Source: a virus
Lineage: Duplodnaviria > Heunggongvirae > Uroviricota > Caudoviricetes
Length of the DNA stretch: 39,644 nucleotides
Direction: 5' to 3' (one strand)
IMG/VR virus record: IMGVR_UViG_2718218133_000003
In this document: piece by piece, positions 1 through 39,644 of the stretch
Layout of the letters: each line of letters starts with the position of its first letter
How positions within the stretch are numbered: the first letter of the stretch is position 1
Program-made: the position numbers and the translations under genes
Notes under the pieces: generated by a model
The model's input: the letters and a program-made list of their open reading frames with translations, nothing else
What the model was told of the DNA's origin: nothing
Database searches by the model: none

Positions 1-1
1 A

Positions 2-1297
2 TTAATTTTTTATTGCTTCGTTATGGGGCATGGTTGGGGCAAACTCGCTTAACTGTGTATTTAACAAAGCTACCTGTGCATTATTGTTTTCAGACATCCA
101 TTTTCCGTATACCTGAAATACCATTTGCGCATCTGCATGGCCCATCTGGTTTGCTATAAATGCCGGGTTAGCACCAGCTGTCAGCGACCAGCAGGCATAA
201 GTATGTCTCGACTGATATGATTTTCGATGGCGGAGTCCGGCACGTTTTATCGCTGCGTCCCACATCTGCCTTATTGAGTCAACGGTAAAATGGTCACCAT
301 AATTTTTTACTCTCGCTGACACTTCAGGTTGAAAAACAAAGGTGCATTTATGTTTTTCTGTTCTGCCATACTCTCTGAGGTGAACATCAATGATATGCTC
401 TTTGCTCAGTCTCGTTAATGTCATCTGACTCCGGAGAGCGTCGATTGCTGGCTTAATAAGATGAATGACCCGATTGGTTCCCGCCTGTGTTTTTGGTACC
501 GTGAAACGGTCTTTTGCTAAATTTCTCCTGATCATCATTGTTCCATTTTTCAGATCTATGTCCTCCCATCCAAGTGCACACAGCTCACCAGGGCGAACGC
601 CAGTATAAACAGAAACACACCATAAATTTTTGGCTTGCTGATTTCTGCACGCATCGATAAGACGGATGAATTCCTCCCGCGAAAGAGGATCCGGAATGGT
701 TCTTGATTCCTTTAATGGCGAGATCCCCTTAAACGGGTTATCTGCCAGGTAACCGTTATCAACACCAAACTGGAACACGGCGTTAAGATTTGTCATGTAA
801 TTATTTACAGTTACAGCCGATCTCCCTGGTTGTGTAACAATATAGTTACTTTTGGGGATCTGGTATCCAGTCAGTAGCTCTTTACGAACCTCCAGTAATT
901 TTTCTTTATTAATCGATGAGGCAAGATTTTTTTCACCGATTATGCTCAGGATATTTTTGATGACGGCACGGTATGTGTTGAGTGATGTTTTTGCGACTTC
1001 AGTTTCTTTCAGTGCCAGAAATTTTTCAGCCAGTTCTTTTATGGTTAAATCTTGTCGGGTCTCACCAAATTTTTCCAGATTGCGTGAGGAGGGAAACTGT
1101 TTTGCATAGTCGAAAACACCAGTTTTTATTGCGTAACAAACAGAGGCGCGTAGCTCACCTGCAACGCGCCTGTTTTTTGCTGTGTCAGGAACCCCCAGGT
1201 TTTCCCTGACTCTTACGCCTTTATAAACAAACCAGATACGTAATTTCCCTCCATGGTTTTCCACGCCTGTCGGATATTTCATTTCAATTTCTCTCAT
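2..1297 (-). CDS. int: Phage integrase, tyrosine recombinase family
   Basis: 431-aa ORF at prophage end, transcribed toward the end as in lambda; C-terminal R..H..R..Y-type catalytic region (HTYACWSL...QMGHADAQMVFQVYGKW). Confidence 0.9.
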   Translation of the reverse strand: MREIEMKYPTGVENHGGKLRIWFVYKGVRVRENLGVPDTAKNRRVAGELRASVCYAIKTGVFDYAKQFPSSRNLEKFGETRQDLTIKELAEKFLALKETEVAKTSLNTYRAVIKNILSIIGEKNLASSINKEKLLEVRKELLTGYQIPKSNYIVTQPGRSAVTVNNYMTNLNAVFQFGVDNGYLADNPFKGISPLKESRTIPDPLSREEFIRLIDACRNQQAKNLWCVSVYTGVRPGELCALGWEDIDLKNGTMMIRRNLAKDRFTVPKTQAGTNRVIHLIKPAIDALRSQMTLTRLSKEHIIDVHLREYGRTEKHKCTFVFQPEVSARVKNYGDHFTVDSIRQMWDAAIKRAGLRHRKSYQSRHTYACWSLTAGANPAFIANQMGHADAQMVFQVYGKWMSENNNAQVALLNTQLSEFAPTMPHNEAIKN

Positions 1298-1316
1298 TAG
1301 TTAGTGTGGCTTTTAG

Positions 1317-1568
1317 TCAAGTAAGATGACGTCTTGGTCTTGCTGATGCCTGGCGCTCAATCCAGCGATCAATTTCTTCCAGGTTGTAAAAGCATGGACT
1401 GTTATCCCATGGCATACCGTCATGAGCGACATGCTTATATTCCCTTCCTTCCATAAACGATTTTTCCCGGGCCTTTTTTAACGTACCTTTTTTTATTCCT
1501 TTCAGCGCAATTAACTGCTCTTCGGATACCCATTTGCCGGGAGAGACAATCATGATTACTTCGCTCAT
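1317..1568 (-). CDS. xis: Excisionase-like small DNA-binding protein
   Basis: 83-aa ORF immediately upstream of int on same strand; basic, REY.H-type motif resembling phage Xis proteins. Confidence 0.6.
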   Translation of the reverse strand: MSEVIMIVSPGKWVSEEQLIALKGIKKGTLKKAREKSFMEGREYKHVAHDGMPWDNSPCFYNLEEIDRWIERQASARPRRHLT

Positions 1569-1640
1569 CGATTTTTTTATCTCTTACATCAGACGAGCGC
1601 CGGTTGCAGAATACCAGTCACAACCGGCGACAGTTGAACA

Positions 1641-4148
1641 TTAAGAATCAGCCTGACTCGGGATCAGTTTTTGCCAGATAACTGAAACGTATTTTGCCTG
1701 GTAACGGGCGTCATCAAGTGCATTATGGCGCTCACCTTCGAATGGAATAGCCGTTCTGGCATCGAAGTCTATGGCTTTCCCCAGCTCAACGATTGTGCGT
1801 ACATCGCGATCGTTGTAGTAACGCCACGGGCAGGGGATCCCCTGCCGTTCGTATGAACGGCGCAAAATCGTGTTGTCGAAGTTGGCTCCATTTCCCCAGA
1901 CCTGAACAAAAAATTCACCGGAGTTTTCGTCGATAAATTCCCGCAATTGTAACAGTGCATCATCTAACGGGATTTCATCGGTCATAATGGCAGATTGCGC
2001 TTCGCGTGATTGCTTAAGCCACCATTTAATGGTGTCCCGATCAATGACTCCGCCAGCAGTTTCCAGATCGATAGTCTTACTAAATTCCGGTCCCATATCT
2101 CCGGTTTGCGGATCGAAAAATATTGCACCTATTGAGATGATCGGGGCATCAGGATTTTTTCCCATGGTTTCAAGGTCGATCATTAGATGGTCACACGTCC
2201 TGCTGGTGGATGTGATTTCTTGATGACCGTTCACCTTAATTGAGTGATCTGCCGTCTCGCCAGTTTCATTATCGCTATCGTGATGCTGATTGCCGACAGT
2301 GTTCTCCTTGTGTGGATGTTCAGCGCCTTCCATTTCCTCCGGATCATCTTCCTGAACTTCAACCTGATACTCTTCATCGAATGTTTCCTGGTATGTTGCG
2401 TCGCCCATTACCGCGCCACAATCAGGGCAGTTGCCGCCGCCGGTCTGACCGCAGGCGGTGCAGACTTTTTCCACTTCCTGTTGCGCCACTGATTCAGGCT
2501 GTTTCGTTTCTGGCTCGTTTTGTAACGCATTTGGGCTGTTTTGTTCCGCTTTTTGGTAGTTCCGTTCCGATTCATGCTGGTTCTGGTTCACAGAATCGCG
2601 GGTCTGGATCCCCTTAACCCATTTCGGATCATTCGGGTCACTAATCCCTTCAACAAATTCACCACGTGATGCAGCAAGCAACTTATCGGCGTCAGGCTGG
2701 ATGATATTGGCTGCCTGCATAATTTTGTTTACTTCGTCAGCGGTAACTTTTATCGGCTCTGGTTGTTCTGAATCTTCAGCGGTATCTACATTTTGCGGTA
2801 AGCCCGTGTATGTGCCATTTTTTCGGGCAAAATATTCTTCTTTTGTGATTTCAGTGGCGCCAGCAGCCAGTGCCTTATCCAGACCAGAAAGTTTGTTTGC
2901 GCGACCGTATTTTTCTCCGTCCTTATCTGCGAAGAGGAAATAGAACGGCCCCTCACGCTCTACAGATGGTTCAGCTTCCGGCGCGGTTTCATTTTTTGGG
3001 ATATCAGATACCTCAGTTTCCACTGCATCAGTTTGTGTTTCTGATGACTGGAGAACATCAACAGTGCCCAGGTCTGTTTCTTCATTCTCAAACACGCCCT
3101 TTGTCGTCAGGTATTCGCAGATATATTTGTTCAGTGCTACGGGATCTTTGTGAATGTCGATCGGACGCTCACGGACAAGGCCAAAAATAGTTTGGCGGTC
3201 GTAGCGAAGGGCATCAGGCTGTTTGCGCATTGATGCCGAGATACGCTTCCAGTCTTCGCGGTCGTTGTCGATAACTTCATTTTTTGCCCAGCGATGGATG
3301 CTGCCGTCAATGTTTCCGGCATCCACATCACCAGGCCAGAGAGCGTAGGCCAGTTCGTCATCCAGTGTTTTCCATGTCTGCTTGTATTCGCGATGAATGG
3401 CAGCAATGACCGGGCTGATTTTTCCTGTTGAATTTTCAGTGTACTGTTGATTGGCTCTGGCGCGGGCGAGATCAACAACAGACGTGTATTTTCCGGTTTC
3501 CTTGCGTTCACCTTCGCGACGTTTTTTCCAGATGCGCATCTCTGCCTGAATTTCGGGCCATTTAGCACCAGGAATACATTTATGCTTAACCCACCCAATG
3601 GCGTGCAACTTAAGCTCCGGATACATGGCGTTAACTTCTGGCATTTTCATCAACGCTTCAACGATATGTCCGTCGAATGTTGCCATGTCTTCCTGCAACA
3701 ATTCCTGTGCGCTAATAACCATATCAACGGTGATGTTTTCACATGTGTCGAACTTAACCATGACAGCGTTCTGTACTTCAGGGGCCAGCTTGTCAAAAGT
3801 GACGTTCATCGGATCGGATTCAGTCTCAACCGGGACAAAAGAAGCAGACTCCTCATCCCAGCGGTTTTCCTGCATATATTCAGCATCCCATGAATCGAGG
3901 GCAGGGCGGGGTATGCCAGGTTTATCCTCGCAGACAATAAATTTATAAGCGCAGTCCTGAGCAGCCGGATAATGTTCCAGGAATTGCCAGTGAAATTTTG
4001 CTCGAGCACGGCGTTCGTCGCCAGCTTCAATGGCTGTGGCTACAGCCACAGCGCCTTCTTCCCTTGTTGCCAGTTCGTCAGGAATAGCGGCGCAAATAAA
4101 GACTTTACTCATTTGTTTTAACCTCATGACAGATTTAAGGATGAACAA
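1641..4148 (-). CDS. Large phage exonuclease with C-terminal DnaQ-like DEDDh 3'-5' exonuclease domain (full-length form of the ydfE-type gene)
   Basis: 835-aa ORF; C-terminus shows Exo I (LMIDLETMG), Exo II (VWGNGANFDNTIL) and Exo III (HNALDDARYQAKY) motifs; sits in the exo position between xis and the kil-like genes. Confidence 0.8.
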   Translation of the reverse strand: MFILKSVMRLKQMSKVFICAAIPDELATREEGAVAVATAIEAGDERRARAKFHWQFLEHYPAAQDCAYKFIVCEDKPGIPRPALDSWDAEYMQENRWDEESASFVPVETESDPMNVTFDKLAPEVQNAVMVKFDTCENITVDMVISAQELLQEDMATFDGHIVEALMKMPEVNAMYPELKLHAIGWVKHKCIPGAKWPEIQAEMRIWKKRREGERKETGKYTSVVDLARARANQQYTENSTGKISPVIAAIHREYKQTWKTLDDELAYALWPGDVDAGNIDGSIHRWAKNEVIDNDREDWKRISASMRKQPDALRYDRQTIFGLVRERPIDIHKDPVALNKYICEYLTTKGVFENEETDLGTVDVLQSSETQTDAVETEVSDIPKNETAPEAEPSVEREGPFYFLFADKDGEKYGRANKLSGLDKALAAGATEITKEEYFARKNGTYTGLPQNVDTAEDSEQPEPIKVTADEVNKIMQAANIIQPDADKLLAASRGEFVEGISDPNDPKWVKGIQTRDSVNQNQHESERNYQKAEQNSPNALQNEPETKQPESVAQQEVEKVCTACGQTGGGNCPDCGAVMGDATYQETFDEEYQVEVQEDDPEEMEGAEHPHKENTVGNQHHDSDNETGETADHSIKVNGHQEITSTSRTCDHLMIDLETMGKNPDAPIISIGAIFFDPQTGDMGPEFSKTIDLETAGGVIDRDTIKWWLKQSREAQSAIMTDEIPLDDALLQLREFIDENSGEFFVQVWGNGANFDNTILRRSYERQGIPCPWRYYNDRDVRTIVELGKAIDFDARTAIPFEGERHNALDDARYQAKYVSVIWQKLIPSQADS

Positions 4149-4204
4149 ATCCCTGCCATTGCTGGCATATAAGAATGAAACCGGATATTTATTACGGAAC
4201 TGTT

Positions 4205-4396
4205 TTAAAGACCTGCCGGGATTTCGATATTATCCTGGTGAATAACTTTATCGACCGGGTAACAGTTACCGGGAATTTTCTGTTCGGTTGCTGCAGTCAT
4301 ACACTCCTGCATTGTCCTGTGAACACTGACTGCAATATCAACTGGCTCTCCGGAAACAAGAAAAACTGTCAGAACAAGCACAAATGCTGAATTCAT
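4205..4396 (-). CDS. ydfD: YdfD-like small lysis/membrane protein
   Basis: 63-aa product MNSAFVLVLTVFLVSG... with N-terminal hydrophobic segment; ATGA overlap with dicB stop; recognised from memory as Qin YdfD. Confidence 0.65.
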   Translation of the reverse strand: MNSAFVLVLTVFLVSGEPVDIAVSVHRTMQECMTAATEQKIPGNCYPVDKVIHQDNIEIPAGL

Positions 4397-4581
4397 TGTG
4401 CACATCCTTTTGGCATCAGACGTAAACGAGCCAGCATTGAAACAATGCATATTTTATTTAATAGCTCCCGTTCTTGTTTTCTCTTGTTAATGGCATCTTC
4501 AGTAAATACTGGGTTACTGATAGTGACACCAATTTCAAAACAACCTTCAGACGTATTAACGTTTGGTAATAACGTTTTCAT
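4393..4581 (-). CDS. dicB: Cell division inhibitor DicB
   Basis: 62-aa product MKTLLPNVNTSEGCFEIGVTISNPVF... recognised from memory as DicB; directly downstream of dicF as in Qin. Confidence 0.8.
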   Translation of the reverse strand: MKTLLPNVNTSEGCFEIGVTISNPVFTEDAINKRKQERELLNKICIVSMLARLRLMPKGCAQ

Positions 4582-4750
4582 TATCGCGTCCTCAACAATG
4601 AATTTTGTGATGCAGTGCCTGGTGCCTCCAGGTGACGTTAACCAGTTAACAATTAACGCCGGATACAGAGAATCCACCCATAACACTGTTTTTGGTTTTA
4701 ACTGTTCCGCGTGCGCTCAGCCGCATTCACCACATCACAAAATTCACTTT

Positions 4751-4808
4751 AAAAAGGGCGGCAGAGCAGTCACGGAGTAAAACTGATACCGCCAAACGTC
4801 ACCAGAAA
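4751..4808 (-). ncRNA. dicF: DicF small RNA (ftsZ-targeting) with intrinsic terminator
   Basis: Reverse complement reads UUUCUGGUGACGUUUGGCGGUAUCAGUUUUACUCCGUGACUGCUCUGCCGCCC followed by a U-tract; recognised from memory as DicF. Confidence 0.8.
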
Positions 4809-5067
4809 ATTGATAACAGAGGGCGTTGCAGCGGGGTTGTCACTTAAGCGTATGGTCAACCTGACAACCCGGTGTCCTCAACGGGGAAGGAATAACCCCG
4901 CCATACTTACCGCCGCGCCATTTTGCGGGTTGCCACAACCGGAAGCGCACGGTCGAATTAAATTTAACGACACCGTACAGTGAGACGAACTTCGCCGTGC
5001 GCTTTCGTGTTGTGTGCCTGCTTTTAACCACGTCAGGCGAGGTGGTATCCTTAAAATCACCACAGTT

Positions 5068-5643
5068 TTAAGGATTCATTAAGCAATGTCGCAACCACCA
5101 ATAAATCCGCTTAAGAACATGAAAATTGATTACTGGTATAAAGCGCTTACAGTTGTTGGCGCTGCGTTGTTTGTCTTTAATGGAACGTCTTTTTTTGACA
5201 GATATCCCGTTGTTCCATTGGGTTTTTTGTCCTCCGGCATCTTTTTTATTGGTTTGGGGGAGTGGATTAATCACCCTCTCAAAGTGAGATTTATTGGCCC
5301 TGGAGTTTGGACTCGTGGATATAATCGTTCTTCGTGCGCACTCGGTATCATCTTCGACATACTTGGTTGTTTCCTGATTGTTACAGGAGTCGTCAAGTTC
5401 TTCTGATGTAAAACCGCAAATGGGGCACGTAACGGGAATTTTGAAAAGCGTTTCTCCGGGTTCCAGAACAAAATTTTCTGCGGTCTGATTTTGCTTCTCA
5501 TATTTGTGCTCCGCGTCATTGTGAGAGCACATTCTTATTCTGAGTGCCTGTTTAAACTCACTGAAGCTGAGAGCTTCTTCGCCTTCGGCAAGGCCTTCGA
5601 AGTATTCTTCGTAAGCCTTTTCCATGATTGTGTCGAAATCCAT
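5068..5643 (-). CDS. Hypothetical protein; acidic N-terminal ~80 aa with CPICGF..C motif, low-complexity tail
   Basis: ATG at 5643 preceded by AGGTGAG Shine-Dalgarno; no in-frame stop until 5068; the 3' half overlaps the opposite-strand membrane ORF so the true extent is uncertain. Confidence 0.35.
   Translation of the reverse strand: MDFDTIMEKAYEEYFEGLAEGEEALSFSEFKQALRIRMCSHNDAEHKYEKQNQTAENFVLEPGETLFKIPVTCPICGFTSEELDDSCNNQETTKYVEDDTECARRTIISTSPNSRANKSHFERVINPLPQTNKKDAGGQKTQWNNGISVKKRRSIKDKQRSANNCKRFIPVINFHVLKRIYWWLRHCLMNP
5086..5406 (+). CDS. Hypothetical small membrane protein (three predicted hydrophobic segments)
   Basis: 106-aa ORF with AAGGA upstream; hydrophobic stretches ALTVVGAALFVF, GFLSSGIFFIGLGEWI, ALGIIFDILGCFLIVTGVV; antisense to the 5068..5643 ORF. 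Confidence 0.4.
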   Translation: MSQPPINPLKNMKIDYWYKALTVVGAALFVFNGTSFFDRYPVVPLGFLSSGIFFIGLGEWINHPLKVRFIGPGVWTRGYNRSSCALGIIFDILGCFLIVTGVVKFF

Positions 5644-5980
5644 ATCACTCACCTGAGTTTCTTTCCAGCCAGCGACGGGCACCATTTTCGGTTTTAAACG
5701 TTTTGCTTTTGGTATACGTCATCGCGGTGAACGTACCGTCCTGGTTGGGGAACACGCCACATACCGGAGATTCGCTGTTGCCAAGATCGATAGTATCCAT
5801 GCTGACCTCATTTCCCCTTAACGCCGGGGTAGCGGAACAAAAACCTGCTGCATAGTTATTAAAGTTGAACCCTGCCGTCATGTTCTTACGCCTCGGGCTG
5901 GCTACTTAACCCCTGACCACTGCCTGGTAACTCGAAGTATTGCCCTGCATTCTGTGGGGCGGGGTGGGTGGCAGGCATAT

Positions 5981-6024
5981 AATGTACTTTGTGTTCATTG
6001 TTGTAAAGTACTTTTAGTACATTT
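5981..6024. promoter_or_regulatory. Operator-like cluster (OL-type) downstream of repressor gene: AATGTACT repeats and palindrome AAAGTACTTT
   Basis: AATGTACT at 5981..5988, perfect palindrome AAAGTACTTT at 6005..6014, inverted copy AGTACATT at 6017..6024; same motif recurs at the divergent promoter 6541..6573. Confidence 0.45.
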
Positions 6025-6097
6025 TGTGTGTAAAAAAATGAGATGGGATAAAGTGAAGCACAAACCCGGAGGAAGGCGCTACCGGATTTATGCTGGT

Positions 6098-6517
6098 TTA
6101 AGAGGCTTTTTGTTTTTTCTTTCGTGCTAACTCTTCGTAAATTGCATTGTACTTCTGTTTTTTCTCTTCAAGAGTTTTTAAAAGTTCATCTGTCTCACTG
6201 TCAGGGAGCTCGTCCAGAAGGTCAATGATGATTTTTTGTCTTGGATTTAACTCCTGATAGAAACGTACCTGTCCACTTTCTTCTGTATCCTCTCCCAAAA
6301 GATAGGTTGGTGTTGTTCCTATTAGTGTTGCTAATTCCCTTAATTTCTCCCGGCGAGGAATTGTTTCGCCATTAAACCATTTGCTAACCGCTTTTGGTGT
6401 TAATTTCATTCGACGGGCAATTTCTGCCTGCCTTCCATGTTGTTCATAACCAGCGTTTTCACAGGCTAGCGCAAGCCTACTGGCGAACTCTTTACGCGCT
6501 TTATCTTCATGAACCAT
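6098..6517 (-). CDS. Prophage repressor, HTH XRE family (cI/DicA position), no LexA-like S24 domain
   Basis: 139-aa ORF with helix-turn-helix (QAEIARRMKLTPKAVSKWFNGETIP); divergent from Cro-like gene; apparently leaderless start (no Shine-Dalgarno). Confidence 0.8.
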   Translation of the reverse strand: MVHEDKARKEFASRLALACENAGYEQHGRQAEIARRMKLTPKAVSKWFNGETIPRREKLRELATLIGTTPTYLLGEDTEESGQVRFYQELNPRQKIIIDLLDELPDSETDELLKTLEEKKQKYNAIYEELARKKKQKAS

Positions 6518-6540
6518 AAGTTCAATGATATTCGCTCTTG

Positions 6541-6573
6541 AATGTACTGTCAGTTCTGTTATAGCATGTACTC
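6541..6573. promoter_or_regulatory. Operator-like repeats (OR-type) in the divergent repressor/cro intergenic region
   Basis: AATGTACT at 6541..6548 and ATGTACT at 6567..6573 between the divergent genes. Confidence 0.45.
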
Positions 6574-6596
6574 AAAGTTCACATTGTGAGGGTGAT

Positions 6597-6851
6597 ATGA
6601 ACCAGAAAACACTTGAAGATGTAATCAAAACTGTTCGCGTTGCTGTTGTGGCCGACGTTTGTGGTGTCAGCCAAAGAGCAATCTATAAATGGATGGATAA
6701 CGGAAAATTGCCTCGCACAGAATATACCGGCGAAACAAATTACGCTGAAAAAATCGCTCTTGCATCAAACGGATTATTTTCTGCCGATGCAATTTTAACT
6801 ATTGGCAGGAATAAAACTACTACGAAAAAGCTGATGGGAGTTGATTCATGA
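6597..6851 (+). CDS. Cro-like HTH DNA-binding protein (YdaS-like)
   Basis: ATG at 6597 with GAGGGTGA upstream; HTH motif VADVCGVSQRAIYKWMDNGKLP; divergent from repressor. Confidence 0.7.
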   Translation: MNQKTLEDVIKTVRVAVVADVCGVSQRAIYKWMDNGKLPRTEYTGETNYAEKIALASNGLFSADAILTIGRNKTTTKKLMGVDS

Positions 6852-7273
6852 AAATCAAGCATGAACACATCCGCATGGCGATGAATGCCTGGGCGCATCC
6901 GGACGGCGAAAAAGTACCGGCTGCGAAAATTACCAAAGCGTATTTCGAGCTGGGAATGACGTTCCCGGAACTGAATGACGACAGCCATCCGGAAGCCCTG
7001 GCTCGCAATACCCAGAAAATTTTCCGCTGGGTAGAGAAAGACACCCCTGATGCAGTTGAAAAAATTCAGGCGTTGTTACCAGCGATCGAAAAGGCAATGC
7101 CACCTTTGCTGGTGGCCAGAATGCGCAGCCACAGTTCAGCTTATTTTCGGGAGCTGGTGGAGACGCGGGAGCGACTGGTGAGAGACGCTGATGATTTTGT
7201 CGCAGTGGCAATCGCCGGTTTCAATCAGATGAACCGTGGTGGCCCGGCAGGAAATGCTGTGGCAGTACATTGA
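6848..7273 (+). CDS. YdaT-like (CII-position) protein
   Basis: 141-aa ORF beginning MKIKHEHI, recalled as the characteristic YdaT family N-terminus; ATGA overlap with upstream gene. Confidence 0.6.
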   Translation: MKIKHEHIRMAMNAWAHPDGEKVPAAKITKAYFELGMTFPELNDDSHPEALARNTQKIFRWVEKDTPDAVEKIQALLPAIEKAMPPLLVARMRSHSSAYFRELVETRERLVRDADDFVAVAIAGFNQMNRGGPAGNAVAVH

Positions 7274-7344
7274 CTGACAATAGCCATATCGAATCGCTTC
7301 CGGCAACTCGTGAGTAAAAAGATTCGGTATCAGAAGAGGTGAGT

Positions 7345-8415
7345 ATGGCTAACGCCTGGCTCAGATTATGGCATGACATGCCAAATGACCCTAAGTGGCG
7401 AACAATTGCCAGGGTGTCAGGGCAGCCAATTGCAACAGTGATGGCAGTGTATATCCACCTCCTGGTGAGCGCGTCACGAAATGTCACGCGAGGTCACATT
7501 GATGTCACGACAGAAGATTTGGCAAGTGCGCTCGACGTGACAGAAGAGGTAATTGATTCAATTTTGCAGACGATGCAGGGGCGGGTACTTGATGGTGATT
7601 TAATCACTGGATGGGAAAAACGCCAGGTGCTGAAAGAGGACAACGGCAATATTTCGCAAACCGCAAAATCTCCGGCAGAGCGCAAGAGGGCGCAGCGAGA
7701 GAGGGAAAGAAAGCGGGAACAAAATGGCGATTGTCACGGCGAGTCACGAAATGTCACGCACATGTCACGACGAGTCACGACAGATAAAGATACAGATAAA
7801 GATACAGATCAAGAAGATCAAAACACTATGGTCCATGGCGTAAAAAACGCCACGAACCAGGCAGGGGATGTTCAGACCGTCACTCCTGGCCAGCCCGCAG
7901 GCACGACACCGGAAGCCGATTCAGCGTATGCGCTGAAAGCCGATTCGGGCGCTGTGCAGCAGGTGATGACCGCAAGGCAGGAGCAATCACACCAACTTCA
8001 GCAGCCTGAAGCCGATTCCGCCATTCAGCGGGAAGCCGATCGGGTAGTCCCGGAAAACACCGGGCAGCCTGTGGGACGAGTGGATTATCCTGATGTGTTC
8101 GAACAGGTCTGGCGGGAATACCCGTTGCGTGCCGGGGCAAACCCGAAGAAATCCGCTTTCAGTGCCTGGAAAGCCAGATTACGCGAGGGGGTGCCACCAG
8201 AGGCCATGCTGGATGGTGTGAGGCGTTACGCAAGATACCTTGCGGCTACCGGGAAAACGGGAACGGAATTTGTTCAGCGAGCGACGACGTTTTTTGGACC
8301 GGACCGGCATTTTGAAAACCCCTGGCTGCTCCCGGTAAGCGGCACGAACAACCAGCGTTGTGTGAATCATATTTCTGAACCGGATAACGAAATTCCGCCG
8401 GGCTTCAGGGGGTAA
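7345..8415 (+). CDS. Replication initiation protein, O-like, with embedded iterons
   Basis: Position after cro/cII-like genes; SD AGAAGAGG; internal DNA iterons encode repeated VT-rich peptides; GTG at 7339 is an alternative start. Confidence 0.6.
   Translation: MANAWLRLWHDMPNDPKWRTIARVSGQPIATVMAVYIHLLVSASRNVTRGHIDVTTEDLASALDVTEEVIDSILQTMQGRVLDGDLITGWEKRQVLKEDNGNISQTAKSPAERKRAQRERERKREQNGDCHGESRNVTHMSRRVTTDKDTDKDTDQEDQNTMVHGVKNATNQAGDVQTVTPGQPAGTTPEADSAYALKADSGAVQQVMTARQEQSHQLQQPEADSAIQREADRVVPENTGQPVGRVDYPDVFEQVWREYPLRAGANPKKSAFSAWKARLREGVPPEAMLDGVRRYARYLAATGKTGTEFVQRATTFFGPDRHFENPWLLPVSGTNNQRCVNHISEPDNEIPPGFRG
7471..7780. repeat. Candidate origin of replication: two clusters of GTCACG iterons at about 10-bp spacing, followed by a GATAAAGATACA x2 tandem repeat
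   Basis: GTCACG at 7473, 7483, 7504 (GTCACA at 7493) and at 7733, 7744, 7753, 7763, 7773; inverted copy near 7545; tandem gataaagataca at 7784..7807. Confidence 0.6.
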
Positions 8416-8455
8416 GTGTTAATTTCTGGTCATGAGGTAATTTTCAGGAGGGCTT

Positions 8456-8872
8456 GTGGCAAAAGTTTTTACACAAGAAGAGCGGGAAAAAATTAAAGGA
8501 CAGGTTCTTGAACTCGTACGCCAGAGTGGGCGCGAGACGTTACGACAACTGGAAGCTAAAACTGGGGCAACAAGATATCTGATGAGCGTTCTGGCCAGAG
8601 AGCTGGTTGCCAGTGGCGATGTATACAATTCTGGCTACGGGTTATTCCCGTCTGAACAGGCGCGTAAGGACTGGCAAAATGCCCGTAAAAAGCTCTCAAG
8701 GGCAAAGCTGAAGAAACCATCTGCGGTTGATCCGGACCTTATCTGGTCATTACCTGATGGAGAAATACGTCGTTACGACAGGCGTCATAATATGATTTGT
8801 ACTGAGTGTCGTAAAAGCGAAGTTATGCAGCGCATATTGTCGTTTTATCAGGGGGATGTTCGGTTTTATTGA
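8456..8872 (+). CDS. Hypothetical protein, GTG start, in the position normally held by the helicase loader
   Basis: 138-aa ORF with strong AGGAGG 7 bp upstream of GTG; no recognisable motif. Confidence 0.5.
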   Translation: MAKVFTQEEREKIKGQVLELVRQSGRETLRQLEAKTGATRYLMSVLARELVASGDVYNSGYGLFPSEQARKDWQNARKKLSRAKLKKPSAVDPDLIWSLPDGEIRRYDRRHNMICTECRKSEVMQRILSFYQGDVRFY

Positions 8873-9139
8873 AGTGACGAGATTAAAGTGCATTAGTTCA
8901 GATGCAAATTGACATTTTGTGGCACAGGGTAGAGCTAGCGTGGTTGTCCGCTTTGTGCCAACAGCGGACATTATGGAAGGTCAGAGTTAAAGATTAAAAT
9001 GGGATGCTGTGTGTTTTCTCCAGGTTTTGCTCTATACCTTTCGGGATACTCCACCGACAGAATACGAAAATCAACATTATCAACGGCTCGAAGTGTCTAG
9101 ATTATCCATGGCAATTCATGGGAAATCCCATCCAACGGC

Positions 9140-10531
9140 TTATGCTTCATGTTGCTTTTTGAGATCGCTTCTAGCATAGCTCCACTCAATAATGTTGTCG
9201 GGTCGTTGCTGATCGAAAAGGATACGGGATTCAATACCATTACCTAAAAAGCTGGTATTCCCATCTACGTAAGAAGCTATCCCTTGTGAACCAACACGAA
9301 GAATATTTTCTAATGGCTGCTTTGTTCTTGCTGCATCGCTAAGGAGATATAAACCCGGGTACGTTTTGTTAGCACGGTGAAAAAAAAGTTCATTGTCAAA
9401 ACACATGACGATGATTATTTGTCCCGACATGAGATCGGAGAGCATTTCAGTTGGCAGATGCAAACTCATAAATGGTCGAGACAAAGGGTCAAAGAATGAA
9501 TCATTTATATTCACAACAGGGCTTTTTATACCGAGACTATCCATCCATCCATTGAAGGCAACAAAGCCCATTTCAGAATCACGGTACATACCTAAGAACA
9601 AACATTCATCAATAGTATCAATTGCCCAATTTTTTCCTCCGCGAATAATCTCCCACATTTTAACTAAGCGGTGGGTATAAAATTCAGACGGATGATCTAT
9701 CTCATTGATTTTAACTTTAGACTGATGAAAGTTGTCAAAGCCCTCGCCAGTATTAATCGCCTCCAGAACATTCATGCCACGAATGATTTGCCTTTTTATG
9801 CGATTAAATTGCTTAACATCATTATCAGGCATATTGTTAATGAAGTTTTCTTCAAAGTGCGGACATTCTGAGATAACAGAAAATTCAGCAGCTTCATAAA
9901 GCTCATTATTCTTTTCACCTGTTTTAACTTCCACGAGCTGGAAGCCATCCAGTAGATTAAAGGTGACTAAATCTCCCACATGAACAAATGTGCTCATGTC
10001 AGAGACAATCGCTACGGAGTGTTTGTCCTGGTTGATAAGATCGGCTGCGACCATAGAATCAATTATGTTATCTTCTGATAGATTGTCATTGCTTGCATTA
10101 ATAGGTAAACGCCGCAAACTAGAGTGTTCTTCATCAAGAATGCTCCAAATTATTGAGTCAATACAACGGCGAAGAATAAGAATTTCAAATTTTTTTAAAC
10201 TTATTTCATCAATACACTTTTCTTTATTTTCTTTATCCTTGTTTCGATGGTGCTCTTTTTTTTCAGTTTCCAATCTTTTTATATCTCTCAGCCGAATAAT
10301 AATCTCAAAAGATATGATTTTTTGTGAGTCTTTCCAATTTTTGAGACAGGTTTCATACTCTGCAAGAAAATCCTCATCATTGGAAGGTAGTTCTTGAATT
10401 GGATTCCCTCCCCTTATCATTTTGGCAAGTGCATGCATTAAAGATACATAATGAGGTGATAAAATTGTCCAAAACTTCCTAAACGGTTTGTACTTTTCAA
10501 GAAAAGTTGACTCATCAGTATAATTCATCAT
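9140..10531 (-). CDS. Hypothetical 463-aa protein, AT-rich, possible PD-(D/E)xK nuclease motif; candidate defence component
   Basis: ATG at 10531 with GAGG about 8 nt upstream; motif HVGDLVTF...QLVEVKTGE fits D...E.K; codon and base composition clearly more AT-rich than flanking phage genes. Confidence 0.6.
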   Translation of the reverse strand: MMNYTDESTFLEKYKPFRKFWTILSPHYVSLMHALAKMIRGGNPIQELPSNDEDFLAEYETCLKNWKDSQKIISFEIIIRLRDIKRLETEKKEHHRNKDKENKEKCIDEISLKKFEILILRRCIDSIIWSILDEEHSSLRRLPINASNDNLSEDNIIDSMVAADLINQDKHSVAIVSDMSTFVHVGDLVTFNLLDGFQLVEVKTGEKNNELYEAAEFSVISECPHFEENFINNMPDNDVKQFNRIKRQIIRGMNVLEAINTGEGFDNFHQSKVKINEIDHPSEFYTHRLVKMWEIIRGGKNWAIDTIDECLFLGMYRDSEMGFVAFNGWMDSLGIKSPVVNINDSFFDPLSRPFMSLHLPTEMLSDLMSGQIIIVMCFDNELFFHRANKTYPGLYLLSDAARTKQPLENILRVGSQGIASYVDGNTSFLGNGIESRILFDQQRPDNIIEWSYARSDLKKQHEA

Positions 10532-10620
10532 AACCAAACCTCATTCCTCTTATCTATTTTCCTCAAGGTATAAAATACCAGCCTTTTTTACATAATTATA
10601 GTTATAATATGAAGTCTCAT

Positions 10621-11490
10621 TCAGATATCTTCATACTGTACGTAAGAAATATTTGAGCCTCTGATACCATAATCTTCTAAACTGCCTGATTTTTTCTCAC
10701 CTCTATATAAAGCAACTATCCATCGAGCATTTTCTTGGATGCTTTTATTTATTTCAGTAAAGTATTCACCGTCAACTTCGGCGAGCGAGTGGCCTAAAAC
10801 GATGACCTCGTCCACATTTTTAAGCGATGAGAAAAAAACGTTTTCTTCTTTAATTATGTCTTCGCTGGGCTTGAATGTATTACCGAAGTATTCGTTTATT
10901 CTGTCGTATGCCTCTGCTATTCTTGTATCTTGATCCGGTCCTATATATGGATTTAGTGACTTTTCCACCCTAAAACTATGACCAAGTATGAGATCGTCAT
11001 CGTAACTACAATTGCCGTGAATATGTATGATTTGCTCGTCTGGAACGGCATAGATCTGCTGCAAGGTATTTGTATAATTAAATGAAAAATAGATGCTTTC
11101 TCTTGGTATGGGCGGGATGTATTGCTTAGGATTGTAAGCATCGGCTATGTTAATCCCTTTAACCCAATCAGCGAATTGCTCCTTCAAACGAGCTGACAGC
11201 ATTTGTGTGATTTTATTTACTTCATATTGGTAATCGTGATGATAAGCATCGCTCCAATCATCGGTATTGTATGAAGCCAAAAATATCTCACTGTTTTGAA
11301 GGATAAGCTCATAATCAATTTCACCTAAAGCATTTTCTAACTCATTCCACTCGTCCCCAGCAGGAATGTATTCTTCTATCGCGTCATATAGATCTTGGTC
11401 ATTTTTTTCTACATACGACTTAAAGTGCTTGTATCCTGTTGGTAAGCCATGACGCATGTCAAATCCATTTCCTATTATGTAAAGCCTCAT
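10621..11490 (-). CDS. AbiH-like abortive-infection family protein (candidate defence component)
   Basis: Start MRLYIIGNGFDMRHGLPTGYKHF matches the IIGNGFD..HGL N-terminal signature recalled for AbiH (Pfam PF14253); AAGGGA Shine-Dalgarno; AT-rich. Confidence 0.6.
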   Translation of the reverse strand: MRLYIIGNGFDMRHGLPTGYKHFKSYVEKNDQDLYDAIEEYIPAGDEWNELENALGEIDYELILQNSEIFLASYNTDDWSDAYHHDYQYEVNKITQMLSARLKEQFADWVKGINIADAYNPKQYIPPIPRESIYFSFNYTNTLQQIYAVPDEQIIHIHGNCSYDDDLILGHSFRVEKSLNPYIGPDQDTRIAEAYDRINEYFGNTFKPSEDIIKEENVFFSSLKNVDEVIVLGHSLAEVDGEYFTEINKSIQENARWIVALYRGEKKSGSLEDYGIRGSNISYVQYEDI

Positions 11491-12105
11491 TGTTTTTCCC
11501 TTAGTCGAATTGTATAAAAATACTAACATGGCCTGCTCCACGTTGACTACTATCCCCTCCTTTGAGTAATGCCTTCATCAGATGTAACAACATTTGCGAG
11601 CTTCCACAGTTCGCTCAAAGCGGACTAGAAGGTTAGCTTGCGTCGGACTTGGCGTATTTAAAGAAGTGCTGGTGGAGACTGGTTGTTGTGTTCCATTTCT
11701 ACAGAACAAAATCACAGAAACTATACCCAATAGTTATATTGAATCAATGATGAGACAGCCTCATATTTATCAGGACTGGTGTACGTCCAATACAGGAGGT
11801 TGTCGTGCTGGTTCTCAAATGTGCGCTAGCTATTGCGGCTGTAATGGCAATTTATTGTCTTGCTGTTGTTCTTACGGATCGCCTTTCTGATTGATTTTAT
11901 ATTGGCGAGGTGACGTGAGTTAAGTAGAATTGCTGCGGGTGCTTGAGGCTATCTGCCTCAGGCATGAACACCAAAGGCAGATAGAGAAAAGCCCCAGTTA
12001 ACATTACGCGTCCTGCAAGACGCTTAACATTAATCTGAGGCCAATTTCATGCTAGACACATGTAGGTTAGCCTCTTACGTGCCGAAAGGCAAGGAGAAGC
12101 AGGCT

Positions 12106-12261
12106 ATGAAGCAGCAAAAGGCGATGTTAATCGCCCTGATCGTCATCTGTTTAACCGTCATAGTGACGGCACTGGTAACGAGGAAAGACCTCTGCGAGGT
12201 ACGAATCCGAACCGGCCAGACGGAGGTCGCTGTCTTCACAGCTTACGAACCTGAGGAGTAA
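12106..12261 (+). CDS. hokD: Hok/Gef family type I toxin (HokD/RelF-like)
   Basis: 51-aa product MKQQKAMLIALIVICLTVIVTALVTRKDLCEVRIRTGQTEVAVFTAYEPEE; in-frame upstream extension to 12049 gives a 70-aa mok-like frame. Confidence 0.9.
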   Translation: MKQQKAMLIALIVICLTVIVTALVTRKDLCEVRIRTGQTEVAVFTAYEPEE

Positions 12262-12330
12262 GAGACCAGGCGAGGGAGAAATCCCTCGCCACCTCTGATG
12301 TGTCAGGCATCCTCAATGCACCCGCACTTA

Positions 12331-12356
12331 ACCCGCTTCGGCGGGTTTATTTTATC
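12331..12356 (+). terminator. Intrinsic terminator downstream of hok
   Basis: Hairpin AACCCGC-ttcg-GCGGGTT followed by a T-rich tract. Confidence 0.6.
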
Positions 12357-12719
12357 TGTAAATATTTTTATAAAAATAATGCCCACACACAGCATAAAAC
12401 AAAAAGTATCACAGATAAAAAAGGAGCGTAATGTGCAGATTTGTTGTTTTCCATATTTACTCACTTTAACATAATCAAAATTGATATGGTTGTTGTTTTG
12501 GTGGTTTCAAACGAGATGTTATGGTGATCTGGTAAAATTGCATAACATTAAAATTTAATTTATCTAATCGCTTTTAATAATAAGCGTTGTGTTTATCCCA
12601 ACAATCTGTTGTTTGATTTTTATTCCATTAATGTAGGGGCTTTACACTGGAACCAGTTTATTTATACTTTATACGCCAGCCTGAACAACTGGCACCTGCT
12701 GCGCCAGCAGAGACAACCG

Positions 12720-12998
12720 ATGGCGCACGATACCAAATTACACAATTCTGATGATTCTGCCGTCTTTGCCAGCAGGTGCGGACGGCGTTTTCATGCATTC
12801 AAATCGGACTGGTTCCAGCATCCACCATGCACTGAAGAGCAGGCTGAATGGATAATTCAGTGTTACCGCAGGCGCGGATACGAGGTTAAAAAAGCCCTTA
12901 GCCTCGACTACCGTCACTGGATAATCTCAGTCAGATTGCCTTACTCCGAACGCCCACCGCGTCCGTCCCGTACATTCCAGCAACGCATCTGGAGGTAA
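12720..12998 (+). CDS. rem: Rem-like small protein (Qin rem position)
   Basis: Synteny hok-rem-ydfU as in Qin; start MAHDTKL inside the longer ORF 12609..12998; assignment by position rather than recalled sequence. Confidence 0.4.
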   Translation: MAHDTKLHNSDDSAVFASRCGRRFHAFKSDWFQHPPCTEEQAEWIIQCYRRRGYEVKKALSLDYRHWIISVRLPYSERPPRPSRTFQQRIWR

Positions 12999-12999
12999 C

Positions 13000-14049
13000 G
13001 TGCGGGTATTACTTCGACCTGTTCTGGTACCGGAACTCGGGCTGGTGGTCGTTAAGCCGGGCCGTGAATCCATGCCGGTATTCCACAATACCCGGGTACT
13101 GGTGGAGCCGGAACCGAAAAGCATGCGTAATCTGCCGTCCGGGGTCGTTCCTGCCGTTCGCCAGCCGCTGGTGGAAGACAAAACATTGCTGCCGTTTTTC
13201 AGTAACGCACGGGTAATTCGTGCTGCTGGTGGTGCTGGTGCATTGTCTGACTGGCTGTTGTGCCATATTAAATCCTGCCAGTGGCCACACGGCGATTATC
13301 ATCACAGCGAAACCGTTATTCACCGTTATGGTACCGGCGCAATGGTGTTGTGCTGGCACTGCGACAACCAGCTGCGTGACCAGACATCCGAATCACTCGA
13401 GCAACTTGCTCATCAAAATCTGTCAGCATGGATGATTGACGTCATCGGTCACGCAATAAGCGGTACGCAGGAGCGTGAATTATCTCTGGCTGAATTATCC
13501 TGGTGGGCGGTCCGCAATCAGGTGGCGGACGCGCTACCGGAAGCGGTATTACGTCGTTCGCTGGGGTTGCGTGCGGAAAAAATCCGCTCAATGTACCGTG
13601 AAAGCGACATCGTACCGGGAGAGCAGACCGCCACCAGCATACTGAAACAGCGCACAAAAAATCTTGCGCCGCTGCCTCACGCCCACCAGCAACAGAACCC
13701 ACCACAGGAAAAGACGGTGGTCAGCATTGCCGTTGATCCTGAGTCTCCGGAATCTTTCATGAAACGACCTAAACGTCGCCGCTGGGTTAACGAGAAATAC
13801 ACACGCTGGGTGAAGACACAGCCGTGTGCGTGTTGTGGTAAGCCAGCCGACGATCCCCATCACCTGATTGGTCATGGTCAGGGCGGAATGGGGACAAAAT
13901 CTCACGATATTTTCACGCTACCGCTGTGTCGGGAGCATCACAACGAGCTTCATGCGGATCCGCTGGCGTTCGAAGAAATGCATGGTTCTCAGGTTGATTT
14001 AATTTTTCGTTTTCTTGATCACGCCTTTGCAACTGGCGTGCTTGGGTAA
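13000..14049 (+). CDS. ydfU: DUF968 family protein (YdfU-like) with C-terminal HNH-like Cys/His motif
   Basis: 349 aa, the same length as K-12 YdfU; C-terminus CACCGKPADDPHHL...CREHHNELH. Confidence 0.7.
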   Translation: MRVLLRPVLVPELGLVVVKPGRESMPVFHNTRVLVEPEPKSMRNLPSGVVPAVRQPLVEDKTLLPFFSNARVIRAAGGAGALSDWLLCHIKSCQWPHGDYHHSETVIHRYGTGAMVLCWHCDNQLRDQTSESLEQLAHQNLSAWMIDVIGHAISGTQERELSLAELSWWAVRNQVADALPEAVLRRSLGLRAEKIRSMYRESDIVPGEQTATSILKQRTKNLAPLPHAHQQQNPPQEKTVVSIAVDPESPESFMKRPKRRRWVNEKYTRWVKTQPCACCGKPADDPHHLIGHGQGGMGTKSHDIFTLPLCREHHNELHADPLAFEEMHGSQVDLIFRFLDHAFATGVLG

Positions 14050-14061
14050 AAGAGGTGACTG

Positions 14062-14436
14062 ATGCTCATAGATTTGGTTTTACCTTACCCGCCGACGGTG
14101 AACACTTACTGGCGACGCCGTGGCAGCACATATTTTATCTCGGAGGAGGGAAAGCGTTATCGCCGGGCTGTGGCGCTTATTGTTCGCCAGCAGCGGCTGA
14201 AATTAAGCCTGTCCGGAAGGCTGGCGATAAAGGTGATTGCAGAGCCACCGGATAAGCGTCGTCGCGACCTGGACAATATCCTGAAAGCACCGCTGGATGC
14301 GCTGACGCATGCGGGAGTGTTAATGGACGATGAGCAGTTTGATGAAATCAATATCGTTCGTGGTCAGCCAGTATCTGGTGGACGTCTGGGGGTGAAGATT
14401 TACCCCATAATGCATGAAGAGCAGGTCAAAAAATGA
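14062..14436 (+). CDS. rusA: Holliday junction resolvase RusA
   Basis: 124-aa ORF; LPYPPTVNTYWRRRG N-terminus and DLDNILKAPLDAL motif typical of RusA; nin-region position upstream of Q. Confidence 0.85.
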   Translation: MLIDLVLPYPPTVNTYWRRRGSTYFISEEGKRYRRAVALIVRQQRLKLSLSGRLAIKVIAEPPDKRRRDLDNILKAPLDALTHAGVLMDDEQFDEINIVRGQPVSGGRLGVKIYPIMHEEQVKK

Positions 14437-15254
14437 AACTGGAAGATTTACCGAAATACTACTCCCCAAAATCCCCTTGCCTGACCGATGCATCGGCCTC
14501 AACGTCAAAAGATGCGCTGAGTATCACTGATGTGATGGCCGCGCAGGGCATGACACAGAATCGGGCTGAGATGGGGTTTTCTGCGTTCCTGGGGAAAATG
14601 GGCATCAGTATGAATGACAGGGCGCGGGCAACAGAATTACTGGCAGATTATGCACTCAGTCGGTGCGATCGTGTGGCGGCGTTGAGAAAACTTCCGGCAG
14701 AAATAAAACCGGTAGTGATGCGCATTATGGCTTCGTACGCTTTTGAGGATTATGCCCGCAGCGCAGCGAGTAAAAAGCAGTGCCCTTGTTGCTATGGGGA
14801 AAAATTTATTGAAAGCGTAGTTTTTACAAACAAGGTCCAGTATCCGGATGGTAAGCCGCCGGTATGGGCAAAGTGTACGAAAGGTGTGTATCCGTCTTAC
14901 TGGGAAGAATGGAAAAAAGTCAGGGAAGTGGTAAAAGTTGCCTGTCCGGAGTGTGGCGGAAAGGGTGAGGTTTCCACCGCCTGTAAGGATTGCCGTGGGC
15001 GTGGTGTCGCCATTCACCGTGAAGAGTCGGTAAAACGTGGTATGCCTGTTATCAGAGACTGCCAGCGTTGTGGTGGTCGTGGCTATGAAAGACTACCATC
15101 AACGGAGGCATTTAATGCTATATGCGAGGTGACAAACCAGATAACACGCGCGTCATGGGAAAAAACAGTTAAGAAATTCTATGATGCGCTGGTGACCCGG
15201 TTTGATATTGAAGAAGCATGGGCTGAGCGGCAGTTAAAAAAGGTAACTAGGTAA
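14433..15254 (+). CDS. Q: Late gene antiterminator Q (phage 82/21-like, zinc-binding)
   Basis: 273-aa ORF with CPCCYG...CPECGGKG...CKDCRGRG...CQRCGGRG zinc-finger-like motifs; immediately upstream of a pR'-like promoter. Confidence 0.8.
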   Translation: MKLEDLPKYYSPKSPCLTDASASTSKDALSITDVMAAQGMTQNRAEMGFSAFLGKMGISMNDRARATELLADYALSRCDRVAALRKLPAEIKPVVMRIMASYAFEDYARSAASKKQCPCCYGEKFIESVVFTNKVQYPDGKPPVWAKCTKGVYPSYWEEWKKVREVVKVACPECGGKGEVSTACKDCRGRGVAIHREESVKRGMPVIRDCQRCGGRGYERLPSTEAFNAICEVTNQITRASWEKTVKKFYDALVTRFDIEEAWAERQLKKVTR

Positions 15255-15259
15255 CAAGG

Positions 15260-15298
15260 TTGATTTTTCCGGAATCTGTGGTAAATTCGTCATAATGA
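15260..15298 (+). promoter_or_regulatory. Late promoter pR' (-35 TTGATT, 16-bp spacer, -10 TAAATT) with predicted start near 15298
   Basis: TTGATT at 15260..15265, TAAATT at 15282..15287, then ...ATGGGC, closely resembling lambda pR' (TTGACT ... TAAATT ... ATGGG). Confidence 0.65.
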
Positions 15299-15334
15299 TG
15301 GGCTTTTTATGCCTGACGTTAGAAGAGTTTCTAC

Positions 15335-15360
15335 AACCCGCCGCCGAGCGGGTTTTTTAT
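15335..15360 (+). terminator. tR'-like intrinsic terminator (Q antitermination target)
   Basis: Hairpin AACCCGC-cgccga-GCGGGTT followed by TTTTTT, about 40-60 nt downstream of the pR' start. Confidence 0.65.
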
Positions 15361-15397
15361 TGCGGAATTAATTACGGACCGTTATTATTCTGCTCAC

Positions 15398-15473
15398 GGC
15401 CCTTTAGCTCAGTGGTGAGAGCGAGCGACTCATAATCGCCAGGTCGCTGGTTCAAATCCAGTACAGCGCGCCA
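15398..15473 (+). tRNA. tRNA-like sequence (ileX/ileZ-like, anticodon CAU) with non-complementary acceptor stem; probable pseudo-tRNA
   Basis: D-arm GCTC-AGTGGTGA-GAGC, anticodon loop CTCATAA, T-arm GCTGG-TTCAAAT-CCAG and 3' CCA are present, but 5' GGCCCTT cannot pair with 3' ACAGCGC. Confidence 0.5.
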
Positions 15474-15610
15474 TATTCATTCTTCCAGATTCCTTCCGGC
15501 AGAGCCTTATACTGAAATATACTTGGCTCAGGATCTTGTTGAAAATATTATATGTTTGTCAAAAATAAAAGTTCTGTTAAGTATTGATTGAGTGTTTGTT
15601 ATACCGTCTA

Positions 15611-15937
15611 ATGGTTTTTTCAGCATTAAATATTTATCATTCATATGGTGTGGGTAGAGTGAATATTGATGAGGCGTCGGGGTGTTTCATCCTTAGGCAG
15701 CGTATTGATATAGTCAATGCAGCACGAGCAAAGGCCTTCAGCCGTTTGACAGTTTTGTTTTGTACTCCTGATCGTCTTTCGGGAAGAGACGTTATTATTC
15801 TGAATAGTGATGCTATACAGAGGGTTTGCGATGAGTTCATGGTTGCTAATTCAGAATTATTTGCTCTTGTTCAGGAGTACAACAGAATAGCCAGGACCTG
15901 TGGTATGGATGAACTTCGGATTACTCATCTGGGGTAG
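15611..15937 (+). CDS. Hypothetical protein (start uncertain)
   Basis: ORF 15584..15937 with in-frame ATG at 15611; no recognised motif. Confidence 0.3.
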   Translation: MVFSALNIYHSYGVGRVNIDEASGCFILRQRIDIVNAARAKAFSRLTVLFCTPDRLSGRDVIILNSDAIQRVCDEFMVANSELFALVQEYNRIARTCGMDELRITHLG

Positions 15938-16411
15938 ATACATATCTGGATTATCACCTGTTACGGTAAAAAGTTATTGCTTACTGTTTTTGTGAATGGC
16001 ATTGCAGCAGCCGGATAATGTCAGTGCTGGCTGACGGTGTGCTGGTGGCGGGTGTGGTGGTTATTGCTTTCCCGTTGCTGAAAAAGAAAACGCCAGACTG
16101 TTAGCCGGGTATCAGTTAGCGGGAGAAATTTTTAAATACTTCACAATTCAGGCGGTTGACTGTTGTCTGGTTTGCGGGGAGTTTGTTAAAAGAAACTGGC
16201 ATGGTGAATCCCCCTGTGCGGAGGGGCAATCAGCGAGTAGGTATATGGGATAATCGCGGATTCAGGTGCTGGTACTGAATTCACCGGGAGGCACCCGGCA
16301 CCATGCACTTCAATAGATTCTCTCCACATTATGGATATTCTTTCAGAATATCCCACGCAGACTTTGTGTAAATGTTAACAAATGTGCGTTTTATTTGATC
16401 TGATTCGCTGT

Positions 16412-16441
16412 TTGAGCGTCCAAAACAACGGTATATATAAT
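16412..16441 (+). promoter_or_regulatory. Candidate sigma70 promoter for the first TolA-domain lipoprotein moron
   Basis: TTGAGC ... TATAAT-like element about 30 bp upstream of the gene start at 16471. Confidence 0.4.
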
Positions 16442-16470
16442 CCTTTACTATATGACATATGTGAGGAAAA

Positions 16471-16899
16471 ATGGGTTTTCGTAGCGCATCAATTCTTACG
16501 TTGATTATTAGTGGGATTATTATCGGGTGCACTGATGCTGTATCGACAAATTATCATGACCGTACATCATATTACTCCGATAAAGCAATAGAGACACAGT
16601 ATGTGAGTTCATCTGAACGTACTTCTGATGTTAGTGAGGATATCCGTCTGTATGCCCATCAAATCAAGAGCGCCATCGAAAAACAGTTCGGGGATGCGAG
16701 TAAGTATTCAGGAAAAGAGTGTACACTGAGAATGCATATGGCCCCGAATGGCCTTCTACTGGAGGTTAAAAGAGAAAGTGGAGACCTCGATTTATGTCGT
16801 GAAGCGATGAATGCGATAAAGAATGCTGATATACCTGCCCCCCCTTCGCCGGAAGTATATAAAGTATTTCAAAATGGGGTGCTGGATTTTAAACCCTGA
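16471..16899 (+). CDS. Lipoprotein with TolA C-terminal domain III-like domain
   Basis: Signal peptide plus lipobox (IIIGC); C-terminal ~85 aa (YAHQIKSAIEKQFGDASKYSGKECTLRMHMAPNGLLLEVK...PEVYKVFQNGVLDFKP) aligns closely with E. coli TolA domain III as recalled. Confidence 0.7.
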   Translation: MGFRSASILTLIISGIIIGCTDAVSTNYHDRTSYYSDKAIETQYVSSSERTSDVSEDIRLYAHQIKSAIEKQFGDASKYSGKECTLRMHMAPNGLLLEVKRESGDLDLCREAMNAIKNADIPAPPSPEVYKVFQNGVLDFKP

Positions 16900-17049
16900 T
16901 ATTTATTGTTTTGTAATAAACGGTTTCGGCTTAGGTTTGTTCTGACACAACTACGGCACTGAGCTAAATTTAGCGGATAGTCAACTCTGAGCCAGTGGCG
17001 GACGTAACAACTACTATTGCTGAGATTTTAATGGATTGAGGAGCAAGAA

Positions 17050-17445
17050 GTGGGATTAAAGAAAATCGTTATGTTGACTTTTTGGGTCGGTTTTGTTGCG
17101 GGATGCACACCTTTACACCCTTCAGATTGCCACAAAACTACTGCTACAGGTAGTTGCAGTTCAGGACGCTGGGATGATCAGGATGAATGGGGGGCGCAAG
17201 CGCGGGGAATCAGAGCTGCAATTAATGCCAAACTTGATGAGCCGCATAACTGGAAAGGGAAAAAATGCAGGTTGCATATGGAATTCTCTCAGGATGGCAC
17301 GGCGTTAAAAATATCTACCAGTAACGGTGATAAAGCCTATTGCGAAGCGATAAAGTCCGCAGCTCATAAAGCCAAATTTCCGGCCTTCAACAATCCGGAA
17401 GTCTACAGAGATTTTCAGAAATCTGGCTTTGACATGCGAGGTTAG
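17050..17445 (+). CDS. Second lipoprotein with divergent TolA domain III-like C-terminus (paralogue of 16471..16899)
   Basis: GTG start with GAGGAG Shine-Dalgarno; lipobox (VAGC); C-terminus GKKCRLHMEFSQDGTALKIS...PEVYRDFQKSGFD follows the same pattern. Confidence 0.6.
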   Translation: MGLKKIVMLTFWVGFVAGCTPLHPSDCHKTTATGSCSSGRWDDQDEWGAQARGIRAAINAKLDEPHNWKGKKCRLHMEFSQDGTALKISTSNGDKAYCEAIKSAAHKAKFPAFNNPEVYRDFQKSGFDMRG

Positions 17446-17570
17446 CTCTTCAATTACTATATCTCATTCATAGCAAACTGACAGATTTGATGATGTTCTA
17501 TATACGAAACCTGTGATGTCAAGTCTGAGCTAATACAAATAAACATAATATCAGAGAAATACATTTTATT

Positions 17571-17595
17571 AGCTCGCTACGGCGAGCTTTTTATA
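17571..17595 (+). terminator. Intrinsic terminator after the lipoprotein morons
   Basis: Hairpin AGCTCGC-tac-GGCGAGCT followed by TTTTTAT. Confidence 0.55.
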
Positions 17596-17696
17596 TTGCA
17601 TCGTCTCCAGCATATATATCAATTAAGGCTCCGATTGATGTGTCTGGAAGCCTACACATAATAACTATGCCATCCGTTCCGTGCGGAGGTGAGGCT

Positions 17697-17912
17697 ATGA
17701 AATCCATGGACAAAATTTCAACAGGCATTGCCTACGGCACCTCCGCAGGCAGTGCTGGCTACTGGTTTTTACAGCTGCTCGATAAAGTCACGCCCTCACA
17801 GTGGGCAGCAATAGGTGTGCTGGGTAGCCTGGTATTTGGCCTGCTGACGTACCTGACAAACCTTTATTTCAAGATTAAAGAAGACAAGCGTAAGGCTGCA
17901 CGGGGAGAGTAA
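17697..17912 (+). CDS. S: Class II holin (pinholin), phage 21 S-like
   Basis: 71-aa product [24 protein letters not shown]... with dual-start motif (MKSM...MDK); GGAGGTGAGG Shine-Dalgarno. Confidence 0.85.
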
Positions 17913-17916
17913 TTCA

Positions 17917-18231
17917 ATGACTCAAAAATATGAACTGATTGTGAAAGGGATCCGCAATTTTGAGAATAAAGTTACGGTAACTTTAGCGTTACGGGACAAA
18001 GAACGCTTTGACGGTGAAATTTTTGACCTGGACATCTCGCTGGACCGTGTTGAAGGTGCCGCGCTGGAGTTTTATGAGGCAGCAGCCAGAAGGAGCATCA
18101 GACAGGTCTTCCTGGATGTTGCTGCCGGGTTATGTGAAGGGGACGAGCTGTTGCCAGAAACGCGCCCCTGTTCAGAGGCGCGGTATACCATAAAAATTAA
18201 CAGTTCTGATAACTCGATTACGGGTTGTTAG
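17917..18231 (+). CDS. Hypothetical protein inserted between holin and endolysin
   Basis: 104-aa ORF with GGAGAG upstream; no recognised motif. Confidence 0.45.
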   Translation: MTQKYELIVKGIRNFENKVTVTLALRDKERFDGEIFDLDISLDRVEGAALEFYEAAARRSIRQVFLDVAAGLCEGDELLPETRPCSEARYTIKINSSDNSITGC

Positions 18232-18286
18232 CTTTTTGCAGTTGGCTTTCCGGTATCTTTCATTGGTAGCATCCTGATAAATATCC

Positions 18287-18820
18287 ATGAGCGCAAAAAT
18301 CAAATACGCCCTGTCAGCTGCTGTTCTGGCGCTGATTGCTGCAGGCGCGTCTGCTCCTCAGATACTTGACCAGTTTCTGGACGAAAAAGAGGGTAACCAC
18401 ACAACGGCATACCGCGATGGTTCCGGCATCTGGACCATCTGTCGGGGGGCCACGATGGTGGATGGAAAACCCGTTTTTCCCGGTATGAAACTGTCGAAGG
18501 AAAAATGCGACCAGGTCAACGCCATTGAGCGTGATAAGGCGCTGGCATGGGTGGAGAAAAACATCAAAGTGCCATTGAGCGAACCCCAGAAAGCGGGGAT
18601 CGCGTCATTCTGTCCGTACAACATTGGTCCCAGTAAGTGTTTCCCGTCGACGTTTTATAAACGAATTAATGCAGGTGATCGCAGGGGAGCGTGTGAGGCG
18701 ATTCGCTGGTGGATTAAGGACGGTGGCAGAGACTGCCGTATTCGTTCAAACAACTGCTACGGTCAGGTATCCCGTCGTGACCAGGAGAGCGCGCTGGCGT
18801 GCTGGGGTATCGACAGATAA
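18287..18820 (+). CDS. R: SAR endolysin (lysozyme with N-terminal signal-anchor-release domain), phage 21 R-like
   Basis: 177-aa ORF; N-terminal hydrophobic SAR segment YALSAAVLALIAAGA; lysozyme core motifs EGNHTTAYRDGSGIWTICRGAT. Confidence 0.85.
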   Translation: MSAKIKYALSAAVLALIAAGASAPQILDQFLDEKEGNHTTAYRDGSGIWTICRGATMVDGKPVFPGMKLSKEKCDQVNAIERDKALAWVEKNIKVPLSEPQKAGIASFCPYNIGPSKCFPSTFYKRINAGDRRGACEAIRWWIKDGGRDCRIRSNNCYGQVSRRDQESALACWGIDR

Positions 18821-18910
18821 GCAGAATATTTTGCTGAAAAATAAGGCATGGCCACGCGGGCGGATAACATGAAATCCTGCGAACTGGCGAAACGTAAGTG
18901 AATAAAAGTA

Positions 18911-18944
18911 AAAACCCCGTTTGTTGGCACCAAGCGGGGTTTTG
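18911..18944 (+). terminator. Terminator-like hairpin between endolysin and Rz
   Basis: AAAACCCCG-loop-CGGGGTTTT. Confidence 0.45.
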
Positions 18945-19118
18945 TGTTTCCTGACTCCGGAAAAGTCAAAGGAGAAAGTGTGTTTGATTTTAGCAAACTG
19001 ATTCGGGAGATTCGAGTGATGGCTGAAAAATTATCCACCTGGAAGTTCATTCTTATCTGGCTGGTGTTTGTGATTATGGCCTCCGGTTATTTCATCGGTC
19101 AGATACGCTGGTGGTGAA

Positions 19119-19583
19119 ATGAACCGCGTACTGTGCGTGGTCATCATTGCCCTGCTGGCGGCCTGTGGTGCGCTTAGTCTGGGGCTGAATCATTACCGTG
19201 ATAACGCCATTACCTACAAAGCCCAGCGCGACAAAAATGTCAGAGAACTGAAGCTGGCGAACGCGGCAATTACTGACATGCAGATGCGTCAGCGTGATGT
19301 TGCTGCGCTCGATGCAAAATACACGAAGGAGTTAGCTGATGCGAAAGCTGAAAATGATGCTCTGCGTGATGATGTTGCCGCTGGTCGTCGTCGGTTGCAC
19401 ATCAAAGCAGTCTGTCAGTCAGTGCGTGAAGCCACCACCGCCTCCGGCGTGGATAATGCAGCCTCCCCCCGACTGGCAGACACCGCTGAACGGGATTATT
19501 TCACCCTCAGAGCGCGACTGATAATAATGCAAAAACAACTTGAAGGGGCACAGCTATACATTCGAGAGCAATGCCTCAGATAA
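19119..19583 (+). CDS. Rz: Rz i-spanin
   Basis: 154-aa ORF with N-terminal TM segment and coiled-coil-like body; position after endolysin. Confidence 0.85.
19339..19521 (+). CDS. Rz1: Rz1 o-spanin lipoprotein embedded in Rz (+1 frame)
   Basis: 60-aa ORF with lipobox (VVVGC) and proline-rich mature region, entirely within Rz. Confidence 0.8.
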
Positions 19584-19902
19584 AAACCGGCCAAGGATAA
19601 TCCGCTGAAGATTCGCCTGTGGCTAAAGTGTGCCAAGAGTTCAATTTACGCAATTACTCCTGTCGATGCTATGCACCGTCTTTGTGAAGTCAATGGATAC
19701 CTGATTTATTTCTGTGCGCTGTATCGTCGCTGTACTCTTGCATTAATTATGACTGTAGCCTGACGGGGAACTCCTTCTGCGCGAGTGTGGGGGAATAATC
19801 AAAAACGATGTACACCGGGTTATTAACGCGTCAACTTAACGTGGGGTTGCTCTTTATGTCAGCCAGTCCGGTGCTGGGGTAGAAAAAACCGGACGTTATG
19901 GT

Positions 19903-20313
19903 TTAGTGTGGAAATATTTGTGATGTGCTCTGTATGTTTTCAGTAAAGAGTAATGAATTATCAAAGGTATAGTAATATCTTTTTTGTTCGTGGATATTTG
20001 TAACCCACCGAAAAACTCCTGCTTTAGCAAGGTTTCTTCTGTATTCCTGAAATGTGATCTCACTGGATTTCAGCTTATTAGCGGTCGTTTCTATAAGATG
20101 CCTATCCTTTGAAAATTTGACAGACACAATGTTTTTTAGGCCCTTTAATAACACTGTATTATCATTTTTTAATACAATATGAACATTATCTGTAGCTAAA
20201 TAGTAAATGTAATGTGAGACATTGTGACGTTTTAGCTCAGAATAAAACCATTGATAGTTTAAATCGTTTCGAACTTTATCAAATATTTGTTTAAAAATGA
20301 CTACCTGATCCAT
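19903..20313 (-). CDS. AT-rich moron protein, YbcV-like (DUF1398?)
   Basis: ATG at 20313 with GGAAGG Shine-Dalgarno; AT-rich, opposite strand, in the bor/ybcV position after Rz; family assignment from synteny only. Confidence 0.45.
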
Positions 20314-20600
20314 AGATAAACCTTCCATATGGTATGAGGGCACGTAGTTTGCAAGATCGTTTTTATCGTTTCAATCTGGTCTGACCTTTATATGTTTTAT
20401 TGATGATTTATGTCAAAAGTCAGGTGGAAAATACATAGTATTGATTCCGCTATAAAACCTGGTTTTTCTGATATGCCAGGTGGGAAACAAACGACCGATG
20501 TATGCAAGATCAACGCGCAGTGACTTCCACACTTCCACGCTCAAAGATTTGAAGTTATATTTTTAGCGACAAGTGAAGAACAAACGCATGGAGCGACAAA

Positions 20601-20807
20601 ATGCATAAAGATCAATGTACTGAGGCCCCCTCCCAAGAGCAGGTTCGTGTAAAAACTATGCTTAATAGCACCATTTCGATGAGTTACCCGGATGTTATAA
20701 TTGCATGTATAGAACATCAAGTATCTCTGGAAGCATTCAGGGCAATTGAGGCAGCGTTAGTGAAGCACGATAAGAATACGAAGGATTATTCCCTGGTGGT
20801 TGATTGA
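20601..20807 (+). CDS. Small hypothetical protein, YbcW-like (68 aa)
   Basis: 68-aa ORF with GGAG upstream; same length and position as DLP12 ybcW. Confidence 0.4.
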
Positions 20808-21369
20808 TCACCATAACTGCTAACCATTCTGACCATTTCACAAGTGACAGAGTCAATATCGTATTCTGTCACTGTCAGGCTAATACAGTACTGTAATTCA
20901 ACTACAGCAATGCCTCGTATTTAGGTGAATTTACAATATCGTCCAGTTCGGATGCTGGCTGCATTTCTGAAGATAAGGCATTTCGGTTCTCGTATTTTCC
21001 CCTCATGCTCGTCAGTCCTGCGCGTAGTAAGAAACAGGACACTCACACTAATTTGTGTGGGCATGCTGTGATGTCCTTCTGAATTATCCCCATGCCATTA
21101 TGTAAAGCTCTGTTTCAGATGCTCGTCACGGTTGTCAGGCTGTCGGGTCCTACCAGTGAGGGGCCCTGCCACGGGGCGGGAGCGTCGCGGAAAAAGACTA
21201 GTTTTTGCATTTCCATGGCGGCGGCAGCATGTTTGGTAATTTATTGATAATTAAAAGTTATTTCTCTTTTCACCTGTACAATATTTTTTTCTCCCTGTCA
21301 TTAGACCAGTTTGCAATTAATTGAAATATATAAATAAACCTGATTTTCACCTGCCAGATGGAGTTGCTT

Positions 21370-21897
21370 ATGTCAAATGTGAGCGGGATCGGTGATGCTT
21401 ATTACTGGAGTGTTTTTAAAATCGCCGAGGCCTTTGGGCTTCACCGGGACACAGTAAAAAAACGGCTCCTCGCGGCCAACACTCCTGTGGCTGCGACTGT
21501 CAGGGGGAACCCCGTTTACGCCCTGCAGCATGTCGGGCCCGCCCTGTTTAGTGTGAAGCATGAGGCAGCAGACTCTGTTCATGATCCATCCCGTATGGAG
21601 CCGAAAGAGAGAAAGGACTGGTACCAGTCTGAAAATGAAAGGATCAAGCTGGAAAAGGAGCAGCGAAAACTCATCCCAGTTGATGAAGTAGTCATCGTCT
21701 ATTCGTCCATGAGAAAGGCTGTCGTCCAGGTTCTGGAGACAATTCCGGATGTTCTTGAACGCGATTGCGCCCTGACTCCTCAGGCCGTCGGCGTTGTACA
21801 GCAGGCCATTGATGACCTGCGATACACTCTTCAGGAAAAATCCTACGAGGCTTGTGCTGCTGAATTAATTCCTGATGAGGAAGGAGAGAGTCTCTAG
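21370..21897 (+). CDS. Terminase small subunit
   Basis: Immediately upstream of large terminase; HTH-like N-terminus; GGAG Shine-Dalgarno. Confidence 0.6.
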   Translation: MSNVSGIGDAYYWSVFKIAEAFGLHRDTVKKRLLAANTPVAATVRGNPVYALQHVGPALFSVKHEAADSVHDPSRMEPKERKDWYQSENERIKLEKEQRKLIPVDEVVIVYSSMRKAVVQVLETIPDVLERDCALTPQAVGVVQQAIDDLRYTLQEKSYEACAAELIPDEEGESL

Positions 21898-21905
21898 GAG
21901 GAATA

Positions 21906-24005
21906 ATGGGTTTTTCATCAGCCCGAAATTTGGGAAGGGACATATCGGCAGGATTTTCCCCACCACGTCGCATGCCGATTTCGGAGGCTGTTAAAAAATT
22001 CATGCGTGTTCCCAAGGGGGCTGGTAACTCGGTGCCATGGGATCCTGAACTGACACCCTACATCATTGAGCCCATGAACTGCCTGGCATCGCGTGAATAC
22101 GATGCGGTGATTTTTGTTGGTCCTGCGCGAACAGGGAAGACCATTGGTCTGATCGATGGATGGATTGTCTATACCATCGTTTGCGATCCTTCGGACATGC
22201 TCGTTGTGCAGATGACCGAAGATAAGGCCCGCGAGCATTCTAAAAAGCGCCTTGACAGAACGTTCAGAAGCAGTGCGGCGGTAAAGAAAAGAATGAGTCC
22301 ACGTCGTAACGACAATAATGTCCATGATAAGACGTTCAGGGATGGCTCGTTCCTTAAAATTGGTTGGCCCTCGGTCAATATTATGTCGTCGTCGGATTAC
22401 CGGTTTGTCGCCTTAACCGATTACGACCGTTTTCCGGAGAATATCGACAGCGAGGGTGATGGTTTCTCCCTGGCCTCAAAACGTACCACCACATTTATGT
22501 CCGCCGGGATGACTCTGGTGGAGAGCTCGCCGGGACGTGACATCTGCGACAGCAAATGGCGACGTAAGTCGCCTCATGAAGCGCCACCGACGACTGGTAT
22601 TCTTTCCCTTTACAATCGTGGTGACCGCCGCCGCTGGTACTGGCCATGTCCGCACTGCGGTGAATATTTTCAGCCAGCTATGGATGCCATGACCGGCTAC
22701 CGTAATGAACCGGATCCCTTTAAAGCCAGTGAGGCGGCGTATCTACTTTGCCCGCACTGCAGCGGCATTATCACTGCGGAGAAAAAGCGTGAGCTCAATA
22801 GTGCAGGAGTCTGGTTGCGTGAAGGTCAGGTCATTGATCGTAACGGCAACGTTTCCGGTGAACCGCGCCGCTCCCGTATCGCCAGTTTCTGGATGGAAGG
22901 GCCAGCTGCTGCGTATCAGACCTGGGCGCAACTGGTTTACAAATTACTGACTGCAGAACAGGAGTATGAAGCGACAGGAAGCGAAGAAACACTCAGGGCG
23001 GTTATCAACACCGACTGGGGATTGCCTTATCTTCCTCGTGCCAGCATGGAGCAACGAAAAAGTGAACTGCTTGAGCAGCGGGCAGAGCCAGTTCCTTCCC
23101 GCAGTGTTCCGGATGGCGTTAATTTCCTTGTGGCGACAGTGGATGTGCAGGCGGGACGTCATCGCCGTTTTGTGGTTCAGGTAACGGGCTATGGCAGCCG
23201 TGGCGAACGCTGGATTATTGATCGTTACAACATCACGCAGTCATTGCGCAGTGACTGCGACGGGGAGAGCCAGCGAATTGATCCGGCCAGCTATCCGGAA
23301 GACTGGGATGTCCTGCTGACGGATGTTTTTCATAAAAGCTGGCCGCTGGCCTCCGATCCTTCTCAACAAATGCGACTGATGGCAATGGCGGTGGACTCCG
23401 GCGGTGAAGACGGGGTCACTGATAATGCCTATAAATTCTGGCGTCGTTGCCGTCGTGATGGCCTTGGTAAACGTATTTACCTGTTTAAGGGCGACAGCAT
23501 CCGGCGCGCAAAACTGATCAGCCGTACATTCCCTGATAACACCGGACGAACGGGCCGCCGGGCGCAGGCCGCAGGTGATGTGCCGCTCTGGCTTCTTCAG
23601 ACGGATGCCCTGAAAGACCGGGTGAATAACGCGTTATGGCGTGACTCGCCAGGTCCAGGCTATGTGCATTTCCCTGACTGGCTGGGGAGCTGGTTTTACG
23701 ACGAACTGACGTATGAAGAGCGGAGCAGTGACGGGAAATGGAGTAAGCCGGGTCGCGGTGCCAACGAAGCTTTTGACCTGATGGTGTATGCCGAGGCTCT
23801 GGTCATTCTGCATGGATACGAAAAGATCCGCTGGCCGGATGCACCGGAGTGGGCGAGCCGGGAAACCTGGCTGGAGTGTGTCCCGGACAGTACCGAACCG
23901 TCACCCTCACCGGAACCGGTACCCACGCCTGTTAAAAAACAAAAACGGAAGAAAACAGTAACTGACGATGTTAACCCCTGGCTGACTTCCGGAGGATGGT
24001 TATGA
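21906..24005 (+). CDS. Terminase large subunit (lambda gpA family)
   Basis: 699-aa ORF with Walker A-like VIFVGPARTGKT; followed by W-like and portal genes. Confidence 0.85.
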   Translation: MGFSSARNLGRDISAGFSPPRRMPISEAVKKFMRVPKGAGNSVPWDPELTPYIIEPMNCLASREYDAVIFVGPARTGKTIGLIDGWIVYTIVCDPSDMLVVQMTEDKAREHSKKRLDRTFRSSAAVKKRMSPRRNDNNVHDKTFRDGSFLKIGWPSVNIMSSSDYRFVALTDYDRFPENIDSEGDGFSLASKRTTTFMSAGMTLVESSPGRDICDSKWRRKSPHEAPPTTGILSLYNRGDRRRWYWPCPHCGEYFQPAMDAMTGYRNEPDPFKASEAAYLLCPHCSGIITAEKKRELNSAGVWLREGQVIDRNGNVSGEPRRSRIASFWMEGPAAAYQTWAQLVYKLLTAEQEYEATGSEETLRAVINTDWGLPYLPRASMEQRKSELLEQRAEPVPSRSVPDGVNFLVATVDVQAGRHRRFVVQVTGYGSRGERWIIDRYNITQSLRSDCDGESQRIDPASYPEDWDVLLTDVFHKSWPLASDPSQQMRLMAMAVDSGGEDGVTDNAYKFWRRCRRDGLGKRIYLFKGDSIRRAKLISRTFPDNTGRTGRRAQAAGDVPLWLLQTDALKDRVNNALWRDSPGPGYVHFPDWLGSWFYDELTYEERSSDGKWSKPGRGANEAFDLMVYAEALVILHGYEKIRWPDAPEWASRETWLECVPDSTEPSPSPEPVPTPVKKQKRKKTVTDDVNPWLTSGGWL

Positions 24006-24214
24006 ATCAGAATGATATTGAAGCCATGATTCAGCGTTATACGGAAGCTGAAATGGCGGTGCTGGACGGAAAATCCGTCACTTTTAATGGTCAGCAGATG
24101 ACCATGGAAAACTTATCTGAGATCCGGCAGGGGCGGCAGGAGTGGGAGCGCCGCCTTGCGGCTCTGATTACACGACGACGGGGGCATCCCGGGTACCGGC
24201 TGGCGAGGTTCTGA
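24002..24214 (+). CDS. Head-tail joining protein (gpW-like)
   Basis: 70-aa ORF between terminase and portal; ATGA overlap with terminase stop. Confidence 0.6.
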   Translation: MNQNDIEAMIQRYTEAEMAVLDGKSVTFNGQQMTMENLSEIRQGRQEWERRLAALITRRRGHPGYRLARF

Positions 24215-25722
24215 TGGCAATTCTTGATGATGTGATTGGCGTTTTTTCACCAAGATGGAAAGCGGCAAGGCTGCGTTCCCGTGCGGTGATCCAGGCTTAT
24301 GAGGCCGTAAAAACGACGCGGACACATAAAGCCCGACGGGAGAGCCGAACTGCCGACCAGTTAAGCCAGTACGGGGCCGTGTCGTTACGTGAGCAGGCCC
24401 GTTACCTTGATAACAACCACGATCTGGTCATTGGTGTATTTGACAAGCTGGAAGAACGGGTGGTGGGGAAAAACGGGATTATTGTCGAGCCACATCCGGT
24501 ATTACGCAATGGGGCCATTGCCCGTGATCTGGCAGCGGAGATTCGCACCCGATGGAGTGAATGGTCTGTCAGTCCGGAGGTCACCGGGCAGTTTACCCGT
24601 CCGATGCTGGAACGTCTGATGCTGCGTACCTGGCTGCGCGATGGTGAGGTGTTTGCCCAGATGGTTTCCGGGCGCATAAACAGCTTGACGCCTTCTGCCG
24701 GTGTTCATTTCTGGCTGGAGGCGCTCGAGCCGGACTTTATTCCCATGACCAGTGATGAGAGCAACAGGCTGAATCAGGGCGTGTTTGTTGATGACTGGGG
24801 GCGTCCCGAAAAATATCTGGTGTATAAAAGCCGTCCCGTATCCGGGCGGCAGATGGAAACCAAAGAAGTGGATGCAGAGCGAATGCTGCATCTTAAATTT
24901 GTTCGCCGTCTGCACCAGATGCGCGGGACGTCTTTGTTGTCCGGTGTGCTGATCCGCCTCAGTGCTCTGAAAGAGTATGAAGATTCTGAGCTGACTGCAG
25001 CAAGGATCGCCGCTGCTCTGGGGATGTACATCCGGAAAGGCGACGGACAGAGCTATGAAACGGATGGTAATGACAGCAAGGAGAATGAACGCGAGCTTAC
25101 CATTCAGCCAGGCATTATTTACGACGATCTGAAACCCGGCGAAGAAATCGGAATGGTGAAGTCGGATCGCCCCAATCCTAACCTTGAAACTTTTCGTAAT
25201 GGTCAGTTGCGTGCCGTGGCTGCGGGCAGTCGTCTGAGTTTTTCCAGTACAGCGCGCAACTATAACGGCACTTACAGCGCCCAGCGTCAGGAGCTGGTTG
25301 AATCTACTGATGGCTACCTGATCCTGCAGGACTGGTTTATTGGTGCCGTCACCCGCCCGATGTACCGTGCCTGGCTGAAACAGGCTGTGGCATCCGGTGT
25401 TATCAGGCTACCCCGCGATCTGGACCGATCTTCACTGTATACCGCGGTGTATTCCGGACCGGTGATGCCGTGGATTGACCCTGTTAAGGAGGCTGAGGCC
25501 TGGAAAATTCAGATTCGTGGTGGAGCGGCGACAGAATCAGACTGGGTACGTGCAGGTGGTCGTAATCCGGATGATGTCAAACGTCGGCGCAAGGCCGAAA
25601 TTGATGAAAACCGCAAGCTGGATCTGGTATTTGATACCGATCCGGCCAGTGATAAAGGAGGCAGCAGTGCCGCAACGAAACGACAGGAGCCGCAGCACAC
25701 CGACGACCAGTCCGAAGAATAA
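24214..25722 (+). CDS. Portal protein (lambda gpB family)
   Basis: about 500-aa ORF following terminase/W; start MAILDDVIG. Confidence 0.8.
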   Translation: MAILDDVIGVFSPRWKAARLRSRAVIQAYEAVKTTRTHKARRESRTADQLSQYGAVSLREQARYLDNNHDLVIGVFDKLEERVVGKNGIIVEPHPVLRNGAIARDLAAEIRTRWSEWSVSPEVTGQFTRPMLERLMLRTWLRDGEVFAQMVSGRINSLTPSAGVHFWLEALEPDFIPMTSDESNRLNQGVFVDDWGRPEKYLVYKSRPVSGRQMETKEVDAERMLHLKFVRRLHQMRGTSLLSGVLIRLSALKEYEDSELTAARIAAALGMYIRKGDGQSYETDGNDSKENERELTIQPGIIYDDLKPGEEIGMVKSDRPNPNLETFRNGQLRAVAAGSRLSFSSTARNYNGTYSAQRQELVESTDGYLILQDWFIGAVTRPMYRAWLKQAVASGVIRLPRDLDRSSLYTAVYSGPVMPWIDPVKEAEAWKIQIRGGAATESDWVRAGGRNPDDVKRRRKAEIDENRKLDLVFDTDPASDKGGSSAATKRQEPQHTDDQSEE

Positions 25723-25735
25723 TTCCTGGTTCAGG

Positions 25736-26536
25736 ATGCAGGCAGGTCACCAGAGTGACGCGGATATTTATATTTATGACGAGATTGGTTTCTGGGGTGT
25801 TACAGCGAAGCAGTTTATCAGTGATCTGAATGCACTGGGCGATATCACCCACATTAATCTCCATATTAATTCACCGGGTGGCGATGTCTTTGAAGGCATC
25901 GCCATTTTTAATGCACTGAAAACACATGGTGCGTCCATTACCGTTTATGTCGACGGTGTGGCGGCGTCAATGGCGTCGGTCATTGCGATGGTGGGAAACC
26001 CGATCATTATGCCGGAAAACTCCTTCATGATGATTCATAAACCATTTGGCTTTACGGGCGGTGATGCGGAGGACATGCGCACCTATGCCGACCTGCTCGA
26101 TAAAGTTGAGGCGGTTCTGTTACCCGCTTATGCACAGAAAACCGGGAAAACCACCGATGAAATTGCTGCCATGCTGGCGGATGAGACCTGGATGTCCGGT
26201 GCCGAATGTCTGGCACAGGGATTTGCTGATCAGGTGACACCAGCCGTTAAGGCAATGGCATGTATTCAGTCAAAACGTACAGAGGAATTTAAAAAGATGC
26301 CGGAATCCATTCGAAACATGATTACTCCGCCACGCAACAGTGCTCCACGCGTACAGGATGATGAACCTGCAGCCTCCCGGACGCCAGTGCAGGCAGCAGC
26401 ACCCGTGGTGGATGAAAACAGTATCCGTGCGCAGGTACTGGCAGAGCAAAAAGCGCGTGTAAACGGTATTAATGATCTGTTTGCCATGTTTGGCGGCGTT
26501 ATCAGATCACGAAGGATAAATGCAGCAAATGCCTGA
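25736..26536 (+). pseudogene. Head maturation protease (ClpP-like), 3' end truncated and fused across a deletion junction
   Basis: ClpP-type motifs (INSPGGDVFEG, GVAASMASVIAM); the frame runs into sequence that in another frame encodes the gpL C-terminus. Confidence 0.6.
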
Positions 26537-26609
26537 ATGGCTGTAAGTTTCGCAATAACGTCGGCAACTTTGGCGGCTTCCTTTCCATTAACAAACTTTC
26601 GCAGTAAAT
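26520..26609 (+). pseudogene. L: 3' remnant of tail gene L (last ~29 codons)
   Basis: Translates to CSKCLNGCKFRNNVGNFGGFLSINKLSQ*, matching the lambda gpL C-terminus as recalled; no upstream L sequence present. Confidence 0.7.
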
Positions 26610-26612
26610 CCC

Positions 26613-27355
26613 ATGACAGAGACAGAATCAGCGATTCTGGCGCACGCCCGGCGATGTGCGCCAGCGGAGTCGTGCGGCTTCGTGGTGAGAACGCCGGAAG
26701 GGGAAAGATATTTTCCCTGCGTGAATATCTCCGGTGAGCCGGAGGCGTATTTCCGGATGTCGCCGGAGGACTGGCTGCAGGCAGAGATGCAGGGTGAGAT
26801 TGTGGCACTGGTCCACAGTCATCCCGGTGGTCTGCCCTGGCTGAGTGAGGCTGACCGGCGGCTGCAGGTGCAGAGTGATTTGCCGTGGTGGCTGGTCTGC
26901 CGGGGGCGATTCACAAGTTCCGCTGTGTGCCGTATCTCACCGGGCGGCGCTTTGAGCACGGGGTGACGGACTGTTACACGCTGTTCCGGGATGCTTACCA
27001 TCTGGCGGGGATTGAGATGCCGGATTTTCATCGCGAGGATGACTGGTGGCGTCACGGTCAGAATCTCTATCTGGATAATCTGGAGGCCACAGGGCTGTAT
27101 CAGGTGCCGTTGTCAGCGGCGCAGCCGGGCGATGTGCTGCTGTGCTGTTTTGGTTCATCGGTGCCGAATCATGCCGCCATTTACTGTGGTGACGGCGAGC
27201 TGCTGCACCATATTCCTGAACAACTGAGCAAACGAGAGAGGTATACCGACAAATGGCAGCGACGCACACACTCCCTCTGGCGTCACCGGGCATGGCACGC
27301 ATCTGCCTTTACGGGGATTTACAACGATTTGGCCGCCGCATCGACCTTCGTGTGA
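26613..27355 (+). pseudogene. K: Tail assembly protein K (JAMM/MPN + NlpC/P60), split by a single-base frameshift near 26905
   Basis: ORFs 26613..26966 and 26885..27355 together match lambda gpK as recalled (MTETESAILAHARRCAPAESCGF...HSHP... then IHKFRCVP...); frame changes within a CGGGGG run. Confidence 0.7.
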
Positions 27356-27900
27356 AAACGGGGGCTGAAGCCATCCGGGCGCTGGCCACACAGCTTCCGT
27401 CGTTTCGCCAGAAACTGAATGAGGGCTGGTATCAGGTGCGCATTTCCGGGCGTGATGCAGGCGAAAATGAATTATCTGCCCGTCTTAATGAACCGCTGGC
27501 AAATGGTGCCGTGATCCACGTCGTTCCGCGTCTGGCGGGTGCCAAAAGTGGCGGTGTGTTTCAGGCGGTGCTGGGTGCGGCGCTGATTGCGGTGGCATGG
27601 TGGAACCCTGTTGGCTGGCTGGGGGCCGCGGCTGTATCGGGTCTGTATGCAGCAGGGGCCAGTATGATCCTGGGTGGTGTGGCGCAGATGCTGGCACCGA
27701 AAGCCAGGACGCCCACGGCAGCCAGTACAGATAACGGCAAACAGAACACCTATTTCTCGTCACTGGATAACATGGTTGCCCAGGGCAATGTTCTGCCGGT
27801 TCTGTACGGTGAAATGCGCGTGGGGTCACGCGTGGTTTCTCAGGAGATCAGCACGGCAGACGAAGGGGATGGTGGTCAGGTTGTGGTGATTGGTCGCTGA
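27253..27900 (+). CDS. I: Tail assembly protein I
   Basis: 215-aa ORF MAATHTLPLASPGMARICLYGDLQRFGRR..., near identical to lambda gpI as recalled. Confidence 0.85.
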   Translation: MAATHTLPLASPGMARICLYGDLQRFGRRIDLRVKTGAEAIRALATQLPSFRQKLNEGWYQVRISGRDAGENELSARLNEPLANGAVIHVVPRLAGAKSGGVFQAVLGAALIAVAWWNPVGWLGAAAVSGLYAAGASMILGGVAQMLAPKARTPTAASTDNGKQNTYFSSLDNMVAQGNVLPVLYGEMRVGSRVVSQEISTADEGDGGQVVVIGR

Positions 27901-27960
27901 TGCAAAATGTTTTATGTGAAACCGCCTCCGGGCGGTTTTATCGTTTATGGAGCATGACGA

Positions 27961-30900
27961 ATGGGTAAAGGCAGCAGTAAGGGGCATACCCCGCGCGAAG
28001 CGAAGGACAACCTGAAGTCCACGCAGCTGCTGAGTGTGATCGATGCCATCAGCGAAGGGCCGGTTGAAGGTCCGGTGGATAGATTAAAAAGCGTGCTGCT
28101 GAACAGTACGCCGGTGCTGGACAGTGAGGGGAATACCAATATATCCGGCGTCACGGTGGTGTTCCGTGCCGGTGAGCAGGAGCAGACACCGCCGGAGGGG
28201 TTTGAATCCTCCGGCTCCGAGACGGTGCTCGGTACAGAAGTGAAATATGACACTCCGATCACCCGGACCATCACGTCGGCAAACATTGACCGTCTGCGTT
28301 TTACTTTCGGCGTGCAGGCACTGGTGGAAACCACCTCAAAGGGGGACAGGAATCCATCGGAAGTCCGCCTGCTGGTTCAGATACAACGTAACGGTGGCTG
28401 GGTGACGGAAAAAGACATCACCATTAAGGGTAAAACCACTTCACAGTATCTGGCCTCGGTGGTGGTGGATAACCTGCCGCCGCGCCCGTTTAATATCCGG
28501 ATGCGCAGGATGACGCCGGACAGCACCACAGACCAGCTGCAGAACAAAACGCTCTGGTCGTCATACACCGAAATTATCGATGTGAAACAGTGCTACCCGA
28601 ACACGGCACTGGTCGGCGTGCAGGTGGATTCGGAGCAGTTCGGCAGCCAGCAGGTGAGCCGTAATTATCATCTTCGCGGGCGCATTCTGCAGGTGCCGTC
28701 GAACTATAACCCGCAGACGCGGCAATACAGCGGTATCTGGGACGGAACGTTTAAACCGGCATACAGCAACAACATGGCCTGGTGTCTGTGGGATATGCTG
28801 ACCCATCCGCGCTACGGCATGGGGAAACGTCTTGGTGCGGCGGATGTGGATAAATGGGCGCTGTATGTCATCGGCCAGAATTGCGACCAGTCGGTGCCGG
28901 ATGGCTTTGGTGGCACGGAGCCGCGCATCACCTGTAATGCCTGGCTGACCACACAGCGTAAGGCGTGGGATGTTCTCAGTGATTTCTGCTCGGCGATGCG
29001 CTGTATGCCGGTATGGAACGGGCAGACGCTGACGTTCGTGCAGGACCGACCGTCGGATAAGGTGTGGACCTATAACCGCAGTAATGTGGTGATGCCGGAT
29101 GATGGCGCGCCGTTCCGCTACAGCTTCAGCGCCCTGAAAGACCGCCATAATGCCGTTGAGGTGAACTGGATTGACCCGGATAACGGCTGGGAGACGGCAA
29201 CAGAGCTTGTGGAGGACACGCAGGCCATTGCCCGTTACGGTCGTAACGTCACGAAGATGGATGCTTTTGGCTGTACCAGCCGGGGGCAGGCACACCGCGC
29301 CGGGCTGTGGCTGATTAAAACAGAACTGCTGGAAACGCAGACCGTGGACTTCAGCGTGGGTGCCGAAGGGCTTCGCCATGTGCCGGGTGATGTTATTGAA
29401 ATCTGCGATGATGACTATGCGGGGATCAGCATCGGCGGGCGCGTGCTGGCTGTGAACAGCCAGACCCGGACGCTGACGCTCGACCGTGAAATCACGCTGC
29501 CATCCTCCGGTACCACGCTGATAAGCCTTGTTGACGGTCAGGGTAATCCGGTCAGCGTGGAGGTCCAGTCCGTCACCGACGGCGTGAAGGTGAAAGTGAG
29601 CCGTGTTCCTGACGGCGTTGCTGAATACAGCGTGTGGGGGCTGAAGCTGCCGACGCTGCGCCAGCGCCTGTTCCGCTGCGTGAGTATCCGTGAGAACGAC
29701 GACGGCACGTATGCCATCACCGCCGTGCAGCATGTACCGGAAAAAGAGGCCATCGTGGATAACGGGGCGCACTTTGACGGCGACCAGAGCGGCACGGTGA
29801 ATGGTGTCACGCCGCCAGCGGTGCAGCACCTGACCGCCGAAGTCACCGCAGACAGCGGGGAATATCAGGTGCTGGCGCGCTGGGACACGCCGAAGGTGGT
29901 GAAGGGCGTGAGTTTCCTGCTTCGCCTGACCGTGGCAGCGGATGACGGCAGTGAGCTGCTGGTCAGCACGGCCCGGACGGCGGAAACCACATACCGCTTC
30001 AGGCAACTGGCGCTGGGGAACTACAGGCTGACAGTCCGGGCGGTAAATGCGTGGGGGCAGCAGGGCGATCCGGCGTCGGTATCGTTCCGGATTGCCGCAC
30101 CGGCAGCACCGTCGAGGATTAAGCTGACGCCGGGCTATTTTCAGATAACCGCCACGCCGCATCTTGCGGTTTATGATCCGACGGTACAGTTTGAGTTCTG
30201 GTTCTCGGAAAAGCGGATTGCGGATATCAGGCAGGTTGAAACCACAGCCCGCTATCTTGGCACGGCGCTGTACTGGATAGCTGCCAGTATCAATATCAAG
30301 CCGGGCCATGATTATTATTTTTACATCCGCAGTGTGAACACCGTTGGCAAATCGGCATTCGTGGAGGCTGTTGGCCAGCCGAGTGATGATGCATCCGGCT
30401 ATCTGGATTTTTTCAAAGGAGAGATAGGGAAAACCCATCTGGCTCAGGAGTTGTGGACGCAGATTGATAACGGTCAGCTTGCGCCTGACCTGGCGGAAAT
30501 CAGAACGTCCATCACGGATGTCAGTAATGAAATCACGCAGACCGTCAATAAGAAACTGGAAGACCAGAGTGCAGCGATCCAGCAGATACAGAAGGTTCAG
30601 GTTGATACAAATAATAACCTGAACAGCATGTGGGCTGTGAAGCTGCAGCAGATGCAGGACGGACGCCTTTATATCGCGGGTATTGGTGCCGGTATTGAAA
30701 ACACCCCTGACGGCATGCAGAGTCAGGTGCTGCTGGCGGCAGACAGGATTGCGATGATTAATCCTGCGAATGGCAACACAAAGCCGATGTTTGTTGGTCA
30801 GGGCGATCAGATATTTATGAATGAAGTGTTCCTGAAATATCTGACGGCTCCCACCATTACCAGCGGCGGTAATCCTCCGGCATTTTCCCTGACACCGGAC

Positions 30901-31440
30901 GGGCGGCTGACGGCGAAAAATGCCGATATCAGCGGTAACGTGAATGCGAACTCCGGGACGCTCAACAACGTCACGATTAACGAGAACTGCCGGGTTCTGG
31001 GAAAACTGTCCGCGAACCAGATTGAAGGCGATCTCGTTAAAACAGTGGGCAAAGCTTTCCCCCGGGACTCCCGTGCACCGGAACGGTGGCCATCAGGGAC
31101 CATTACCGTCAGGATTTATGACGATCAGCCGTTTGACCGGCAGATTGTTATTCCGGCGGTGGCATTCAGCGGCGCTAAACATGAGAGAGAGCATACTGAT
31201 ATTTACTCCTCATGCCGTCTGATAGTGCGGAAAAACGGTGCTGAAATTTATAACCGTACCGCGCTGGATAATACGCTGATTTACAGTGGCGTTATTGATA
31301 TGCCTGCCGGTCACGGTCACATGACGCTGGAGTTTTCGGTGTCAGCATGGCTGGTAAATGACTGGTATCCCACAGCAAGTATCAGCGATTTGCTGGTTGT
31401 GGTGATGAAGAAAGCCACCGCAGGCATCAGTATCAGCTGA
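27961..31440 (+). CDS. J: Host specificity protein J (central tail fibre)
   Basis: 1159-aa ORF following I; lambda J-like throughout. Confidence 0.9.
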
Positions 31441-31458
31441 ATTTTATAACCCCAATAC

Positions 31459-31484
31459 GGGCGTCAGAAATGACGCCTTTTTTA
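31459..31484 (+). terminator. Intrinsic terminator after J
   Basis: Hairpin GGCGTCA-gaaa-TGACGCC followed by TTTTTT. Confidence 0.6.
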
Positions 31485-31507
31485 TTGCAGAAAAGCGAGA
31501 GGTAATT

Positions 31508-32107
31508 ATGCGTAAATTATGTGCTGTTATTCTGTCCGCAGTAGTCTGGCTGGTTGCCGCTGGTACGCCAGCGAGCGCAGCAGAGCATCAGTCCACACTA
31601 AGCGCCGGGTATCTTCAGACCCATACTGATATGCCAGGCAGTGATGACCTGAAGGGCATTAACGTGAAATACCGTTATGAATTTACGGACACGCTGGGGC
31701 TGGTGACGTCATTCAGTTATGCCAATGCCAAAGATGAGCAAAAAACGCATTACAGCGATACCCGCTGGCATGAAGATTCCGTGCGTAACCGCTGGTTCAG
31801 CATGATGGCGGGGCCATCTGTACGCGTGAATGAATGGTTCAGTGCTTATGCGATGGCGGGTATGGCTTACAGCCGTGTGTCGACCTTCTCCGGGGATTAT
31901 CTCCGCGTAACTGACAACAAGGGGAAAACGCATGATGTGCTGACCGGAAGTGATGACGGTCGCCACAGCAACACGTCTCTGGCGTGGGGGGCTGGCGTGC
32001 AGTTTAACCCGACCGAATCCGTGGCCATTGACCTTGCTTATGAAGGTTCCGGCAGTGGTGACTGGCGCACTGACGGTTTCATCGTGGGTGTCGGTTATAA
32101 ATTCTGA
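31508..32107 (+). CDS. lom: Lom/Ail family outer membrane beta-barrel protein
   Basis: Signal peptide; C-terminus DLAYEGSGSGDWRTDGFIVGVGYKF identical in pattern to lambda Lom. Confidence 0.9.
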   Translation: MRKLCAVILSAVVWLVAAGTPASAAEHQSTLSAGYLQTHTDMPGSDDLKGINVKYRYEFTDTLGLVTSFSYANAKDEQKTHYSDTRWHEDSVRNRWFSMMAGPSVRVNEWFSAYAMAGMAYSRVSTFSGDYLRVTDNKGKTHDVLTGSDDGRHSNTSLAWGAGVQFNPTESVAIDLAYEGSGSGDWRTDGFIVGVGYKF

Positions 32108-32133
32108 TTAGCCAGGTAACACAGTGTTATGAC

Positions 32134-32160
32134 AGCCCGCCGGTTCAGGCGGGCTTTTTT
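32134..32160 (+). terminator. Intrinsic terminator after lom
   Basis: Hairpin AGCCCGCC-ggttca-GGCGGGCT followed by TTTTTT. Confidence 0.65.
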
Positions 32161-32165
32161 GTGGA

Positions 32166-34544
32166 GTGGATATGGCAGCAGTAAAAATCTCAGGTGTGCT
32201 GAAAGATGGTGCGGGAAAACCAATACAGAACTGCACTATTCAACTGAGGGCAAAGCGTAACAGCACCACGGTACTGGTGAACACGGTGGCTTCTGAAAAT
32301 CCGGATGAAGCCGGACGTTACAGCATGGATGTTGAGTATGGCCAGTACAGCGTCACCCTGCTGGTTGAAGGTTTTCCGCCTTCACATGCCGGGACCATTA
32401 CCGTCTATGAAGGCTCCAGACCAGGTACGCTGAATGATTTTCTCGGTGCCATGACGGAAGATGATGTCATGCCGGAGGCATTGCGTCGTTTTGAGGCAAT
32501 GGTGGAAGAAGTGGCACGCAACGCCGAAGCCGCCTCTCAGAGCGCAGCGGCGGCAAAGAAATCCGAAACTGCAGCGGCATCATCAAAGAACGCGGCGAAA
32601 ACCTCAGAAACGAATGCAGCTAATAGTGCACAGGCGGCAGCGGCCTCACAGACTGCATCGGCAAACTCCGCGACAGCAGCCAAAAAATCAGAAACCAACG
32701 CGAAAAATAGCGAGACAGCCGCAAAGACGAGCGAAACCAACGCAAAGTCCAGCCAGACGGCAGCGAAAACCAGCGAAACGAATGCCAAAGCCAGTGAAAC
32801 TGCGGCAAAAAACAGCCAGGTTGCAGCAGCCCAAAGCGAGAGCGCGGCAGCCGGTTCTGCGACTTCAGCAGCCGGATCAGCAACTGCTGCGGCTAACAGC
32901 CAGAAAGCTGCGAAGACGAGTGAAACTAACGCAAAGTCCAGCCAGACGGCAGCGAAGACCAGCGAAACGAATGCCAAAGCCAGCGAAACTGCGGCGAAAA
33001 ACAGCCAGGATGCAGCAGCCGAAAGCGAGAGTGTTGCAGCTGGTTCTGCAAGCGCGGCGGCTGCTTCTGCCACTGCATCAGCTAACAGTCAAAAAGCAGC
33101 AAAAACCAGTGAAACCAACGCAAAGACAAGCGAGACTGCGGCAGCTAACTCGGCGAAAGCATCCGCTGCAAGCCAGACAGCGGCTAAAGCAAGTGAAGAT
33201 GCAGCCAGGGAGTACGCAAGCCAGGCAGCTGAGCCGTATAAACAAGTTTTGCAGCCACTGCCTGATGTGTGGATACCGTTTAATGACTCGATGGATATGA
33301 TTGCAGGATTTGGCCCGGGATATAAAAAAATAACAGTGCGCGATGATGTGGTCACTATACCATCCGACAAAATTGTCCCGTTTTCCCGCGCGAGTTCCGC
33401 GACCTATATCAATAAGTCCGGCGCTCTTACCATTGCAGAAATTAATGAGCCACGTTTTGAAAAAGAAGGGCTGTTAATTGAAGGGCAGAGAACTAACTAT
33501 CTAAAAAATTCTAATACACCGGAATTGTGGTACTACCACAGTTTACTGGCGAAAGAGTATGGGGTTGATAATTACGGTTTTAATTATGCAACCGTCACCG
33601 TGACAGACAGTCTTGTAGGCACAACCAGTAGTTATCAGATTCATAGTGTAACTGGAGAGAACAGGTTTTCTCTGTCCATCGGTGAAACCTGCACTTTTTC
33701 TGCCCGCTTTCGTGGAGTTAATTCACGTTGTCGCGTCCATATATCTCTTGTTATTGGCGAAAATGTTAAAACATCCGTTGATGTATGTCTGGAGCCAGAT
33801 ACAGGTGAGGTTAAGGCGTACGGTAATAAGGCGCTGGTGACATTCAGAACGGAAAAACAGGGGGACTGGTGTTACTTTGAAACAACATATACCGCCGCAG
33901 AGAATATTGACGAAGTGGTATGCGGTTTTTTTATAACCAATCCTGAAGATGGTGGTTTTTCTTCTGATTCGTCATTAACAATGACTACGCCGCAAATTGA
34001 AAAAGGGCCATGCGCTTCATCGTTTATTATTTCCGGAAACACACCAACCACGCGCGCCAGTGATATGGTTATTTTTTCAACCAGAAATAACATAAGTTCT
34101 GTCCCTTTAAGCTGTCTTGTTGAAATACATAAAAATTGGGACTCTACGCCAAATCAGGCCCCACGAATTTTAACCACTATTGGCGTGGCGACTAATGATG
34201 AACAACTGGTATTGGCTTTCAGGACGCCTACAAGTCCGGATGTAGAACCTTTACCTTATGTTCAGTTTGGAGTGAGATCTGCATATCTTAGTCCATCTGT
34301 GAAGGCCGGGCGCAAAATGATTGCTGGTTTTGTCTGTAATAGCTCGACTGAATTTCGTTGCTGTTGTAATGGTTACCTGTCACCTGTTCAGACTTCGTCA
34401 TGGAAGAATACCGGAGCTGCACATGAAATACGTATTGGGGGAACTTCTGCTGGAGGAGAACGTCACTTGTTTGGTCACGTTCGTAACCTGAGAATATGGC
34501 ATAAAGAATTAACTGATGCGCAAATGGGGGAGTCAGTAGAATGA
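32166..34544 (+). CDS. stf: Side tail fibre protein (Stf-like) with internal Ala/Ser/Thr-rich tandem repeats
   Basis: 792-aa ORF after lom; N-terminus lambda Stf-like; repeat block AAKTSETNAKSSQTAAKTSETNAKASETAAKNSQ. Confidence 0.8.
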   Translation: MDMAAVKISGVLKDGAGKPIQNCTIQLRAKRNSTTVLVNTVASENPDEAGRYSMDVEYGQYSVTLLVEGFPPSHAGTITVYEGSRPGTLNDFLGAMTEDDVMPEALRRFEAMVEEVARNAEAASQSAAAAKKSETAAASSKNAAKTSETNAANSAQAAAASQTASANSATAAKKSETNAKNSETAAKTSETNAKSSQTAAKTSETNAKASETAAKNSQVAAAQSESAAAGSATSAAGSATAAANSQKAAKTSETNAKSSQTAAKTSETNAKASETAAKNSQDAAAESESVAAGSASAAAASATASANSQKAAKTSETNAKTSETAAANSAKASAASQTAAKASEDAAREYASQAAEPYKQVLQPLPDVWIPFNDSMDMIAGFGPGYKKITVRDDVVTIPSDKIVPFSRASSATYINKSGALTIAEINEPRFEKEGLLIEGQRTNYLKNSNTPELWYYHSLLAKEYGVDNYGFNYATVTVTDSLVGTTSSYQIHSVTGENRFSLSIGETCTFSARFRGVNSRCRVHISLVIGENVKTSVDVCLEPDTGEVKAYGNKALVTFRTEKQGDWCYFETTYTAAENIDEVVCGFFITNPEDGGFSSDSSLTMTTPQIEKGPCASSFIISGNTPTTRASDMVIFSTRNNISSVPLSCLVEIHKNWDSTPNQAPRILTTIGVATNDEQLVLAFRTPTSPDVEPLPYVQFGVRSAYLSPSVKAGRKMIAGFVCNSSTEFRCCCNGYLSPVQTSSWKNTGAAHEIRIGGTSAGGERHLFGHVRNLRIWHKELTDAQMGESVE
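32700..33130 (+). repeat. Tandem duplication of about 190 bp inside stf
   Basis: 32722..32912 and 32913..33100 are near-identical, with a partial third copy. Confidence 0.7.
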
Positions 34545-34819
34545 AAGATTTTACGCTGAAGTTTCGAGATCGGGAAGGCTATAAAGCATTCTTGAATGAA
34601 ATTAATTGGGAAGATAATGAAGTATTGCAAGATCAACTCCTGATTGATGAAATTGGATTCGCTTTCGATGAAGTCGGCAGAAATGCCGACGACGAACCAA
34701 TTTATCAACGACGCGACGGTTATTTTGTAAATATTAGAATCTTAGATGAAAAGCTGGACGCATCACCATTTACCGGAAATGTAGTGATTCTTGATGCTCC
34801 TCTTCGTGAATGGGCTTGA
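34541..34819 (+). CDS. Hypothetical protein between the two fibre genes
   Basis: 92-aa ORF; ATGA overlap with stf stop. Confidence 0.45.
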   Translation: MKDFTLKFRDREGYKAFLNEINWEDNEVLQDQLLIDEIGFAFDEVGRNADDEPIYQRRDGYFVNIRILDEKLDASPFTGNVVILDAPLREWA

Positions 34820-34829
34820 GGGGTAATAT

Positions 34830-35870
34830 ATGGCGAACTTAACAGTAATTCCTGATGACATCAAAACGCTAAAATCCGACGTTAGCAAATTAAAAAAAGA
34901 TCAAGGAAGCTACGCAACAAAATCATATGTAGACAATAAAACAACATGGAATGGTTATTGCAATGTAATCTATGATCAAAAGACATTGCCGACCACTGGA
35001 ACTATATTTAGCGGTAAGATTCACTTGTCAAATAAGACAGGAGAAACCGAAAACGCTTATGGTGAGATGTACACCAGAAAAAATATTGACGGTACAAAAG
35101 ATACAATGACAAGGATTGTCACACACAATGGAACAAAAGGTATCTTTTGGGATTTTAGCGATCTTTACGGTGGAACATTAATTTTTCCAGGCAGTGATGG
35201 TTACCTTAAGATGGGGAACTGTCTCATGTCGTATGGTGTGCGGGGAAGTAACGCGCTTATTAAGTTTGACTGCACAGACACATTACAAATCAAATATGCT
35301 AATCATGGGTCAACCATGACAATAAACACACAAGGAACCGCTCACGCTGGCGTTACTGCTAGCTTGTGGGGCAACTCTAGCCGTCCGGTTGTATATGAAG
35401 TTGGTGCTGATGGTGGCGCGTATATGTTCTATGCGCAGAAACATACCGATAACACCTATATGTTAAGCGTTAATGGTGCATGTCATGCCACCGCATTTAA
35501 CCAGCATTCCGACCGGGATCTGAAAGACAACATTCAGGTGATCGATAATGCAACCGACCGCATCCGTAAAATGAACGGCTATACATACACTCTTAAAGAA
35601 AATGGCATACCTTACGCTGGTGTTATCGCGCAAGAAGCACTAGAAGCAATCCCAGAAGTTGTAGGCTCTGCAATGAAATATCAGGATGGTGGAAGCGGGT
35701 CGAAAGGTGAAGAAGGTGAACGTTATTACACAGTAGATTATTCTGGTGTTACTGGCTTGCTTGTTCAGGTAGCCAGAGAGTCAGACGACAGAATAACAGC
35801 ACTGGAAGAAGAAAACGCAGAATTAAGACAAAGATTATCTGCAATTGAGGTGGCGCTTGCGTCTAAATAA
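34830..35870 (+). CDS. Tail fibre/tailspike-like protein with C-terminal intramolecular chaperone (peptidase S74-like) domain
   Basis: C-terminus DRDLKDNIQVIDNATDRIRKMNGYTYTLKENGIPYAGVIAQEALEAIPEVV ... coiled coil ALEEENAELRQRL, typical of self-cleaving fibre chaperone domains. Confidence 0.7.
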   Translation: MANLTVIPDDIKTLKSDVSKLKKDQGSYATKSYVDNKTTWNGYCNVIYDQKTLPTTGTIFSGKIHLSNKTGETENAYGEMYTRKNIDGTKDTMTRIVTHNGTKGIFWDFSDLYGGTLIFPGSDGYLKMGNCLMSYGVRGSNALIKFDCTDTLQIKYANHGSTMTINTQGTAHAGVTASLWGNSSRPVVYEVGADGGAYMFYAQKHTDNTYMLSVNGACHATAFNQHSDRDLKDNIQVIDNATDRIRKMNGYTYTLKENGIPYAGVIAQEALEAIPEVVGSAMKYQDGGSGSKGEEGERYYTVDYSGVTGLLVQVARESDDRITALEEENAELRQRLSAIEVALASK

Positions 35871-35876
35871 TATTAA

Positions 35877-35899
35877 GGGGCCGAGCGCCCCGTTTTATT
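35877..35899 (+). terminator. Intrinsic terminator after the fibre genes
   Basis: Hairpin GGGGC-cgag-CGCCCC followed by GTTTTATT. Confidence 0.6.
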
Positions 35900-35912
35900 G
35901 GGTGGGATGAAA

Positions 35913-36206
35913 ATGGATATAACACCTTTCCTTCATGCACTTTGTGCTGTGGCTGCGCAGGTACTGGTTGGCCTTTTTACCGGAAACTGGGTTTACGGTG
36001 CGATAGCCGGTTGTACGTTCTTCATTGCGCGTGAACACACCCAGGCAGAATATCGCTGGATTGAAATGTTCGGGCATGGCAAGCGAATGAATATGCCGTG
36101 GTGGGGCGGTTTTGATCTACGCGCGTGGGATGTAGCAAGCCTGATGGATTTTGCTGTGCCGGTGGTGGCGTGTCTGCTGGTCTGGCTGTTGGTTAATCGT
36201 GTGTGA
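35913..36206 (+). CDS. Hypothetical small membrane protein
   Basis: Hydrophobic segments at both ends; GGGTGGG upstream; unknown function. Confidence 0.4.
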   Translation: MDITPFLHALCAVAAQVLVGLFTGNWVYGAIAGCTFFIAREHTQAEYRWIEMFGHGKRMNMPWWGGFDLRAWDVASLMDFAVPVVACLLVWLLVNRV

Positions 36207-36433
36207 AAAAAGGTGAGCTGTATATGCAACGGAGGAAGAAACCCCGTTGCTGGAAGCATGGAAAAAGTATCGGGTATTGCTGAACCGTGTTGATACGTCA
36301 ACTGCACAGGATATTGAATGGCCAGCACTGCCGTAGGGTAAAACATATAAATTCTATAATTAGATGTATCTTTCCATTTACGGCAAGGAAGGGGGCTTGG
36401 AAGACGTAAAGCATCTCACACCGAGATTATTTT

Positions 36434-37024
36434 TTATATGTCAGGTGTCTGAAGTTTTGCTTTGGCTCTTAAAATGGTTTGCCGCGAGGTTTTGAATTCC
36501 CGGGCAATGGCACTTATACTTACACCTGACTTAATTCGTTCGAATACCACCTGTTTCTGTTCTTCATTTAACACAGGTGGTCGACCAAAACGTTTCCCTG
36601 CGCCGCGGGCTCTTACTATCCCGGAATGAGTGCGTTCAAGTAAAAGGTCTCGTTCAAATTCAGCGACTGCTGAAATTACTTGCATCATCATTTTTCCTGT
36701 TGGACTGGTCAGGTCAATGCCACCCAATGCTAAGCAATGCACTCTGATACCTGTTTCGGTCAGTTGTTCCACTGTTTTCCTGATATCCATTGCATTACAA
36801 CCAAGGCGATCCAGTTTTGTCACAATCAATTGATCACCACATTTCAGGCGAGCAAGCAACCGGTTAAAACCAGGACGCTCACTGGTTGCTGCTGAGCCGC
36901 TAATGTGTTCTTCGATTATTTGCTGAGGTTTGATTTTAAAACCTGCACTTTCGATTTCCCGGCGTTGATTTTCGGTGGTCTGATCCAGCGTTGATATCCG
37001 ACAGTAAGCAAAAATTCGAGACAT
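36434..37024 (-). CDS. pinQ: Serine recombinase / DNA invertase (PinQ/PinR-like)
   Basis: 196 aa; N-terminal catalytic motif [10 protein letters not shown]; C-terminal HTH; position after the tail fibre genes as in Qin/Rac. Confidence 0.85.
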
Positions 37025-37340
37025 AGTGAGACTCTATACGAAATTGGTGTTCATATCATAATGCATCTCAGAAAATAATTATGATTATTTTTGTGCATAT
37101 TTGTATGTACACGTTCGAAAATAAACGAATGCGTATGCAACCCCGTAATTTTGGTGAGACCCAAAATCGATTTTGTGAAAAAAGGCTTTAACTCGGTTTG
37201 TTTTTCGAGTTCCGGGCGGACTCAAGGAAGAAGAATAGTGTTGCGTGTTATTTTAACCAGATTTCAAGTTGTTTGGTCGTGGAAAAGTGGAGCAAAATGT
37301 TGTTAAAGTGGAAAAATGATAAAAAAGTAAGTTTATTATA

Positions 37341-37574
37341 TTACATTTTACCATTTAAATTTTGGTTGTCTTTAAGAACTGATATCGCTGTTTGTAATAA
37401 TTCTTTGTTATCCAGCCATGATTTTTTCTTTATGTTTCCTTCAATGTAATCAAGCAATGTTCTGGTATTGATAGGTCTTCCCTGTTTTGCTACTTCCACT
37501 ACAGCATCCCCTAGGATAATTCTTACTTCAGGAAGCTGCGCAGGGAACCACTTTAGGGTGTCTTTTGATTTCAT
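37341..37574 (-). CDS. ydfK: YdfK/YnaE-like small protein (77 aa)
   Basis: 77-aa product from MKSKDTLKWF...; position next to pin at the prophage edge as in Qin/Rac. Confidence 0.5.
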   Translation of the reverse strand: MKSKDTLKWFPAQLPEVRIILGDAVVEVAKQGRPINTRTLLDYIEGNIKKKSWLDNKELLQTAISVLKDNQNLNGKM

Positions 37575-38360
37575 GAAGATATTCCTTAAAATATTATTGA
37601 TTTTCATTGCGATATTGTATGTCTGATTCAGGATATGTTGACTTATACATCGGTTTTGTCTGGGTTATTGGATATGCCAATCCCTAATTTTATTAGGGCA
37701 TGACTAAAAATGCTGAATATGATAAGGAGAGATGTGATTATCAGTATGCTGTTCATATAGCCTCGAATTAGTAATGTGTTATATATGATATAGTTGACAA
37801 TTTTTATCTTGGGTGTTCTTAAAGTTCGTAGATAAACATTGTCGTTTCAGGTATACAGGAATGCTAACAGGTGGCAGCAAAAATCAGGCGGTTTATGGCG
37901 CAAGCTGAAGCGGCAACTGTAAACTATCTTATGCAGAGACTCTACACGGATTGGGTTTAAAAGTATACATAGATAACAGTTTTTATCTGAAAAAGAAAAA
38001 TATCAAGGTGATATAGCCTATATGCCTTTGATGCGGAGGAATGAATGTGATGGGAGTGATGTATCTGAATAGTTGAAAAACCGCAGACACGCCTTATGCA
38101 AGAACGTGCTGCGGTTGGCTGGTAAATTTTTCGATAGTGTGAGTATTGAATGATTTCCAGCCGTTCTTGATTTTACGCATAAATCCATGAAAAAACTACT
38201 TATCTGTTGGGGAGTTTTTTTTGGGGCATATATGGGACAGAAATAGGCCCCAGATAGACACTGAGATCGAACTTAGGATGCTTTTTAAAAAATGCAACTA
38301 TCTGAAAAAACCTAGAAAACGCCAAGGAAACCACAGGATGGGAAAAAACACCTGTGAATT

Positions 38361-39644
38361 ATGGATTTCCAGTTATATTCGCTCGGCGCAGCGTTAGTGT
38401 TTCATGAAATATTTTTTCCTGAATCATCAACGGCAATGGCGTTAATTCTGGCAATGGGAACCTACGGTGCAGGTTATGTGGCGCGTATTGTCGGAGCATT
38501 TATTTTCGGCAAAATGGGCGACAGAATAGGGCGTAAAAAAGTACTCTTTATTACCATCACCATGATGGGGATCTGTACCACCTTAATTGGTGTGTTACCG
38601 ACCTATGCACAGATTGGTGTTTTTGCACCCATCTTGCTGGTGACGCTGCGTATTATTCAGGGATTGGGTGCAGGTGCGGAAATTTCCGGTGCCGGTACGA
38701 TGCTGGCGGAATATGCGCCAAAAGGTAAGCGCGGAATTATCTCCTCATTTGTTGCTATGGGGACTAACTGCGGAACCTTGAGCGCAACGGCAATCTGGGC
38801 CTTTATGTTCTTCATTCTCAGTAAAGAGGAACTGTTGGCGTGGGGATGGCGTATACCGTTCCTGGCGAGCGTTGTCGTGATGGTCTTTGCTATCTGGTTG
38901 CGTATGAATCTGAAAGAAAGCCCGGTCTTTGAGAAGGTTAACGACAGCAATCAACCGACAGCAAAACCTGCACCTGCTGGTAGCATGTTCCAGAGCAAAT
39001 CCTTCTGGCTGGCAACAGGGCTGCGTTTTGGTCAGGCTGGTAACTCAGGTTTAATTCAGACTTTCCTTGCAGGCTATTTAGTGCAGACGTTATTGTTTAA
39101 CAAAGCAATTCCAACAGATGCATTGATGATCAGTTCGATTCTCGGCTTTATGACCATTCCGTTCCTTGGTTGGTTATCCGATAAAATAGGTCGCCGGATC
39201 CCGTATATTATTATGAATACCTCTGCGATTGTGCTGGCGTGGCCAATGCTTTCTATCATCGTAGATAAAAGCTATGCCCCGAGCACCATTATGGTTGCAC
39301 TGATTGTGATTCATAACTGTGCGGTGCTGGGATTATTTGCTCTGGAAAACATTACCATGGCAGAAATGTTCGGCTGTAAAAACCGCTTTACCCGGATGGC
39401 TATTTCTAAAGAAATTGGTGGTCTTATCGCTTCCGGTTTTGGTCCTATCCTGGCGGGTATTTTCTGCACCATGACGGAATCCTGGTATCCGATCGCCATT
39501 ATGATCATGGCATATTCAGTGATTGGTTTAATCTCTGCGCTGAAAATGCCAGAAGTGAAAGACCGTGATTTAAGTGCACTGGAAGATGCCGCGGAAGATC
39601 AACCGCGTGTTGTAACAGCAGCGCAACCTTCAAGAAGTCTGTAA
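38361..39644 (+). pseudogene. ydfJ: MFS transporter (metabolite:H+ symporter family, ydfJ-like), missing about 40 N-terminal codons
   Basis: Homology to ShiA/ProP-type transporters begins at the very first codons (LGAALVFHEIFFPES...); an in-frame stop lies immediately upstream and no upstream frame encodes the missing segment. Confidence 0.75.

Follow-up and report, generated by a model that had tools for sequence, protein, structure and literature searches.

Two antisense reading frames in a recombined module of a Qin-like prophage dicBF operon: a conserved membrane-protein gene and an opposite frame that appears to be kept open

Two long open reading frames (ORFs) overlap on opposite strands upstream of dicF in the prophage studied here, and we found them best explained as parts of a recombined 520-bp module in the ydfA-dicF-dicB operon whose two overlapping frames are both used, for different reasons. 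Judging from sequence comparisons, we put the probability of this reading at a little over one half (about 0.55). By its homologues and substitution pattern the plus-strand ORF is a real gene under protein-level selection, and the pattern of stop-codon avoidance suggests that the minus frame appears to be kept translatable, so that both ORFs are probably translated. The window, by which we mean the whole 39,644-nt stretch of DNA that was analysed, is a Qin/Rac-like E. coli prophage, and its relevant features are given below.

4393..4581, minus strand: dicB, cell-division inhibitor gene (Pfam PF05358, E=9.6e-40; PGAP)
4756..4807, minus strand: DicF small RNA (Rfam RF00039, 76.7 bits), 3' of the cassette on the same transcript
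5016..5038, no strand: inverted repeat GCCTG (5016-5020) / CAGGC (5034-5038), seen in the sequence, flanking the putative -35 element
5024..5051, plus strand: putative sigma-70 promoter of the plus-strand gene, with -35 TTAACC (5024-5029), a 16-nt spacer and extended -10 TGgTATCCT (TG 5043-5044, hexamer 5046-5051)
5026..5545, no strand: 520-bp cassette, standing in place of the last ydfB codons, the whole of ydfC and 120 bp downstream in K-12 Qin
5068..5643, minus strand: chimeric ORF of 191 aa (205 aa from ATG 5685), made up of ydfB codons 1-33, the conserved core and the read-through tail
5068..5406, minus strand: read-through tail, 112 aa plus stop, codon-aligned antisense to the plus-strand gene
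5070..5074, plus strand: Shine-Dalgarno-like AAGGA, seen in the sequence, 11 nt 5' of the plus-strand ATG
5086..5406, plus strand: gene for a 106-aa three-helix membrane protein of an uncharacterised family (homologues, dN/dS, AF2 model)
5407..5532, minus strand: conserved coding core of the cassette, probable native start ATG 5532, ending F-K-I-P-V-T-C-P-I-C-G-F-T (5445..5407)
5546..5643, minus strand: ydfB-derived 5' part, 33 codons (96.6% to K-12 ydfB; phrog_2061 matches residues 1-34)
5645..5800, minus strand: ydfA (DUF1391; Pfam PF07151, E=6.7e-26; PGAP), first gene of the early-left (dicBF) operon
6098..6517, minus strand: DicA/RacR-type helix-turn-helix repressor gene of the immunity region (PGAP 'helix-turn-helix domain-containing protein'; ORF list)

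The original prediction, made from the sequence alone, had placed the ORF pair upstream of dicF in the region of the Qin ydfABC genes, and the Rfam match to DicF (4807..4756) together with ydfA (5800..5645) and dicB (4581..4393) bore this out. The dicBF operon is one processed polycistronic transcript that reaches dicF and dicB (PMC5069750). BLASTN against K-12 matched window positions 5838-5546 to ydfA and ydfB codons 1-33 with 96.6% identity, and positions 5025-4300 to the stretch from 120 bp past ydfC through dicF and dicB with 97% identity, while the cassette interval between these two matches had no K-12 match. Among 5426 complete E. coli genomes, 791 (~15%) carried the locus, and strain FUJ80154 (NZ_AP024687, around 2,478,000) has it in identical form. 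As first described, the ORF list shows the plus-strand ORF (5086..5406, 106 aa) wholly within the 3' part of the minus-strand ORF, with an overlap of 321 nt. The minus-strand ORF spans 5068..5685 and encodes 205 aa when read from ATG 5685, or 191 aa from the better-placed ATG 5643. The latter had been singled out as a good start, and it is indeed preceded by an AGGTGAG Shine-Dalgarno sequence and overlaps the ydfA stop codon (TGATATG). Since 5086 and 5068 are both 1 mod 3, the two ORFs share the same triplets, so that plus codon position 1 is minus position 3 and the reverse.

A homology search of each product had been proposed as a check, and only the plus-strand product had homologues outside enterobacterial prophages. 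We observed 60 full-length homologues with identities down to 34%, and the family was represented by 29 loci from diverse bacteria. A family profile search retrieved 488 clusters at E<=1e-3 from many phyla, with an E. coli protein 99% identical to that of the window (P0001) matching at 3.6e-35. The family reaches Actinomycetes, Desulfobacterota, Betaproteobacteria and others, and the antisense frame there carries up to 17 stops. In our alignment of 32 sequences (A1) the motifs DYWYKA and GEWxNHP were invariant, and the window protein shares the family's full length of ~100-115 aa and its invariant residues (Y16 W17 Y18 K19 A20 and G58 E59 W60 N62 H63 P64). The AF2 model (pLDDT 85.5) placed helices at residues 17-32, 42-62 and 85-105 and a hairpin at 65-79, in agreement with the family pattern of three hydrophobic helices, the second of which is followed by a conserved loop. 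Substitutions were concentrated at plus codon position 3 (e.g. 38/22/54 by codon position), with dN/dS values of 0.07-0.22. The contrast originally drawn between a hydrophobic plus-strand product and a K/R/N-rich minus-strand tail was confirmed by mean hydropathies of +0.64 and -1.09, respectively, with K+R+N making up 29% of the hydrophilic tail. We found no family or defence-system model for the plus-strand product in Pfam, NCBIfam, PHROGs or PADLOC, and Foldseek searches of its model against PDB and BFVD returned no fold match at E<=1e-3.

These results settle an annotation that is inconsistent today, with PGAP calling neither ORF, some phage annotations using the wrong strand and databases listing both products as 'hypothetical'; it is the plus-strand gene, encoding the membrane protein, that is conserved. 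It defines an unnamed family of ~500 clusters that lies repeatedly beside prophage repressors and abortive-infection genes. The gene adjoins CI- or DicA-type repressor genes in the related loci L113-L119, L121 and L122, and in locus L147 the homologue has AbiH as its neighbour. A new exclusion or defence function of prophages is a reasonable proposal for the family. A type I toxin-antitoxin arrangement of the hok/sok kind was considered and rejected, as the product has 106 aa rather than fewer than 60 and its antisense partner is an operon mRNA with an ORF. Rfam showed no antitoxin RNA at this locus; a sok match was observed elsewhere in the window, at 11937-12111.

The block at 5024..5051 may act as promoter of the plus-strand gene. 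Between lineages with only 51-58% protein identity, no other non-coding stretch was as well conserved (TTTA.CCAC..CA.GC...GTG.TATC invariant in the block). The putative promoter scored 8/12, under the threshold of the consensus promoter scan, which called no promoter for this gene. The inverted repeat around the putative -35 element was kept in L113, L117, L121 and L122 and was not present in L147. The minus-strand stop codon (5068-5070, TTA on the plus strand) abuts the AAGGA of the plus-strand gene, and AAGGA or AAAGA was observed at the matching place in L117 and L113.

The minus-strand ORF is present in public databases as a 'hypothetical protein' in a cluster of 1798 members, and corresponds to phrog_35040. 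Searches with its product in Pfam, NCBIfam, PHROGs and PADLOC gave nothing but phrog_2061 (YdfB) and phrog_35040, the ORF's own entry. PGAP annotated 5542-5643 as a ydfB pseudogene 'missing C-terminus', and we rejected the ORF as a full-length YdfB (42 aa) because only codons 1-33 match. The segment that follows (5532..5407) is nonetheless truly coding by its pattern of substitutions. Over these ~40 codons, which lie outside the overlap, differences fell 39/39/85 by minus codon position, and pN/pS was 0.33, versus 0.91 and 1.37 in other frames. Between the window and L147 alone the differences were 1/1/10. Variation among six lineages was mostly at the wobble position (ATT/ATC/ATA, CCC/CCA/CCG/CCT, TGC/TGT, GGT/GGA, TTT/TTC), and the motif F-x-I-P-x-x-C-P-[IV]-C-G-F was kept across lineages. 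The minus-strand ORF thus could not simply be set aside as unreal, as its first 33 codons are ydfB and the next ~40 are coding. The core is equipped with a start codon and ribosome-binding site of its own in L120, L121, L113 and L117; in L120 and L121 it directly follows the ydfA ribosome-binding site and ATG, and the start context in the window (ATAAGA-ATG) resembles that of L113 (ATAAGAG-ATG).

We also considered other identities for the conserved core. A zinc ribbon or rubredoxin-like fold was rejected for want of a second conserved pair of ligands: the core has a single conserved CPxC, and its remaining Cys and His residues differ from lineage to lineage. True zinc-ribbon proteins with the same knuckle (L134, L222, L137) carry the second pair, and the Pfam rubredoxin-like match (E=0.13) was below cut-off. 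The conserved block 3' of the plus-strand stop was likewise rejected as a small plus-strand ORF or a hairpin, since the ATG is lost in L113, the block has no self-complementarity and its variation fits minus-strand coding. No conserved convergent CPxCGF gene was found beside distant homologues of the plus-strand protein, where a CPSCG gene of Desulfobulbaceae was unrelated, and a homologue search with the 117-aa Edwardsiella-type minus-strand protein returned its own cluster only.

Within the overlap, the evidence for use of the minus frame comes from the codons that the plus-strand gene avoids. In this alignment of the two frames TTA, CTA and TCA in the plus-strand gene are read as stops on the minus strand, and we refer to them as stop-type codons. 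Six diverged lineages were free of such stops, namely the window, L121, L113 (58% identical protein), L117 (51%), Pantoea L007 and phage mEp390. Stop-type codons made up 0 of 89 Leu and Ser(TCN) codons in these lineages, versus 108 of 312 (~35%) in other homologues. Controls within the overlap gave Leu NTA at 0/68 vs Ile/Val NTA at 15/119 (p=0.0012), TCA at 0/21 vs Pro/Thr/Ala NCA at 33/115 (p=0.002), and stop-type Leu/Ser codons at 0/62 vs A-ending codons of other families at 46/215 (p=3e-6), although these Fisher p-values overstate the significance because the lineages are not fully independent. The rare A-ending codons ATA, AGA and GGA were used freely in the stop-free lineages. In all stop-free cases the minus-strand ORF ended 16-39 nt past the plus-strand start codon (16 nt in the window). 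By contrast, the minus-strand gene of L147 stops two codons past the motif, and 8 of 17 Leu/Ser codons there are stop-type. We also observed natural alleles with a truncated tail and an intact plus-strand gene (the L112 type, L163 and L101), as well as a stop inside the motif in L122. The tail is thus dispensable, at least transiently.

Selection on the minus-strand amino acids presented a different picture. Over the overlap the dN/dS of the minus frame was 1.3-2.6 in close pairs and 0.53-0.77 in saturated distant pairs, the latter being 3-4 times the plus-frame value, and plus-frame pS was ~0.7 and not depressed. The tail therefore imposes no detectable constraint. Codon-usage log-likelihoods were -0.04 for the plus frame and +0.06 for the minus frame, both under the value for real genes (0.25 +/- 0.09). 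Both frames have been maintained in evolution, the plus frame by dN/dS and the minus frame by stop avoidance, though the minus-strand amino acids are not conserved. The original view that only one ORF is likely to be real over the shared 320 bp therefore stood in part: protein-level selection was confined to the plus frame (dN/dS 0.07-0.22), yet stops were avoided in the minus frame (0/68, 0/21). As the amino acids of the tail are unselected while its stops are selected against, translation through the segment would be what is maintained, and not a particular protein.

A simpler account is that only the plus-strand gene is real and the minus-strand ORF is a ydfB remnant that is open by chance, which is in effect the view of PGAP, whose sole minus-strand annotation is the ydfB pseudogene. 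To stay open, an antisense frame aligned in this way requires only that the opposite gene lack TTA, CTA and TCA, and 19% of 107-codon stretches in the real genes (long ORFs) of the window itself are open in that frame; an independent-codon model for the plus-strand protein gave P ~0.03. For the window alone, the open antisense frame is not clearly beyond chance. The minus-frame dN/dS above 1 in close pairs, the truncated alleles with an intact plus-strand gene and the 8 stops in the L147 frame all agree with this account. The open frame gains significance only by comparison, since several lineages in which synonymous sites are saturated have no stop in it either. Six diverged lineages with no stop, despite their use of rare A-ending codons and a family baseline of 35% stop-type codons, are hard to reconcile with chance, as is the clearly coding segment adjoining the overlap, with its own start and ribosome-binding site in four of the loci. 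We consider chance openness rather unlikely. The converse, that the minus-strand ORF is the real gene and the plus-strand ORF spurious, follows the annotation of phage HannyBb (CDS0038) and phage mEp390 (gp39) and the existence of phrog_35040. It is already contradicted, and carries next to no weight with us, given a plus-strand family in distant phyla where up to 17 stops interrupt the antisense frame, a substitution pattern that fits plus-strand coding and a confident structure model.

Full dual coding would make the whole minus-strand protein functional, including its basic hydrophilic tail, either as an exclusion or regulatory protein of the early operon or as a factor acting on the plus-strand protein. 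The open frame and the conserved N-terminal motif would agree with this, and its fast evolution would be no objection in itself, as the younger frame of overlapping gene pairs often evolves rapidly. A precedent is gene 10 of Pseudomonas phage Fc02, where exclusion activity was demonstrated for both antisense partners (PMC9936078). Against it stand the tail dN/dS above 1, a plus-frame pS that is not depressed and the L147 homologue, which ends right past the motif. Furthermore, a second clade (mEp390 and L007) has a different N-terminal part with the same read-through, and this suggests that what the two clades have in common is translation itself and not a protein product. We regard functional dual coding as improbable.

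In the explanation we prefer, a recombined module with both frames in use, the plus-strand gene would be transcribed from its own promoter, against the direction of the operon, to give a 106-aa three-helix inner-membrane protein. The gene occupies the slot of sieB in Rac and adjoins the repressor gene of other lambdoid prophages, which makes prophage expression in lysogens most likely; there it would provide an accessory ('moron') membrane function. Superinfection exclusion or abortive infection is our leading guess, although none of the matches from our family, defence-system and fold searches lends support to exclusion. On the operon transcript, the minus frame would open with the short coding segment ending ...IPxxCP[IV]CGF; this core is fused in frame behind 33 ydfB codons, so translation probably begins at ATG 5643. 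With no stop at the junction with the plus-strand gene, the frame would continue codon on codon, antisense, through the entire gene. The reason is possibly anti-polarity: ribosomes would escort RNA polymerase across the antisense-embedded gene, by which Rho-dependent polarity or RNase attack would be avoided and dicF, dicB and distal early genes would still be expressed. Read-through may also help to silence the plus-strand gene upon induction.

Such an escort might be a recurrent design, in which a lysogen-expressed gene embedded backwards in a phage early operon loses TTA, CTA and TCA, an operon ORF is translated through it, the transcript is shielded from Rho-dependent polarity and decay and the embedded gene is silenced at induction. 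This generalisation is tentative, and we find it somewhat doubtful. Embedding was observed on the PL side in the window, L113 and L117 and on the PR side in mEp390. Rac sieB, in the same slot, has 7, 9 and 19 antisense stops, so that read-through is no general requirement for crossing an antisense moron. If the escort is true, selection on the synonymous sites of one gene would serve translation of the opposite strand, which would amount to a rule for antisense-embedded morons.

The layout of the locus resembles that of several known systems. Like sieB of Rac, lambda and P22, the plus-strand gene is a small membrane-protein gene opposed to the early-left operon and near the immunity region. 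The K-12 Rac order is ydaF(DUF1391)-sieB(+)-kilS-kilR, and the gene in the window likewise lies between ydfA with the partial ydfB and dicF with dicB. In P22, antisense transcription (sas RNA) is part of sieB regulation (PMC12197685). The plus-strand protein differs from SieB in length (106 vs 162 aa), could not be aligned with Rac SieB by BLASTP at E<=100 and had no Pfam SieB match at E<=1, and its gene, unlike Rac sieB, has an open antisense frame. The olg1/gene 10 pair of Fc02 is an antisense pair in the lysis-lysogeny region with both members translated; one of them is co-transcribed with the repressor in lysogens and is overlapped on the other strand by a gene of the early lytic operon (PMC9936078). 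Fc02 is a Mu/B3-like phage, its likeness to the window is one of layout, and the operon-strand tail in the window lacks protein-level constraint. Within the Qin dicBF operon itself, YdfB and YdfC are the neighbouring products; the first 33 minus-strand codons are ydfB, whereas the ydfB C-terminus and the whole of ydfC are missing and the rest of the minus-strand ORF is unrelated to either.

Embedded antisense overlapping genes (OLGs) have reportedly been described in E. coli O157:H7, e.g. ano and a set of three OLGs. As with these OLGs and shadow ORFs, the window has a long ORF wholly antisense to a conserved gene in a stop-poor frame. Here, unlike in O157:H7, the conserved gene is the embedded, shorter one, and the argument is an evolutionary one, built on stop avoidance in diverged lineages and on the coding core at the 5' end rather than on Ribo-seq. 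The case bears on the long debate over whether long bacterial antisense ORFs are shadows or genes, as stop avoidance without amino-acid conservation suggests that the synonymous sites of one gene have apparently been shaped by translation of the opposite strand.

Across the overlap only, the minus-strand RNA contained more C than G (C/G up to 1.6), the composition preferred by Rho, and its rut-like composition was moderate. The sole terminator-like site in our scan was observed on the plus strand at 5583-5602, within the ydfB-derived part.

The sequence of the window is that of a Qin/Rac-type lambdoid prophage of E. coli. The original prediction of two long ORFs on opposite strands was borne out, with an ORF listing giving coordinates exactly as described:

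6517..6098, minus strand: DicA/RacR-type repressor (Pfam and PGAP)
5800..5645, minus strand: ydfA, DUF1391 (Pfam and PGAP)
5068..5685, minus strand: minus ORF, 191 aa from ATG 5643
5086..5406, plus strand: membrane-protein ORF, 106 aa
4807..4756, minus strand: DicF (Rfam)
4581..4393, minus strand: dicB (Pfam and PGAP)
minus strand: ydfD (Pfam and PGAP)

The minus ORF has a convincing start at ATG 5643, preceded by AGGTGAG and overlapping the ydfA stop. The same triplets serve both frames, with minus position 1 falling on plus codon position 3. Alignment with K-12 Qin covered 5838..5546 (ydfA and ydfB codons 1-33, 96.6% identity) and 5025..4300 (starting 120 bp past ydfC and extending over dicF and dicB, 97% identity). 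No K-12 counterpart was found in this alignment for the 520 bp at 5026..5545, which stand in place of the ydfB tail and ydfC. This cassette variant is common: 791 of 5426 complete E. coli genomes carry at least 80% of window 4900..5900. Both ORF products are present in public protein databases as hypothetical proteins; in E. coli genomes PGAP leaves both long ORFs unannotated and calls ydfB a pseudogene 'missing C-terminus', and the phage HannyBb annotation gives the minus ORF. Elsewhere in the window, Rfam matches above gathering score were observed on the plus strand for a sok antitoxin RNA (11937-12111, 119.9 bits), the STnc100 sRNA (16170-16360, 114 bits) and a tRNA (15399-15470).

The plus ORF is a real gene, and its product is a membrane protein under selection. 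We found 60 homologues of the protein, mostly full length (100-111 aa) and 34-58% identical, from Yersinia, Herminiimonas, Reinekea and metagenomes, with Y-W-Y-K-A and G-x-G-E-W-x-N-H-P invariant in the family alignment. A profile search returned 488 clusters at E<=1e-3, and related loci were observed in Actinomycetes, Desulfobacterota, Nitrospirales, Campylobacterota and many Proteobacteria. Differences among six enterobacterial versions concentrate at plus position 3, e.g. 38/22/54 for the window vs L113 (L-numbers denote other loci carrying homologues of the plus gene), and plus-frame dN/dS was 0.07-0.22. The AlphaFold model, built of three long helices and a beta hairpin, is confident (pLDDT 85.5); no family match was found in Pfam, NCBIfam, PHROG or PADLOC, and no fold match in PDB or BFVD.

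The minus ORF is a three-part chimera, consisting of ydfB (codons 1-33), a truly coding, selected core outside the overlap (codons ~38-79, 5532..5407), and the remaining 112 residues, antisense to the plus gene. The core motif F-x-I-P-x-x-C-P-[IV]-C-G-F is kept in the window, L120, L121, L122, L113, L117 and L147, and its codons wobble while the motif stays (ATT/ATC/ATA, CCC/CCA/CCG/CCT, TGC/TGT, GGT/GGA, TTT/TTC). Core differences summed by minus codon position were 39/39/85 (1/1/10 for the window vs L147), and core pN/pS was 0.33 in the minus coding frame vs 0.91 and 1.37 in the remaining two. The native core start is probably ATG 5532 (ATAAGA-ATG, as in L113); L117 has its own GAGGA-N9-ATG, in L120 and L121 the core lies directly behind the ydfA ribosome-binding site and ATG, and in the window the ydfB/core junction is in frame (111 nt). 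The L120 minus ORF (1890-2705, 271 aa) runs from the ydfA ribosome-binding site/ATG across the membrane gene and in frame into ydfC, with a PaaA2/ParE toxin-antitoxin pair just upstream. L147, an Edwardsiella-type prophage, holds two copies (3036-3389 and 5166-5396) of a segment encoding ...DIVESQPWVNASRSE.SIDDIGVP.P.GWDLIKI.VICPICGFTSE*, and the two copies face, in convergent orientation, the genes of two different small membrane proteins, one a 109-aa member of the family and the other a 156-aa phrog_6315 protein. The neighbours of the family gene here include AbiH, which separates the two copies, and DUF2971 close by; the end that encodes CPICGF looks to be a junction used repeatedly by accessory genes of opposed orientation.

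The tail was shown to be unselected in sequence but stop-free. Its dN/dS was 1.3-2.6 for close pairs and 0.53-0.77 for saturated distant pairs, and plus pS over the overlap was ~0.7, near saturation; therefore no constraint on its amino-acid sequence is detectable. The codons TTA, CTA and TCA, each read as a stop in the aligned minus frame, are absent from the plus gene in the window, L121, L113 (58% identical protein, GC 0.41), L117 (51%, GC 0.40), L007 from Pantoea and phage mEp390. These stop-type codons were 0 of 62 pooled Leu/Ser codons vs 46 of 215 A-ending codons in the Val, Pro, Thr, Ala, Gly, Ile and Arg families (p=3e-6), and in matched classes Leu NTA was 0/68 vs 15/119 for Ile/Val NTA (p=0.0012) and Ser TCA 0/21 vs 33/115 for Pro/Thr/Ala NCA (p=0.002), all p-values being optimistic because the lineages share ancestry. 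Synonymous sites are saturated between the main lineages. Ascertainment does not explain the avoidance, since the four diverged lineages that matter most here (L113, L117, L007 and mEp390) were found via the plus protein and not the minus ORF. General codon optimisation was ruled out by the free use of the rare codons ATA, AGA and GGA in the stop-free plus genes. Among 14 other homologues (GC 0.28-0.51), 108 of 312 Leu/Ser codons were stop-type. In every read-through lineage the minus ORF ends 16-39 nt past the plus start codon. L147 is an informative exception to the openness: its minus gene stops only two codons beyond the motif (...CPICGFTSE*), and 8 of 17 Leu/Ser codons in its plus gene are stop-type.

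In phage mEp390 (L239, NC_019721), the ORF annotated gp39 (2956-3411) lies on the PR-operon strand, flanked by cro-like gp38 and cII-like gp40, with the conserved membrane-protein homologue (2995-3315) antisense to it in a codon-aligned frame; of the two frames, the one named in the published annotation is thus probably the less conserved. In five non-enterobacterial homologues (L004, L013, L023, L024, L029), too, the codon-aligned antisense frame is free of stops over 134-182 codons, none of the 11-26 Leu/Ser codons being stop-type. GC is higher in most of them, which makes a stop-free antisense less surprising, and L013 (GC 0.46) is possibly a further real instance.

Some observations weigh against a maintained minus frame. 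Taken singly, an antisense frame that stays open in codon alignment is not rare, this frame being open in 19% of 107-codon stretches of the window's own genes. A survey of ~60 distinct alleles from viral contigs found the tail truncated by point mutations with the plus gene intact (L112-type, L163, L101), a stop inside the core motif (L122), a truncated plus gene with the minus frame intact (L165) and several frameshifts disrupting both. Truncations and frameshifts seen in either or both show that neither frame escapes occasional decay in these prophages, which are often cryptic. In our preferred reading, what is selected is the act of translating through the tail, because openness alone is conserved and the sequence is not, and because a second clade with another N-terminal part shows the same read-through. 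The tail protein could conceivably be functional itself, for which Pseudomonas phage Fc02 offers a precedent: both members of an antisense pair in its lysis-lysogeny region show exclusion activity (PMC9936078).

Upstream of the plus gene, a block at 5024..5051 (TTAACC, 16-nt spacer, TGgTATCCT) is conserved across lineages with proteins only 51-58% identical; we read it as the gene's promoter, a putative one given that a consensus promoter scan made no call there. An inverted repeat, GCCTG...CAGGC (5016-5038), brackets the putative -35, and is kept in four other lineages and not in L147; it might serve as an operator or, on the operon transcript, form an RNA hairpin. The sole terminator-like hairpin found downstream of the plus gene (5583-5602, plus strand) lies inside the ydfB-derived part and shows no excess over chance expectation.

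Selection on translation would fit the following scheme. In the lysogen the plus gene would be transcribed from its own putative promoter, and upon derepression the operon transcript would cross it in antisense. That transcript, which has to extend to dicF and dicB, is known to be polycistronic and processed (PMC5069750). Ribosomes starting at ydfB, or at 5532, would translate through the plus gene, and this would avoid Rho-dependent polarity or RNase attack on an untranslated stretch. In the minus RNA, C exceeds G across the overlap only, a composition preferred by Rho.

In L113-L116 the plus homologue lies between, and opposed to, early-left genes and a CI-type repressor (HTH and S24 peptidase), and in Yersinia, L121 and L122 the family gene adjoins a DicA/RacR-type repressor. 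In K-12 Rac, sieB fills the same slot in the same orientation, after ydaF (DUF1391) and before kilS/kilR. No sequence similarity was found between SieB and the plus protein, and the likeness is positional. From this shared slot and orientation, our best guess is that the plus gene may act in lysogen-expressed exclusion or abortive infection. Phage early operons with accessory genes running against them are already known, as in sieB and the P22 antisense RNA sas (PMC12197685), and so are antisense overlapping pairs such as that of Fc02; the present arrangement belongs with these. Unlike the plus gene here, Rac sieB has no open frame crossing its antisense side, which counts against read-through as a general need. 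What is new is the conserved plus family, the corrected annotation at this locus, and comparative evidence suggesting that an embedded gene's synonymous sites are shaped so that translation of the opposite strand stays possible. The family gene is present three times (L015, L016, L017; each 38% identity, E=8e-16) on an Arcobacter sp. chromosome (NZ_CP182343), and the identical match statistics of these copies suggest carriage on a repeated mobile element.

Follow-up and report, generated by a model that had tools for sequence, protein, structure and literature searches.

What the short repeats on either side of a small repressor gene do, and how a repressor so short would be inactivated, are the questions raised by one stretch of 39,644 nucleotides from a Caudoviricetes record (IMGVR_UViG_2718218133_000003), hereafter the window. 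The original prediction had read an 8-bp motif, AATGTACT, and the palindrome AAAGTACTTT as operator-like repeats located downstream of the repressor gene and in the divergent promoter region, by analogy with OL and OR; it had also described the 139-aa repressor as apparently leaderless and devoid of an autocleavage domain, which suggested induction other than by RecA-mediated cleavage, as for repressors of the DicA/RacR type. The analysis presented here supports the interpretation of the repeats as operator sites of a prophage on/off switch, and we hold with considerable confidence that this switch, judged from its sequence, would be the immunity region of a prophage of the lambdoid type occupying the Qin site. 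The region and its neighborhood comprise the following elements:

5970..6841: immunity cassette (OL, repressor, OR, and cro), swapped en bloc among heteroimmune relatives
6057..6094 (− strand): RNA hairpin directly after the repressor stop codon, from RNA folding
6098..6517 (− strand): repressor, 139 aa, with an HTH domain at residues ~1-76, a disordered linker at 77-87, and a helical hairpin at 92-138
6597..6851 (+ strand): Cro-like protein, 84 aa, with the Shine-Dalgarno sequence GAGGGTG in front and a match to PHROG 35 (transcriptional repressor)
6841..6858: YdaT (CII-analogue) box, TTGATTCATGAAAATCAA, where cro meets ydaT, marking the right-hand limit of the cassette
6848..7273 (+ strand): YdaT-family CII-like regulator, 141 aa (Pfam YdaT_toxin, E 7e-10; PHROG 163 CII-like activator, E 2e-45)

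Motif copies were found both downstream of the repressor gene and in the divergent region, where they had been predicted: AATGTACT occurs at 5981-5988 (+), 6016-6023 (−), and 6541-6548 (+), ATGTACT at 6566-6572, and AAAGTACTTT at 6005-6014. Over the whole window, the bare 8-mer is modestly enriched (5 seen vs 1.07 expected, with at least 5 in 2/100 shuffles) and is matched outside the switch region at 7264 and 20614, whereas the enrichment of AWGTACT as a unit is not significant. The copy of AATGTACT at 7264-7271 stands alone as a half-site and is probably due to chance. Given this weak or absent enrichment, the 17-mer was taken as the unit, and the 8-mer gave way to an inverted repeat of 17-19 bp, (A)ATGwAC-N5-GTwCAT(T), whose 17-mer core is ATGwAC-N5-GTwCAT. 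With up to one mismatch, this core has four matches in 39.6 kb against 0.33 expected, a number reached in 0/100 shuffles, and all four fall at 5982-6022 or 6509-6582, flanking the repressor gene; a fifth copy with two mismatches lies at 6542-6558. The palindrome AAAGTACTTT, although present, is a half-site plus the spacer of OL2 and no separate operator, and the motifs recognized at 6541..6573 are joined by a further OR site, the third, which covers the start codon and had been overlooked. The five sites, with their mismatches to the 17-mer and their matrix scores (see below), and the three promoter-like sequences of the region are:

5979..6007 (− strand): PL-like promoter, TTTACA-17-CATTAT, -35 at 6002-6007 and -10 at 5979-5984
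5981..5999: OL1, AATGTAC-TTTGT-GTTCATT, overlapping the -10 of the leftward promoter; 0 mismatches, 16.5 bits
6005..6023: OL2, AAAGTAC-TTTTA-GTACATT, overlapping the -35 of the leftward promoter and containing AAAGTACTTT; 1 mismatch, 20.7 bits
6508..6526: OR3, CATGAAC-CATAA-GTTCAAT, centred on the A of the repressor ATG (6517); 1 mismatch, 22.3 bits (top score)
6525..6553 (− strand): PRM-like promoter, CTGACA-17-TATCAT, -35 at 6548-6553 inside OR2 and -10 at 6525-6530
6538..6565 (+ strand): PR-like promoter, TTGAAT-16-TATAGC, with TG at 6557-6558 (extended -10), found by eye
6541..6559: OR2, AATGTAC-TGTCA-GTTCTGT, covering the PR -35/spacer and the PRM -35; 2 mismatches, 17.0 bits
6565..6583: OR1, CATGTAC-TCAAA-GTTCACA, over the predicted PR start site; 1 mismatch, 17.2 bits

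A position weight matrix trained solely on the syntenic sites of Raoultella, Salmonella, and metagenome loci placed exactly these five sites at the top of the window (16.5-22.3 bits, the next best scoring 12.4), with five sites at 14 bits or above versus 0.18 in shuffles, a test that is not fully independent because the pattern by which the training sites were located in the other loci came from the window. The same matrix scan found neither a third OL site nor a site after cro in the window. In the promoter scan, the sigma-70-like leftward promoter, which heads the ydfA/ydfB/ydfC-dicF-dicB-ydfD-recE operon, reached 9/12 matches and the repressor promoter 10/12. The predicted rightward promoter fell below the threshold of the scan and is weak by consensus with its -10 TATAGC, a hexamer that reads TATATT in variant L005. 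An Rfam scan of 4000-7000 returned just DicF and a sub-threshold STnc100, with nothing in the operator regions.

The layout OR1-24-OR2-33-OR3(ATG) and OL2-24-OL1 recurs in Salmonella, Raoultella, and metagenome loci, with identical spacing across five diverged loci, and it holds even where an ATPase gene or higBA separates the repressor from OL. A variant with 88% identity retains the half-sites, with changes in the spacers and flanks, as at OL1, where three of the five spacer bases are altered; in phage 666R9, OL2 has one different spacer base. Raoultella locus L006 carries an identical TTTACA-17-CATTAT. The spacer of OR3 holds the repressor start codon, with codons 2-3 (GTT CAT) forming one half-site, and the site is kept in L006 and L008-L010 even with a change of His3 to Gln (GTACAA). 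As negative controls, a heteroimmune phage with matching flanks and Qin lack the motif.

The immunity region of phage HK022 was reportedly described by Oberto et al. in 1989 and by Carlson & Little in 1993 (cited in PMC8053113). When we used its GenBank entry (X16093.1), which annotates oL, pL, oR, and pR, as a reference, the operators TGwAC-N5-GTwCA were found in the same arrangement, OL1-24-OL2 and OR3(ATG)-33-OR2-24-OR1. OL1 and OL2 correspond to oL 2201-2215 and 2225-2239, with identical half-sites and all differences confined to the spacers; the 15-bp core of OR3 is identical (15/15) to oR3 3000-3014; and OR2 and OR1 correspond to oR 3033-3047 and 3057-3071, from which OR2 differs at the last base and OR1 at one W position. 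The promoter hexamers also occupy corresponding positions, those of the leftward promoter coinciding, relative to the operators, with the annotated pL -10 and -35, and those of the rightward promoter with the annotated pR -35 (TTGACT) and -10 (CATAAT). This position-for-position coincidence of both clusters with annotated operators and promoters bears out the OL/OR analogy. HK022 has an additional match to the pattern after its cro (3323-3339, 2 mismatches), for which no counterpart was found in the window. DNA homology to HK022 spans OL/PL plus the N-terminal domain of the repressor, OR, and cro, and is absent at 6039-6356. The weak enrichment of the 8-mer, its matches elsewhere, and the counts for AWGTACT would suit recurrence by chance, or AT-rich promoter sequence with a self-complementary GTAC and no operator role, but the 17-mer statistics and matrix ranking, the conservation of half-sites and not of spacers at identical spacing in five diverged loci, and the identity with annotated HK022 operators effectively refute this reading, to which we attach next to no probability.

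The analogy is further strengthened by the location of both clusters inside a cassette that is swapped as a single unit between heteroimmune relatives. Homology with phage vB_EcoS-689R5 ends at 5969 and restarts at 6842, placing a mosaic breakpoint at 6841/6842, and the part shared with phages 666R9, 673R7, and 613R10 is 5813-6871 only. The YdaT box at the right edge is the sole 0-mismatch match to TTGATTCATGAAAATCAA in the window, and its sequence and location are those of the footprinted OM site of CP-933P YdaT (PMC9986795). The surroundings of the two immunity regions differ, with the YdaT-type CII analogue and dicB/dicF here and, as far as the leftward genes are compared, nun/cIII/kil to the left of the HK022 OL.

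The repressor gave a Pfam match to HTH_3 (E 1.8e-9) and none to Peptidase_S24 (PF00717) at E up to 0.01, in agreement with the claim that the 139-aa protein has no autocleavage domain. Its alignment with HK022 CI shows 47% identity over 99 aa (E 6e-32), rising to 58% within the N-terminal domain (residues 4-75), and the recognition helix (helix 3) reads PKAVSKWF here and PKAISKWF in HK022 CI, one conservative change. HK022 CI, however, has 235 aa and an S24 C-terminal domain, whereas a DicA-like tail follows residue ~76 here. Sister proteins bearing S24, including Raoultella and Klebsiella relatives in which the same N-terminal domain is fused to S24, align with the repressor solely up to about residue 76, and an AlphaFold2 model comprises an HTH domain at 2-74, a disordered linker, and a helical hairpin. 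In comparison with K-12 DicA, BLASTP aligned residues 30-137 (E 5e-15; overall identity 29%), and the tails have in common the motif L-x-P-R-x-x-I/L-L-x-L-F-x-x-L-P-x-S-E...K-K-Q-x-Y. A tail-only HMMER search retrieved 39 protein clusters with diverse HTH domains, in which the tail is always C-terminal and much more conserved than the N-terminal domains, and to which DicA aligns. The best NCBIfam match is the DicA subfamily (NF007257), at 56.8 bits against a curated cut-off of 101, which makes the repressor a relative and not an orthologue of DicA. Judged by the comparison with DicA, the DicA-type assignment also holds; since the DNA-binding half is HK022 CI-like, the protein is, by its alignments, a chimera in which a DicA-like tail takes the place of the S24 domain, rather than a plain DicA/RacR-type repressor. 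The tail most likely provides dimerization and cooperativity and is likely to serve as a docking surface for small antirepressors. A literature search for a link between HK022 and DicA found nothing relevant.

A PDB sequence search with the repressor returned the P22 c2 N-terminal domain as its sole match (E 0.006). Foldseek against the PDB yielded generic XRE-type HTH proteins; SinR, the SPC32H repressor, and 9iaq, an entry from an arbitrium system, resembled the HTH plus tail weakly and at high rmsd, and the tail was accordingly placed in no fold family. The operators of 933W/phi24B did not match the pattern, though the N-terminal domain is 51% identical.

The nearest relatives of the N-terminal domain, in Raoultella and Klebsiella, are full-length S24 repressors, as is the HK022 repressor, and the 139-aa gene might accordingly be viewed as a decayed S24-type cI in a defective prophage. 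We consider this highly improbable, as the tail is a conserved folded module common to DicA and the 39 clusters, the int, replication, lysis, and morphogenesis genes of the window form a complete set, and at least 80% of 5880-6900, with the ORF intact, is present in 1046/5426 complete E. coli genomes. Moreover, phage Tritos, which is 99.1% identical across the region and carries the same repressor gene, expresses its CI in lysogens 24-fold above background and forms plaques (PMC9928086).

Short repressors of this kind are known from several other prophages. The resemblance to the DicA/DicC region of Qin, a cryptic prophage of E. coli K-12, extends to a cro-like gene divergent from the repressor, then a promoter followed by ydfA-ydfB-ydfC-dicF-dicB, a short repressor with a homologous C-terminal tail, and operators on either side of the repressor gene. 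The two differ in HTH specificity and operator (Qin Oc being TTGTTAGTCATAACTAACAA) and in the antirepressor gene rem of Qin, whose slot is here a 355-nt AT-rich non-coding stretch between hokD and a 92-aa ORF; DicA/DicC form a bistable, RecA-independent switch that responds to Rem (PMC10448788). In CP-933P of E. coli O157:H7, PaaR2 is an experimentally leaderless short CI analogue that regulates OR and OL/PL, with bistability (PMC8630535). CP-933P resembles the present locus in its short CI analogue (PaaR2 being likened by its description), its OR and OL/PL analogue, its YdaT CII analogue, and an identical TTGATT-N6-AATCAA box, likewise placed where cro meets ydaT; it differs in its operators, which are GTTTAGTAA repeats, in the PaaR2 N-terminus (MQKKE...), and in a toxin-antitoxin pair between the repressor and PL, where the window has nothing. 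The Gifsy repressors GfoR/GtgR/GfhR (Lemire et al. 2011) are alike in size and domain content (~140 aa, without a cleavage domain). Antirepressors inactivate such short Gifsy repressors, and the non-cleavable class is said to include DicA and RacR and to occur commonly in E. coli (PMC3121763). The Gifsy prophages differ in possessing a LexA-controlled dinI-antirepressor operon, whereas neither such an operon nor a LexA box was found in the window.

No Shine-Dalgarno sequence precedes the repressor ATG, and 7 nt separate this codon from the end of the TATCAT -10 hexamer upstream. This distance is exactly 7 nt in five loci (the window, L006, L008, L009/L010, and HK022), while the hexamers themselves vary among TATCAT, TATGAT, TATAAT, and TACAAT in homologous loci and read TATAGT in HK022. 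The fixed position in five diverged loci, together with the missing Shine-Dalgarno sequence, indicates that the transcript is probably leaderless, as had been predicted and as is the lambda cI transcript. Further similarities to lambda include the divergent PR/PRM, three OR sites, a repressor-controlled PL, and an adjacent spacing of ~24 bp. In contrast to lambda, there are two OL sites instead of three, no S24 domain, an OR3 centred on +1, and an OR2 that overlaps the -35 of the repressor promoter rather than lying at -42; positioned at about -33 from the predicted repressor start and containing its -35, OR2 is unlike a site for lambda-style activation from about -42.

From this arrangement, we infer that each of the five operators is presumably the target of a dimer of the 139-aa protein. 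OL1 and OL2, which overlie the two hexamers of the leftward promoter (-10 and -35, respectively), would keep the ydfA-dicF-dicB-recE operon off, and OR1 and OR2, over the start site and -35/spacer of the rightward promoter, would control cro-ydaT-replication. Because the centre of OR3 falls on base +1 of the probably leaderless transcript, the repressor would, at high concentration, shut its own gene off. HK022 CI shows cooperativity in its binding to adjacent operators and brings OL and OR together in a loop (PMC8053113). The HK022-type DNA-binding domain, operators, and Cro make it probable that the prophage shares or overlaps the immunity of HK022.

The 84-aa Cro-like protein, which has 60% identity with HK022 Cro across 73 aa (E 1e-33), would bind the same five operators in the opposite order of preference. 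Its similarity to HK022 Cro, and the sharing of the repressor's operators by Cro in lambdoid phages and by Cro/YdaS in CP-933P (PMC8630535), could be taken to mean that the repeats are mainly Cro sites and that Cro is the factor that matters. Such a reading is not exclusive, since both proteins are expected to bind, and we judge it improbable: the recognition helix of the repressor and the sites are conserved jointly from genus to genus, in short and S24 forms alike, and a lysogen must hold OL/PL off, the protein expressed there being the repressor, as the Tritos CI levels illustrate, and not Cro.

With respect to induction, the replacement of the S24 domain by a DicA-like tail means that RecA-stimulated self-cleavage would not be available as a route. 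We infer, in line with the original prediction, that induction would not proceed via RecA, and published observations lend indirect support: Tritos in LF82 was not among the prophages reported to be induced by ciprofloxacin or trimethoprim (PMC9928086), and dicBp of Qin showed no induction by mitomycin C (PMC10448788). The window contains no LexA box of the form CTGT-N8-ACAG, and a scored LexA scan against TACTGTATATATATACAGTA returned poor matches only, none of them near a plausible gene. Neither a Rem homologue (tblastn E 0.42) nor a DinI was found in the window. The 92-aa ORF at 12720-12998 was considered as a candidate antirepressor, a role left unsupported by its matches to PHROGs of unknown function only and its lack of similarity to Rem.

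Induction may instead proceed through an antirepressor or by stochastic flipping of the repressor/Cro switch, and, as no antirepressor is recognizable in the window, one could possibly act in trans. A prophage of this type could even remain SOS-inducible if an antirepressor under LexA control, produced from another place in the host genome such as a second prophage, docked on the tail, in the manner of the Gifsy/Fels crosstalk. We regard this as possible though rather unlikely. Antirepressors do act in trans on non-cognate short repressors (PMC3121763), and both the tail, far more conserved than the N-terminal domains, and the window, devoid of an antirepressor of its own, would suit such an arrangement, but the behavior of Tritos under ciprofloxacin and of Qin dicBp under mitomycin C speaks against it.

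The locus reveals no new mechanism; it is a switch of an ordinary kind, with HK022-type operators and one instructive domain swap. The S24 form is represented by HK022 and by Raoultella and Klebsiella prophages, and the tail form by this cassette, present in ~1/5 of complete E. coli genomes and in Salmonella. Tentatively, the HK022 DNA-binding specificity might circulate with two interchangeable induction modules, the self-cleaving S24 domain or the DicA-like tail, a suggestion that we find quite conceivable without favoring it. Were the two forms truly homoimmune, a resident tail-type prophage would be blind to SOS, and its dominant non-cleavable repressor would block both superinfection by, and induction of, SOS-inducible phages of the HK022 type; the conserved tail would, if this is true, be a common handle by which few antirepressors control many heteroimmune prophages. 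The cassette would control the dicB/dicF cell-division inhibitors along with a complete prophage, and, because it uses HK022 operators, the results of decades of biochemistry on them carry over directly. The same operators and DNA-binding domain joined to either an SOS-cleavable or a non-cleavable C-terminus offer a natural comparison by which the effect of the induction module on prophage stability, cross-immunity, and prophage crosstalk can be tested.

One further element of the cassette is the hairpin that directly follows the repressor stop codon. Its predicted folding energy is -19.2 kcal/mol (z -4.5), with equally stable structures in 0/200 shuffles; no canonical T-run follows it, and the terminator scan makes no call at this position. 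The hairpin is possibly a weak terminator or an RNA-stability element, and in the alignment of variants its stems are conserved and its loop is variable.

The 8-bp motif named in the original prediction was recovered by exact matching at every position proposed for it, yet its enrichment across the window was only modest (5 matches against 1.07 expected, with at least five in 2 of 100 shuffles), and two copies lie elsewhere. Alignment of the copies revealed that they are single arms of an inverted repeat that is longer and imperfect, (A)ATGwAC-N5-GTwCAT(T). The 39.6 kb contain four instances of this 17-mer when up to one mismatch is allowed (0.33 expected; none of 100 shuffles reached four), and all four adjoin the repressor gene, while a fifth copy with two mismatches (OR2) is positioned between them. 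The exact matches, predicted operators (OL, OR), genes and promoters are as follows.

5981-5988 (+), 6016-6023 (-) and 6541-6548 (+): exact matches to AATGTACT
6566-6572: exact match to ATGTACT
6005-6014: exact match to AAAGTACTTT
5981-5999: OL1, 17-mer site
6005-6023: OL2, 17-mer site
6508-6526: OR3, 17-mer site centred on the A of the repressor ATG
6541-6559: OR2, 17-mer site with two mismatches
6565-6583: OR1, 17-mer site
6098-6517 (-): repressor, 139 aa, HTH_3 domain
6597-6851, divergent from the repressor: Cro-like gene with a Shine-Dalgarno sequence
6848-7273, divergent from the repressor: YdaT-family CII analogue
6007..5979, leftward: promoter TTTACA-17-CATTAT, consensus scan, hexamers overlapped by OL2 and OL1
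6553..6525, leftward: promoter CTGACA-17-TATCAT, consensus scan, -10 ending 7 nt before the repressor ATG
Rightward: predicted promoter TTGAAT-16-TATAGC with TG upstream, assigned by eye and homology, under the scan threshold

The placement of sites on both sides of the repressor gene therefore stands, although the initial set was incomplete, OR3 having been overlooked. The perfect palindrome AAAGTACTTT is not an operator in itself: it comprises one OL2 half-site and part of the spacer, and owes its symmetry to the self-complementary half-site core GTAC. A lone AATGTACT at 7264-7271 (-), in the final codons of ydaT (..V H stop), has a poor partner half-site with three mismatches and is probably a chance, isolated half-site.

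Relatives of the repressor exist as a short form in Salmonella and as a long form with the Peptidase_S24 autocleavage domain in Raoultella, Klebsiella and metagenomes. The N-terminal domains of these relatives share 62-72% identity with that of the window repressor and have an unchanged recognition helix, and their loci carry three upstream sites spaced by 24 and 33 bp as in the window. Downstream, the comparison was limited to the Raoultella (L006) and Salmonella (L008) loci, which have enough DNA past the repressor; both exhibit a distal site pair, 24 bp apart, on a TTTACA-17 promoter, kept despite an intervening ATPase gene or higBA, respectively. A weight matrix trained solely on relatives' sites outside the window ranked the five window sites 1-5 (16.5-22.3 bits; next best 12.4). 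In an E. coli variant with 88% identity, OL1 had intact half-sites and 3 of 5 spacer bases changed, and the DNA from OL2 to the repressor stop codon was strongly diverged. At the sequence level, these patterns support the five repeats as operators, and the conserved sites on both sides in an HK022-like layout likewise favor the proposed OL/OR-type arrangement. The Raoultella locus has an additional operator-like site at L006 5383-5399, whose start lies 53 bp upstream of the OL2 start, and a further overlapping site sharing a half-site with OL2, whereas the window has two OL sites only.

The specificity could be traced to phage HK022, with 58% identity between the repressor N-terminal domain and HK022 CI and 60% between the Cro-like protein and HK022 Cro. 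In GenBank, the HK022 immunity region is annotated with a pair of oL sites on pL, spaced by 24 bp, and with three oR sites spaced by 33 and 24 bp, of which the first covers the cI start codon; its pL and pR hexamers correspond in position to those of the window. All 15 bases of the OR3 core are shared with HK022, and OL1 and OL2 differ from it only in their spacers. Given these near-identical operators and layout, the window operators are HK022-type rather than new. DNA homology to HK022 covers 5974-6038 (80%) and 6357-6692 (72%) and is absent from 6039-6356, which encodes everything past the HTH domain plus the 3' spacer.

The 17-mer was absent from vB_EcoS-689R5 (L003), a heteroimmune phage with the same flanks, whose homology to the window ends at 5969 and resumes at 6842; the OL-repressor-OR-cro block is therefore exchanged as one cassette, present in 1046 of 5426 complete E. 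coli genomes. That phage has its own repeat, about ATCTAAAAnnAnTTAGAT, at 1380-1440 and 2124-2222, downstream and upstream of its repressor, a two-sided design like that of the window but of another specificity. A perfect TTGATTCATGAAAATCAA at 6841-6858 (cro stop/ydaT start) coincides with the right breakpoint and equals the published OM box of the CII analogue YdaT in CP-933P, at the same location (PMC9986795). The leader at 5880-5969 (~90 nt, PL start to the ydfA-like ORF), with no Rfam match, recurs at 95-100% conservation in 3765 of the 5426 E. coli genomes regardless of immunity type; sequence matches to it also occur in K-12 assemblies.

Both leftward promoters were called independently of the operator search. 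The repressor's promoter has its -35 inside OR2, which is positioned at about -33, and lambda-style positive autoregulation consequently does not fit. No Shine-Dalgarno sequence precedes the repressor ATG, in contrast to cro, and the spacing from -10 hexamer to ATG is exactly 7 nt in the window, L006, L008, the S24-form loci L009/L010 and HK022 (hexamers TATCAT, TATGAT, TATAAT, TACAAT and TATAGT). CP-933P PaaR2, an analogue of the window repressor (PMC8630535), and lambda cI are experimentally leaderless. Together, these features lend good circumstantial support to a leaderless transcript, short of proof. Repressor codons 2-3 encode the OR3 half-site GTwCA, whose retention where His3 is replaced by Gln (GTACAA) suggests selection on the DNA itself.

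As predicted, the 139-aa repressor contains HTH_3 and gave no Peptidase_S24 match. Residues 88-139 align with the K-12 DicA C-terminus (E 5e-15), and among NCBIfam models the DicA subfamily matches best, with a score under the curated cut-off. Searching with this tail only yielded 39 representative clusters of proteins 117-216 aa long, and in each of them it lies at the very C-terminal end; their N-terminal HTH domains are very diverse and the tail motif LxPRxxILLxLFxxLPxSE...LEEKKQxYD is well conserved. In an AlphaFold2 model, residues 2-74 fold as an HTH domain, residues 77-87 are a disordered linker, and residues 92-103 and 106-138 make up a helical hairpin; fold comparison returned generic XRE-type HTH matches only. 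The DicA-type assignment thus holds for the short, non-cleavable form, as described by Lemire et al. (PMC3121763), and for the tail, but the DNA-binding half is HK022-type, making the repressor a chimera. The same N-terminal domain is fused to Peptidase_S24 in P0021 (L006), P0034 (L009-L011), P0025, P0038 and P0040, from Raoultella, Klebsiella and metagenome prophages, with an identical recognition helix and the same operators, so that S24 and tail on one operator specificity appear as a natural domain swap. HK022 CI binds its operators cooperatively and loops OL to OR (PMC8053113) via its S24-type domain; since CP-933P PaaR2 octamerises, it is plausible that the tail supports both functions. 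The initial observation is confirmed, the reading given to it is supported, and the switch mechanism is ordinary for a lambdoid phage; what is added is the correct operator unit, the overlooked OR3 and a very common E. coli cassette combining HK022 specificity with a DicA-type non-cleavable tail.

Lacking S24, the repressor is excluded by domain composition from RecA-stimulated self-cleavage, in agreement with the original prediction. Neither a LexA box, a Rem homologue, a DinI homologue nor an annotated antirepressor was found in the window. The slot of rem in Qin (hokD to the gene upstream of ydfU) is occupied in the window by 355 nt of AT-rich, non-coding DNA (12349-12703) with no ORF of at least 60 aa, its start overlapped by a 58-aa ORF (12298-12474). 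The adjoining 92-aa ORF (12720-12998) matches PHROG 1212, of unknown function, and K-12 Qin contains a homologue of it at 78% identity that lacks annotation and is located between rem and ydfU (L004 4310-4585). Phage Tritos (LF82 prophage 3), 99.1% identical to the window over 5600-7300, differs in carrying in this slot (L012 36334-38090) a hypothetical gene and a fusion of an ImmA/IrrE metallopeptidase with an XRE-type HTH, which the window lacks. In other elements, proteases of the ImmA type cleave XRE-type repressors, and by analogy the fusion could bear on Tritos induction. Tritos CI is expressed in lysogens, virions are released spontaneously, and the prophages for which induction by ciprofloxacin or trimethoprim was reported do not include Tritos (PMC9928086); the Qin DicA/DicC switch flips spontaneously and RecA-independently (PMC10448788). 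From this combination we infer that stochastic switching or an antirepressor, possibly trans-acting, would be the most likely induction route.

A replication gene accompanies the Cro-like gene and ydaT on the divergent side, and the repressor strand continues downstream with ydfA/ydfB/ydfC homologues, DicF RNA, dicB, ydfD and a RecE-like exonuclease, matching the Qin dicA-dicBp-dicBF layout. DicF lies at 4756-4807 (-; 76.7 bits, over the gathering score), beside a sub-threshold STnc100 match (4549-4758, -; 34.4 vs 47 bits). Directly 3' of the repressor stop codon, a stable hairpin at 6057-6094 (-; -19.2 kcal/mol, z -4.5) has stems kept and a loop that varies across variants, and is not adjoined by a U-run; it may act as a weak terminator or stabilise the 3' end. 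The rexAB-like slot between repressor and OL is empty in the window, in contrast to the Raoultella prophage, where it contains a 480-aa AAA_15/AAA_21 ATPase that may serve in defence (L006 3808-5250), and to the Salmonella prophage, where HigB and HigA are encoded as a pair (L008 3553-4220). Between the replication and nin regions, two opposite-strand genes (9140-11541, -) encode a 465-aa hypothetical protein with no PHROG match and an AbiH-family abortive-infection protein, probably constituting a defence moron; another gene occupies the position in Tritos.

Follow-up and report, generated by a model that had tools for sequence, protein, structure and literature searches.

The GTCACG arrays and the A-rich tract found inside the replication initiator gene of a lambdoid prophage probably constitute its replication origin. 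This reading, which was deduced from sequence and comparative data, upholds the original prediction of a probable prophage origin. It is supported by selection on the hexamers, by conservation of the layout in 51 of 60 family genes, by location of the site at the junction of two protein domains, and by its context in a replication module. The window referred to throughout is the whole stretch of DNA that was analyzed (39,644 nucleotides). Its relevant features are the following:

7345..8415, + strand: gene of the replication initiator (356 aa); start codon ATG at 7345, preceded by the Shine-Dalgarno sequence GAGGTG; alternative start GTG 7339 (ORF finder)
7345..7629, + strand: N-terminal winged-helix-like domain (aa 1-95, AlphaFold2 model), the putative origin-recognition domain
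7473..7509, + strand: iteron cluster 1, GTCACG at 7473, 7483, and 7504, one-mismatch copy GTCACA at 7493
7536..7541, - strand: inverted hexamer copy, reading CGTGAC on the + strand, 27 bp past cluster 1
7733..7779, + strand: iteron cluster 2, five perfect GTCACG copies at 7733, 7743, 7753, 7764, and 7774, encoding a predicted disordered linker
7780..7823, + strand: A+T-rich, purine-skewed tract, (ACAGATAAAGAT)x2.9 followed by CAAGAAGATCAAAAC; candidate DNA unwinding element and mosaic junction of the N- and C-terminal modules
7816..8412, + strand: exchangeable C-terminal domain (aa 158-356), presumed to recruit partners
8341..8412, + strand: C-terminal tail (...NHISEPDNEIPPGFRG), matching the extreme C-terminus of host DnaT

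Phased Hexamer Arrays in the Initiator Gene

The original prediction had placed two clusters of four to five GTCACG copies, about one helical turn apart, together with an inverted copy and a short AT-rich tandem repeat, within the coding sequence of a replication gene. The positions of both clusters were confirmed, one copy of cluster 1 being GTCACA, and the inverted copy was located at 7536-7541. Tandem Repeats Finder reports the tandem repeat as 2.9 copies of the 12-bp unit ACAGATAAAGAT at 7780-7814, and all of these elements lie inside ORF 7345-8415 (+). Spacings are 10, 10, and 11 bp in cluster 1 and 10, 10, 11, and 10 bp in cluster 2, with about 260 bp between the clusters. The inverted copy pairs with units of cluster 2 in inverted repeats I10 and I11, with matches of 12 nt.

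Nine of the 26 GTCACG copies of the window are packed into 307 bp, where shuffled sequences lead to an expectation of 0.12 (Poisson P(>=9) = 1.6e-14, or about 6e-10 when corrected for every window position). Except for these two clusters, three GTCAC/GTGAC occurrences within 45 bp are found nowhere in the 39.6 kb. Flanking preferences around the 6-bp core are weak. Neither a perfect DnaA box nor an IHF consensus was found in the region 7000-8600, and GC skew around the initiator gene tracks transcription direction only and is uninformative on the origin. Strict helical phasing between the two clusters is unsupported: their distances range from about 219 to 247 bp across relatives, in steps of roughly 9 bp (three codons), and such phasing is thus not claimed.

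The Initiator and Its Two Domains

Over its whole length, the initiator matches phrog_3729 ("replication initiation protein"), with an E-value of 4.6e-256. In phages and E. coli genomes, the gene is variously named "DNA replication protein O", "primosomal protein I", "phage replisome organizer", or "hypothetical"; the NCBI name is "phage replisome organizer".

For the N-terminal domain, AlphaFold2 predicts helices at residues 4-14, 16-25, 29-45, 56-63, and 67-77, followed by a beta wing (about 78-88), i.e., a helix-turn-helix plus wing, with pLDDT values of 85-94 across most of aa 11-90. Cluster 1 codes for the loop that links helices 29-45 and 56-63 (SRNVTRGHIDVT), while cluster 2 and the A-rich tract encode a predicted disordered linker (pLDDT below 50 at aa 130-160). 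Foldseek searches of the PDB with this domain consistently returned winged-helix regulators, all of them weak and non-significant (E above 0.1). Two profiles align over almost their full length below their cut-offs: PF09681 with 16.5 bits (cut-off 23.3; aa 5-123 on profile positions 1-119 of 121) and TIGR01714 with 19 bits (cut-off 49.8; aa 5-125 on positions 1-119 of 119). Judged by these profile alignments, the domain is related to the N-terminal domain of the "phage replisome organizer" family, but distantly and below threshold.

Two PHROG families match the C-terminal domain, namely phrog_1701 ("DnaD-like helicase loader") as well as phrog_9327 ("primosomal protein"). The domain has no Pfam match, and Phg_2220_C is absent. 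Its tail aligns with positions 156-179 of 179 of the DnaT family model NF002770 (E = 3.6e-4); as the score of 19-20 bits is far under the family cut-off of 201 and only these positions are covered, only the tail is DnaT-like. An identical type of tail also ends relatives with otherwise different C-terminal domains. Sequence searches against solved structures gave no significant match, just weak ones to the DnaT C-terminus.

Conservation and Selection at the DNA Level

The comparative set comprises 60 family genes, namely the window gene and 59 relatives from Proteobacteria and Acidobacteria. The diversity of these relatives stems from an alignment-based genome scan; a single-protein scan of viral contigs yielded just loci of 99-100% identity. 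A phased hexamer array is present in 51 of the genes and both clusters in 46, at gene nt ~128-160 and ~350-450, while clear arrays are missing in nine. The core differs by lineage: among the 51 array-bearing genes, 27 carry GTCACG, 16 GAACGC, six GTAACG, and one each GCAACG and GTGACG. Within the GTCACG class, 94 spacings measure 10 bp and 27 measure 11 bp.

The iteron core tracks the phylogeny of the N-terminal domain, as deduced from a tree of residues that are not encoded by iterons. Since the arrays sit inside the gene, such co-inheritance of core and clade is expected by linkage alone and is no proof of recognition. Cores also vary among elements that share a host genus; this speaks against a host factor.

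Could the repeats be a functionless by-product of the peptide (SRNVT/VT), of codon bias, or of replication slippage? The repeated NVT/VTT segments noticed in the original prediction do exist, with SRNVT at aa 44-48 and again at aa 134-138, plus DVTT and RVTT. The peptide ASRNVTRGH..VT is highly conserved, so that a constraint at the protein level acts on cluster 1 as well, and the DKDKD stretch encoded by the tract could be a low-complexity linker. However, the hexamers take the codon phases 2, 0, 1, 0 in cluster 1 and 1, 2, 0, 2, 0 in cluster 2, whereby all three phases are used, and a period of 10-11 bp is not a multiple of three; a peptide repeat therefore cannot be their source. In 25 non-redundant relatives, the 13 codons whose third base falls within a hexamer have a synonymous-codon entropy of 0.26 bit, compared to 1.51 bit for the 51 other codons (Mann-Whitney p = 2e-7), i.e., synonymous sites are fixed inside the hexamers while neighboring conserved codons vary. 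Five codons of cluster 1 are fixed in 23 of 23 relatives (V47 GTC, T48 ACG, G50 GGT, H51 CAC, and V54 GTC), whereas R49, whose third base lies in a spacer, is free to vary at that base. Along this line, V65 is encoded by GTG in 20 of 20 relatives, which retains the GTGAC of the inverted copy.

In cluster 2, the hexamers outlast changes of both the encoded peptide and the codon phase. Cores that would create a stop codon (TAA/TGA) in one phase leave that phase unused (0 of 37 hexamers in the GTAACG class and 0 of 6 in the GTGACG class, compared to 52 of 189 GTCACG hexamers in the same phase); these arrays are re-phased instead of being lost, and hence are kept despite a coding cost. The by-product reading is already contradicted by this codon analysis, and we regard it as hardly credible. 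The pattern of synonymous sites indicates that the hexamers are under purifying selection at the DNA level.

The A-Rich Tract Adjoining Cluster 2

The tract that directly follows cluster 2 contains 71% A+T and 71% purines, compared to 46% and 58% in the gene. The 40-mer of lowest stability, both in the gene and in the region 6500-8900, begins at 7784 with a dG of -43.4 kcal/mol (window mean -54.4 kcal/mol, sd 4.8). In each of the 51 loci with arrays, among them that of the window, the tract exceeds its own gene in A+T content (median 69% vs. 46%, p = 2.6e-10). Its Asp and Lys codons are nearly always GAT and AAA, even in GC-rich hosts, and a tract of the AGATAA type is common to very different lineages.

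This arrangement bears on the question whether the arrays are initiator sites that serve mainly for control, be it autoregulation of the rep gene, titration, or handcuffing, with the true start of replication elsewhere. Extra iterons are commonly regulatory in iteron-type replicons (PMC4980987), and the window presents two separate clusters with an inverted copy between them, of which cluster 1 has no adjoining AT-rich tract. Cluster 2, however, is always directly followed by such a tract, here the least stable DNA, an arrangement also present at lambda ori (PMC7466680) and in the SPP1 oriL fragment, and the window holds no other repeat cluster. Moreover, a regulatory role of cluster 1 would be compatible with an origin and does not exclude it. 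We thus consider a mainly regulatory function of the arrays quite unlikely.

Modularity and Gene Neighborhood

The N-terminal domain and the arrays are kept together, while C-terminal domains and the downstream helicase or loader genes are swapped, with the break falling within the A-rich tract. Partial matches in E. coli either stop at gene nt 458 or begin at nt 476. The C-terminal domain in turn is joined to unrelated N-terminal domains in PhiR5_2, Shigella phage 75/02 Stx, SfV, and Stx phages. Among these relatives of the C-terminal domain, SfV shows four 21-bp repeats with dyad symmetry and 75/02 Stx a (CAAGAA)n tract only; own iterons are hence not general in this group.

These breakpoints raise the alternative that tract and arrays owe their persistence mainly to a role as a recombination hot spot in module exchange and not to replication, the more so as the AGATAA-type tract offers microhomology between distant lineages. 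Breakpoints in the linker are equally expected from a two-domain protein, which tolerates joints there, and a hot spot leaves the helical-turn phasing, the lineage-specific cores, and the frozen synonymous sites unexplained. We judge this explanation highly improbable.

In relatives, the gene directly downstream encodes a Toprim-DnaB primase-helicase, a DnaC/IstB loader, or DnaB. The initiator family thus heads replication modules in these genomes. In the window, the initiator gene is followed by a DUF977/Ren-like gene, and genes for a helicase or a loader were found neither between initiator and Q nor in the remainder. Two circular P. aeruginosa records of 50.9 kb carry a relative of the initiator; on circumstantial evidence, they resemble circular phage genomes rather than plasmids.

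The neighborhood also bears on the idea that another protein binds the arrays, such as the neighboring cII/YdaT-like or DUF977 products, a protein of the partition or packaging machinery, or a host factor, so that they would act in transcription control, segregation, or packaging. Short repeats spaced by one helical turn are indeed also typical of plasmid centromeres and of some operator arrays. Yet the N-terminal domain alone is always linked to the arrays: the relatives L001, L002, and L004 have helicase or loader genes downstream, other neighbors, and no DUF977. No partition genes are found nearby and the terminase genes lie more than 13 kb off; together with the variation of cores within a host genus, this makes a different binder very unlikely.

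A Proposed Course of Initiation

If the arrays are the origin, initiation may proceed as follows. After induction, rightward early transcription through the cro-like and cII-like genes and then the rep gene would supply the initiator. Its predicted N-terminal winged-helix domain would bind the hexamers, all of which lie on one face of the helix owing to their spacing of 10-11 bp, and would assemble into an oligomeric nucleoprotein complex at cluster 2, with cluster 1 and the inverted copy, located 260 bp upstream, as auxiliary sites. The complex is expected to destabilize the (GATAAA/GATACA)n tract next to it, where the DNA of the operon is least stable. Finally, the exchangeable C-terminal domain would recruit the helicase, possibly by means of the DnaT-like tail. 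As the window encodes no phage helicase or loader, the recruited helicase would have to be that of the host, and for the same reason the helicase-loading step is speculative.

A more far-reaching proposal combines several claims: that these loci jointly represent a widespread, undescribed class of origins of Gram-negative temperate phages, in which the sites lie within the region encoding the initiator's DNA-binding domain and protein and sites co-evolve under a double code; that the conserved (AGATAA)n repeat, which also occurs in the lactococcal phage r1t, is a specific recognition or helicase-entry element and not a mere AT-rich tract; and that a solo initiator loads host DnaB without a phage loader by mimicry of the DnaT tail. 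Taken together, we consider this combination unlikely.

The initiator gene is present at a coverage of at least 80% in 1646 of 5426 complete E. coli genomes, with 100% identity in E. coli MDR_56, and our literature search found no paper describing the initiator family or its GTCACG arrays. Arrays and tract together are very probably the origin of the phage, an element of an ordinary kind that our search did not find described for this very common E. coli prophage gene. Knowing the location and bases of the origin would provide these prophages with a marker of replication compatibility (at least five iteron specificities), improve the annotation of a very common prophage gene, and guide the choice of fragments for origin-based vectors and for interference tests with the origin in trans. 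Beyond that, the family offers a clean natural case of overlapping codes, in which a protein sequence and a helically phased array constrain each other.

Comparison with Known Origins

Lambda ori, with iterons and an AT-rich tract in the middle of gene O (PMC7466680), is the analogy behind the term "O-like" in the original prediction. The term holds by analogy only: the initiator has no significant similarity to lambda O, the best BLASTP match (E = 0.04) being confined to the low-complexity linker, and Phage_rep_O does not match. A lambda O homologue was therefore rejected. Lambda iterons at gene nt 349-433 occupy nearly the same place as cluster 2 at gene nt 389-435; in both cases the coding strand continues with a tract rich in A and in purines; both proteins consist of two domains, with origin specificity in the N-terminal part (putatively so in the window protein); both genes occupy the same genomic slot after cro and cII analogues; and extra iterons lengthen the protein in lambda/Stx phages (six-iteron variants) as well as in the window family. 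On the other hand, lambda has four contiguous, annotated 18-bp iterons, each of which is an inverted repeat (PMC7466680), whereas the window has a direct 6-bp core every 10-11 bp in two arrays. A P-like helicase-loader gene lies downstream in lambda but not in the window.

Iteron plasmids of the RepA/pi family share with the window direct repeats, a replicon-encoded winged-helix initiator (predicted in our case), and an adjoining AT-rich unwinding region (a candidate one in the window); iteron sequence sets replicon specificity in the plasmids (PMC4980987) and would do so in the window family as well. Their iterons, of about 17-22 bp, lie outside the rep gene, usually together with DnaA boxes. 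An iteron plasmid origin was rejected, because the arrays of the window are intragenic hexamers and the region 7000-8600 lacks a perfect DnaA box and an IHF consensus.

In phages Evi and POCJ13, the initiator gene is annotated with the DnaT name "primosomal protein I". The final 24 residues of the window protein (SEPD..IPPGFRG) match the C-terminus of E. coli DnaT, and a genuine DnaT domain for DNA binding (PF17948) is present in some relatives. As a DnaT orthologue, the window protein was rejected, since the match comprises the tail only (20 bits vs. a cut-off of 201) and the remainder is unrelated.

Replisome organizers of SPP1 and of lactococcal P335-type phages provide the nearest parallel. 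G38P of SPP1 binds oriL (PMC5615212), and Rep2009 of Tuc2009 and ORF13 of TP901-1 bind direct repeats in their own genes, these repeats being the origin (PMC8965321). Modules with an initiator alone are likewise known in this group (PMC8965321, citing Weigel and Seitz 2006). Reading the r1t gene orf11, which encodes a Rep2009 homologue, we found four GGAACC copies at 11-bp spacing followed by AGATAAGAATAGATTAGATAAGA; SPP1 gene 38 reveals three GACAC copies at 11-bp spacing followed by AT-rich 9-bp repeats, within the oriL coordinates. All three genes, that of the window included, thus combine short repeats spaced by one helical turn with an AT-rich repeat tract in the part encoding the linker between N- and C-terminal domains.

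The differences concern proteins and details of the sites. A profile comparison with r1t ORF11 by hhalign was not significant (probability 13%), and the C-terminal domain of SPP1 and r1t is Phg_2220_C, which the window protein lacks. The iteron cores differ, only the window family has a second upstream array inside the region encoding the DNA-binding domain, plus the inverted copy, and its hosts are Gram-negative, unlike those of SPP1 and the lactococcal phages. The layout of the window is closest to the origins of SPP1 gene 38 and r1t orf11, more so than to the 18-bp iterons of lambda. With this family, the replisome organizer origin layout of phages of Gram-positive bacteria would extend to the Proteobacteria.

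Repeats within the initiator gene

The repeats lie in an open reading frame at 7345-8415 (+) that encodes a protein of 356 aa, here termed the initiator. Reading the region 6900-8500 and a motif search yielded these copies of the hexamer:

7473, 7483, 7504 (+): GTCACG, cluster 1
7493 (+): GTCACA, one-mismatch copy in cluster 1
7536-7541 (-): inverted copy
7733, 7743, 7753, 7764, 7774 (+): GTCACG, cluster 2

Within the clusters, the motif search places successive hexamers 10 or 11 bp apart. The repeat finder aligns both clusters to each other (direct repeat D1) and matches 12 nt at the inverted copy to units of cluster 2 (I10, I11); Tandem Repeats Finder reports 2.9 copies of ACAGATAAAGAT at 7780-7814. 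The original prediction of GTCACG clusters at about one-turn spacing, an inverted copy and an AT-rich tandem repeat, all inside the coding sequence of a replication gene, is borne out in every position. A stretch of 307 bp holds nine of the 26 GTCACG copies in the 39.6-kb window, against 0.12 expected from dinucleotide shuffles (Poisson P = 1.6e-14; about 6e-10 once position is allowed for). Besides the two clusters, three GTCAC/GTGAC within 45 bp occur nowhere else in the window.

The A-rich tract that follows cluster 2 (7780-7823) has 71% AT and, on the coding strand, 71% purine. No other 40-mer in the gene, or anywhere in the 6500-8900 operon, is as unstable as the one that starts at 7784, whose dG is -43.4 kcal/mol (window mean -54.4, sd 4.8). 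Two of the gene's three GATC (Dam) sites, at 7807 and 7816, lie 9 bp apart in the tract; such a pair in a GAT-rich repeat could be due to chance.

The initiator and its prophage setting

The window is a lambdoid, Rac-like prophage with the following genes around the initiator:

2-1297 (-): integrase, first in gene order
1641-4148 (-): RecE-like exonuclease
6098-6517 (-): cI-like repressor
6525-6851: cro-like HTH gene
6848-7273: cII-like/YdaT gene, just before the initiator gene (PHROG 'CII-like transcriptional activator', E 1.8e-45; Pfam YdaT_toxin, E 7e-10)
8456-8872: DUF977/Ren-like gene, next after the initiator gene
9140-11541 (-): a pair of AT-rich genes (GC 30-40%) pointing leftward, an insertion behind the replication module
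9140-10537 (-): the first of these, a 465-aa protein
10621-11541 (-): the second, an AbiH abortive-infection protein (Pfam, E 8e-69)
after these two: RusA, then Q

The gene in cII position, the RecE-like exonuclease and the integrase give the prophage a left arm of Rac type, combined with another replication module. The 465-aa protein has no match in Pfam, PHROGs or PADLOC; it could act as an unknown partner or represent a defence gene of its own.

The initiator matches phrog_3729 'replication initiation protein' over its full length and has no Pfam match at E <= 0.01. The first 125 residues span PF09681 and TIGR01714 ('phage replisome organizer N-terminal') from end to end in alignments that score below both cut-offs, and NCBI names close relatives 'phage replisome organizer'. 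The protein shows no similarity to lambda O; the former label 'O-like' is valid only as an analogy. Residues 1-160 were modelled with AlphaFold2 from 66 sequences. The model comprises a confident helical domain at aa ~4-90, with helix-turn-helix and wing, then a basic helix at aa 110-130 and a disordered stretch at aa 130-160. Foldseek returned weak matches only, every one a winged-helix regulator. Based on these regions and matches, cluster 1 is predicted to code for a loop of the putative DNA-binding domain, and cluster 2 together with the A-rich repeat for a disordered linker.

Arrays in related genes

Two relatives of about 70% identity carry GTCAC(G) at the same two places with unchanged 10-bp phase, although their cluster-2 peptides differ. 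More distant relatives show other cores at these places, e.g., GCAACG in Ralstonia phage Hennie and CGAACGC in a metagenomic podovirus. Scanning one genome per species with the N-domain alignment revealed 57 loci in gamma-, beta- and alpha-proteobacteria, Acidobacteria and others. In a sample of 60 family genes, composed of the window gene and 59 relatives, phased arrays were found in 51 and both clusters in 46.

Array cores in the 60 family genes
GTCACG: 27 genes
GAACGC: 16 genes
GTAACG: 6 genes
GCAACG: 1 gene
GTGACG: 1 gene
no clear array: 9 genes

GTCACG-class spacings are 10 bp (94 cases) or 11 bp (27 cases). Clear arrays are absent from loci L111, L113, L126, L129, L130, L133, and L135, and also from the enterobacterial loci L127 and L137, which carry CTACGTAG-type repeats instead (gene nt ~325-375). 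In the latter two, the N-domain is fused to a different C-terminal part (YVYYV...GISRNPWAR) that by eye resembles a GIY-YIG nuclease.

The core class tracks the N-domain phylogeny, in a tree derived from residues not encoded by iterons, and varies between elements of one host genus, e.g., GTCACG or CGAACG in Pseudomonas. Both observations suggest that the recognition protein is encoded by the element and is not a host factor. The correlation with phylogeny is supporting evidence and not proof, since linkage alone would also produce it. Binding of the arrays by another protein is unlikely, as the N-domain is the only part always linked to them.

In 51 of 51 array-bearing loci, the 45 nt past the last cluster-2 hexamer exceed the gene's own AT content (median 69% versus 46%, Wilcoxon p = 2.6e-10). 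This excess persists in GC-rich hosts, with Asp and Lys still encoded by GAT and AAA. An AGATA[AC] repeat begins at most 22 nt past the last hexamer in 46 of the 51 loci, whatever the iteron class. Its form AGATAA(A/G)A / AGATAC is kept across iteron classes and phyla and recurs in orf11 of lactococcal phage r1t, past the GGAACC copies there (L146 4250-4295). This is more specific than 'AT-rich'; the repeat may be an unwinding element only or a specific site.

Constraint on DNA and protein

Codon usage was analyzed in 25 non-redundant GTCACG-class genes at codons with conserved amino acid. Synonymous-codon entropy is 0.26 bit at the 13 codons with the third base inside a hexamer versus 1.51 bit at the other 51 (Mann-Whitney p = 2e-7). 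V47 is GTC, T48 ACG, G50 GGT, and H51 CAC in 23 of 23 cases each, whereas V41, A60, L63, and the R49 spacer base show three to five codons in use. These data exclude that the repeats are of purely protein-level origin.

GTCACG-class copies occupy all three codon phases (83, 54, and 52). The phase that would create a stop (TAA or TGA) is used by none of 37 GTAACG and none of 6 GTGACG copies; in these loci (GTAACG: L105, L107, L114, L118, L124, L125; GTGACG: L136; gene nt ~130-460), copies often lie 20-21 bp apart instead. The arrays are re-phased, not lost, as would be expected of a binding array that shares its sequence with an open reading frame. The avoidance is a clear sign that putative binding array and reading frame constrain each other.

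Considering codon constraint, conserved layout and AT-rich tract together, this comparative evidence makes it highly probable that the arrays and the tract constitute a replication origin within the initiator gene, as originally proposed for this prophage.

Modularity and proposed mechanism

A tblastn search against phages found aa 1-138 at ~70% identity in Pseudomonas phage 5371 and Aeromonas phage pAEv1818 with unrelated C-termini, and aa 158-356 in PhiR5_2, Shigella phage 75/02 Stx, SfV, and Stx phages with unrelated N-termini. The gene is present at >=80% coverage in 1646 of 5426 complete E. coli genomes; partial matches there stop at gene nt 458 or begin only at nt 476, inside the A-rich tract. 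If the site acts as a recombination hot spot, this may be a side effect of its position in the linker. SfV orf39 (L144 1470-1580), with a window-type C-domain and another N-domain, harbors four 21-bp repeats TGGTGCAGGAGATTCACTAGG with internal dyad, probably its own lambda-style iterons.

Three relatives' loci have these genes directly downstream:

L001, 3397-5226: Toprim-DnaB primase-helicase
L002, 3361-4101: DnaC/IstB-type loader
L004, 3340-4704: DnaB

Genes of this family thus stand at the head of replication modules. In the window phage, the stretch between the initiator gene and Q (8456-15254) has no gene for a helicase or helicase loader, which makes its module 'initiator-solo'. A 50.9-kb circular non-mobilizable 'plasmid' of two P. 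aeruginosa isolates (L145, CP137943.1; CP124671.1) is a lambdoid phage genome with an N-domain gene of 73% identity and a DnaB-like gene after it. It probably represents a phage-plasmid or else a phage genome that replicates as a circle.

We propose that early rightward transcription would yield the initiator, whose winged-helix domain would bind the hexamers, all on one helix face. Cluster 2 would be the place where an oligomeric complex assembles, and cluster 1 and the inverted copy would play an auxiliary or regulatory part. Cluster 1 may serve control alone, by handcuffing or autoregulation, but such a role does not fit cluster 2 and the tract. The tract next to cluster 2 would melt and the C-domain would bring in a helicase; host DnaB and DnaC would be required, because the phage encodes neither helicase nor loader.

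At 8341-8412, the initiator ends in 24 residues (NHISEPDNEIPPGFRG) that match the extreme C-terminus of host DnaT (NF002770 positions 156-179, E 3.6e-4), and the tail S(E/Q)PD..IP.GF(R/K)G also ends relatives with otherwise different C-domains. It may therefore be a short motif contacting the host primosome; a literature search found no published function for this tail, nor a paper describing the origin of this initiator family. The significance of the system rests on its prevalence, at least five iteron specificities, clear dual-coding constraints, and a solo initiator with a DnaT-like tail.

Comparison with known origins

In lambda, the origin is made up of four iterons and an AT-rich tract, situated midway in gene O (PMC7466680). 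According to lambda annotation and sequence, the iterons occupy O gene nt 349-433, followed by an A-rich, purine-rich tract; cluster 2 at gene nt 389-435 is placed nearly identically. However, our initiator is unrelated to lambda O, the short direct hexamers differ from the 18-bp palindromic iterons of lambda, and the phage is devoid of a P analogue.

The 'replisome organizer' type is a closer match, although no protein homology to it was established. G38P of SPP1 binds oriL (PMC5615212). Rep2009 of Tuc2009 and ORF13 of TP901-1, homologues of r1t ORF11, bind direct repeats within their own genes, and these repeats are the origin (PMC8965321). Reading the genes directly, we found four GGAACC at 11-bp spacing in r1t orf11, followed two bases on by AGATAAGAATAGATTAGATAAGA, and three GACAC at 11-bp spacing in SPP1 gene 38, followed by AT-rich 9-bp repeats, within the oriL coordinates. 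Both sets of repeats separate the part coding for the N-domain from that coding for the C-domain (Phg_2220_C), a layout that the window initiator gene shares. The element, a probable origin, belongs to a well-known kind, the origin embedded in its initiator gene, of the replisome-organizer type.

Follow-up and report, generated by a model that had tools for sequence, protein, structure and literature searches.

An AbiH gene and a separable candidate defence gene in a cargo slot of a Qin/Rac-like Escherichia coli prophage

Do two adjacent AT-rich genes of an Escherichia coli prophage form a single anti-phage system, or are they independent genes that share one slot? The original prediction, made from the letters of a 39,644-nt window (the whole stretch of DNA that was analysed), proposed an undescribed two-gene system of an AbiH-like protein and a 463-aa partner, and mentioned two independent genes as its alternative. 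The alternative turned out to be the better reading, because AbiH, itself an established stand-alone system, is found without the 463-aa gene (here called B), and B in turn occurs where AbiH is missing or where the Abi gene is an unrelated one. The locus is thus a composite, in which AbiH is a known system and B is a candidate for a new family of single-gene defence.

Locus and genomic setting

In the prophage, the AbiH + B cassette is flanked by the replication module on one side and by sok/hokD on the other. It consists of two minus-strand ORFs, B (9140..10531, 463 aa) and AbiH (10621..11490, 289 aa). The ORF coordinates given in the original prediction were confirmed. RefSeq has both genes annotated in a prophage of E. 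coli MDR_56 with 100% identity, where B is named 'hypothetical' (WP_000982358) and AbiH 'AbiH family' (WP_001297700). The GC content is 0.366 for the B module and 0.383 for the AbiH module, against 0.518 for the replication genes, 0.521 for the DUF968-Q genes, and 0.477 for the window overall (0.37-0.38 versus 0.52 in the flanks, when rounded), in agreement with the AT-richness noted before. The cassette is also, as had been described, transcribed against its neighbours, the replication genes on one side and the DUF968/RusA/Q genes on the other being on the plus strand.

The slot between DUF977 and hokD is a variable position for prophage cargo and holds different genes in other E. coli prophages, which supports the proposed siting in a replication/nin hotspot. 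The cassette had further been supposed to stand in place of the helicase loader. However, P/DnaC is also lacking from sister prophages that share the replisome-organizer + DUF977 module and have different cargo in the slot, and a Klebsiella copy of the cassette adjoins an intact lambda-P gene, so this part of the prediction was not sustained.

Lambdoid genes of the rexAB/sieB type are lysogen-expressed prophage 'moron' genes, and K-12 Qin, with relBE upstream of hokD, presumably has a comparable slot. The AT-rich, oppositely transcribed slot beside the type I toxin-antitoxin sok/hokD resembles such moron hotspots, and differs from them in its AbiH + B-family content, which is undescribed in the literature and libraries searched.

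Identity and conserved residues of AbiH

By its sequence, the 289-aa protein encoded at 10621..11490 (minus strand) is unambiguously a member of the AbiH family. It matched Pfam PF14253 with E=6.6e-69 and 233.3 bits (gathering cut-off 30.9), residues 3-259 aligning with model positions 1-258 of 260, and it also matched the PADLOC AbiH model (E=1.3e-27) and phrog_19951 (5.5e-181); the earlier AbiH call is therefore secure, and the RefSeq name agrees with it. An alternative upstream start at 11529 (302 aa) is favoured by PGAP; the 289-aa start coincides with where the models of Pfam and PHROG begin and agrees with the annotation in other species. The gene is under purifying selection (dN/dS 0.17-0.28; Providencia and Morganella pairs were dropped, because their values were an artefact of a 4-codon length difference).

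The protein begins with MRLYIIGNGFD, which includes the N-terminal motif pointed out in the original prediction. In alignment A7 (28 sequences, down to 42% identity), G7-N8-G9-F10-D11, N138-Y139-T140, and H158-G159 are invariant. The first group (codons 11458..11472, minus strand) forms a glycine-rich loop of the dinucleotide-binding type, which, according to the literature (PMC13064643), may be equivalent to the Rossmann loop of Sir2. N138 in the FNYT motif (11077..11079, minus strand) is a candidate catalytic Asn by analogy with Sir2 NADases, and H158 in the IHG motif (11017..11019, minus strand) is a candidate catalytic His on similar grounds. Previous studies assigned the AbiH family to a Sir2-like ('SIRim') fold (PMC13064643; bioRxiv 10.1101/2024.09.18.613514) and showed that one cloned AbiH gene, Sir2-like in kind, suffices for activity (PMC12322248, PMC13064643, bioRxiv 10.1101/2024.09.18.613514), with single-gene activity published for Lactococcus and S. 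thermophilus. The AbiH profile reached no sirtuin among the PDB sequences, which is expected because the relationship is so remote.

Like Lactococcus AbiH (PF14253), the protein matches the model end to end and keeps the GNGFD, FNYT, and IHG motifs; carriage on mobile elements is likewise common to both, and stand-alone copies exist in sister loci of the present one. Unlike the lactococcal copies, which are chromosomal or ICE-borne, the copy here is enterobacterial and belongs to prophages and phage-plasmids, and its clade has gained a second gene downstream. The 5' region with the putative promoter/leader (11491..11625, minus strand) moves with AbiH, as the similarity to the loci of Providencia, Morganellaceae, and Pantoea that have AbiH alone extends to window position 11619-11626 and ends there. 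A promoter scan gave no statistically meaningful call, the number of sites being that expected by chance.

Gene B, its candidate active site and predicted fold

B (9140..10531, minus strand) encodes a 463-aa orphan protein that could not be placed in any family of Pfam, PADLOC, NCBIfam, or PHROGs. A search of PADLOC-DB v2.0.0 (2023 library) returned 0 families at E<=1, which fits the novelty of B and a non-defence function equally well. No match to the PDB was obtained with the single sequence or with the profiles of alignments A1 and A3, a Pfam search of 27 B-family members together with the window protein retrieved neither a PD-(D/E)xK family nor any other, and a literature search by RefSeq accession found no paper. 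The original prediction was right that this protein has no recognisable family in PADLOC v2 or in the other profile libraries searched; of the two proteins for which it suggested profile searches, AbiH was matched and B was not.

The B family is large, comprising at least 680 representative clusters (50% identity), of which 501 have E<=1e-10, and B is under purifying selection (dN/dS 0.21-0.32). Distant homologues carry an extra fused N-terminal domain, for which no Pfam or PDB match was found. A GTDB genome scan for loci yielded 3, its peptide patterns being too narrow.

The motif HVGD...LVEVKTG, which had been read as a possible PD-(D/E)xK nuclease core, is present in B. Its candidate active site (9923..10000, minus strand) is composed of D178 (codon 9998-10000), D187 (9971-9973), E201 (9929-9931), and K203 (9923-9925), which account for four of the eight invariant columns in alignment A3 (69 sequences, to ~20% identity) and are invariant in A1 as well. 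The AF2 model of B (pLDDT 78.9, pTM 0.79) predicts a long helical hairpin in the N-terminal part (residues ~52-132), an alpha-beta-beta-beta-alpha core which would bear these four residues, and then a long helix with R244/Q248, followed by a putative C-terminal alpha/beta domain. DSSP assigned H153-167, E172-176, E188-192, E196-200, and H206-221 in the model. D187 is located just before strand 188-192 and E201-x-K203 at the end of strand 196-200, the positions expected for a PD-(D/E)xK core, in a region that has low confidence in the truncated model.

Foldseek gave nothing significant for B against the PDB, hhalign of the B profile with Mrr_cat and PDDEXK_4 proteins gave a probability of <=0.1%, and a restriction-endonuclease-like fold was not found in three fold searches. 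The proposed D...E-x-K arrangement held up as invariant in 69 sequences, and the nuclease fold was not recovered. Because the profile, hhalign, and fold searches were negative, the assignment is based on motif and topology, and at that level B is probably a metal-dependent nuclease of the PD-(D/E)xK type. The cores of Shedu SduA/DUF4263 and Hachiman HamA/DUF1837 type are single-gene PD-(D/E)xK defence nucleases. B is similar to them in the predicted placement of D...D...E-x-K on an alpha-beta-beta-beta-alpha element with added N- and C-terminal domains, and in standing alone, as one gene, within defence islands and hotspots of prophages.

Distribution and neighbours of B

Among the B homologues below ~85% identity, AbiH was absent from every one examined. 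Several are adjacent to other defence genes instead: B is located 3' of PD-T4-5/Abi_2 (gap of 16-25 bp), PDC-S19/DUF3644 (17 bp), and AbiK, 5' of an HEC-08-like HEPN gene in Rahnella, and in Aeromonas near Gabija, which has a divergent orientation at a distance of 656 bp; B is also known from a chromosomal defence island with Gabija and an Argonaute-associated nuclease. Solitary copies were found in P2-like tail/baseplate slots, right behind integrases (gap of 11-36 bp), and on plasmids, including a MobA plasmid fragment, as well as in Yersinia and Ewingella; the prophage slots that hold B include those beside the integrase, gpV/spike, and gpU. Altogether, the immediate neighbours of B include AbiH, PD-T4-5 (two lineages), PDC-S19, AbiK, the HEC-08-like gene, GajA/GajB with the Aga nuclease, PD-T7-1, and PD-T7-5.

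A known defence gene directly adjoins B in ~8 of 17 context classes, which by estimate, not by a computed statistic, far exceeds the expectation for a random gene. PADLOC matched a minority of the neighbours scanned (2/26 in one set, 5/9 in another), and many neighbours on viral contigs are plain structural or integration genes. Prophage defence genes gather, among other sites, close to integrases and in the replication/nin region of lambdoid prophages. In semi-quantitative terms, these contexts suggest that B is a gene associated with defence islands and hotspots, recurrent in independent lineages. According to Rousset et al. (bioRxiv 2021.01.21.427644), defence genes cluster in hotspots of P2 prophages, and the slot studied here appears to resemble the P2/P4 hotspots described there in being a cargo position with alternative contents in sister prophages.

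It is unlikely, in our estimation, that B has a function outside defence, either as a selfish, homing-like nuclease cassette or as a recombination/repair, addiction, or anti-defence accessory carried in permissive slots. Its behaviour as a discrete indel with short repeat-like flanks, its insertion directly behind unrelated genes, the frequent structural and integration genes around it, the missing PADLOC match, and the invariant candidate nuclease residues would all suit such a role. However, neither a target-site pattern nor an association with introns or inteins was seen, B has copies on plasmids and in the chromosomal island by Gabija and the Argonaute-associated nuclease, and defence genes adjoin it, by estimate, far more often than expected for a random gene; the slots that it occupies (P2-like tail/baseplate junctions, sites near the integrase, and the replication/nin region of lambdoid prophages) are likewise those where prophage defence genes cluster.

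Linkage and separability of AbiH and B

AbiH and B are shared as one block at ~86-93% identity by Qin-like prophages of E. coli, prophages of the lambda-P type in Klebsiella, and IncFIB phage-plasmids, with a spacer of 88-90 nt. Within E. coli, the two genes are essentially always together (64-65 genomes), and their dS is equal at ~0.2. In the window the spacer (10532..10620, minus strand) measures 89 nt, not the 83 bp given in the original prediction, and holds the Shine-Dalgarno sequence of B (GAGG); it is ~90% conserved across the three element types, on a par with coding DNA. No terminator-like site was seen between the genes. The folding z-score was -0.54 for the spacer, no better than shuffled, and 0.06 for the 3' flank, with no structure above chance. 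The idea that either of these regions contains a terminator or a structured RNA was accordingly rejected, folding being at the shuffled level.

Across diverged homologues, co-occurrence fails in both directions outside this one ~86-93%-identical block, and the co-occurrence across genomes by which the original prediction proposed to check the pair is limited to it. AbiH at 87-91% identity is present without B on ~20 Providencia plasmids, on two Morganellaceae islands, and in Pantoea, i.e., in at least four contexts outside the shared block, and the BLASTN homology of these AbiH-only loci is limited to window ~10600-11625. With a BLASTP E-value of 1.1 and an hhalign probability of 0.15%, the 484-aa gene downstream of AbiH in Providencia is unrelated to B, and the idea that it is a divergent B was dropped. 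On this comparative basis and with the published single-gene activity, AbiH appears to be a stand-alone gene with no obligate partner.

Base-level comparison with the Pantoea AbiH-only locus L068 defines the B module as a 1,490-bp indel unit (9120..10609, minus strand) made up of spacer, the B ORF, and 20 nt, with an imperfect repeat at its edges (GACTTCA / GATTTCCCA). In L068, AbiH abuts a homologue of window 8946-9119, and B is cleanly missing. The 3' flank of the AbiH cassette (8945..9119, minus strand), detected by BLASTN in both AbiH-only (Pantoea) and AbiH + B (Klebsiella) loci, has 73.6% identity to L068 4382-4578 and is contained in an 88.5% block shared with locus L060. AbiH and B are therefore separable, and the pair is not obligate.

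For these reasons we consider it quite improbable that AbiH as a Sir2-like effector and B as a nuclease or sensor make up an obligate two-gene system, with neither sufficient alone in this clade. The block with its 88-90-nt spacer kept in three element types, the equal dS, the interval free of a terminator, and the near-constant pairing in E. coli are what such a system would show, and two-gene Sir2 systems such as Sir2-HerA and PD-T7-2 provide a precedent. However, the linkage exists only within one recently spread DNA block; closely related AbiH genes occur without B, distant B homologues without AbiH, AbiH works singly in Lactococcus and S. thermophilus, and B is a clean indel within the AbiH cassette. 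Sir2-HerA, PD-T7-2, and Thoeris ThsA/ThsB share with the present locus a Sir2-class protein and a larger same-strand neighbour, but their partner co-occurs family-wide, whereas here it is dispensable and swappable; B had no match to the HerA, PD-T7-2, or ThsB models.

Conservation of the block across three kinds of mobile element, together with the tight placement of B after Abi-type genes, does leave room for functional coupling. The B family could, with a similarly low probability, be a new widespread anti-phage module of unrecognised fold which docks behind diverse Abi effectors as a sensor or back-up. The effectors concerned would be the Sir2-like AbiH, the HEPN proteins Abi_2 and DUF3644, and the reverse transcriptase AbiK; as a back-up, B would act when phages inhibit these effectors. 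If true, this would be an architecture of conserved partner and variable effector, new for classical Abi genes. Still less likely is a shared add-on by which B, as sensor, regulator, or back-up effector, modulates various upstream single-gene Abi effectors, since its same-strand position directly 3' of four unrelated Abi-type genes (gaps of 16-89 bp) and the HEPN gene right after it in Rahnella, a fifth case, are offset by lineages with solitary B, the Aeromonas copy counted among them, that are at least as numerous, by partner genes validated or modelled as stand-alone systems, and by its equally tight position behind integrases (11-36 bp), which suggests that B is a cassette without a promoter of its own and not one coupled specifically to Abi genes.

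Proposed function of the two modules

The reading that we hold with moderate confidence is that of two autonomous cargo modules, AbiH and B, the latter an independent anti-phage effector, stacked in a lambdoid prophage slot. Both modules would be expressed in the lysogen from the position between DUF977 and sok/hokD. Most likely, AbiH would sense infection and then use its conserved Asn/His centre to deplete NAD+ or to ADP-ribosylate a target, a mechanism adopted from the literature on the family. B would most likely be an independent anti-phage effector travelling as a portable single-gene cassette, probably acting as a metal-dependent PD-(D/E)xK-type nuclease with D178/D187/E201/K203 as the candidate site, and its long helical hairpin may serve oligomerisation or sensing. 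In the clade of E. coli, Klebsiella, and phage-plasmids, B would have been inserted directly downstream of AbiH; as there is no terminator between them, co-transcription is probable, and one transcript would then supply two defence layers, as opposed to a single two-component machine.

Significance

The AbiH half of the cassette is already known, and its E. coli copy would be a convenient model for demonstrating the proposed Sir2-like chemistry of AbiH. The value is in B, which represents a large family lacking annotated domains. Its D-D-E-x-K centre is sharply conserved, its confident AF2-predicted structure has no neighbour in the PDB, and the known defence genes beside which it recurs are of at least seven kinds. 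As B is separately mobile and occurs in cargo slots and beside defence genes, it is a candidate defence gene and not the obligatory partner of AbiH, and recognising that B and AbiH are separable prevents a wrong entry of the cassette in catalogues as a novel system of two genes. If B protects against phage, it would be a new single-gene defence family that is currently missed by common tools, with a reach that includes prophages of clinical E. coli and Klebsiella as well as phage-plasmids, and it would provide an example of prophage defence stacking by means of promoter-less cassettes placed behind existing ones.

Genomic context of the cassette

Both predicted minus-strand open reading frames are present: gene B (9140..10531, 463 aa) and, just upstream of it, the gene of an AbiH protein (10621..11490, 289 aa). 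As originally predicted, they are AT-rich, with a GC content of 0.366 in the B module (9120-10609) and 0.383 in the AbiH module versus 0.52 on either flank, and are oriented against the transcription of the neighbouring genes; the gap between them, put at 83 bp, measures 89 nt. The cassette region is 100% identical to a prophage of E. coli MDR_56, whose copies are named 'hypothetical protein' (B, WP_000982358) and 'AbiH family protein' (AbiH, WP_001297700) in RefSeq. The gene order (integrase, exonuclease, dicB/DicF, cI/cro-like, YdaT, replisome organizer, DUF977, [B, AbiH], sok/hokD, DUF968, RusA, Q) identifies a Qin/Rac-like lambdoid prophage.

The sok antisense RNA (11937-12111, plus strand; Rfam RF01794, 119.9 bits) and the type I toxin gene hokD (12106-12261, plus strand) lie directly upstream of AbiH in divergent orientation; at the corresponding position in E. 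coli K-12 Qin, it is relBE that lies upstream of hokD. The DicF sRNA (4756-4807, minus strand) adjoins dicB, and the sRNA STnc100 (16170-16360) and a tRNA labelled tRNA-Met in RefSeq (15399-15470) are both on the plus strand.

The cassette had been thought to stand in for an absent helicase loader. However, two sister prophages that share the replisome organizer and DUF977 have different cargo in the stretch from DUF977 to hokD, namely two hypothetical proteins in E. coli UTI89 and one in SM107, and the Klebsiella copy of the cassette adjoins an intact lambda-P gene. The location is therefore a variable cargo slot, and the cassette is no substitute for a missing helicase loader. The cargo comprises uncharacterised proteins of 320 and 333 aa in UTI89 (L027 5190-7169) and an uncharacterised 269-aa minus-strand protein in SM107 (L028 5145-5954); none has a PADLOC match, and they represent additional unexplored candidates.

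AbiH and the gene B family

Profile searches bore out the proposed identity of the smaller protein, which matches the whole AbiH model of Pfam (PF14253, E=6.6e-69), the PADLOC AbiH model (1.3e-27) and phrog_19951 (5.5e-181). The GNGFD loop, N138 (FNYT) and H158 (IHG) are invariant among 28 homologues with identity down to 42%. AbiH is an already known Sir2-like single-gene Abi.

The larger protein, described as having no recognisable family, indeed found no match in Pfam, PADLOC v2.0.0, NCBIfam or PHROGs, nor in PDB by sequence or by profile. A word-indexed search recovered 48 clusters of homologues from Enterobacterales and Aeromonas. An exhaustive HMM search raised the number to 680 representative clusters (50% identity level), of which 501 reached E<=1e-10; almost all of the 680 are about 450 aa long and match from end to end. 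Four distant homologues of 669-690 aa (P0163, P0166, P0167 and P0183) fuse an additional N-terminal domain of about 210 aa, with the pattern GILAYGSLIDDPG...EYAR.S..R..PTLIPV...LWRRE, to the B architecture; this domain has no match in Pfam or PDB, and its YGSL start may resemble that of GGCT/ChaC-like folds. One 583-bp contig labelled Streptomyces plumbiresistens (L005) encodes a B fragment with 90% identity to the enterobacterial proteins; it is almost certainly assembly contamination and not a Streptomyces gene.

Only eight columns (D178, D187, E201, K203, G205, R244, Q248, P444) are invariant in an alignment of 69 B sequences reaching about 20% identity. A good AlphaFold2 model (pLDDT 78.9, pTM 0.79) predicts a long helical hairpin (residues ~52-132), an alpha-beta-beta-beta-alpha unit in which D187 opens the second strand and E201-x-K203 closes the third, a long helix with R244 and Q248, and a C-terminal alpha/beta domain. 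The predicted D187/E201-x-K203 arrangement looks like a PD-(D/E)xK centre, so that motif and topology fit the nuclease suggested for B, but the fold itself was not recovered: three fold searches retrieved no restriction-endonuclease-like structure, the best Foldseek E against PDB was 0.22, and hhalign against two genuine PD-(D/E)xK proteins was null. The nuclease assignment thus draws on motif and predicted topology, and a metal-dependent nuclease mechanism is suggested tentatively.

Linkage and separation of AbiH and B

Among 5,426 complete E. coli genomes, intact B is found in 64 and intact AbiH in 65, all with >99% identity, and their co-inheritance there is linkage by descent. Another 51 genomes have partial AbiH matches only. 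The two of these inspected, B2C (L002 4808-6566) and C 236-04A (L003 5555-6232), retain AbiH 5' remnants cut by IS3/IS1-type elements, and B is gone. The number of partial matches and the interrupted, B-less remnants point to frequent decay of the cassette in E. coli.

Copies of the AbiH+B block are also carried by Enterobacter, Klebsiella and Raoultella on IncFIB phage-plasmids, at 93% DNA identity, and by lambda-P-type prophages that are very common in Klebsiella, at 88.5% DNA identity and 86% aa identity for B. The spacer of these copies is 88-90 nt and about as conserved as the coding DNA, and AbiH and B each have a dS of about 0.2, with dN/dS of 0.17-0.32. Since block and spacer are conserved across element types with nearly equal dS, the pair is mobile as a unit inside the E. 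coli/Klebsiella/phage-plasmid clade. In a Klebsiella pneumoniae prophage (L060 1003-2364, 6755-7300), the block lies opposite the intact lambda-P replication gene and adjoins DinI and an HD/HD_assoc (dGTPase-like) gene, which may be a third stacked defence.

Outside this clade, the expected co-occurrence fails in both directions. AbiH about 91% identical is carried by some 20 plasmids of Providencia, a genus in which tblastn found no B. Pantoea and two distinct islands of Morganellaceae likewise have AbiH and no B, and the phage-plasmid hotspot also used by the block can hold an AbiH of 50% identity with B missing. BLASTN homology of these AbiH-only loci to the window is confined to ~10600-11625. 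On a Providencia huaxiensis plasmid (L025 5181-6635), a 484-aa orphan with no Pfam or PADLOC match lies 298 bp after AbiH (91% identical); considered as a B relative, it proved unrelated, and it is a further recurrent AbiH neighbour.

In a Pantoea locus (L068), the sequence found downstream of B in the window begins 11 nt after the AbiH stop. B and its spacer (9120-10609, 1,490 bp) are therefore a precise indel with an imperfect repeat, GACTTCA/GATTTCCCA, on its two sides. Between AbiH and B, neither a terminator-like site nor any structure beyond chance was found, so that co-transcription of B from the region upstream of AbiH is plausible.

Conversely, AbiH is missing beside every examined B homologue below ~85% identity. 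In Pantoea, Erwinia and one other lineage, B lies 16-25 bp beyond Abi_2/PD-T4-5 on its downstream side; in Dickeya, it lies 17 bp beyond DUF3644+REase (PDC-S19), again downstream. In Rahnella, it precedes a HEC-08-like HEPN gene, and in Aeromonas its neighbours are Gabija and an Argonaute-associated nuclease; a B-like gene follows AbiK in Bacillus cereus. Solitary copies of B occupy P2-like gpU/tail-fibre and gpV/S junctions, and further ones come from Yersinia, Ewingella and a MobA/H-NS plasmid fragment. Abi2 and DUF3644 are HEPN families (PMC3710099), a single-gene validation of HEC-08 has been published (bioRxiv 10.1101/2024.01.29.577857), and the families neighbouring B are themselves autonomous. 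In the Bacillus cereus case (a 609-kb plasmid, L024 2060-5166), the AbiK-type reverse transcriptase (PADLOC E=1e-196) precedes a gene 26% identical to B and annotated as three separate CDS, a split that could mean a pseudogene or else a sequencing artefact.

B also follows prophage integrases by 11-36 bp. In five IMG/VR prophage contigs (L046-L049, L052), homologues of 37-40% identity begin at this distance past the tyrosine integrase stop on the same strand, which suggests a promoter-less cassette dependent on read-through.

Interpretation of the locus

The undescribed two-gene system of the original prediction gives way to its own alternative of two independent genes, as each gene is found without the other and B is an indel. 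The best-supported reading is a composite locus, in which AbiH is the known Sir2-like Abi that acts as a single gene and B a self-contained cassette inserted behind it. B is probably an anti-phage defence gene, according to its wide family, purifying selection, invariant acidic/Lys centre and recurrent placement in prophage accessory slots, plasmids and defence islands, features that are together typical of such genes.

B sits tightly and on the same strand behind genes unrelated to each other, among them integrases, which keeps alive the idea of a non-defence or selfish nuclease cassette, which is unlikely beside this anti-phage signature. One obligate AbiH+B system would agree with the joint mobility inside the clade and is quite improbable given the separation outside it. 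The same tight placement would also suit a common add-on serving diverse Abi effectors, a very unlikely role beside neighbours that are themselves autonomous.

No paper mentioning the B accessions was found; since the PADLOC-DB searched dates from 2023, B may already bear a name elsewhere. What is new here is B, a candidate for a defence family of single genes, in a stack with the already known AbiH.

Follow-up and report, generated by a model that had tools for sequence, protein, structure and literature searches.

How does a stretch with three well-formed tRNA arms, a CAU anticodon and an encoded CCA end come to possess acceptor strands that do not pair, and could its transcript still serve as a tRNA? 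The question is raised by an element in the late region of a prophage, which lies within the window, i.e., the whole stretch of 39,644 nucleotides that was analysed.

Setting, arms and acceptor strands

The window holds a Qin-like lambdoid prophage with ydfJ (38361-39644) adjoining one end and the integrase gene (2-1297, minus strand) at the other. From that end the gene order runs integrase, exonuclease, dicB/DicF, immunity and replication, abiH, hokD/sok, DUF968, RusA, Q and the element, which is followed on its 3' side by the DUF3927 gene, tolA-like fragments, lysis genes, terminase, J, tail-fibre genes and ydfJ. The features leading up to the element are the following:

14433..15254, plus strand: late antiterminator Q gene (Pfam PF03589 Antiterm, E = 6e-55)
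15260..15287, plus strand: candidate PR'-like late promoter, recognised by eye on weak evidence (TTGATT, 16-nt spacer, TGgTAAATT)
15335..15360, plus strand: candidate tR', a terminator-like hairpin plus T-run (stem AACCCGC/GCGGGTT, 7 pairs, then TTTTTATT)
15398..15473, plus strand: the tRNA-like element, which reads GGCCCTTTAGCTCAGTGGTGAGAGCGAGCGACTCATAATCGCCAGGTCGCTGGTTCAAATCCAGTACAGCGCGCCA

The Q gene is labelled 'antitermination protein' by PGAP in near-identical genomes. The promoter candidate, which we take to resemble lambda PR' (-10 TAAATT), matches 8/12 positions, and a consensus scan gave no call for it. The candidate tR' lies 38 nt upstream of the element; with the Q gene ending at 15254 and the hairpin and T-run at 15335-15360, the placement of the element directly after tR' in the original prediction is plausible, and its remark on tRNA genes carried at this position by Stx and other lambdoid phages was right. 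Three small RNAs were also seen in the window: DicF (4756-4807, minus strand, 76.7 bits) and the sok antitoxin RNA of hokD (11937-12111, plus strand, 119.9 bits), both expected of a Qin-like prophage, and STnc100 (16170-16360, plus strand, Rfam 114 bits), which lies ~700 bp 3' of the element, overlaps in antisense orientation a pseudogene that PGAP calls 'hypothetical protein', and recurs downstream of the tRNA array in every relative examined.

Laid out as GGCCCTT-TA-GCTC...GAGC-G-AGCGA-CTCATAA-TCGCC-AGGTC-GCTGG-TTCAAAT-CCAGT-ACAGCGC-G-CCA, the element has a paired D stem (GCUC/GAGC), a paired anticodon stem with the loop CUCAUAA, and a paired T arm (GCUGG/CCAGU) containing a single G49.U65 wobble, while an A27.C43 mismatch is inherited from ileZ. 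The anticodon CAT (15431-15433) sits in an ileX-like body, as in tRNA-Ile2, and the arms are accompanied, as in a canonical tRNA, by an encoded 3' CCA (15471-15473). The discriminator is G73, which derives from argO, in place of the A73 of tRNA-Ile2.

The acceptor strands depart from this pattern. In the canonical register, GGCCCUU against ACAGCGC offers only G1-C72, C4-G69 and U7-A66, three isolated pairs out of seven. Moving the 5' strand by one base (+1 register) yields 5/7 pairs with two mismatches (G-C, C-G, C.C, C-G, U-A, U.C, U-A) and uses up U8, leaving a single connector nucleotide before the D stem; in neither register does the element show a canonical tRNA's seven acceptor base pairs on top of the T arm together with its 2-nt connector (U8, N9). 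The calculated cloverleaf energies are -9.2 kcal/mol with the canonical acceptor, -13.8 kcal/mol in the +1 register and -14.5 kcal/mol for the three arms alone; that of intact ileZ is -29.0 kcal/mol. Neither acceptor register is thus predicted to beat the three-arm core in stability, and by these models a stable acceptor helix cannot form. When the arms were enforced, the best end-pairing took G73-C74-C75 and thereby sequestered the CCA end, and in the free minimum free energy fold the pairing probability of nt 4-7 was below 0.3. Reading, pairing and folding all bear out the description from which we started, namely canonical D, anticodon (CAU) and T arms next to an acceptor that cannot pair.

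Parent genes of the two ends

A 401-bp query around the element found both of its flanks matched in 807 complete E. coli genomes, most of which returned two match pieces spanning ~578 bp, with 'tRNA-Ile' and 'tRNA-Arg' annotated between Q and DUF3927. In close Qin-like prophages the intact array, ileZ-(argN)-argO, is flanked by the Q antiterminator gene on one side and the DUF3927 gene on the other, and we aligned three such loci, L001 (NZ_CP054662), L003 (NZ_CM151390) and L010 (NZ_CP073996, flanks 99.4% identical). Against L001 and L010, 177 bp are missing from the window, and against L003 the gap is 174 bp; the element resolves into three parts:

15398..15454, plus strand: ileZ-derived part, identical to ileZ of L001, L003 and L010
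15455..15461, plus strand: crossover interval, the heptamer AATCCAG common to the ileZ and argO T arms
15462..15473, plus strand: argO-derived part (tRNA-Arg UCU), identical to the argO 3' end, with its trailer, in L001

The first part spans the 5' acceptor strand, the D arm, the anticodon arm, the variable loop, the 5' T stem and the T loop as far as A57, and the last comprises the final T-stem base, the 3' acceptor strand ACAGCGC, the discriminator G and CCA, with the argO trailer going on downstream. The crossover is bounded by an ileZ-type A at 15454 and an argO-type T at 15462, and the BLAST pieces overlap within this interval. The two parental T arms, CTGGTTC-A-AATCCAG-C in ileZ and CTGGTTC-G-AATCCAG-T in argO, provide diagnostic sites, of which G49 and A57 in the element are of the ileZ type and T65 is of the argO type; the junction stretch reads …GGTTCAAATCCAGTACAGCGCG…. 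Nucleotides 1 to 57 equal ileZ exactly, and everything from nucleotide 65 onward, including at least 60 nt of trailer 3' of the junction, equals argO exactly. The 3' strand of the element is an orphan because ACAGCGC is argO's own 3' acceptor strand, which in L001 pairs with the argO 5' strand GCGUUGU.

The two halves correspond to parent genes that are neighbours in the relatives, the window has lost what lies between these, and both parents share the sequence in which the crossover falls, so the chimeric origin can be read directly from the alignment. We conclude with high confidence that the element is a pseudo-tRNA made by a deletion that fused the front of ileZ to the tail of argO. The alignment to ileZ and phage relatives had been proposed as a check in the original prediction, and it assigned the 5' part to ileZ and the 3' part to argO; the first ~65 nt, which had been likened to an ileX-type tRNA, proved to be 64 nt identical to phage ileZ (tRNA-Ile2 CAU). 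Of the two origins then suggested, a decayed tRNA, in the sense of piled-up point mutations, is wrong and was rejected, because both halves are exact copies of their parent genes, whereas a recombination scar holds in the broad sense of an internal 177-bp deletion between the array's own ileZ and argO, not in the narrower sense of integration at a tRNA target.

That narrower sense, a scar of site-specific integration or excision left as an att remnant at a tRNA gene, drew on the frequent use of tRNA genes as integration targets and on a 3' end unlike the 5' part, as would be found in an attL/attR hybrid. The flanks, however, are collinear with those of the intact-array relatives and contain no insertion, the prophage has its integrase at 2-1297 and its other end against ydfJ, and the 3' piece is the exact end of the neighbouring argO, which in the relatives lies 177 bp away. 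With no junction to foreign DNA and with collinear flanks, the integration scar was rejected, and we regard it as highly improbable. The deletion endpoints do lie in a short repeat, as they would if an assembler had collapsed the T-arm repeat, but this repeat is ~15 nt long, far under read length, and the same junction recurs in 42 independent complete assemblies and 3 IMG/VR contigs, always on one distinct flank haplotype; the chance of an assembly artefact is negligible.

The history of the element is best reconstructed as follows: (i) the ancestor was a Qin-like lambdoid prophage with the late-region array ileZ (Ile2 CAU), argN and argO (Arg UCU) downstream of Q, PR' and tR'; (ii) one 177-bp deletion joined the near-identical T arms CTGGTTC[A/G]AATCCAG, with the crossover within the 7-nt AATCCAG, most likely by RecA-independent slipped mispairing or short-homology recombination, two routes that leave the same sequence; (iii) the product carries the ileZ body (D, anticodon and T arms) and the 3' acceptor strand, G73 and CCA of argO, and its acceptor strands do not pair because they come from different genes; (iv) the molecule cannot form the coaxial helix of acceptor and T arm that is recognised by RNase P, TilS, IleRS and MetRS and in maturation of the CCA end; and (v) the deletion destroyed all tRNA genes of the array, either three or, if argN had already decayed as in L001 and L010, two, leaving a scar that is almost certainly inert and is passed on passively with the prophage. 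Efficient recombination by RecA requires far more homology than 7-15 nt.

The same array also displays another mode of tRNA decay. In L001 (1732-1811) and L010 (~6482-6561), the argN between ileZ and argO has a scrambled anticodon arm and T loop, but both acceptor strands and the 3' T stem are preserved; ARAGORN and Rfam both miss argN there.

Gene-finder calls and decoding capacity

ARAGORN reported one tRNA in the whole window, a tRNA-Met (CAT) at 15399-15473. The Rfam tRNA model (Infernal) matched 15399-15470 with 47.2 bits (gathering threshold, 29 bits; E = 3.6e-7), which, together with the identity of the first 64 nt to phage ileZ, places the element far above chance; the alignment flags non-canonical acceptor pairs and requires a one-base deletion in the 5' strand. 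The score compares with 72.5 bits for ileZ and 68.0 bits for argO. PGAP/tRNAscan-SE, in a near-identical genome, called tRNA-Met at 15403-15473, leaving off the first five nucleotides. Since PGAP types intact ileZ as tRNA-Ile and the chimera as a 5'-truncated tRNA-Met, the Ile2 signature has been lost. The name 'tRNA-Met' is the default label of PGAP and ARAGORN for an untyped CAU tRNA, and the anticodon alone fits it, the intact acceptor stem and A73 of a tRNA-Met being absent. ARAGORN, Infernal and PGAP find no valid paired acceptor at other boundaries, and the original prediction of an unpairable stem stands.

Several observations speak against the pseudogene reading, namely, that three gene finders call a tRNA, that five of seven pairs form in the +1 register and that CCA is encoded. 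These would be expected of a functional, if odd, tRNA (Met or Ile2) with a shifted, two-mismatch acceptor, as would the boundaries of the ARAGORN call, an Rfam score above the threshold and the PGAP annotation of carriers as tRNA-Met without a pseudogene flag. Such a tRNA would, however, gain nothing from the shifted helix (-13.8 versus -14.5 kcal/mol without it), which consumes U8 and leaves one connector nucleotide; its Rfam score is ~25 bits under those of the parent genes; and the identity of its halves to two genes implies that no adaptation followed the fusion. It also carries G73 instead of A73, which is an identity element for IleRS and the identity base of Ile and Met tRNAs alike. For E. 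coli TilS the 4:69 and 5:68 pairs are major identity elements, and C4:G69 together with C5:G68 lets the enzyme tell tRNA-Ile2 from tRNA-Met (PMC11947777). The 5:68 determinant is broken in the element, being C.A, and 4:69 (C-G) stands alone, as the helix around it does not form. These grounds make a functional odd tRNA improbable.

For the ileZ/argO pseudo-tRNA, loss of function is inferred from the structure and the published identity rules, by which the element is almost certainly non-functional. The chimeric transcript would be a poor substrate for RNase P and 3' maturation, its most likely fate would be degradation, and the prophage would thereby be left without decoders of AUA and of AGA/AGG (and CGA).

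Distribution, recurrence and known relatives

A search of 5426 complete E. coli genomes for the exact 40-nt junction found it in 42, once in each and always on the chromosome; in all 40 records listed of these 42, PGAP names it 'tRNA-Met' and sets no pseudogene flag. It was also found in 3 IMG/VR contigs and had no match in 50,697 GenBank phage records or in the GTDB species representatives. The reciprocal junction (argO 5' end, ileZ 3' end), which would be expected from a duplication by unequal crossing-over, had no match in the 5426 genomes. Carrier strains include 2021CK-00607, ATCC 43896 and APEC O2-211. Seven carriers were compared (the window, L002 and L005-L009), among them human, poultry and beef isolates, and their flanks form a single haplotype (identity of 99.92% or more across 2.6 kb), which differs by ~15-20 SNPs from the nearest intact-array loci, L001 and L010, and by more from L003. 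Because the seven share one flank haplotype, the data fit a single deletion event, with later spread by descent and prophage mosaicism; the carriers' prophages differ in their early modules, which contain either AbiH or an Sll1717-type ATPase. The DUF3927 open reading frame downstream (16018-16104, plus strand, in the window) encodes 28 aa, covering positions 26-53 of the Pfam profile, there and in other carriers of the chimera, and 42-43 aa in the intact-array loci L001, L003 and L010.

The window is 99.99% identical to NZ_CP104665.1 (L011), with two differences. The first is an IS1 in abiH of that genome (L011 11389-12156), at a site where the window (11380-11388) has an uninterrupted abiH (10621-11541, minus strand). 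The second is an 8.36-kb gap at ~26506 of the window, where head and tail genes present in NZ_CP104665.1 (L011 27286-35649) are missing, starting in the 3' part of the capsid-protease fusion gene and extending to minor tail protein L. The prophage of the window is defective because these 8.36 kb of head and tail genes are missing; the prophages of some other carriers, e.g., NZ_CP104665.1, look gene-complete, which means that dead prophages are not the only ones to carry the scar.

A query with a variant junction revealed a second ileZ/argO fusion, GGCCCTTTAGCTCAGTGGTGAGAGCGAGCGACGCATAATCGCCAGGTCGCTGGTTCGAATCCAGTACAACGCGCCA, exemplified by the following locus:

L015 1162-1237, equal to NZ_AP018488.1 1667230-1667305: second ileZ/argO chimera, O157:H7 PV15-279

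Its exact junction occurs in ~163 genomes, mainly of STEC. The second chimera resembles that of the window in its parents, its architecture and its PGAP label (tRNA-Met) and differs from it in the crossover, which, given G57, lies further 5', in CTGGTTC; in the type of argO, which is of the A69 type and has that variant's own trailer; in an added U33G change; and in its upstream neighbour, a DNA methyltransferase gene. ARAGORN made no call on it, and the Rfam tRNA model gave 37.3 bits over model positions 7-64 only. The second chimera is an independent event, and repeated fusion of this kind would be expected if microhomology of the conserved T arms drives the deletions.

Two further observations concern O157:H7 prophages. 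The ileZ at L016 1283-1358 (NZ_CP017251.1, O157:H7 86-24) begins with A instead of G, which turns the first acceptor pair into an A1.C72 mismatch, and scores 66.3 bits in Rfam versus 72.5 in other ileZ copies; argN of the same locus scores 42.9 bits. In the O157:H7 prophage with the second chimera, a match to the AgvB (anti-GcvB) sRNA (L015 1507-1568, minus strand, 96.5 bits) adjoins STnc100; AgvB has no match in the window at the Rfam threshold.

Expression of the chimeric RNA in a non-decoding role, as a decoy for tRNA-modifying enzymes or anticodon nucleases or as a processing signal of the late transcript, would be compatible with its intact anticodon arm, with the place of the element in the late transcription unit, 3' of Q and the candidate tR', and with the two or more origins of array-collapsing chimeras, which persist in ~205 genomes. 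We nevertheless consider such a role very unlikely, as there is no sign of selection, the element being no better conserved than its flanks; the universal U33 is mutated in the second chimera; and the microhomology of the T arms explains the recurrence. Equally slight credence is given to the wider proposal that, owing to this microhomology, the ileZ-argN-argO array in lambdoid prophages of E. coli may be a hot spot for repeated deletion, and that the resulting chimeric RNA may not be inert. Were it true, a Q-dependent late transcript would supply a stable anticodon-arm RNA acting as a decoy or sponge, its targets could include anticodon nucleases of defence systems, TilS and MetRS, and the collapse of the array would gain selective value.

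As a scar of the ileZ/argO deletion, the element reveals no new mechanism, and its significance is mostly practical: (i) ~205 complete E. coli RefSeq genomes (42 plus ~163) carry an ileZ/argO chimera annotated as plain 'tRNA-Met', and such mislabelled chimeras inflate tRNA counts and misstate the decoding capacity of prophages, those of STEC included; (ii) the array is dispensable, as shown by chimera carriers with complete-looking prophages, and the rare-codon tRNA morons of lambdoid prophages are lost through short-homology deletions between the conserved T arms; (iii) the junction provides a clean lineage marker for one haplotype of the Qin-like late region. Our searches of the literature on ileZ/argN/argO and on chimeric prophage tRNA genes returned no description of the element or of its STEC sibling.

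To place the element among known systems, the ileZ-argN-argO array of lambdoid and Stx phages (933W type) occupies the same site, after Q and before the lysis genes, and the 5' 64 nt of the element are identical to ileZ of related Qin-like prophages and ~94% identical, flanks included, to the annotated ileZ of Stx2 phages. Compared with the 933W-type array, the element is one fused gene from which argN, the 3' end of ileZ and the 5' body of argO are gone, with an acceptor stem rendered impossible. The chromosomal tRNA-Ile2 of E. coli (ileX/ileY), the lysidine-dependent decoder of AUA, is alike in its CAU anticodon and ileX-like arms, whereas the element has no acceptor helix in which TilS could find 4:69 and 5:68, carries G73, not A73, and is given 'tRNA-Met' by default by the annotator. 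Hybrid tRNA genes formed by recombination between neighbours are a known kind of event, the classic cases being the tandem tyrT recombinants of E. coli. A chimeric tRNA gene has also been described at a rearrangement junction in Rickettsia peacockii (PMC2791219). The element belongs to the same class of event, in that the crossover lies in a conserved part and the interval is lost; however, its parents come from different families (Ile2 and Arg), which makes the hybrid structurally incompatible, whereas recombinants of near-identical copies stay functional.

Follow-up and report, generated by a model that had tools for sequence, protein, structure and literature searches.

Two predicted lipoproteins with a TolA domain III fold between Q and the holin gene of a lambda-like prophage, and their possible role as receptor decoys

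The Q-holin interval

The window, that is, the whole stretch of 39,644 nucleotides that was analyzed, carries a pair of predicted lipoprotein genes whose host element is a defective lambda-like Escherichia coli prophage; 8.4 kb of its head and tail genes are gone, and the ORF1-ORF2 locus is still intact. The pair sits between Q, the late-gene activator, and the holin gene (Table 1), and its products are 142 aa (ORF1) and 131 aa (ORF2) long. Both reading frames, their location between Q and the lysis cassette, and a promoter-like element of their own with a terminator downstream had been noticed in an earlier, sequence-only reading, and all were recovered here. The promoter-like site and the terminator-like hairpin were called by consensus match only; the former is the top sigma-70-like match within 15200-18000 and lies 30 nt 5' of the ORF1 start, and the latter lies ~100 nt upstream of the holin gene. 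The GC content of the ORF1-ORF2 region is 0.36-0.47 (0.36-0.44 in most windows), compared with ~0.50-0.55 in the flanks. In other lambdoid prophages, the Q-S interval holds either ORF1 without ORF2 or cargo of another kind. With a putative promoter and terminator of its own, a base composition unlike that of its flanks and a patchy presence among related phages, the locus has an anatomy that appears moron-like.

Upstream of ORF1 lies an STnc100-family structured RNA element, which together with the ORF1 promoter and gene forms a single inherited block (16138-16900) with 88.6% identity in prophages L017-L021. In L017 and L018 the -35 hexamer of the promoter-like site is retained and the -10 reads TGTAAT. 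We considered STnc100 as a pR'-tR' leader with the late promoter right before ORF1; this assignment was rejected because cargo genes in the Q-holin interval of L017 are bracketed by four STnc100 copies, all within that interval, and because a lambda-like TTGATT-16-TAAATT with a hairpin terminator lies directly 3' of Q, at 15260-15360.

Table 1. Features of the ORF1-ORF2 locus and its surroundings, as positions in the window
Feature	Position	Strand	Basis or remark
Q antiterminator	14433-15254		
STnc100-family structured RNA element	16170..16360	+	Rfam RF02076, 114 bits vs gathering score 47
Sigma-70 promoter-like site TTGAGC-18-TATAAT	16412-16441	+	10/12 consensus match
ORF1, 142-aa predicted outer-membrane lipoprotein	16471-16899	+	ATG start; GAGGA at 16463-16467
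TolA domain III of ORF1, residues 52-142	16624..16896	+	pLDDT >90, Foldseek to 2x9a_B
ORF2 gene cassette (RBS + ORF)	17013..17448	+	blastn-delimited
ORF2, 131-aa predicted outer-membrane lipoprotein	17050-17445	+	GTG start; GAGGAG at 17038-17043
Intrinsic-terminator-like hairpin AGCTCGC-TACG-GCGAGCT then TTTTTAT	17571-17595	+	
Holin	17697-17912		
Lysozyme	18287-18820		
Rz	19119-19583		

Domain architecture and fold

ORF1 comprises a signal peptide (residues 1-19), Cys20 with Thr at +2, a disordered linker (~21-51) and a TolA domain III; in ORF2, whose GTG start is replaced by ATG in plasmid homologs, the signal peptide (1-18) is followed by Cys19, again with Thr at +2, a conserved Cys-bracketed linker (20-45) and the domain (46-131). 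The N-termini read MGFRSASILTLIISGIIIG-C-T and MGLKKIVMLTFWVGFVAG-C-T, respectively, and the signal peptides and lipoboxes proposed by the sequence-only reading are evident in both (...IIG-C20 and ...VAG-C19), the Cys being invariant in 22 homologs. Both N-termini display the outer-membrane lipoprotein pattern of a positive n-region, a hydrophobic core, a lipobox Cys and no Asp at +2, which is a sequence pattern only. Because Thr, not Asp, occupies +2, export of ORF1 and ORF2 would be followed by sorting to the outer membrane, where both are predicted to be anchored.

The C-termini, described earlier as TolA domain III-like, match the Pfam TolA model PF06519 at 82.6 bits (E 2e-23) for ORF1 and 54.6 bits (E 1e-14) for ORF2, against a cut-off of 25; nothing besides TolA and the related TonB_2 model scored above cut-off in the Pfam search. 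Solved E. coli TolAIII chains are matched at E 5e-28 and 5e-9, with identities to E. coli TolAIII of 59% over 88 aa for ORF1 and 31% for ORF2. In AlphaFold2 models both domains reach pLDDT >90, and the best Foldseek matches are 2x9a_B for ORF1 (rmsd 0.6 Å, TMt 0.96) and 3qdp for ORF2 (rmsd 1.1 Å, TMt 0.92). Structure prediction, one of the checks on which the sequence-only reading had staked its claim, recovers in both proteins the three-helix, three-strand fold of E. coli TolA domain III (1TOL, 2X9A, 3QDP/3QDR, 1S62). The TolA disulfide pair Cys363/Cys388 is matched by Cys84/Cys109 in ORF1 and Cys73/Cys98 in ORF2, both invariant (alignments A1 and A2). The C-termini of the two proteins align with TolA residues 417-421 and form the same terminal beta3 strand. 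The strand has the TolA sequence LDFKP unchanged in ORF1 and reads FDMRG in ORF2. Judged by these models, ORF1 and ORF2 are predicted lipoproteins that carry a genuine TolA domain III fold.

Neither protein is TolA proper. TolA has an N-terminal inner-membrane anchor and a long helical domain II, both absent from ORF1 and ORF2, and in place of the tol-pal operon context there is the phage Q-holin interval. Against the full-length equivalog model NF007065 (cut-off 213), ORF1 scores 107.8 bits and ORF2 53.7 bits, with only the last ~95 and ~80 model positions matched, respectively; against TIGR02794 (cut-off 59.45), ORF1 reaches 75.6 bits with coverage limited to positions 265-362, and ORF2 falls short at 47.2 bits. 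Unlike TolA, both have a lipoprotein signal and a short disordered tether and are predicted to be suspended from the outer membrane, an arrangement in which the domain would not be energizable by TolQR. The dN/dS values, 0.26-0.39 for ORF1 and 0.08-0.12 for ORF2, indicate purifying selection on both genes.

Relationships and distribution

The sequence-only reading had called the two genes paralogous. This holds only loosely; they are no recent pair, sharing 28% identity and falling into different clades, with ORF1 among TolA-proximal lipoproteins and ORF2 in a deep, separate, older clade. ORF1-family variants exist without ORF2, and the homology of ORF2 to copies elsewhere is confined to its RBS and ORF; on these grounds we rejected recent tandem paralogs. 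In blastn comparisons with L001, L002 and L004-L011, homology starts at 17013-17020 and stops at 17444-17448, and the cassette in Table 1 is the exact stretch that ORF2 has in common with its counterparts on plasmids and chromosomes of other Enterobacterales. By these comparisons, the pair was assembled from two separately mobile modules.

The ORF1 family occurs in E. coli/Shigella prophages only. ORF1 is present in 888 of 5426 complete E. coli genomes and ORF2 in 1269, so that a natural, mobile TolAIII copy with a predicted outer-membrane anchor is found in 16% (ORF1) to 23% (ORF2) of them. Members of the ORF2 clade occur as cassettes of one gene on enterobacterial chromosomes, on pO157 and on IncK/Z conjugative plasmids. 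In IncK2/Z-type plasmids with I-type mating-pair systems they follow the relaxase gene at a distance of 68 bp, and one member lies within a leading-region remnant of pO157. One homolog adjoins GmrSD and HEPN genes in Serratia, and two adjoin C39-peptidase ABC/HlyD bacteriocin exporters. Solitary chromosomal members of the ORF2 family share one fixed location in Enterobacter; those of Citrobacter, Klebsiella and Serratia are located elsewhere.

ORF1 and ORF2 belong to a wider family of TolAIII lipoproteins of ~120-150 aa. A lipobox is present in 39 of the 50 short representatives examined, and Asp, the inner-membrane retention signal, occurs at +2 in none of the 50; the 22 aligned homologs all retain the lipobox Cys and both cysteines of the TolA disulfide, and a C-terminal hydrophobic-D-F-K/R motif is retained across most of the family. 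The Cys-bracketed linker of ORF2 is near-invariant. Only 1 of 50,697 phage records carries ORF1 or ORF2. An IMG/VR scan matched 152 viral contigs, the best 80 of which are essentially identical copies that add no diversity. PADLOC, a defense catalog, gave no hit and has no model for either protein, PHROG 5772 is listed with unknown function, and a full-text literature search on prophage- or plasmid-encoded TolA homologs returned no functional study of these lipoproteins.

Candidate functions of a tethered TolA domain III

TolA domain III is the common entry handle of group A colicins and of Ff, If1 and CTXphi-type filamentous phages, and it is also the point at which Tol-Pal force is applied to TolB. 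It serves as the coreceptor of the I-pilus phage If1 (PDB 2x9a). The g3p-N1 domain, ColN and TolB add a strand to beta3 of TolAIII (PMC4339652; PMC7391070), and the ColA site comprises L375-P380, K368, K379 and K396 (PMC3365938). At these positions ORF1 has L, L, E, V, K, R and H, K, K, and ORF2 has A, L, K, I, S, T and E, S, H; most of the ColA site is kept in ORF1, and the ColA-site lysines are lost from ORF2. The affinity of TolAIII is ~1 µM for ColN, g3p and ColA vs ~40 µM for TolB (PMC4339652; PMC3365938). A likeness of the ORF2 linker to the TolB box of colicins (SSGRW...W vs DGSGW...W) was judged too weak.

The best-supported reading, and in our estimate the most likely function at somewhat less than an even chance, is that ORF1 and ORF2 act as receptor-mimic decoys against TolA-dependent colicins and filamentous phages. 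Each would hold its TolA domain III at the end of a flexible, ~25-30-residue tether. In the lysogen, the pair would be transcribed from its own promoter and transcription halted by the hairpin ahead of the holin gene; once Q is made, high-level read-through from pR' would include both genes. Without a TolQR-coupled anchor and domain II, the tethered domains would bind TolAIII ligands and transduce no force. Positioned where invaders enter the periplasm, the decoys would capture g3p N1 and group A colicin translocation domains, or TolB loaded with colicin, ahead of energized TolA, and the outcome would be tolerance of the lysogen or plasmid host. As a close TolAIII copy, ORF1 could cover both the beta3 site (g3p, ColN, TolB) and the beta2 site (ColA); since ORF2, a member of an older clade, no longer has the ColA-site lysines, we propose for it a different ligand range.

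The decoy reading gains circumstantial support from the retained strand-addition edge beta3 (LDFKP in ORF1), from the preservation of most of the ColA site in ORF1, from the predicted outer-membrane anchor, and from relatives in an I-pilus plasmid transfer region and beside defense genes and bacteriocin exporters. The integrity of the locus in a prophage shorn of its head and tail genes, its moron-like anatomy, the purifying selection and the distribution on mobile elements also speak for it, and the difference in affinity suggests that a decoy could catch invaders with little titration of TolB. On the other hand, micromolar affinities mean that a decoy needs abundance, and colicin killing is single-hit. 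The absence of the ColA-site lysines from ORF2 likewise counts against decoys, as does the >99% identity across 772 genomes, which may reflect hitch-hiking with a successful prophage.

In outline, T5 Llp, phi80/N15 Cor and F TraT are small mobile-element outer-membrane lipoproteins that act at the envelope in defense of the cell carrying them, and to the extent of this outline ORF1 and ORF2 are alike in being small, mobile-element-encoded, predicted outer-membrane lipoproteins. Llp and Cor, however, bind and block the outer-membrane receptor FhuA, whereas ORF1 and ORF2 copy a periplasmic co-receptor domain and would be decoys, not blockers. In Ff-infected cells, g3p occupies host TolA, which confers tolerance to colicins and superinfecting filamentous phage; the same g3p-N1/TolAIII interaction would be targeted here from the opposite side, with a TolA copy occupying the invader. 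Free periplasmic TolAIII is also said to confer colicin tolerance, reportedly in work by Levengood-Freyermuth et al. in 1993. The nearest experimental analog of ORF1 and ORF2 is engineered periplasmic TolAIII made by signal sequence fusion, as relayed in a later paper (Wan & Baneyx 1998, via PMC6195910), which is likewise a free, TolQR-uncoupled domain. Its overproduction makes the outer membrane leaky and has been used in biotechnology for periplasmic protein release (PMC6195910), so that a cost of, or another purpose for, ORF1 and ORF2 is plausible. The engineered domain is artificial, soluble and strongly overproduced, whereas ORF1 and ORF2 are diverged, predicted to be lipid-anchored, and presumably made at a lower level from their own promoter.

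If the decoy reading is true, periplasmic co-receptor mimicry would be a defense principle absent from current defense catalogs, with a bearing on colicin- and filamentous-phage-based applications and on plasmid-targeting phage therapy, and the pair would be a natural tool to dissect TolA-ligand specificity. A broader form of the proposal, possible but more doubtful, is that there exists a dedicated class of TolAIII decoys on Enterobacterales mobile elements, tethered to the outer membrane for periplasmic interception. Prophages would deploy such copies to shield lysogens; in I-pilus conjugative plasmids, where the pilus itself exposes the host to pilus-specific filamentous phages, a decoy kept in the transfer region would compensate for that exposure. 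With ORF1 close to TolA and ORF2 divergent, the two together would catch a wider range of invaders.

A serious rival to the decoy reading, unlikely in our judgment, is that ORF1 and ORF2 are Tol-Pal saboteurs serving the lytic cycle or envelope leakage. Read-through from pR' just before lysis would supply free TolAIII domains that titrate the TolB N-terminus off energized TolA, and the ensuing tol phenocopy, a leaky, vesiculating outer membrane, would aid holin/endolysin/spanin action or periplasmic release. The position within the Q-dependent late transcript, directly 5' of the holin, lysozyme and Rz genes, also fits such a role and counts against decoys; yet the promoter-like site and the hairpin would insulate the pair from the lysis genes when repressed, and close homologs occur on chromosomes and plasmids without a lysis cassette. 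The beta3 edge is conserved, and a block of TolA-TolB strand addition produces a full tol phenotype (PMC4339652), but binding of TolB to TolAIII is weak (~40 µM; PMC4339652) and the TolA tyrosine implicated in TolB binding (Tyr-352 in the numbering of its source) is replaced by Gly in ORF1 and by Asp in ORF2. Although overexpression of periplasmic TolAIII releases periplasmic proteins (PMC6195910), this prophage keeps the locus intact yet can no longer produce virions. Were Tol-Pal perturbation the function, the genes would give mobile elements a means of influencing how stable the outer membrane is and how much it vesiculates.

Solitary ORF2-family genes in ordinary Enterobacter, Citrobacter and Klebsiella neighborhoods, under strong constraint, also count against decoys, since a physiological role fits them as well as a defensive one. 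The proteins might accordingly be accessory envelope partners concerned with neither defense nor lysis, which we also consider improbable. Anchored in the outer membrane, a TolAIII-like module would engage TolB, or a different partner of TolAIII, and, under particular conditions, tune Pal mobilization, vesicle production or outer-membrane constriction at the division site; prophage and plasmid copies would then be cargo that alters host envelope properties. The occurrence of the ORF2 family as solitary chromosomal genes, those of Serratia included, with a dN/dS of ~0.1, the breadth of the family of ~120-150-aa TolAIII lipoproteins, and the near-invariant Cys-bracketed linker, which suggests a second conserved interaction, are consistent with such a role. 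However, the neighborhood differs in each genus and homology ends at the RBS and the stop codon, a pattern of a mobile accessory cassette, not of a core gene; in addition, the ORF1 family is confined to prophages, and a Tol-Pal review mentions no such partner (PMC7391070).

Finally, it is very improbable that the genes are functionless, decaying fragments of a captured tolA, as implied by the PGAP/RefSeq annotation of ORF1 as 'tolA, incomplete, missing N-terminus' and by its match to the TolA equivalog models over just their final ~95 positions, given an intact reading frame preceded by a good RBS and encoding a lipoprotein signal, variants as low as 65% identity of unchanged length in which the lipobox and disulfide cysteines are conserved, confident structure models for both proteins, and the dN/dS values above. 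The status of ORF1 as a tolA pseudogene fragment was rejected on dN/dS and conservation, and the label is an artifact, since both ORFs are under purifying selection. On either reading, as decoy or as a perturbation of Tol-Pal, an intact, selected gene has been hidden by the tolA-pseudogene label that RefSeq systematically places on ORF1.

Predicted fold and lipoprotein character

To both proteins the sequence-only reading had assigned a lipobox-bearing signal peptide and a TolA-like C terminus, and both assignments hold. At the N termini of ORF1 and ORF2, a basic n-region leads into a hydrophobic core; a lipobox (IIG-C20 and VAG-C19, respectively) and Thr come next, and the lipobox Cys is invariant in the two families alike. 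The Pfam TolA model (PF06519) scores 82.6 bits for ORF1 and 54.6 bits for ORF2 (cut-off 25), and searches against solved chains of E. coli TolA domain III (TolAIII) give E values of 5e-28 and 5e-9. In AlphaFold2 models of both proteins, the signal and linker are disordered and the domain is confident (pLDDT above 90), with the helix-strand-strand-helix-helix-strand topology of TolAIII plus one short helix after the first. In Foldseek searches, TolAIII structures head the list for ORF1 (2x9a_B, rmsd 0.6 Å, TMt 0.96) and ORF2 (3qdp, rmsd 1.1 Å, TMt 0.92), with TonB C-terminal domains ranking far below. Structure prediction thus returns the expected fold, and we regard the predicted TolAIII fold and lipoprotein nature as solid.

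With E. coli TolAIII, ORF1 shares 59% identity and ORF2 31%; with each other they share 28%. They had been described as a paralogous pair; however, this low identity, the occurrence of ORF1 variants without ORF2, and the restriction of ORF2 homology to the RBS and ORF (17013/17020-17448 in comparisons with copies elsewhere) argue against duplication. Judged from these comparisons, the pair is two modules.

The Q-holin interval

The prophage is lambdoid, of the Qin-site type, and runs from integrase to tail-fibre genes. Apart from a missing IS1 and the loss of 8.4 kb of head and tail genes, it matches the prophage of E. coli FUJ80154 at 99.5-99.96% identity; it is defective, with its accessory loci intact. 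Several host-affecting or defence loci are aboard: an AbiH-family abortive-infection gene, IS1-interrupted in FUJ80154, is intact here (10621-11541, - strand) and adjoins an unannotated 465-aa ORF (9140-10537, - strand), and a hok/sok module (sok 11937-12111) and DicF (4756-4807) lie nearby.

Features of the locus and its plasmid homologues (window coordinates unless a record is named)
Feature	Position	Details
Q antiterminator	14433-15254	
Late promoter, lambda-like pR'	15260-15287	TTGATT-16-TAAATT; directly 3' of Q; found by eye
Hairpin terminator, strong	15335-15354	downstream of pR'
tRNA	15399-15473	anticodon CAT
STnc100-family RNA element	16170-16360	Rfam RF02076, 114 bits
ORF1	16471-16899	142 aa; ATG start, GAGGA RBS upstream
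ORF2	17050-17445	131 aa; GTG start, GAGGAG RBS upstream
Holin	17697-17912	
8.4-kb deletion	junction ~26507; equals 30209-38574 of L003 (FUJ80154 prophage record)	starts within the prohead protease/capsid fusion gene and reaches the minor tail genes
ORF2 homologues, IncK2/Z-type plasmids	L001 3444-3875; L105 4995-5426; L106 4958-5389; L107 4964-5395	

The genes do lie between Q and the lysis genes, as first proposed, in the order late promoter and hairpin, tRNA, STnc100, ORF1, ORF2, holin. The whole stretch to the holin, TolAIII genes included, belongs to the Q-antiterminated transcript. The self-contained expression signals of the sequence-only reading were also recovered, as consensus matches: the best sigma-70-like site within 15200-18000 is TTGAGC-18-TATAAT (16412-16441; the -10 hexamer is TGTAAT in an ORF1 variant of 91% identity), and a seven-pair hairpin with a T-run occupies 17571-17595. 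Since no terminator-like site was found between ORF1 and ORF2, they probably form one operon, which, being downstream of pR', is predicted to be transcribed at high level as well once Q is made. The GC content of the locus is 0.36-0.47 (0.36-0.44 in most intervals scored), versus ~0.50-0.55 in the flanks.

STnc100 lies directly 5' of the putative ORF1 promoter and is inherited together with ORF1; the block common to this prophage and the 91% variant (16138-16900) takes in STnc100 and the promoter region as well as ORF1, at whose stop codon it finishes. The Q-holin interval of a related prophage (L017) holds four STnc100 copies (3589-3802, 5704-5877, 6599-6803 and 6854-7061), which bracket an IS200-type transposase with STnc490, a pmrD-like gene and ORF1. 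The element may mark module boundaries, or serve in processing or termination. Other lambdoid prophages, differing in Q type, carry ORF1-family variants of 91% and 66% identity between Q and holin, unaccompanied by ORF2. In prophages L012-L016 (region 3636-5539), the 66% variant follows genes for a TfpB-like protein and an AraC-family regulator; in L014 and L016 a DUF1737-domain gene lies downstream, its 648-aa product in L014 also having SASA and DUF6645 domains.

Distribution and the wider family

The entire 1.35-kb locus is present at no less than 99% identity in 772 of 5426 complete E. coli genomes; ORF1 occurs in 888 of them, nearly always chromosomal, and ORF2 in 1269, with 525 plasmid places. 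IMG/VR holds 152 matching prophage-type contigs, and mEp460_ev081 alone has either gene among 50,697 deposited phage genomes.

In IncK2/Z-type plasmids with I-type mating-pair systems, a nikB-type relaxase gene always precedes the ORF2 homologue by 68 bp and in the same orientation; the pO157 copy (L002 5995-6426) follows psiB, psiA and hok in a leading-region remnant. ORF2 shares 88% amino acid identity with the L001 and pO157 homologues and ~87-88% nucleotide identity with those of L001, pO157 and L105-L107. Solitary chromosomal ORF2-family genes occur in Enterobacter (several strains, one site), Citrobacter and Klebsiella. The Serratia marcescens member (L008-L011; 8001-8408 in L008), located between nrdDG and phn operon genes, directly adjoins a GmrSD-type and HEPN-domain gene pair, a defence-island-like neighbourhood.

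An exhaustive HMMER search with ORF2 returned 130 cluster representatives, many of 118-153 aa. A lipobox is present in 39 of the 50 short representatives examined and Asp at +2 in none; most of them end in hydrophobic-D-F-K/R-x, the equivalent of TolA beta3. A neighbour-joining tree places the ORF1 family among TolA-proximal lipoproteins and the ORF2 family in a deep clade, whose hallmark is the linker C-x-PLHPS-x-C-HKTTATGS-C-SSGRWDDQDEWG (residues 20-45 of ORF2; 17107-17184), near-invariant from E. coli to Serratia yet predicted to be disordered. This linker has an extra Cys pair, two Trp and a faint likeness to colicin TolB boxes, and it suggests a second binding function. In L023 (region 324-4822), a divergent member of the clade lies directly 3' of what looks like a microcin-type export cluster, made up of genes for an HlyD adaptor and a C39-peptidase ABC exporter plus a 60-aa ORF; the plasmid copy in L105 likewise adjoins an exporter of similar type (7343-10429).

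Binding surfaces and candidate functions

[quoted passage not shown] The beta3 of ORF1 is identical to that of TolA (LDFKP). At the colicin A site, where TolA has L375, L376, D377, I378, K379 and P380, ORF1 has L, L, E, V, K and R, and for K368, K379 and K396 it has H, K and K; by this comparison ORF1 retains most of the site. ORF2 ends in a beta3-like FDMRG, and none of the three lysines remains (E, S and H). At the position of the TolA tyrosine implicated in TolB binding (Tyr-352 in the source paper's numbering, residue 353 counted from the C terminus), ORF1 has Gly and ORF2 has Asp, which hints weakly that TolB binding is not the preserved feature.

Invaders bind TolAIII at ~1 µM, versus ~40 µM for TolB (PMC4339652; PMC3365938). 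A nonenergized TolAIII anchored at the outer membrane's inner face would therefore be in a good position to intercept incoming translocation domains while sequestering little TolB. Taking binding surfaces and affinities together with the distribution on mobile elements, we find such a decoy the best-supported function, although we hold it tentatively and infer every step from export to protection. It is especially suggestive that I-pilus plasmids have the ORF2 homologue within their transfer region, because If1, their pilus-specific phage, uses TolAIII (PDB 2x9a). A functional likeness to the exclusion lipoproteins Llp, Cor and TraT would follow, with ORF1 and ORF2 acting as co-receptor mimics rather than receptor blockers.

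Interference with Tol-Pal was also raised by the sequence-only reading. Its sabotage in lysis or leakage is credible because free periplasmic TolAIII makes the outer membrane leaky (PMC6195910) and the genes adjoin the lysis cassette within the late operon; however, chromosomal and plasmid homologues lack any lysis genes and the locus is retained by a prophage unable to form particles, and we consider it unlikely. A physiological envelope role, to which the strong constraint on chromosomal ORF2-family genes points, is likewise a minor prospect.

Full-text literature searches aimed at prophage- or plasmid-encoded TolA homologues returned no mention of them, nor does the 2020 Tol-Pal review (PMC7391070) mention any; PADLOC reports nothing for ORF1 or ORF2. 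Their TolA domain is already recognized by Pfam and PGAP, and PHROGs places both in phrog_5772 ("unknown function"). Of the NCBIfam TolA equivalog models, just the last ~95 (ORF1) and ~80 (ORF2) positions are matched, and the proteins have neither membrane anchor, domain II nor tol-pal context. RefSeq/PGAP labels ORF1 an incomplete tolA pseudogene in all records listed (e.g., L003 20340-20600), a reading rendered highly improbable by the length, lipobox Cys and disulfide pair kept in family members down to 65% identity and by Nei-Gojobori dN/dS values of 0.26-0.39 (ORF1) and 0.08-0.12 (ORF2). For ORF2, RefSeq adopts a later ATG that cuts the basic n-region off the signal peptide; since plasmid homologues have ATG precisely at the GTG of ORF2, the later start is probably wrong. 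Both the pseudogene label and the late start look like annotation artefacts.

Follow-up and report, generated by a model that had tools for sequence, protein, structure and literature searches.

How does the reading frame of a phage head protease come to run without interruption into the end of the minor tail gene L, with tail gene K directly behind it? Such an arrangement was found in a 39,644-nt stretch of DNA, which was analysed as a whole and is referred to here as the window. The first-pass annotation of the window had read the locus as an internal deletion that joined the head protease gene to the last ~90 bp of L and removed the scaffold, capsid and most tail genes, leaving a prophage that cannot make virions on its own. 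We compared the window with intact relatives, defined the junction and the lost genes, and weighed how the arrangement could have arisen.

A lambdoid prophage at the Qin site

The window contains a lambdoid prophage of the mEp460/cdtI-like group. Its content, which includes dicB, DicF, ydfD, ydfK, pinQ and ynfT together with an interrupted ydfJ, places it at the chromosomal position of the Qin prophage of Escherichia coli K-12. The integrated phage genome is bounded by an integrase (int) ORF (2–1297, minus strand) and by a disrupted host gene, the truncated ydfJ, whose 5′ part is absent (38361–39644); both lie in the same context as in the annotated parent prophage described below. The ends of the window (1 and 39644) are gene boundaries in the parent annotation, namely those at which the integrase CDS and the ydfJ pseudogene end. 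The window thus holds approximately the prophage and one host gene fragment, with no host flank on the int side.

Downstream of int, the gene order is early and regulatory genes, antiterminator, lysis, terminase, adaptor, portal, the protease ORF, K, I, J, Lom and fibres. A retained block of head genes upstream of the protease ORF (21358–25722, plus strand), defined from ORFs, the parent annotation and domain searches, comprises a DUF1441 small-terminase-like gene (21358–21897), the terminase large subunit (21906–24005), a DUF6148 head–tail adaptor (23996–24214) and the portal (24211–25722), all on the plus strand. The retained tail-tip and fibre block (27253–36206, plus strand) is identical to that of the parent and includes I (27253–27900), J (27961–31440), Lom (31508–32107) and side tail fibre genes, again on the plus strand. 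Within the side tail fibre gene at 32166–34544 there is a direct repeat of 242 bp with 83% identity (32706–33136). Rfam models at their gathering thresholds identified the DicF sRNA (4756–4807, minus strand), the sok antitoxin RNA adjoining hokD (11937–12111, plus strand), the STnc100 sRNA (16170–16360, plus strand) and a prophage tRNA-Met with the anticodon CAT (15399–15473, plus strand). The prophage also carries an AbiH-family abortive-infection gene (10621–11541, minus strand; PADLOC AbiH, E = 1.8e-27), which is intact in the window and is split by IS1 in the otherwise identical prophage of CP104665. The 465-aa ORF beside it (9140–10537, minus strand) had no match in PADLOC.

An 8,366-bp segment is missing relative to an intact parent prophage

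Among 5,426 complete E. coli genomes searched by megablast, four (CP104665, CP195401, CP114227 and AP024687) matched window positions 14700–39644 at 100.0% in two pieces. These pieces span 33,313 bp in the four genomes, as against 24,945 bp in the window. The parent locus used for further comparison was the intact Qin-site prophage of E. coli 2021CK-00607 (NZ_CP104665.1, 2459232–2508019). The window is collinear with it and differs by one substitution, two single-base gaps, a gap of 8,366 bp and an IS1 found only in CP104665. The alignment consists of three blocks. Block 1 (window 1–11388) contains the sole substitution, at 10912 in the AbiH gene (C vs A). Block 2 (11380–26507) and block 3 (26506–39644) contain one 1-bp gap each. 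The break between blocks 1 and 2 (11380–11388) corresponds to the IS1 in abiH of CP104665, which is flanked by a 9-bp target duplication and is lacking in the window, and the break between blocks 2 and 3 is the 8,366-bp deletion.

At the junction (26506–26507), the megablast end points and the comparison with the parent place the end of the left arm at 26507 and the start of the right arm at 26506. Both parental arms share the 2 bp AT at this position, and the joint contained neither filler bases nor an IS or IS end. The alignment to an intact relative that the first-pass annotation had proposed therefore mapped the junction to the base and revealed microhomology of 2 bp. The missing DNA corresponds to CP104665 2486516–2494881, with an ambiguity of ±2 bases. 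Comparison with free phages (mEp460, cdtI, Ayreon and others) gave a consistent position, as homology on the left stops at 26505–26506 and homology on the right starts at 26506. The junction does not reflect a chance resemblance: over lengths of 15 kb and 13 kb the arms match the parent at 100%, each interrupted by just a single 1-bp gap. No shared k-mer of at least 9 bases was found within 60 bp of either breakpoint. Taken together, the joint has the form of a microhomology-mediated illegitimate deletion, with microhomology in the range of 1–9 bp and no long repeat, IS or filler.

Some other short motifs lie close to the breakpoints. The 5-mer TATCA is present near both, and joining at this motif was rejected because the product would differ from the one observed. 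The 8-mer CCTGAATG occurs in the parent 25–32 nt to the right of the left breakpoint and 24–31 nt to the right of the right breakpoint; the retained copy is at window 26532–26539, the probability of such a same-register match by chance is ~0.005, and simple slippage at this pair does not account for the observed joint. The first base of the right arm lies exactly where EcoRV would make its blunt cut (GAT|ATC; GATATC in the parent). A restriction-site origin of the junction was rejected, as a search for a corresponding blunt site at the left end found none, and the EcoRV half-site is probably a matter of chance.

Truncation of a protease/capsid fusion gene and of L

The protease ORF (25667–26536, plus strand) was characterized by translation of the window and the parent and by domain searches. 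It extends from a GTG at 25667 to a TGA at 26534–26536 and is unbroken across the junction. The GTG at 25667 is most likely the start codon, as it is preceded by AAAGGAGG and the same start is annotated in the parent. The first 277 codons of the ORF are native; the next 12 (VIRSRRINAANA) are out of frame and lead to a stop, giving 289 codons in all. In intact phages of the mEp460/cdtI type, the protease, scaffold and major capsid protein are encoded by one 675-codon fusion gene (NCBIfam NF045540). The break falls after codon 281 of this gene, and codons 282–675 are deleted. Thus, the junction with L was correctly recognized in the first-pass annotation, but the gene on its left is not a separate protease gene, and the break lies inside the protease/scaffold/capsid fusion.

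Domain searches supported this conclusion. A CLP_protease domain (Pfam PF00574) was found at residues 31–191 in both the window product (E = 1.3e-36) and the parent protein, whereas Phage_capsid_4 was found at residues 377–672 in the parent only, so that the capsid domain is lost from the window product. Against NF045540 the window product scored 343 bits over profile positions 2–254 of 652, below the cut-off of 475, while the parent scored 985 bits; the window product accordingly has neither the C-terminal capsid domain nor a full-length score. With NF045542, the N-terminal ClpP-related head maturation protease domain, it scored 219.5 bits at residues 32–190, above the cut-off of 120, and belongs to that domain family. 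The fusion gene in the window is therefore a truncated remnant of a member of the NF045540 family in which the ClpP domain and some of the linker survive. This family assignment is based on NCBIfam and Pfam; a literature search on protease–MCP fusions yielded nothing useful. An exact-protein look-up of the truncated product with two choices of start retrieved no record.

On the right of the junction, positions 26506–26607 (plus strand) read in the L frame as ITKDKCSKCLNGCKFRNNVGNFGGFLSINKLSQ*, which is identical to the last 33 codons of the 232-aa parent L. Relative to the protease ORF, the L frame is shifted by one base. The remnant has neither a start codon nor the upstream part of the gene, and its length is 102 bp including the stop codon; it is the 3′ end of L, as had been proposed, although slightly longer than the ~90 bp given. 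Parent L scored 330 bits with TIGR01600, and the window holds no full-length L of this type (TIGR01600/PF05100, ~232 aa with its own start). The ATG of K at 26613 follows L directly, as in intact relatives. Translation and alignment to the parent thus agree with the initial reading that the protease ORF runs uninterrupted into sequence encoding the L C-terminus in another frame and that K is next.

Gene content lost with the deletion

According to the parent annotation, the deleted segment contains, in the same order as in mEp460, a DUF2190 decoration gene, two small head–tail genes, a U-like terminator gene, the major tail protein gene, G, T, a 3,066-bp tape measure gene and an M-like gene, followed by the first 199 of the 232 codons of L. 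The Z-, U-, V-, G-, T-, H- and M-like genes all fall inside it. The list of missing genes in the first-pass annotation was therefore right in substance; only lambda-style FI and FII do not apply, as they are not annotated in phages of the mEp460/cdtI type. When the deleted segment was searched against the rest of the window by blastn and tblastx, no match was found, and the capsid and tail genes elsewhere in the window that would have been a sign of misassembly were thus not encountered.

The prophage retains the integrase, excisionase, immunity, replication, Q, lysis, terminase, portal and tail-tip genes. It has no complete gene for the capsid shell, decoration protein, connector, tail-shaft and tube proteins, tape measure, M or L, and K is broken, so that genes essential for the virion have been lost in comparison with a complete relative. 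From this gene content, the prophage should be unable to form particles on its own, in support of the earlier proposal. The element may still be able to excise, replicate and lyse its host. Speculatively, it might also be packaged by a related helper phage, at ~82% of the parental length.

Two single-base frameshifts near the junction

The two 1-bp gaps in the alignment, which had not been noted in the first-pass annotation, are both frameshifts. The first is a deletion at 26495–26496 (plus strand), 10 bp to the left of the junction, where GGG in the parent is GG in the window. When this G is restored, the large deletion alone generates an in-frame protease(1–281)::L(200–232) fusion of 313 aa, of which the L part is the Cys-rich last 33 residues. 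The GG allele was absent from 2,685 copies of the sequence in the 5,426 complete E. coli genomes (best match 99.5%, 208 vs 209 bases).

The second frameshift is in tail gene K (26613–27355, plus strand; JAB and NlpC/P60 domains), 395 bp from the junction, where a G6 run has become G5 (26902–26906). K is split into a JAB-domain ORF (26613–26966) and an NlpC/P60 ORF (26885–27355), and addition of one G to the run restores the 247-aa parent K exactly. As judged from these reading frames, K is inactivated by the −1 frameshift. G5 on the same K allele was absent from 14,613 copies in complete E. coli genomes (best match 99.6%, 241 vs 242 bases). A 574-bp metagenome contig from ENA (ERZ27280464 k141_113206) has G5 rather than G6 and encodes the same 117-aa frameshift product. 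This contig carries a different K allele with many silent differences, has an Illumina adapter at its end and stops short of the junction; it is thus uninformative with regard to the deletion, and it indicates that the G run of K is prone either to repeated mutation or to repeated error.

The junction and the two frameshifts are three private lesions located within 400 bp. If the two indels were placed at random in 39.6 kb, the probability that both would fall within 400 bp of the junction is ~4e-4. On the other hand, ~180 other homopolymer runs (at least 6 bases, or G/C runs of at least 5) are identical to the parent, indicating that the general homopolymer error rate is very low. Three sources are conceivable for the clustered frameshifts: error-prone synthesis in the course of the repair that made the deletion, neutral decay at a later time, or errors in the consensus.

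Occurrence of the junction in other genomes

In a search of 50,697 phage records, the junction was spanned in none of the 269 matching records, and among the 5,426 complete E. coli genomes it was spanned in none of the 4,364 matching records. It was also absent from GTDB representative genomes and from JGI metagenomes, as were both frameshifts. A natural arrangement of this kind in an intact relative, which would have contradicted the interpretation as a deletion, was therefore not seen in the phage or E. coli records. The junction and both frameshifts are private to the source strain, and none of the databases searched contained this particular allele.

Origin of the deletion

We consider it very probable that the locus arose by a recent, spontaneous, microhomology-mediated illegitimate deletion of 8,366 bp in a Qin-site prophage of the mEp460/cdtI-like type. 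In such an event, ends in codon 282 of the fusion gene and codon 199 of L would have been joined at the 2-bp AT with nothing added. The route would be RecA-independent illegitimate recombination, either end-joining at a resected double-strand break (A-EJ type, with LigA) or a template switch during replication. A flush joint with 2-bp microhomology, without a repeat or an IS, is the scar that RecA-independent illegitimate recombination is expected to leave, and the near identity to the parent suggests that the event was recent and took place within a clone. It is from this scar and this identity that we infer the pathway and the timing. Replication slippage or a topoisomerase-mediated event produces the same scar as A-EJ, and because a microhomology of 2 bp is expected by chance in about one in five blunt joins, it does not discriminate between repair pathways.

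Several other origins were considered. Lambdoid prophages have many repeats in common, and IS1 has been active in this lineage, as shown by the copy in abiH of CP104665; the segment might thus have been lost by homologous, RecA-dependent recombination between repeats or by an IS-mediated adjacent deletion. However, there is no direct repeat of at least 9 bp at or near the breakpoints, and the deleted segment had no blastn match to the retained sequence at E ≤ 1e-3, which makes an origin of this kind very unlikely; the IS-mediated version was rejected, as the junction contains no IS or IS end. It is still less credible that the element was never complete and represents a natural functional arrangement, that is, a satellite or PICI-like element or a type of phage that borrows the capsid and tail of a helper. 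In its favour, int, xis, replication genes, terminase and portal are kept, and with ~82% of the parental length the element might conceivably be packaged by a related helper. A satellite would show a recurrent architecture with intact boundary genes, whereas here each of the two genes that meet at the junction is incomplete (L is reduced to 33 codons without a start, and the fusion gene is interrupted after codon 281 of its 675), K is frameshifted as well, the flanks are 100% identical to those of a complete prophage, and neither the 269 phage records nor the 4,364 complete-genome records contain the junction.

An assembly or sequencing artefact, in which an intact or mixed prophage was represented by a chimeric or minority read path with poor consensus around a false join, is in our view improbable, even though a number of observations are in keeping with it. 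The three private lesions cluster within 400 bp of an otherwise near-identical 39.6 kb, as would fit a locally poor consensus such as a mixed population or inadequate polishing might leave. Each of the two small lesions is the loss of one G from a G run, a typical error of some platforms, several copies of the L-K-I-J region are usual in E. coli genomes (median 2–3, up to 14), which makes it harder to polish, and the junction was found nowhere else in E. coli genomes, GTDB representatives or JGI metagenomes. Against this, the arms share only 2 bp, so that a repeat collapse or a de Bruijn misjoin would have no k-mer to use; both arms are collinear and derive from the same prophage at the same chromosomal site; the agreement of the ~180 other homopolymer runs with the parent argues for a very low general error rate; and GGG to GG is an atypical homopolymer error. 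The same clustering allows a further, tentative reading, which we regard as unlikely, namely that the deletion and both G-run frameshifts go back to a single double-strand break in the prophage late region that was repaired by end-joining with error-prone synthesis of the Pol IV/DinB type. Pol IV/DinB synthesis typically generates −1 deletions in G runs close to breaks. If this were true, the locus would be a natural case, from a clinical lineage, of mutation clustering associated with a break, and as a side effect one of the frameshifts would have abolished an otherwise in-frame ClpP-protease::gpL fusion protein with a Cys-rich tail.

Relation to intact and cryptic prophages

With the spontaneous deletion as the preferred origin, the locus is a case of ordinary, strain-private prophage decay, and the type of event is well known. 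Because a near-identical intact parent is available, it provides a clean, one-step example of a functional prophage turning cryptic, with a scar resolved to the base. For annotation, the prophage is to be described as defective, and the 289-codon "protease" and the two K fragments as pseudogenes; the element should be left out of any tally of inducible, transmissible phages. The one feature that is mildly unusual, the proximity of three private lesions in less than 400 bp, equally calls for caution about the reads beneath the junction.

The closest known system is the intact Qin-site prophage of CP104665, CP195401, CP114227 and AP024687, which has the same site, gene order and junction-flanking sequence as the window. 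Unlike the window, the parent prophage contains the 8,366 bp, has GGG rather than GG beside the junction and G6 rather than G5 in K, and in CP104665 carries the IS1 in abiH. The free lambdoid siphoviruses mEp460, mEp460_ev081, cdtI, Ayreon and phi458 also possess the ClpP-protease/MCP fusion head gene. These phages are 98–99% identical to the window in the portal–protease region and 97–98% identical in the L-K-I region, with the same order of structural genes, but in all of them the head and tail block that separates the two arms is complete, and the interval is ~8.37 kb longer.

With respect to mechanism, end-joining by LigA in E. coli yields deletions of up to 40 kb at microhomologies, according to the account of Chayot et al. 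2010 given in PMC4872102. The A-EJ deletions cited there resemble the one in the window in being of kilobase scale, with very short microhomology and no insert. Whereas A-EJ has been defined by its genetics (dependence on LigA and RecBCD, RecA independence), the event described here is known solely from the scar that it left in the DNA.

The cryptic lambdoid prophages of K-12 (Qin, Rac, DLP12 and e14; for background on cryptic prophages, see PMC6832061 and PMC10448788) are like the window element in that morphogenesis genes have been deleted and regulatory, lysis and accessory genes have been kept, and Qin occupies the same chromosomal site. However, the K-12 elements are old and heavily eroded, whereas the prophage in the window is a one-step derivative that retains ~82% of the full length and carries only three lesions.
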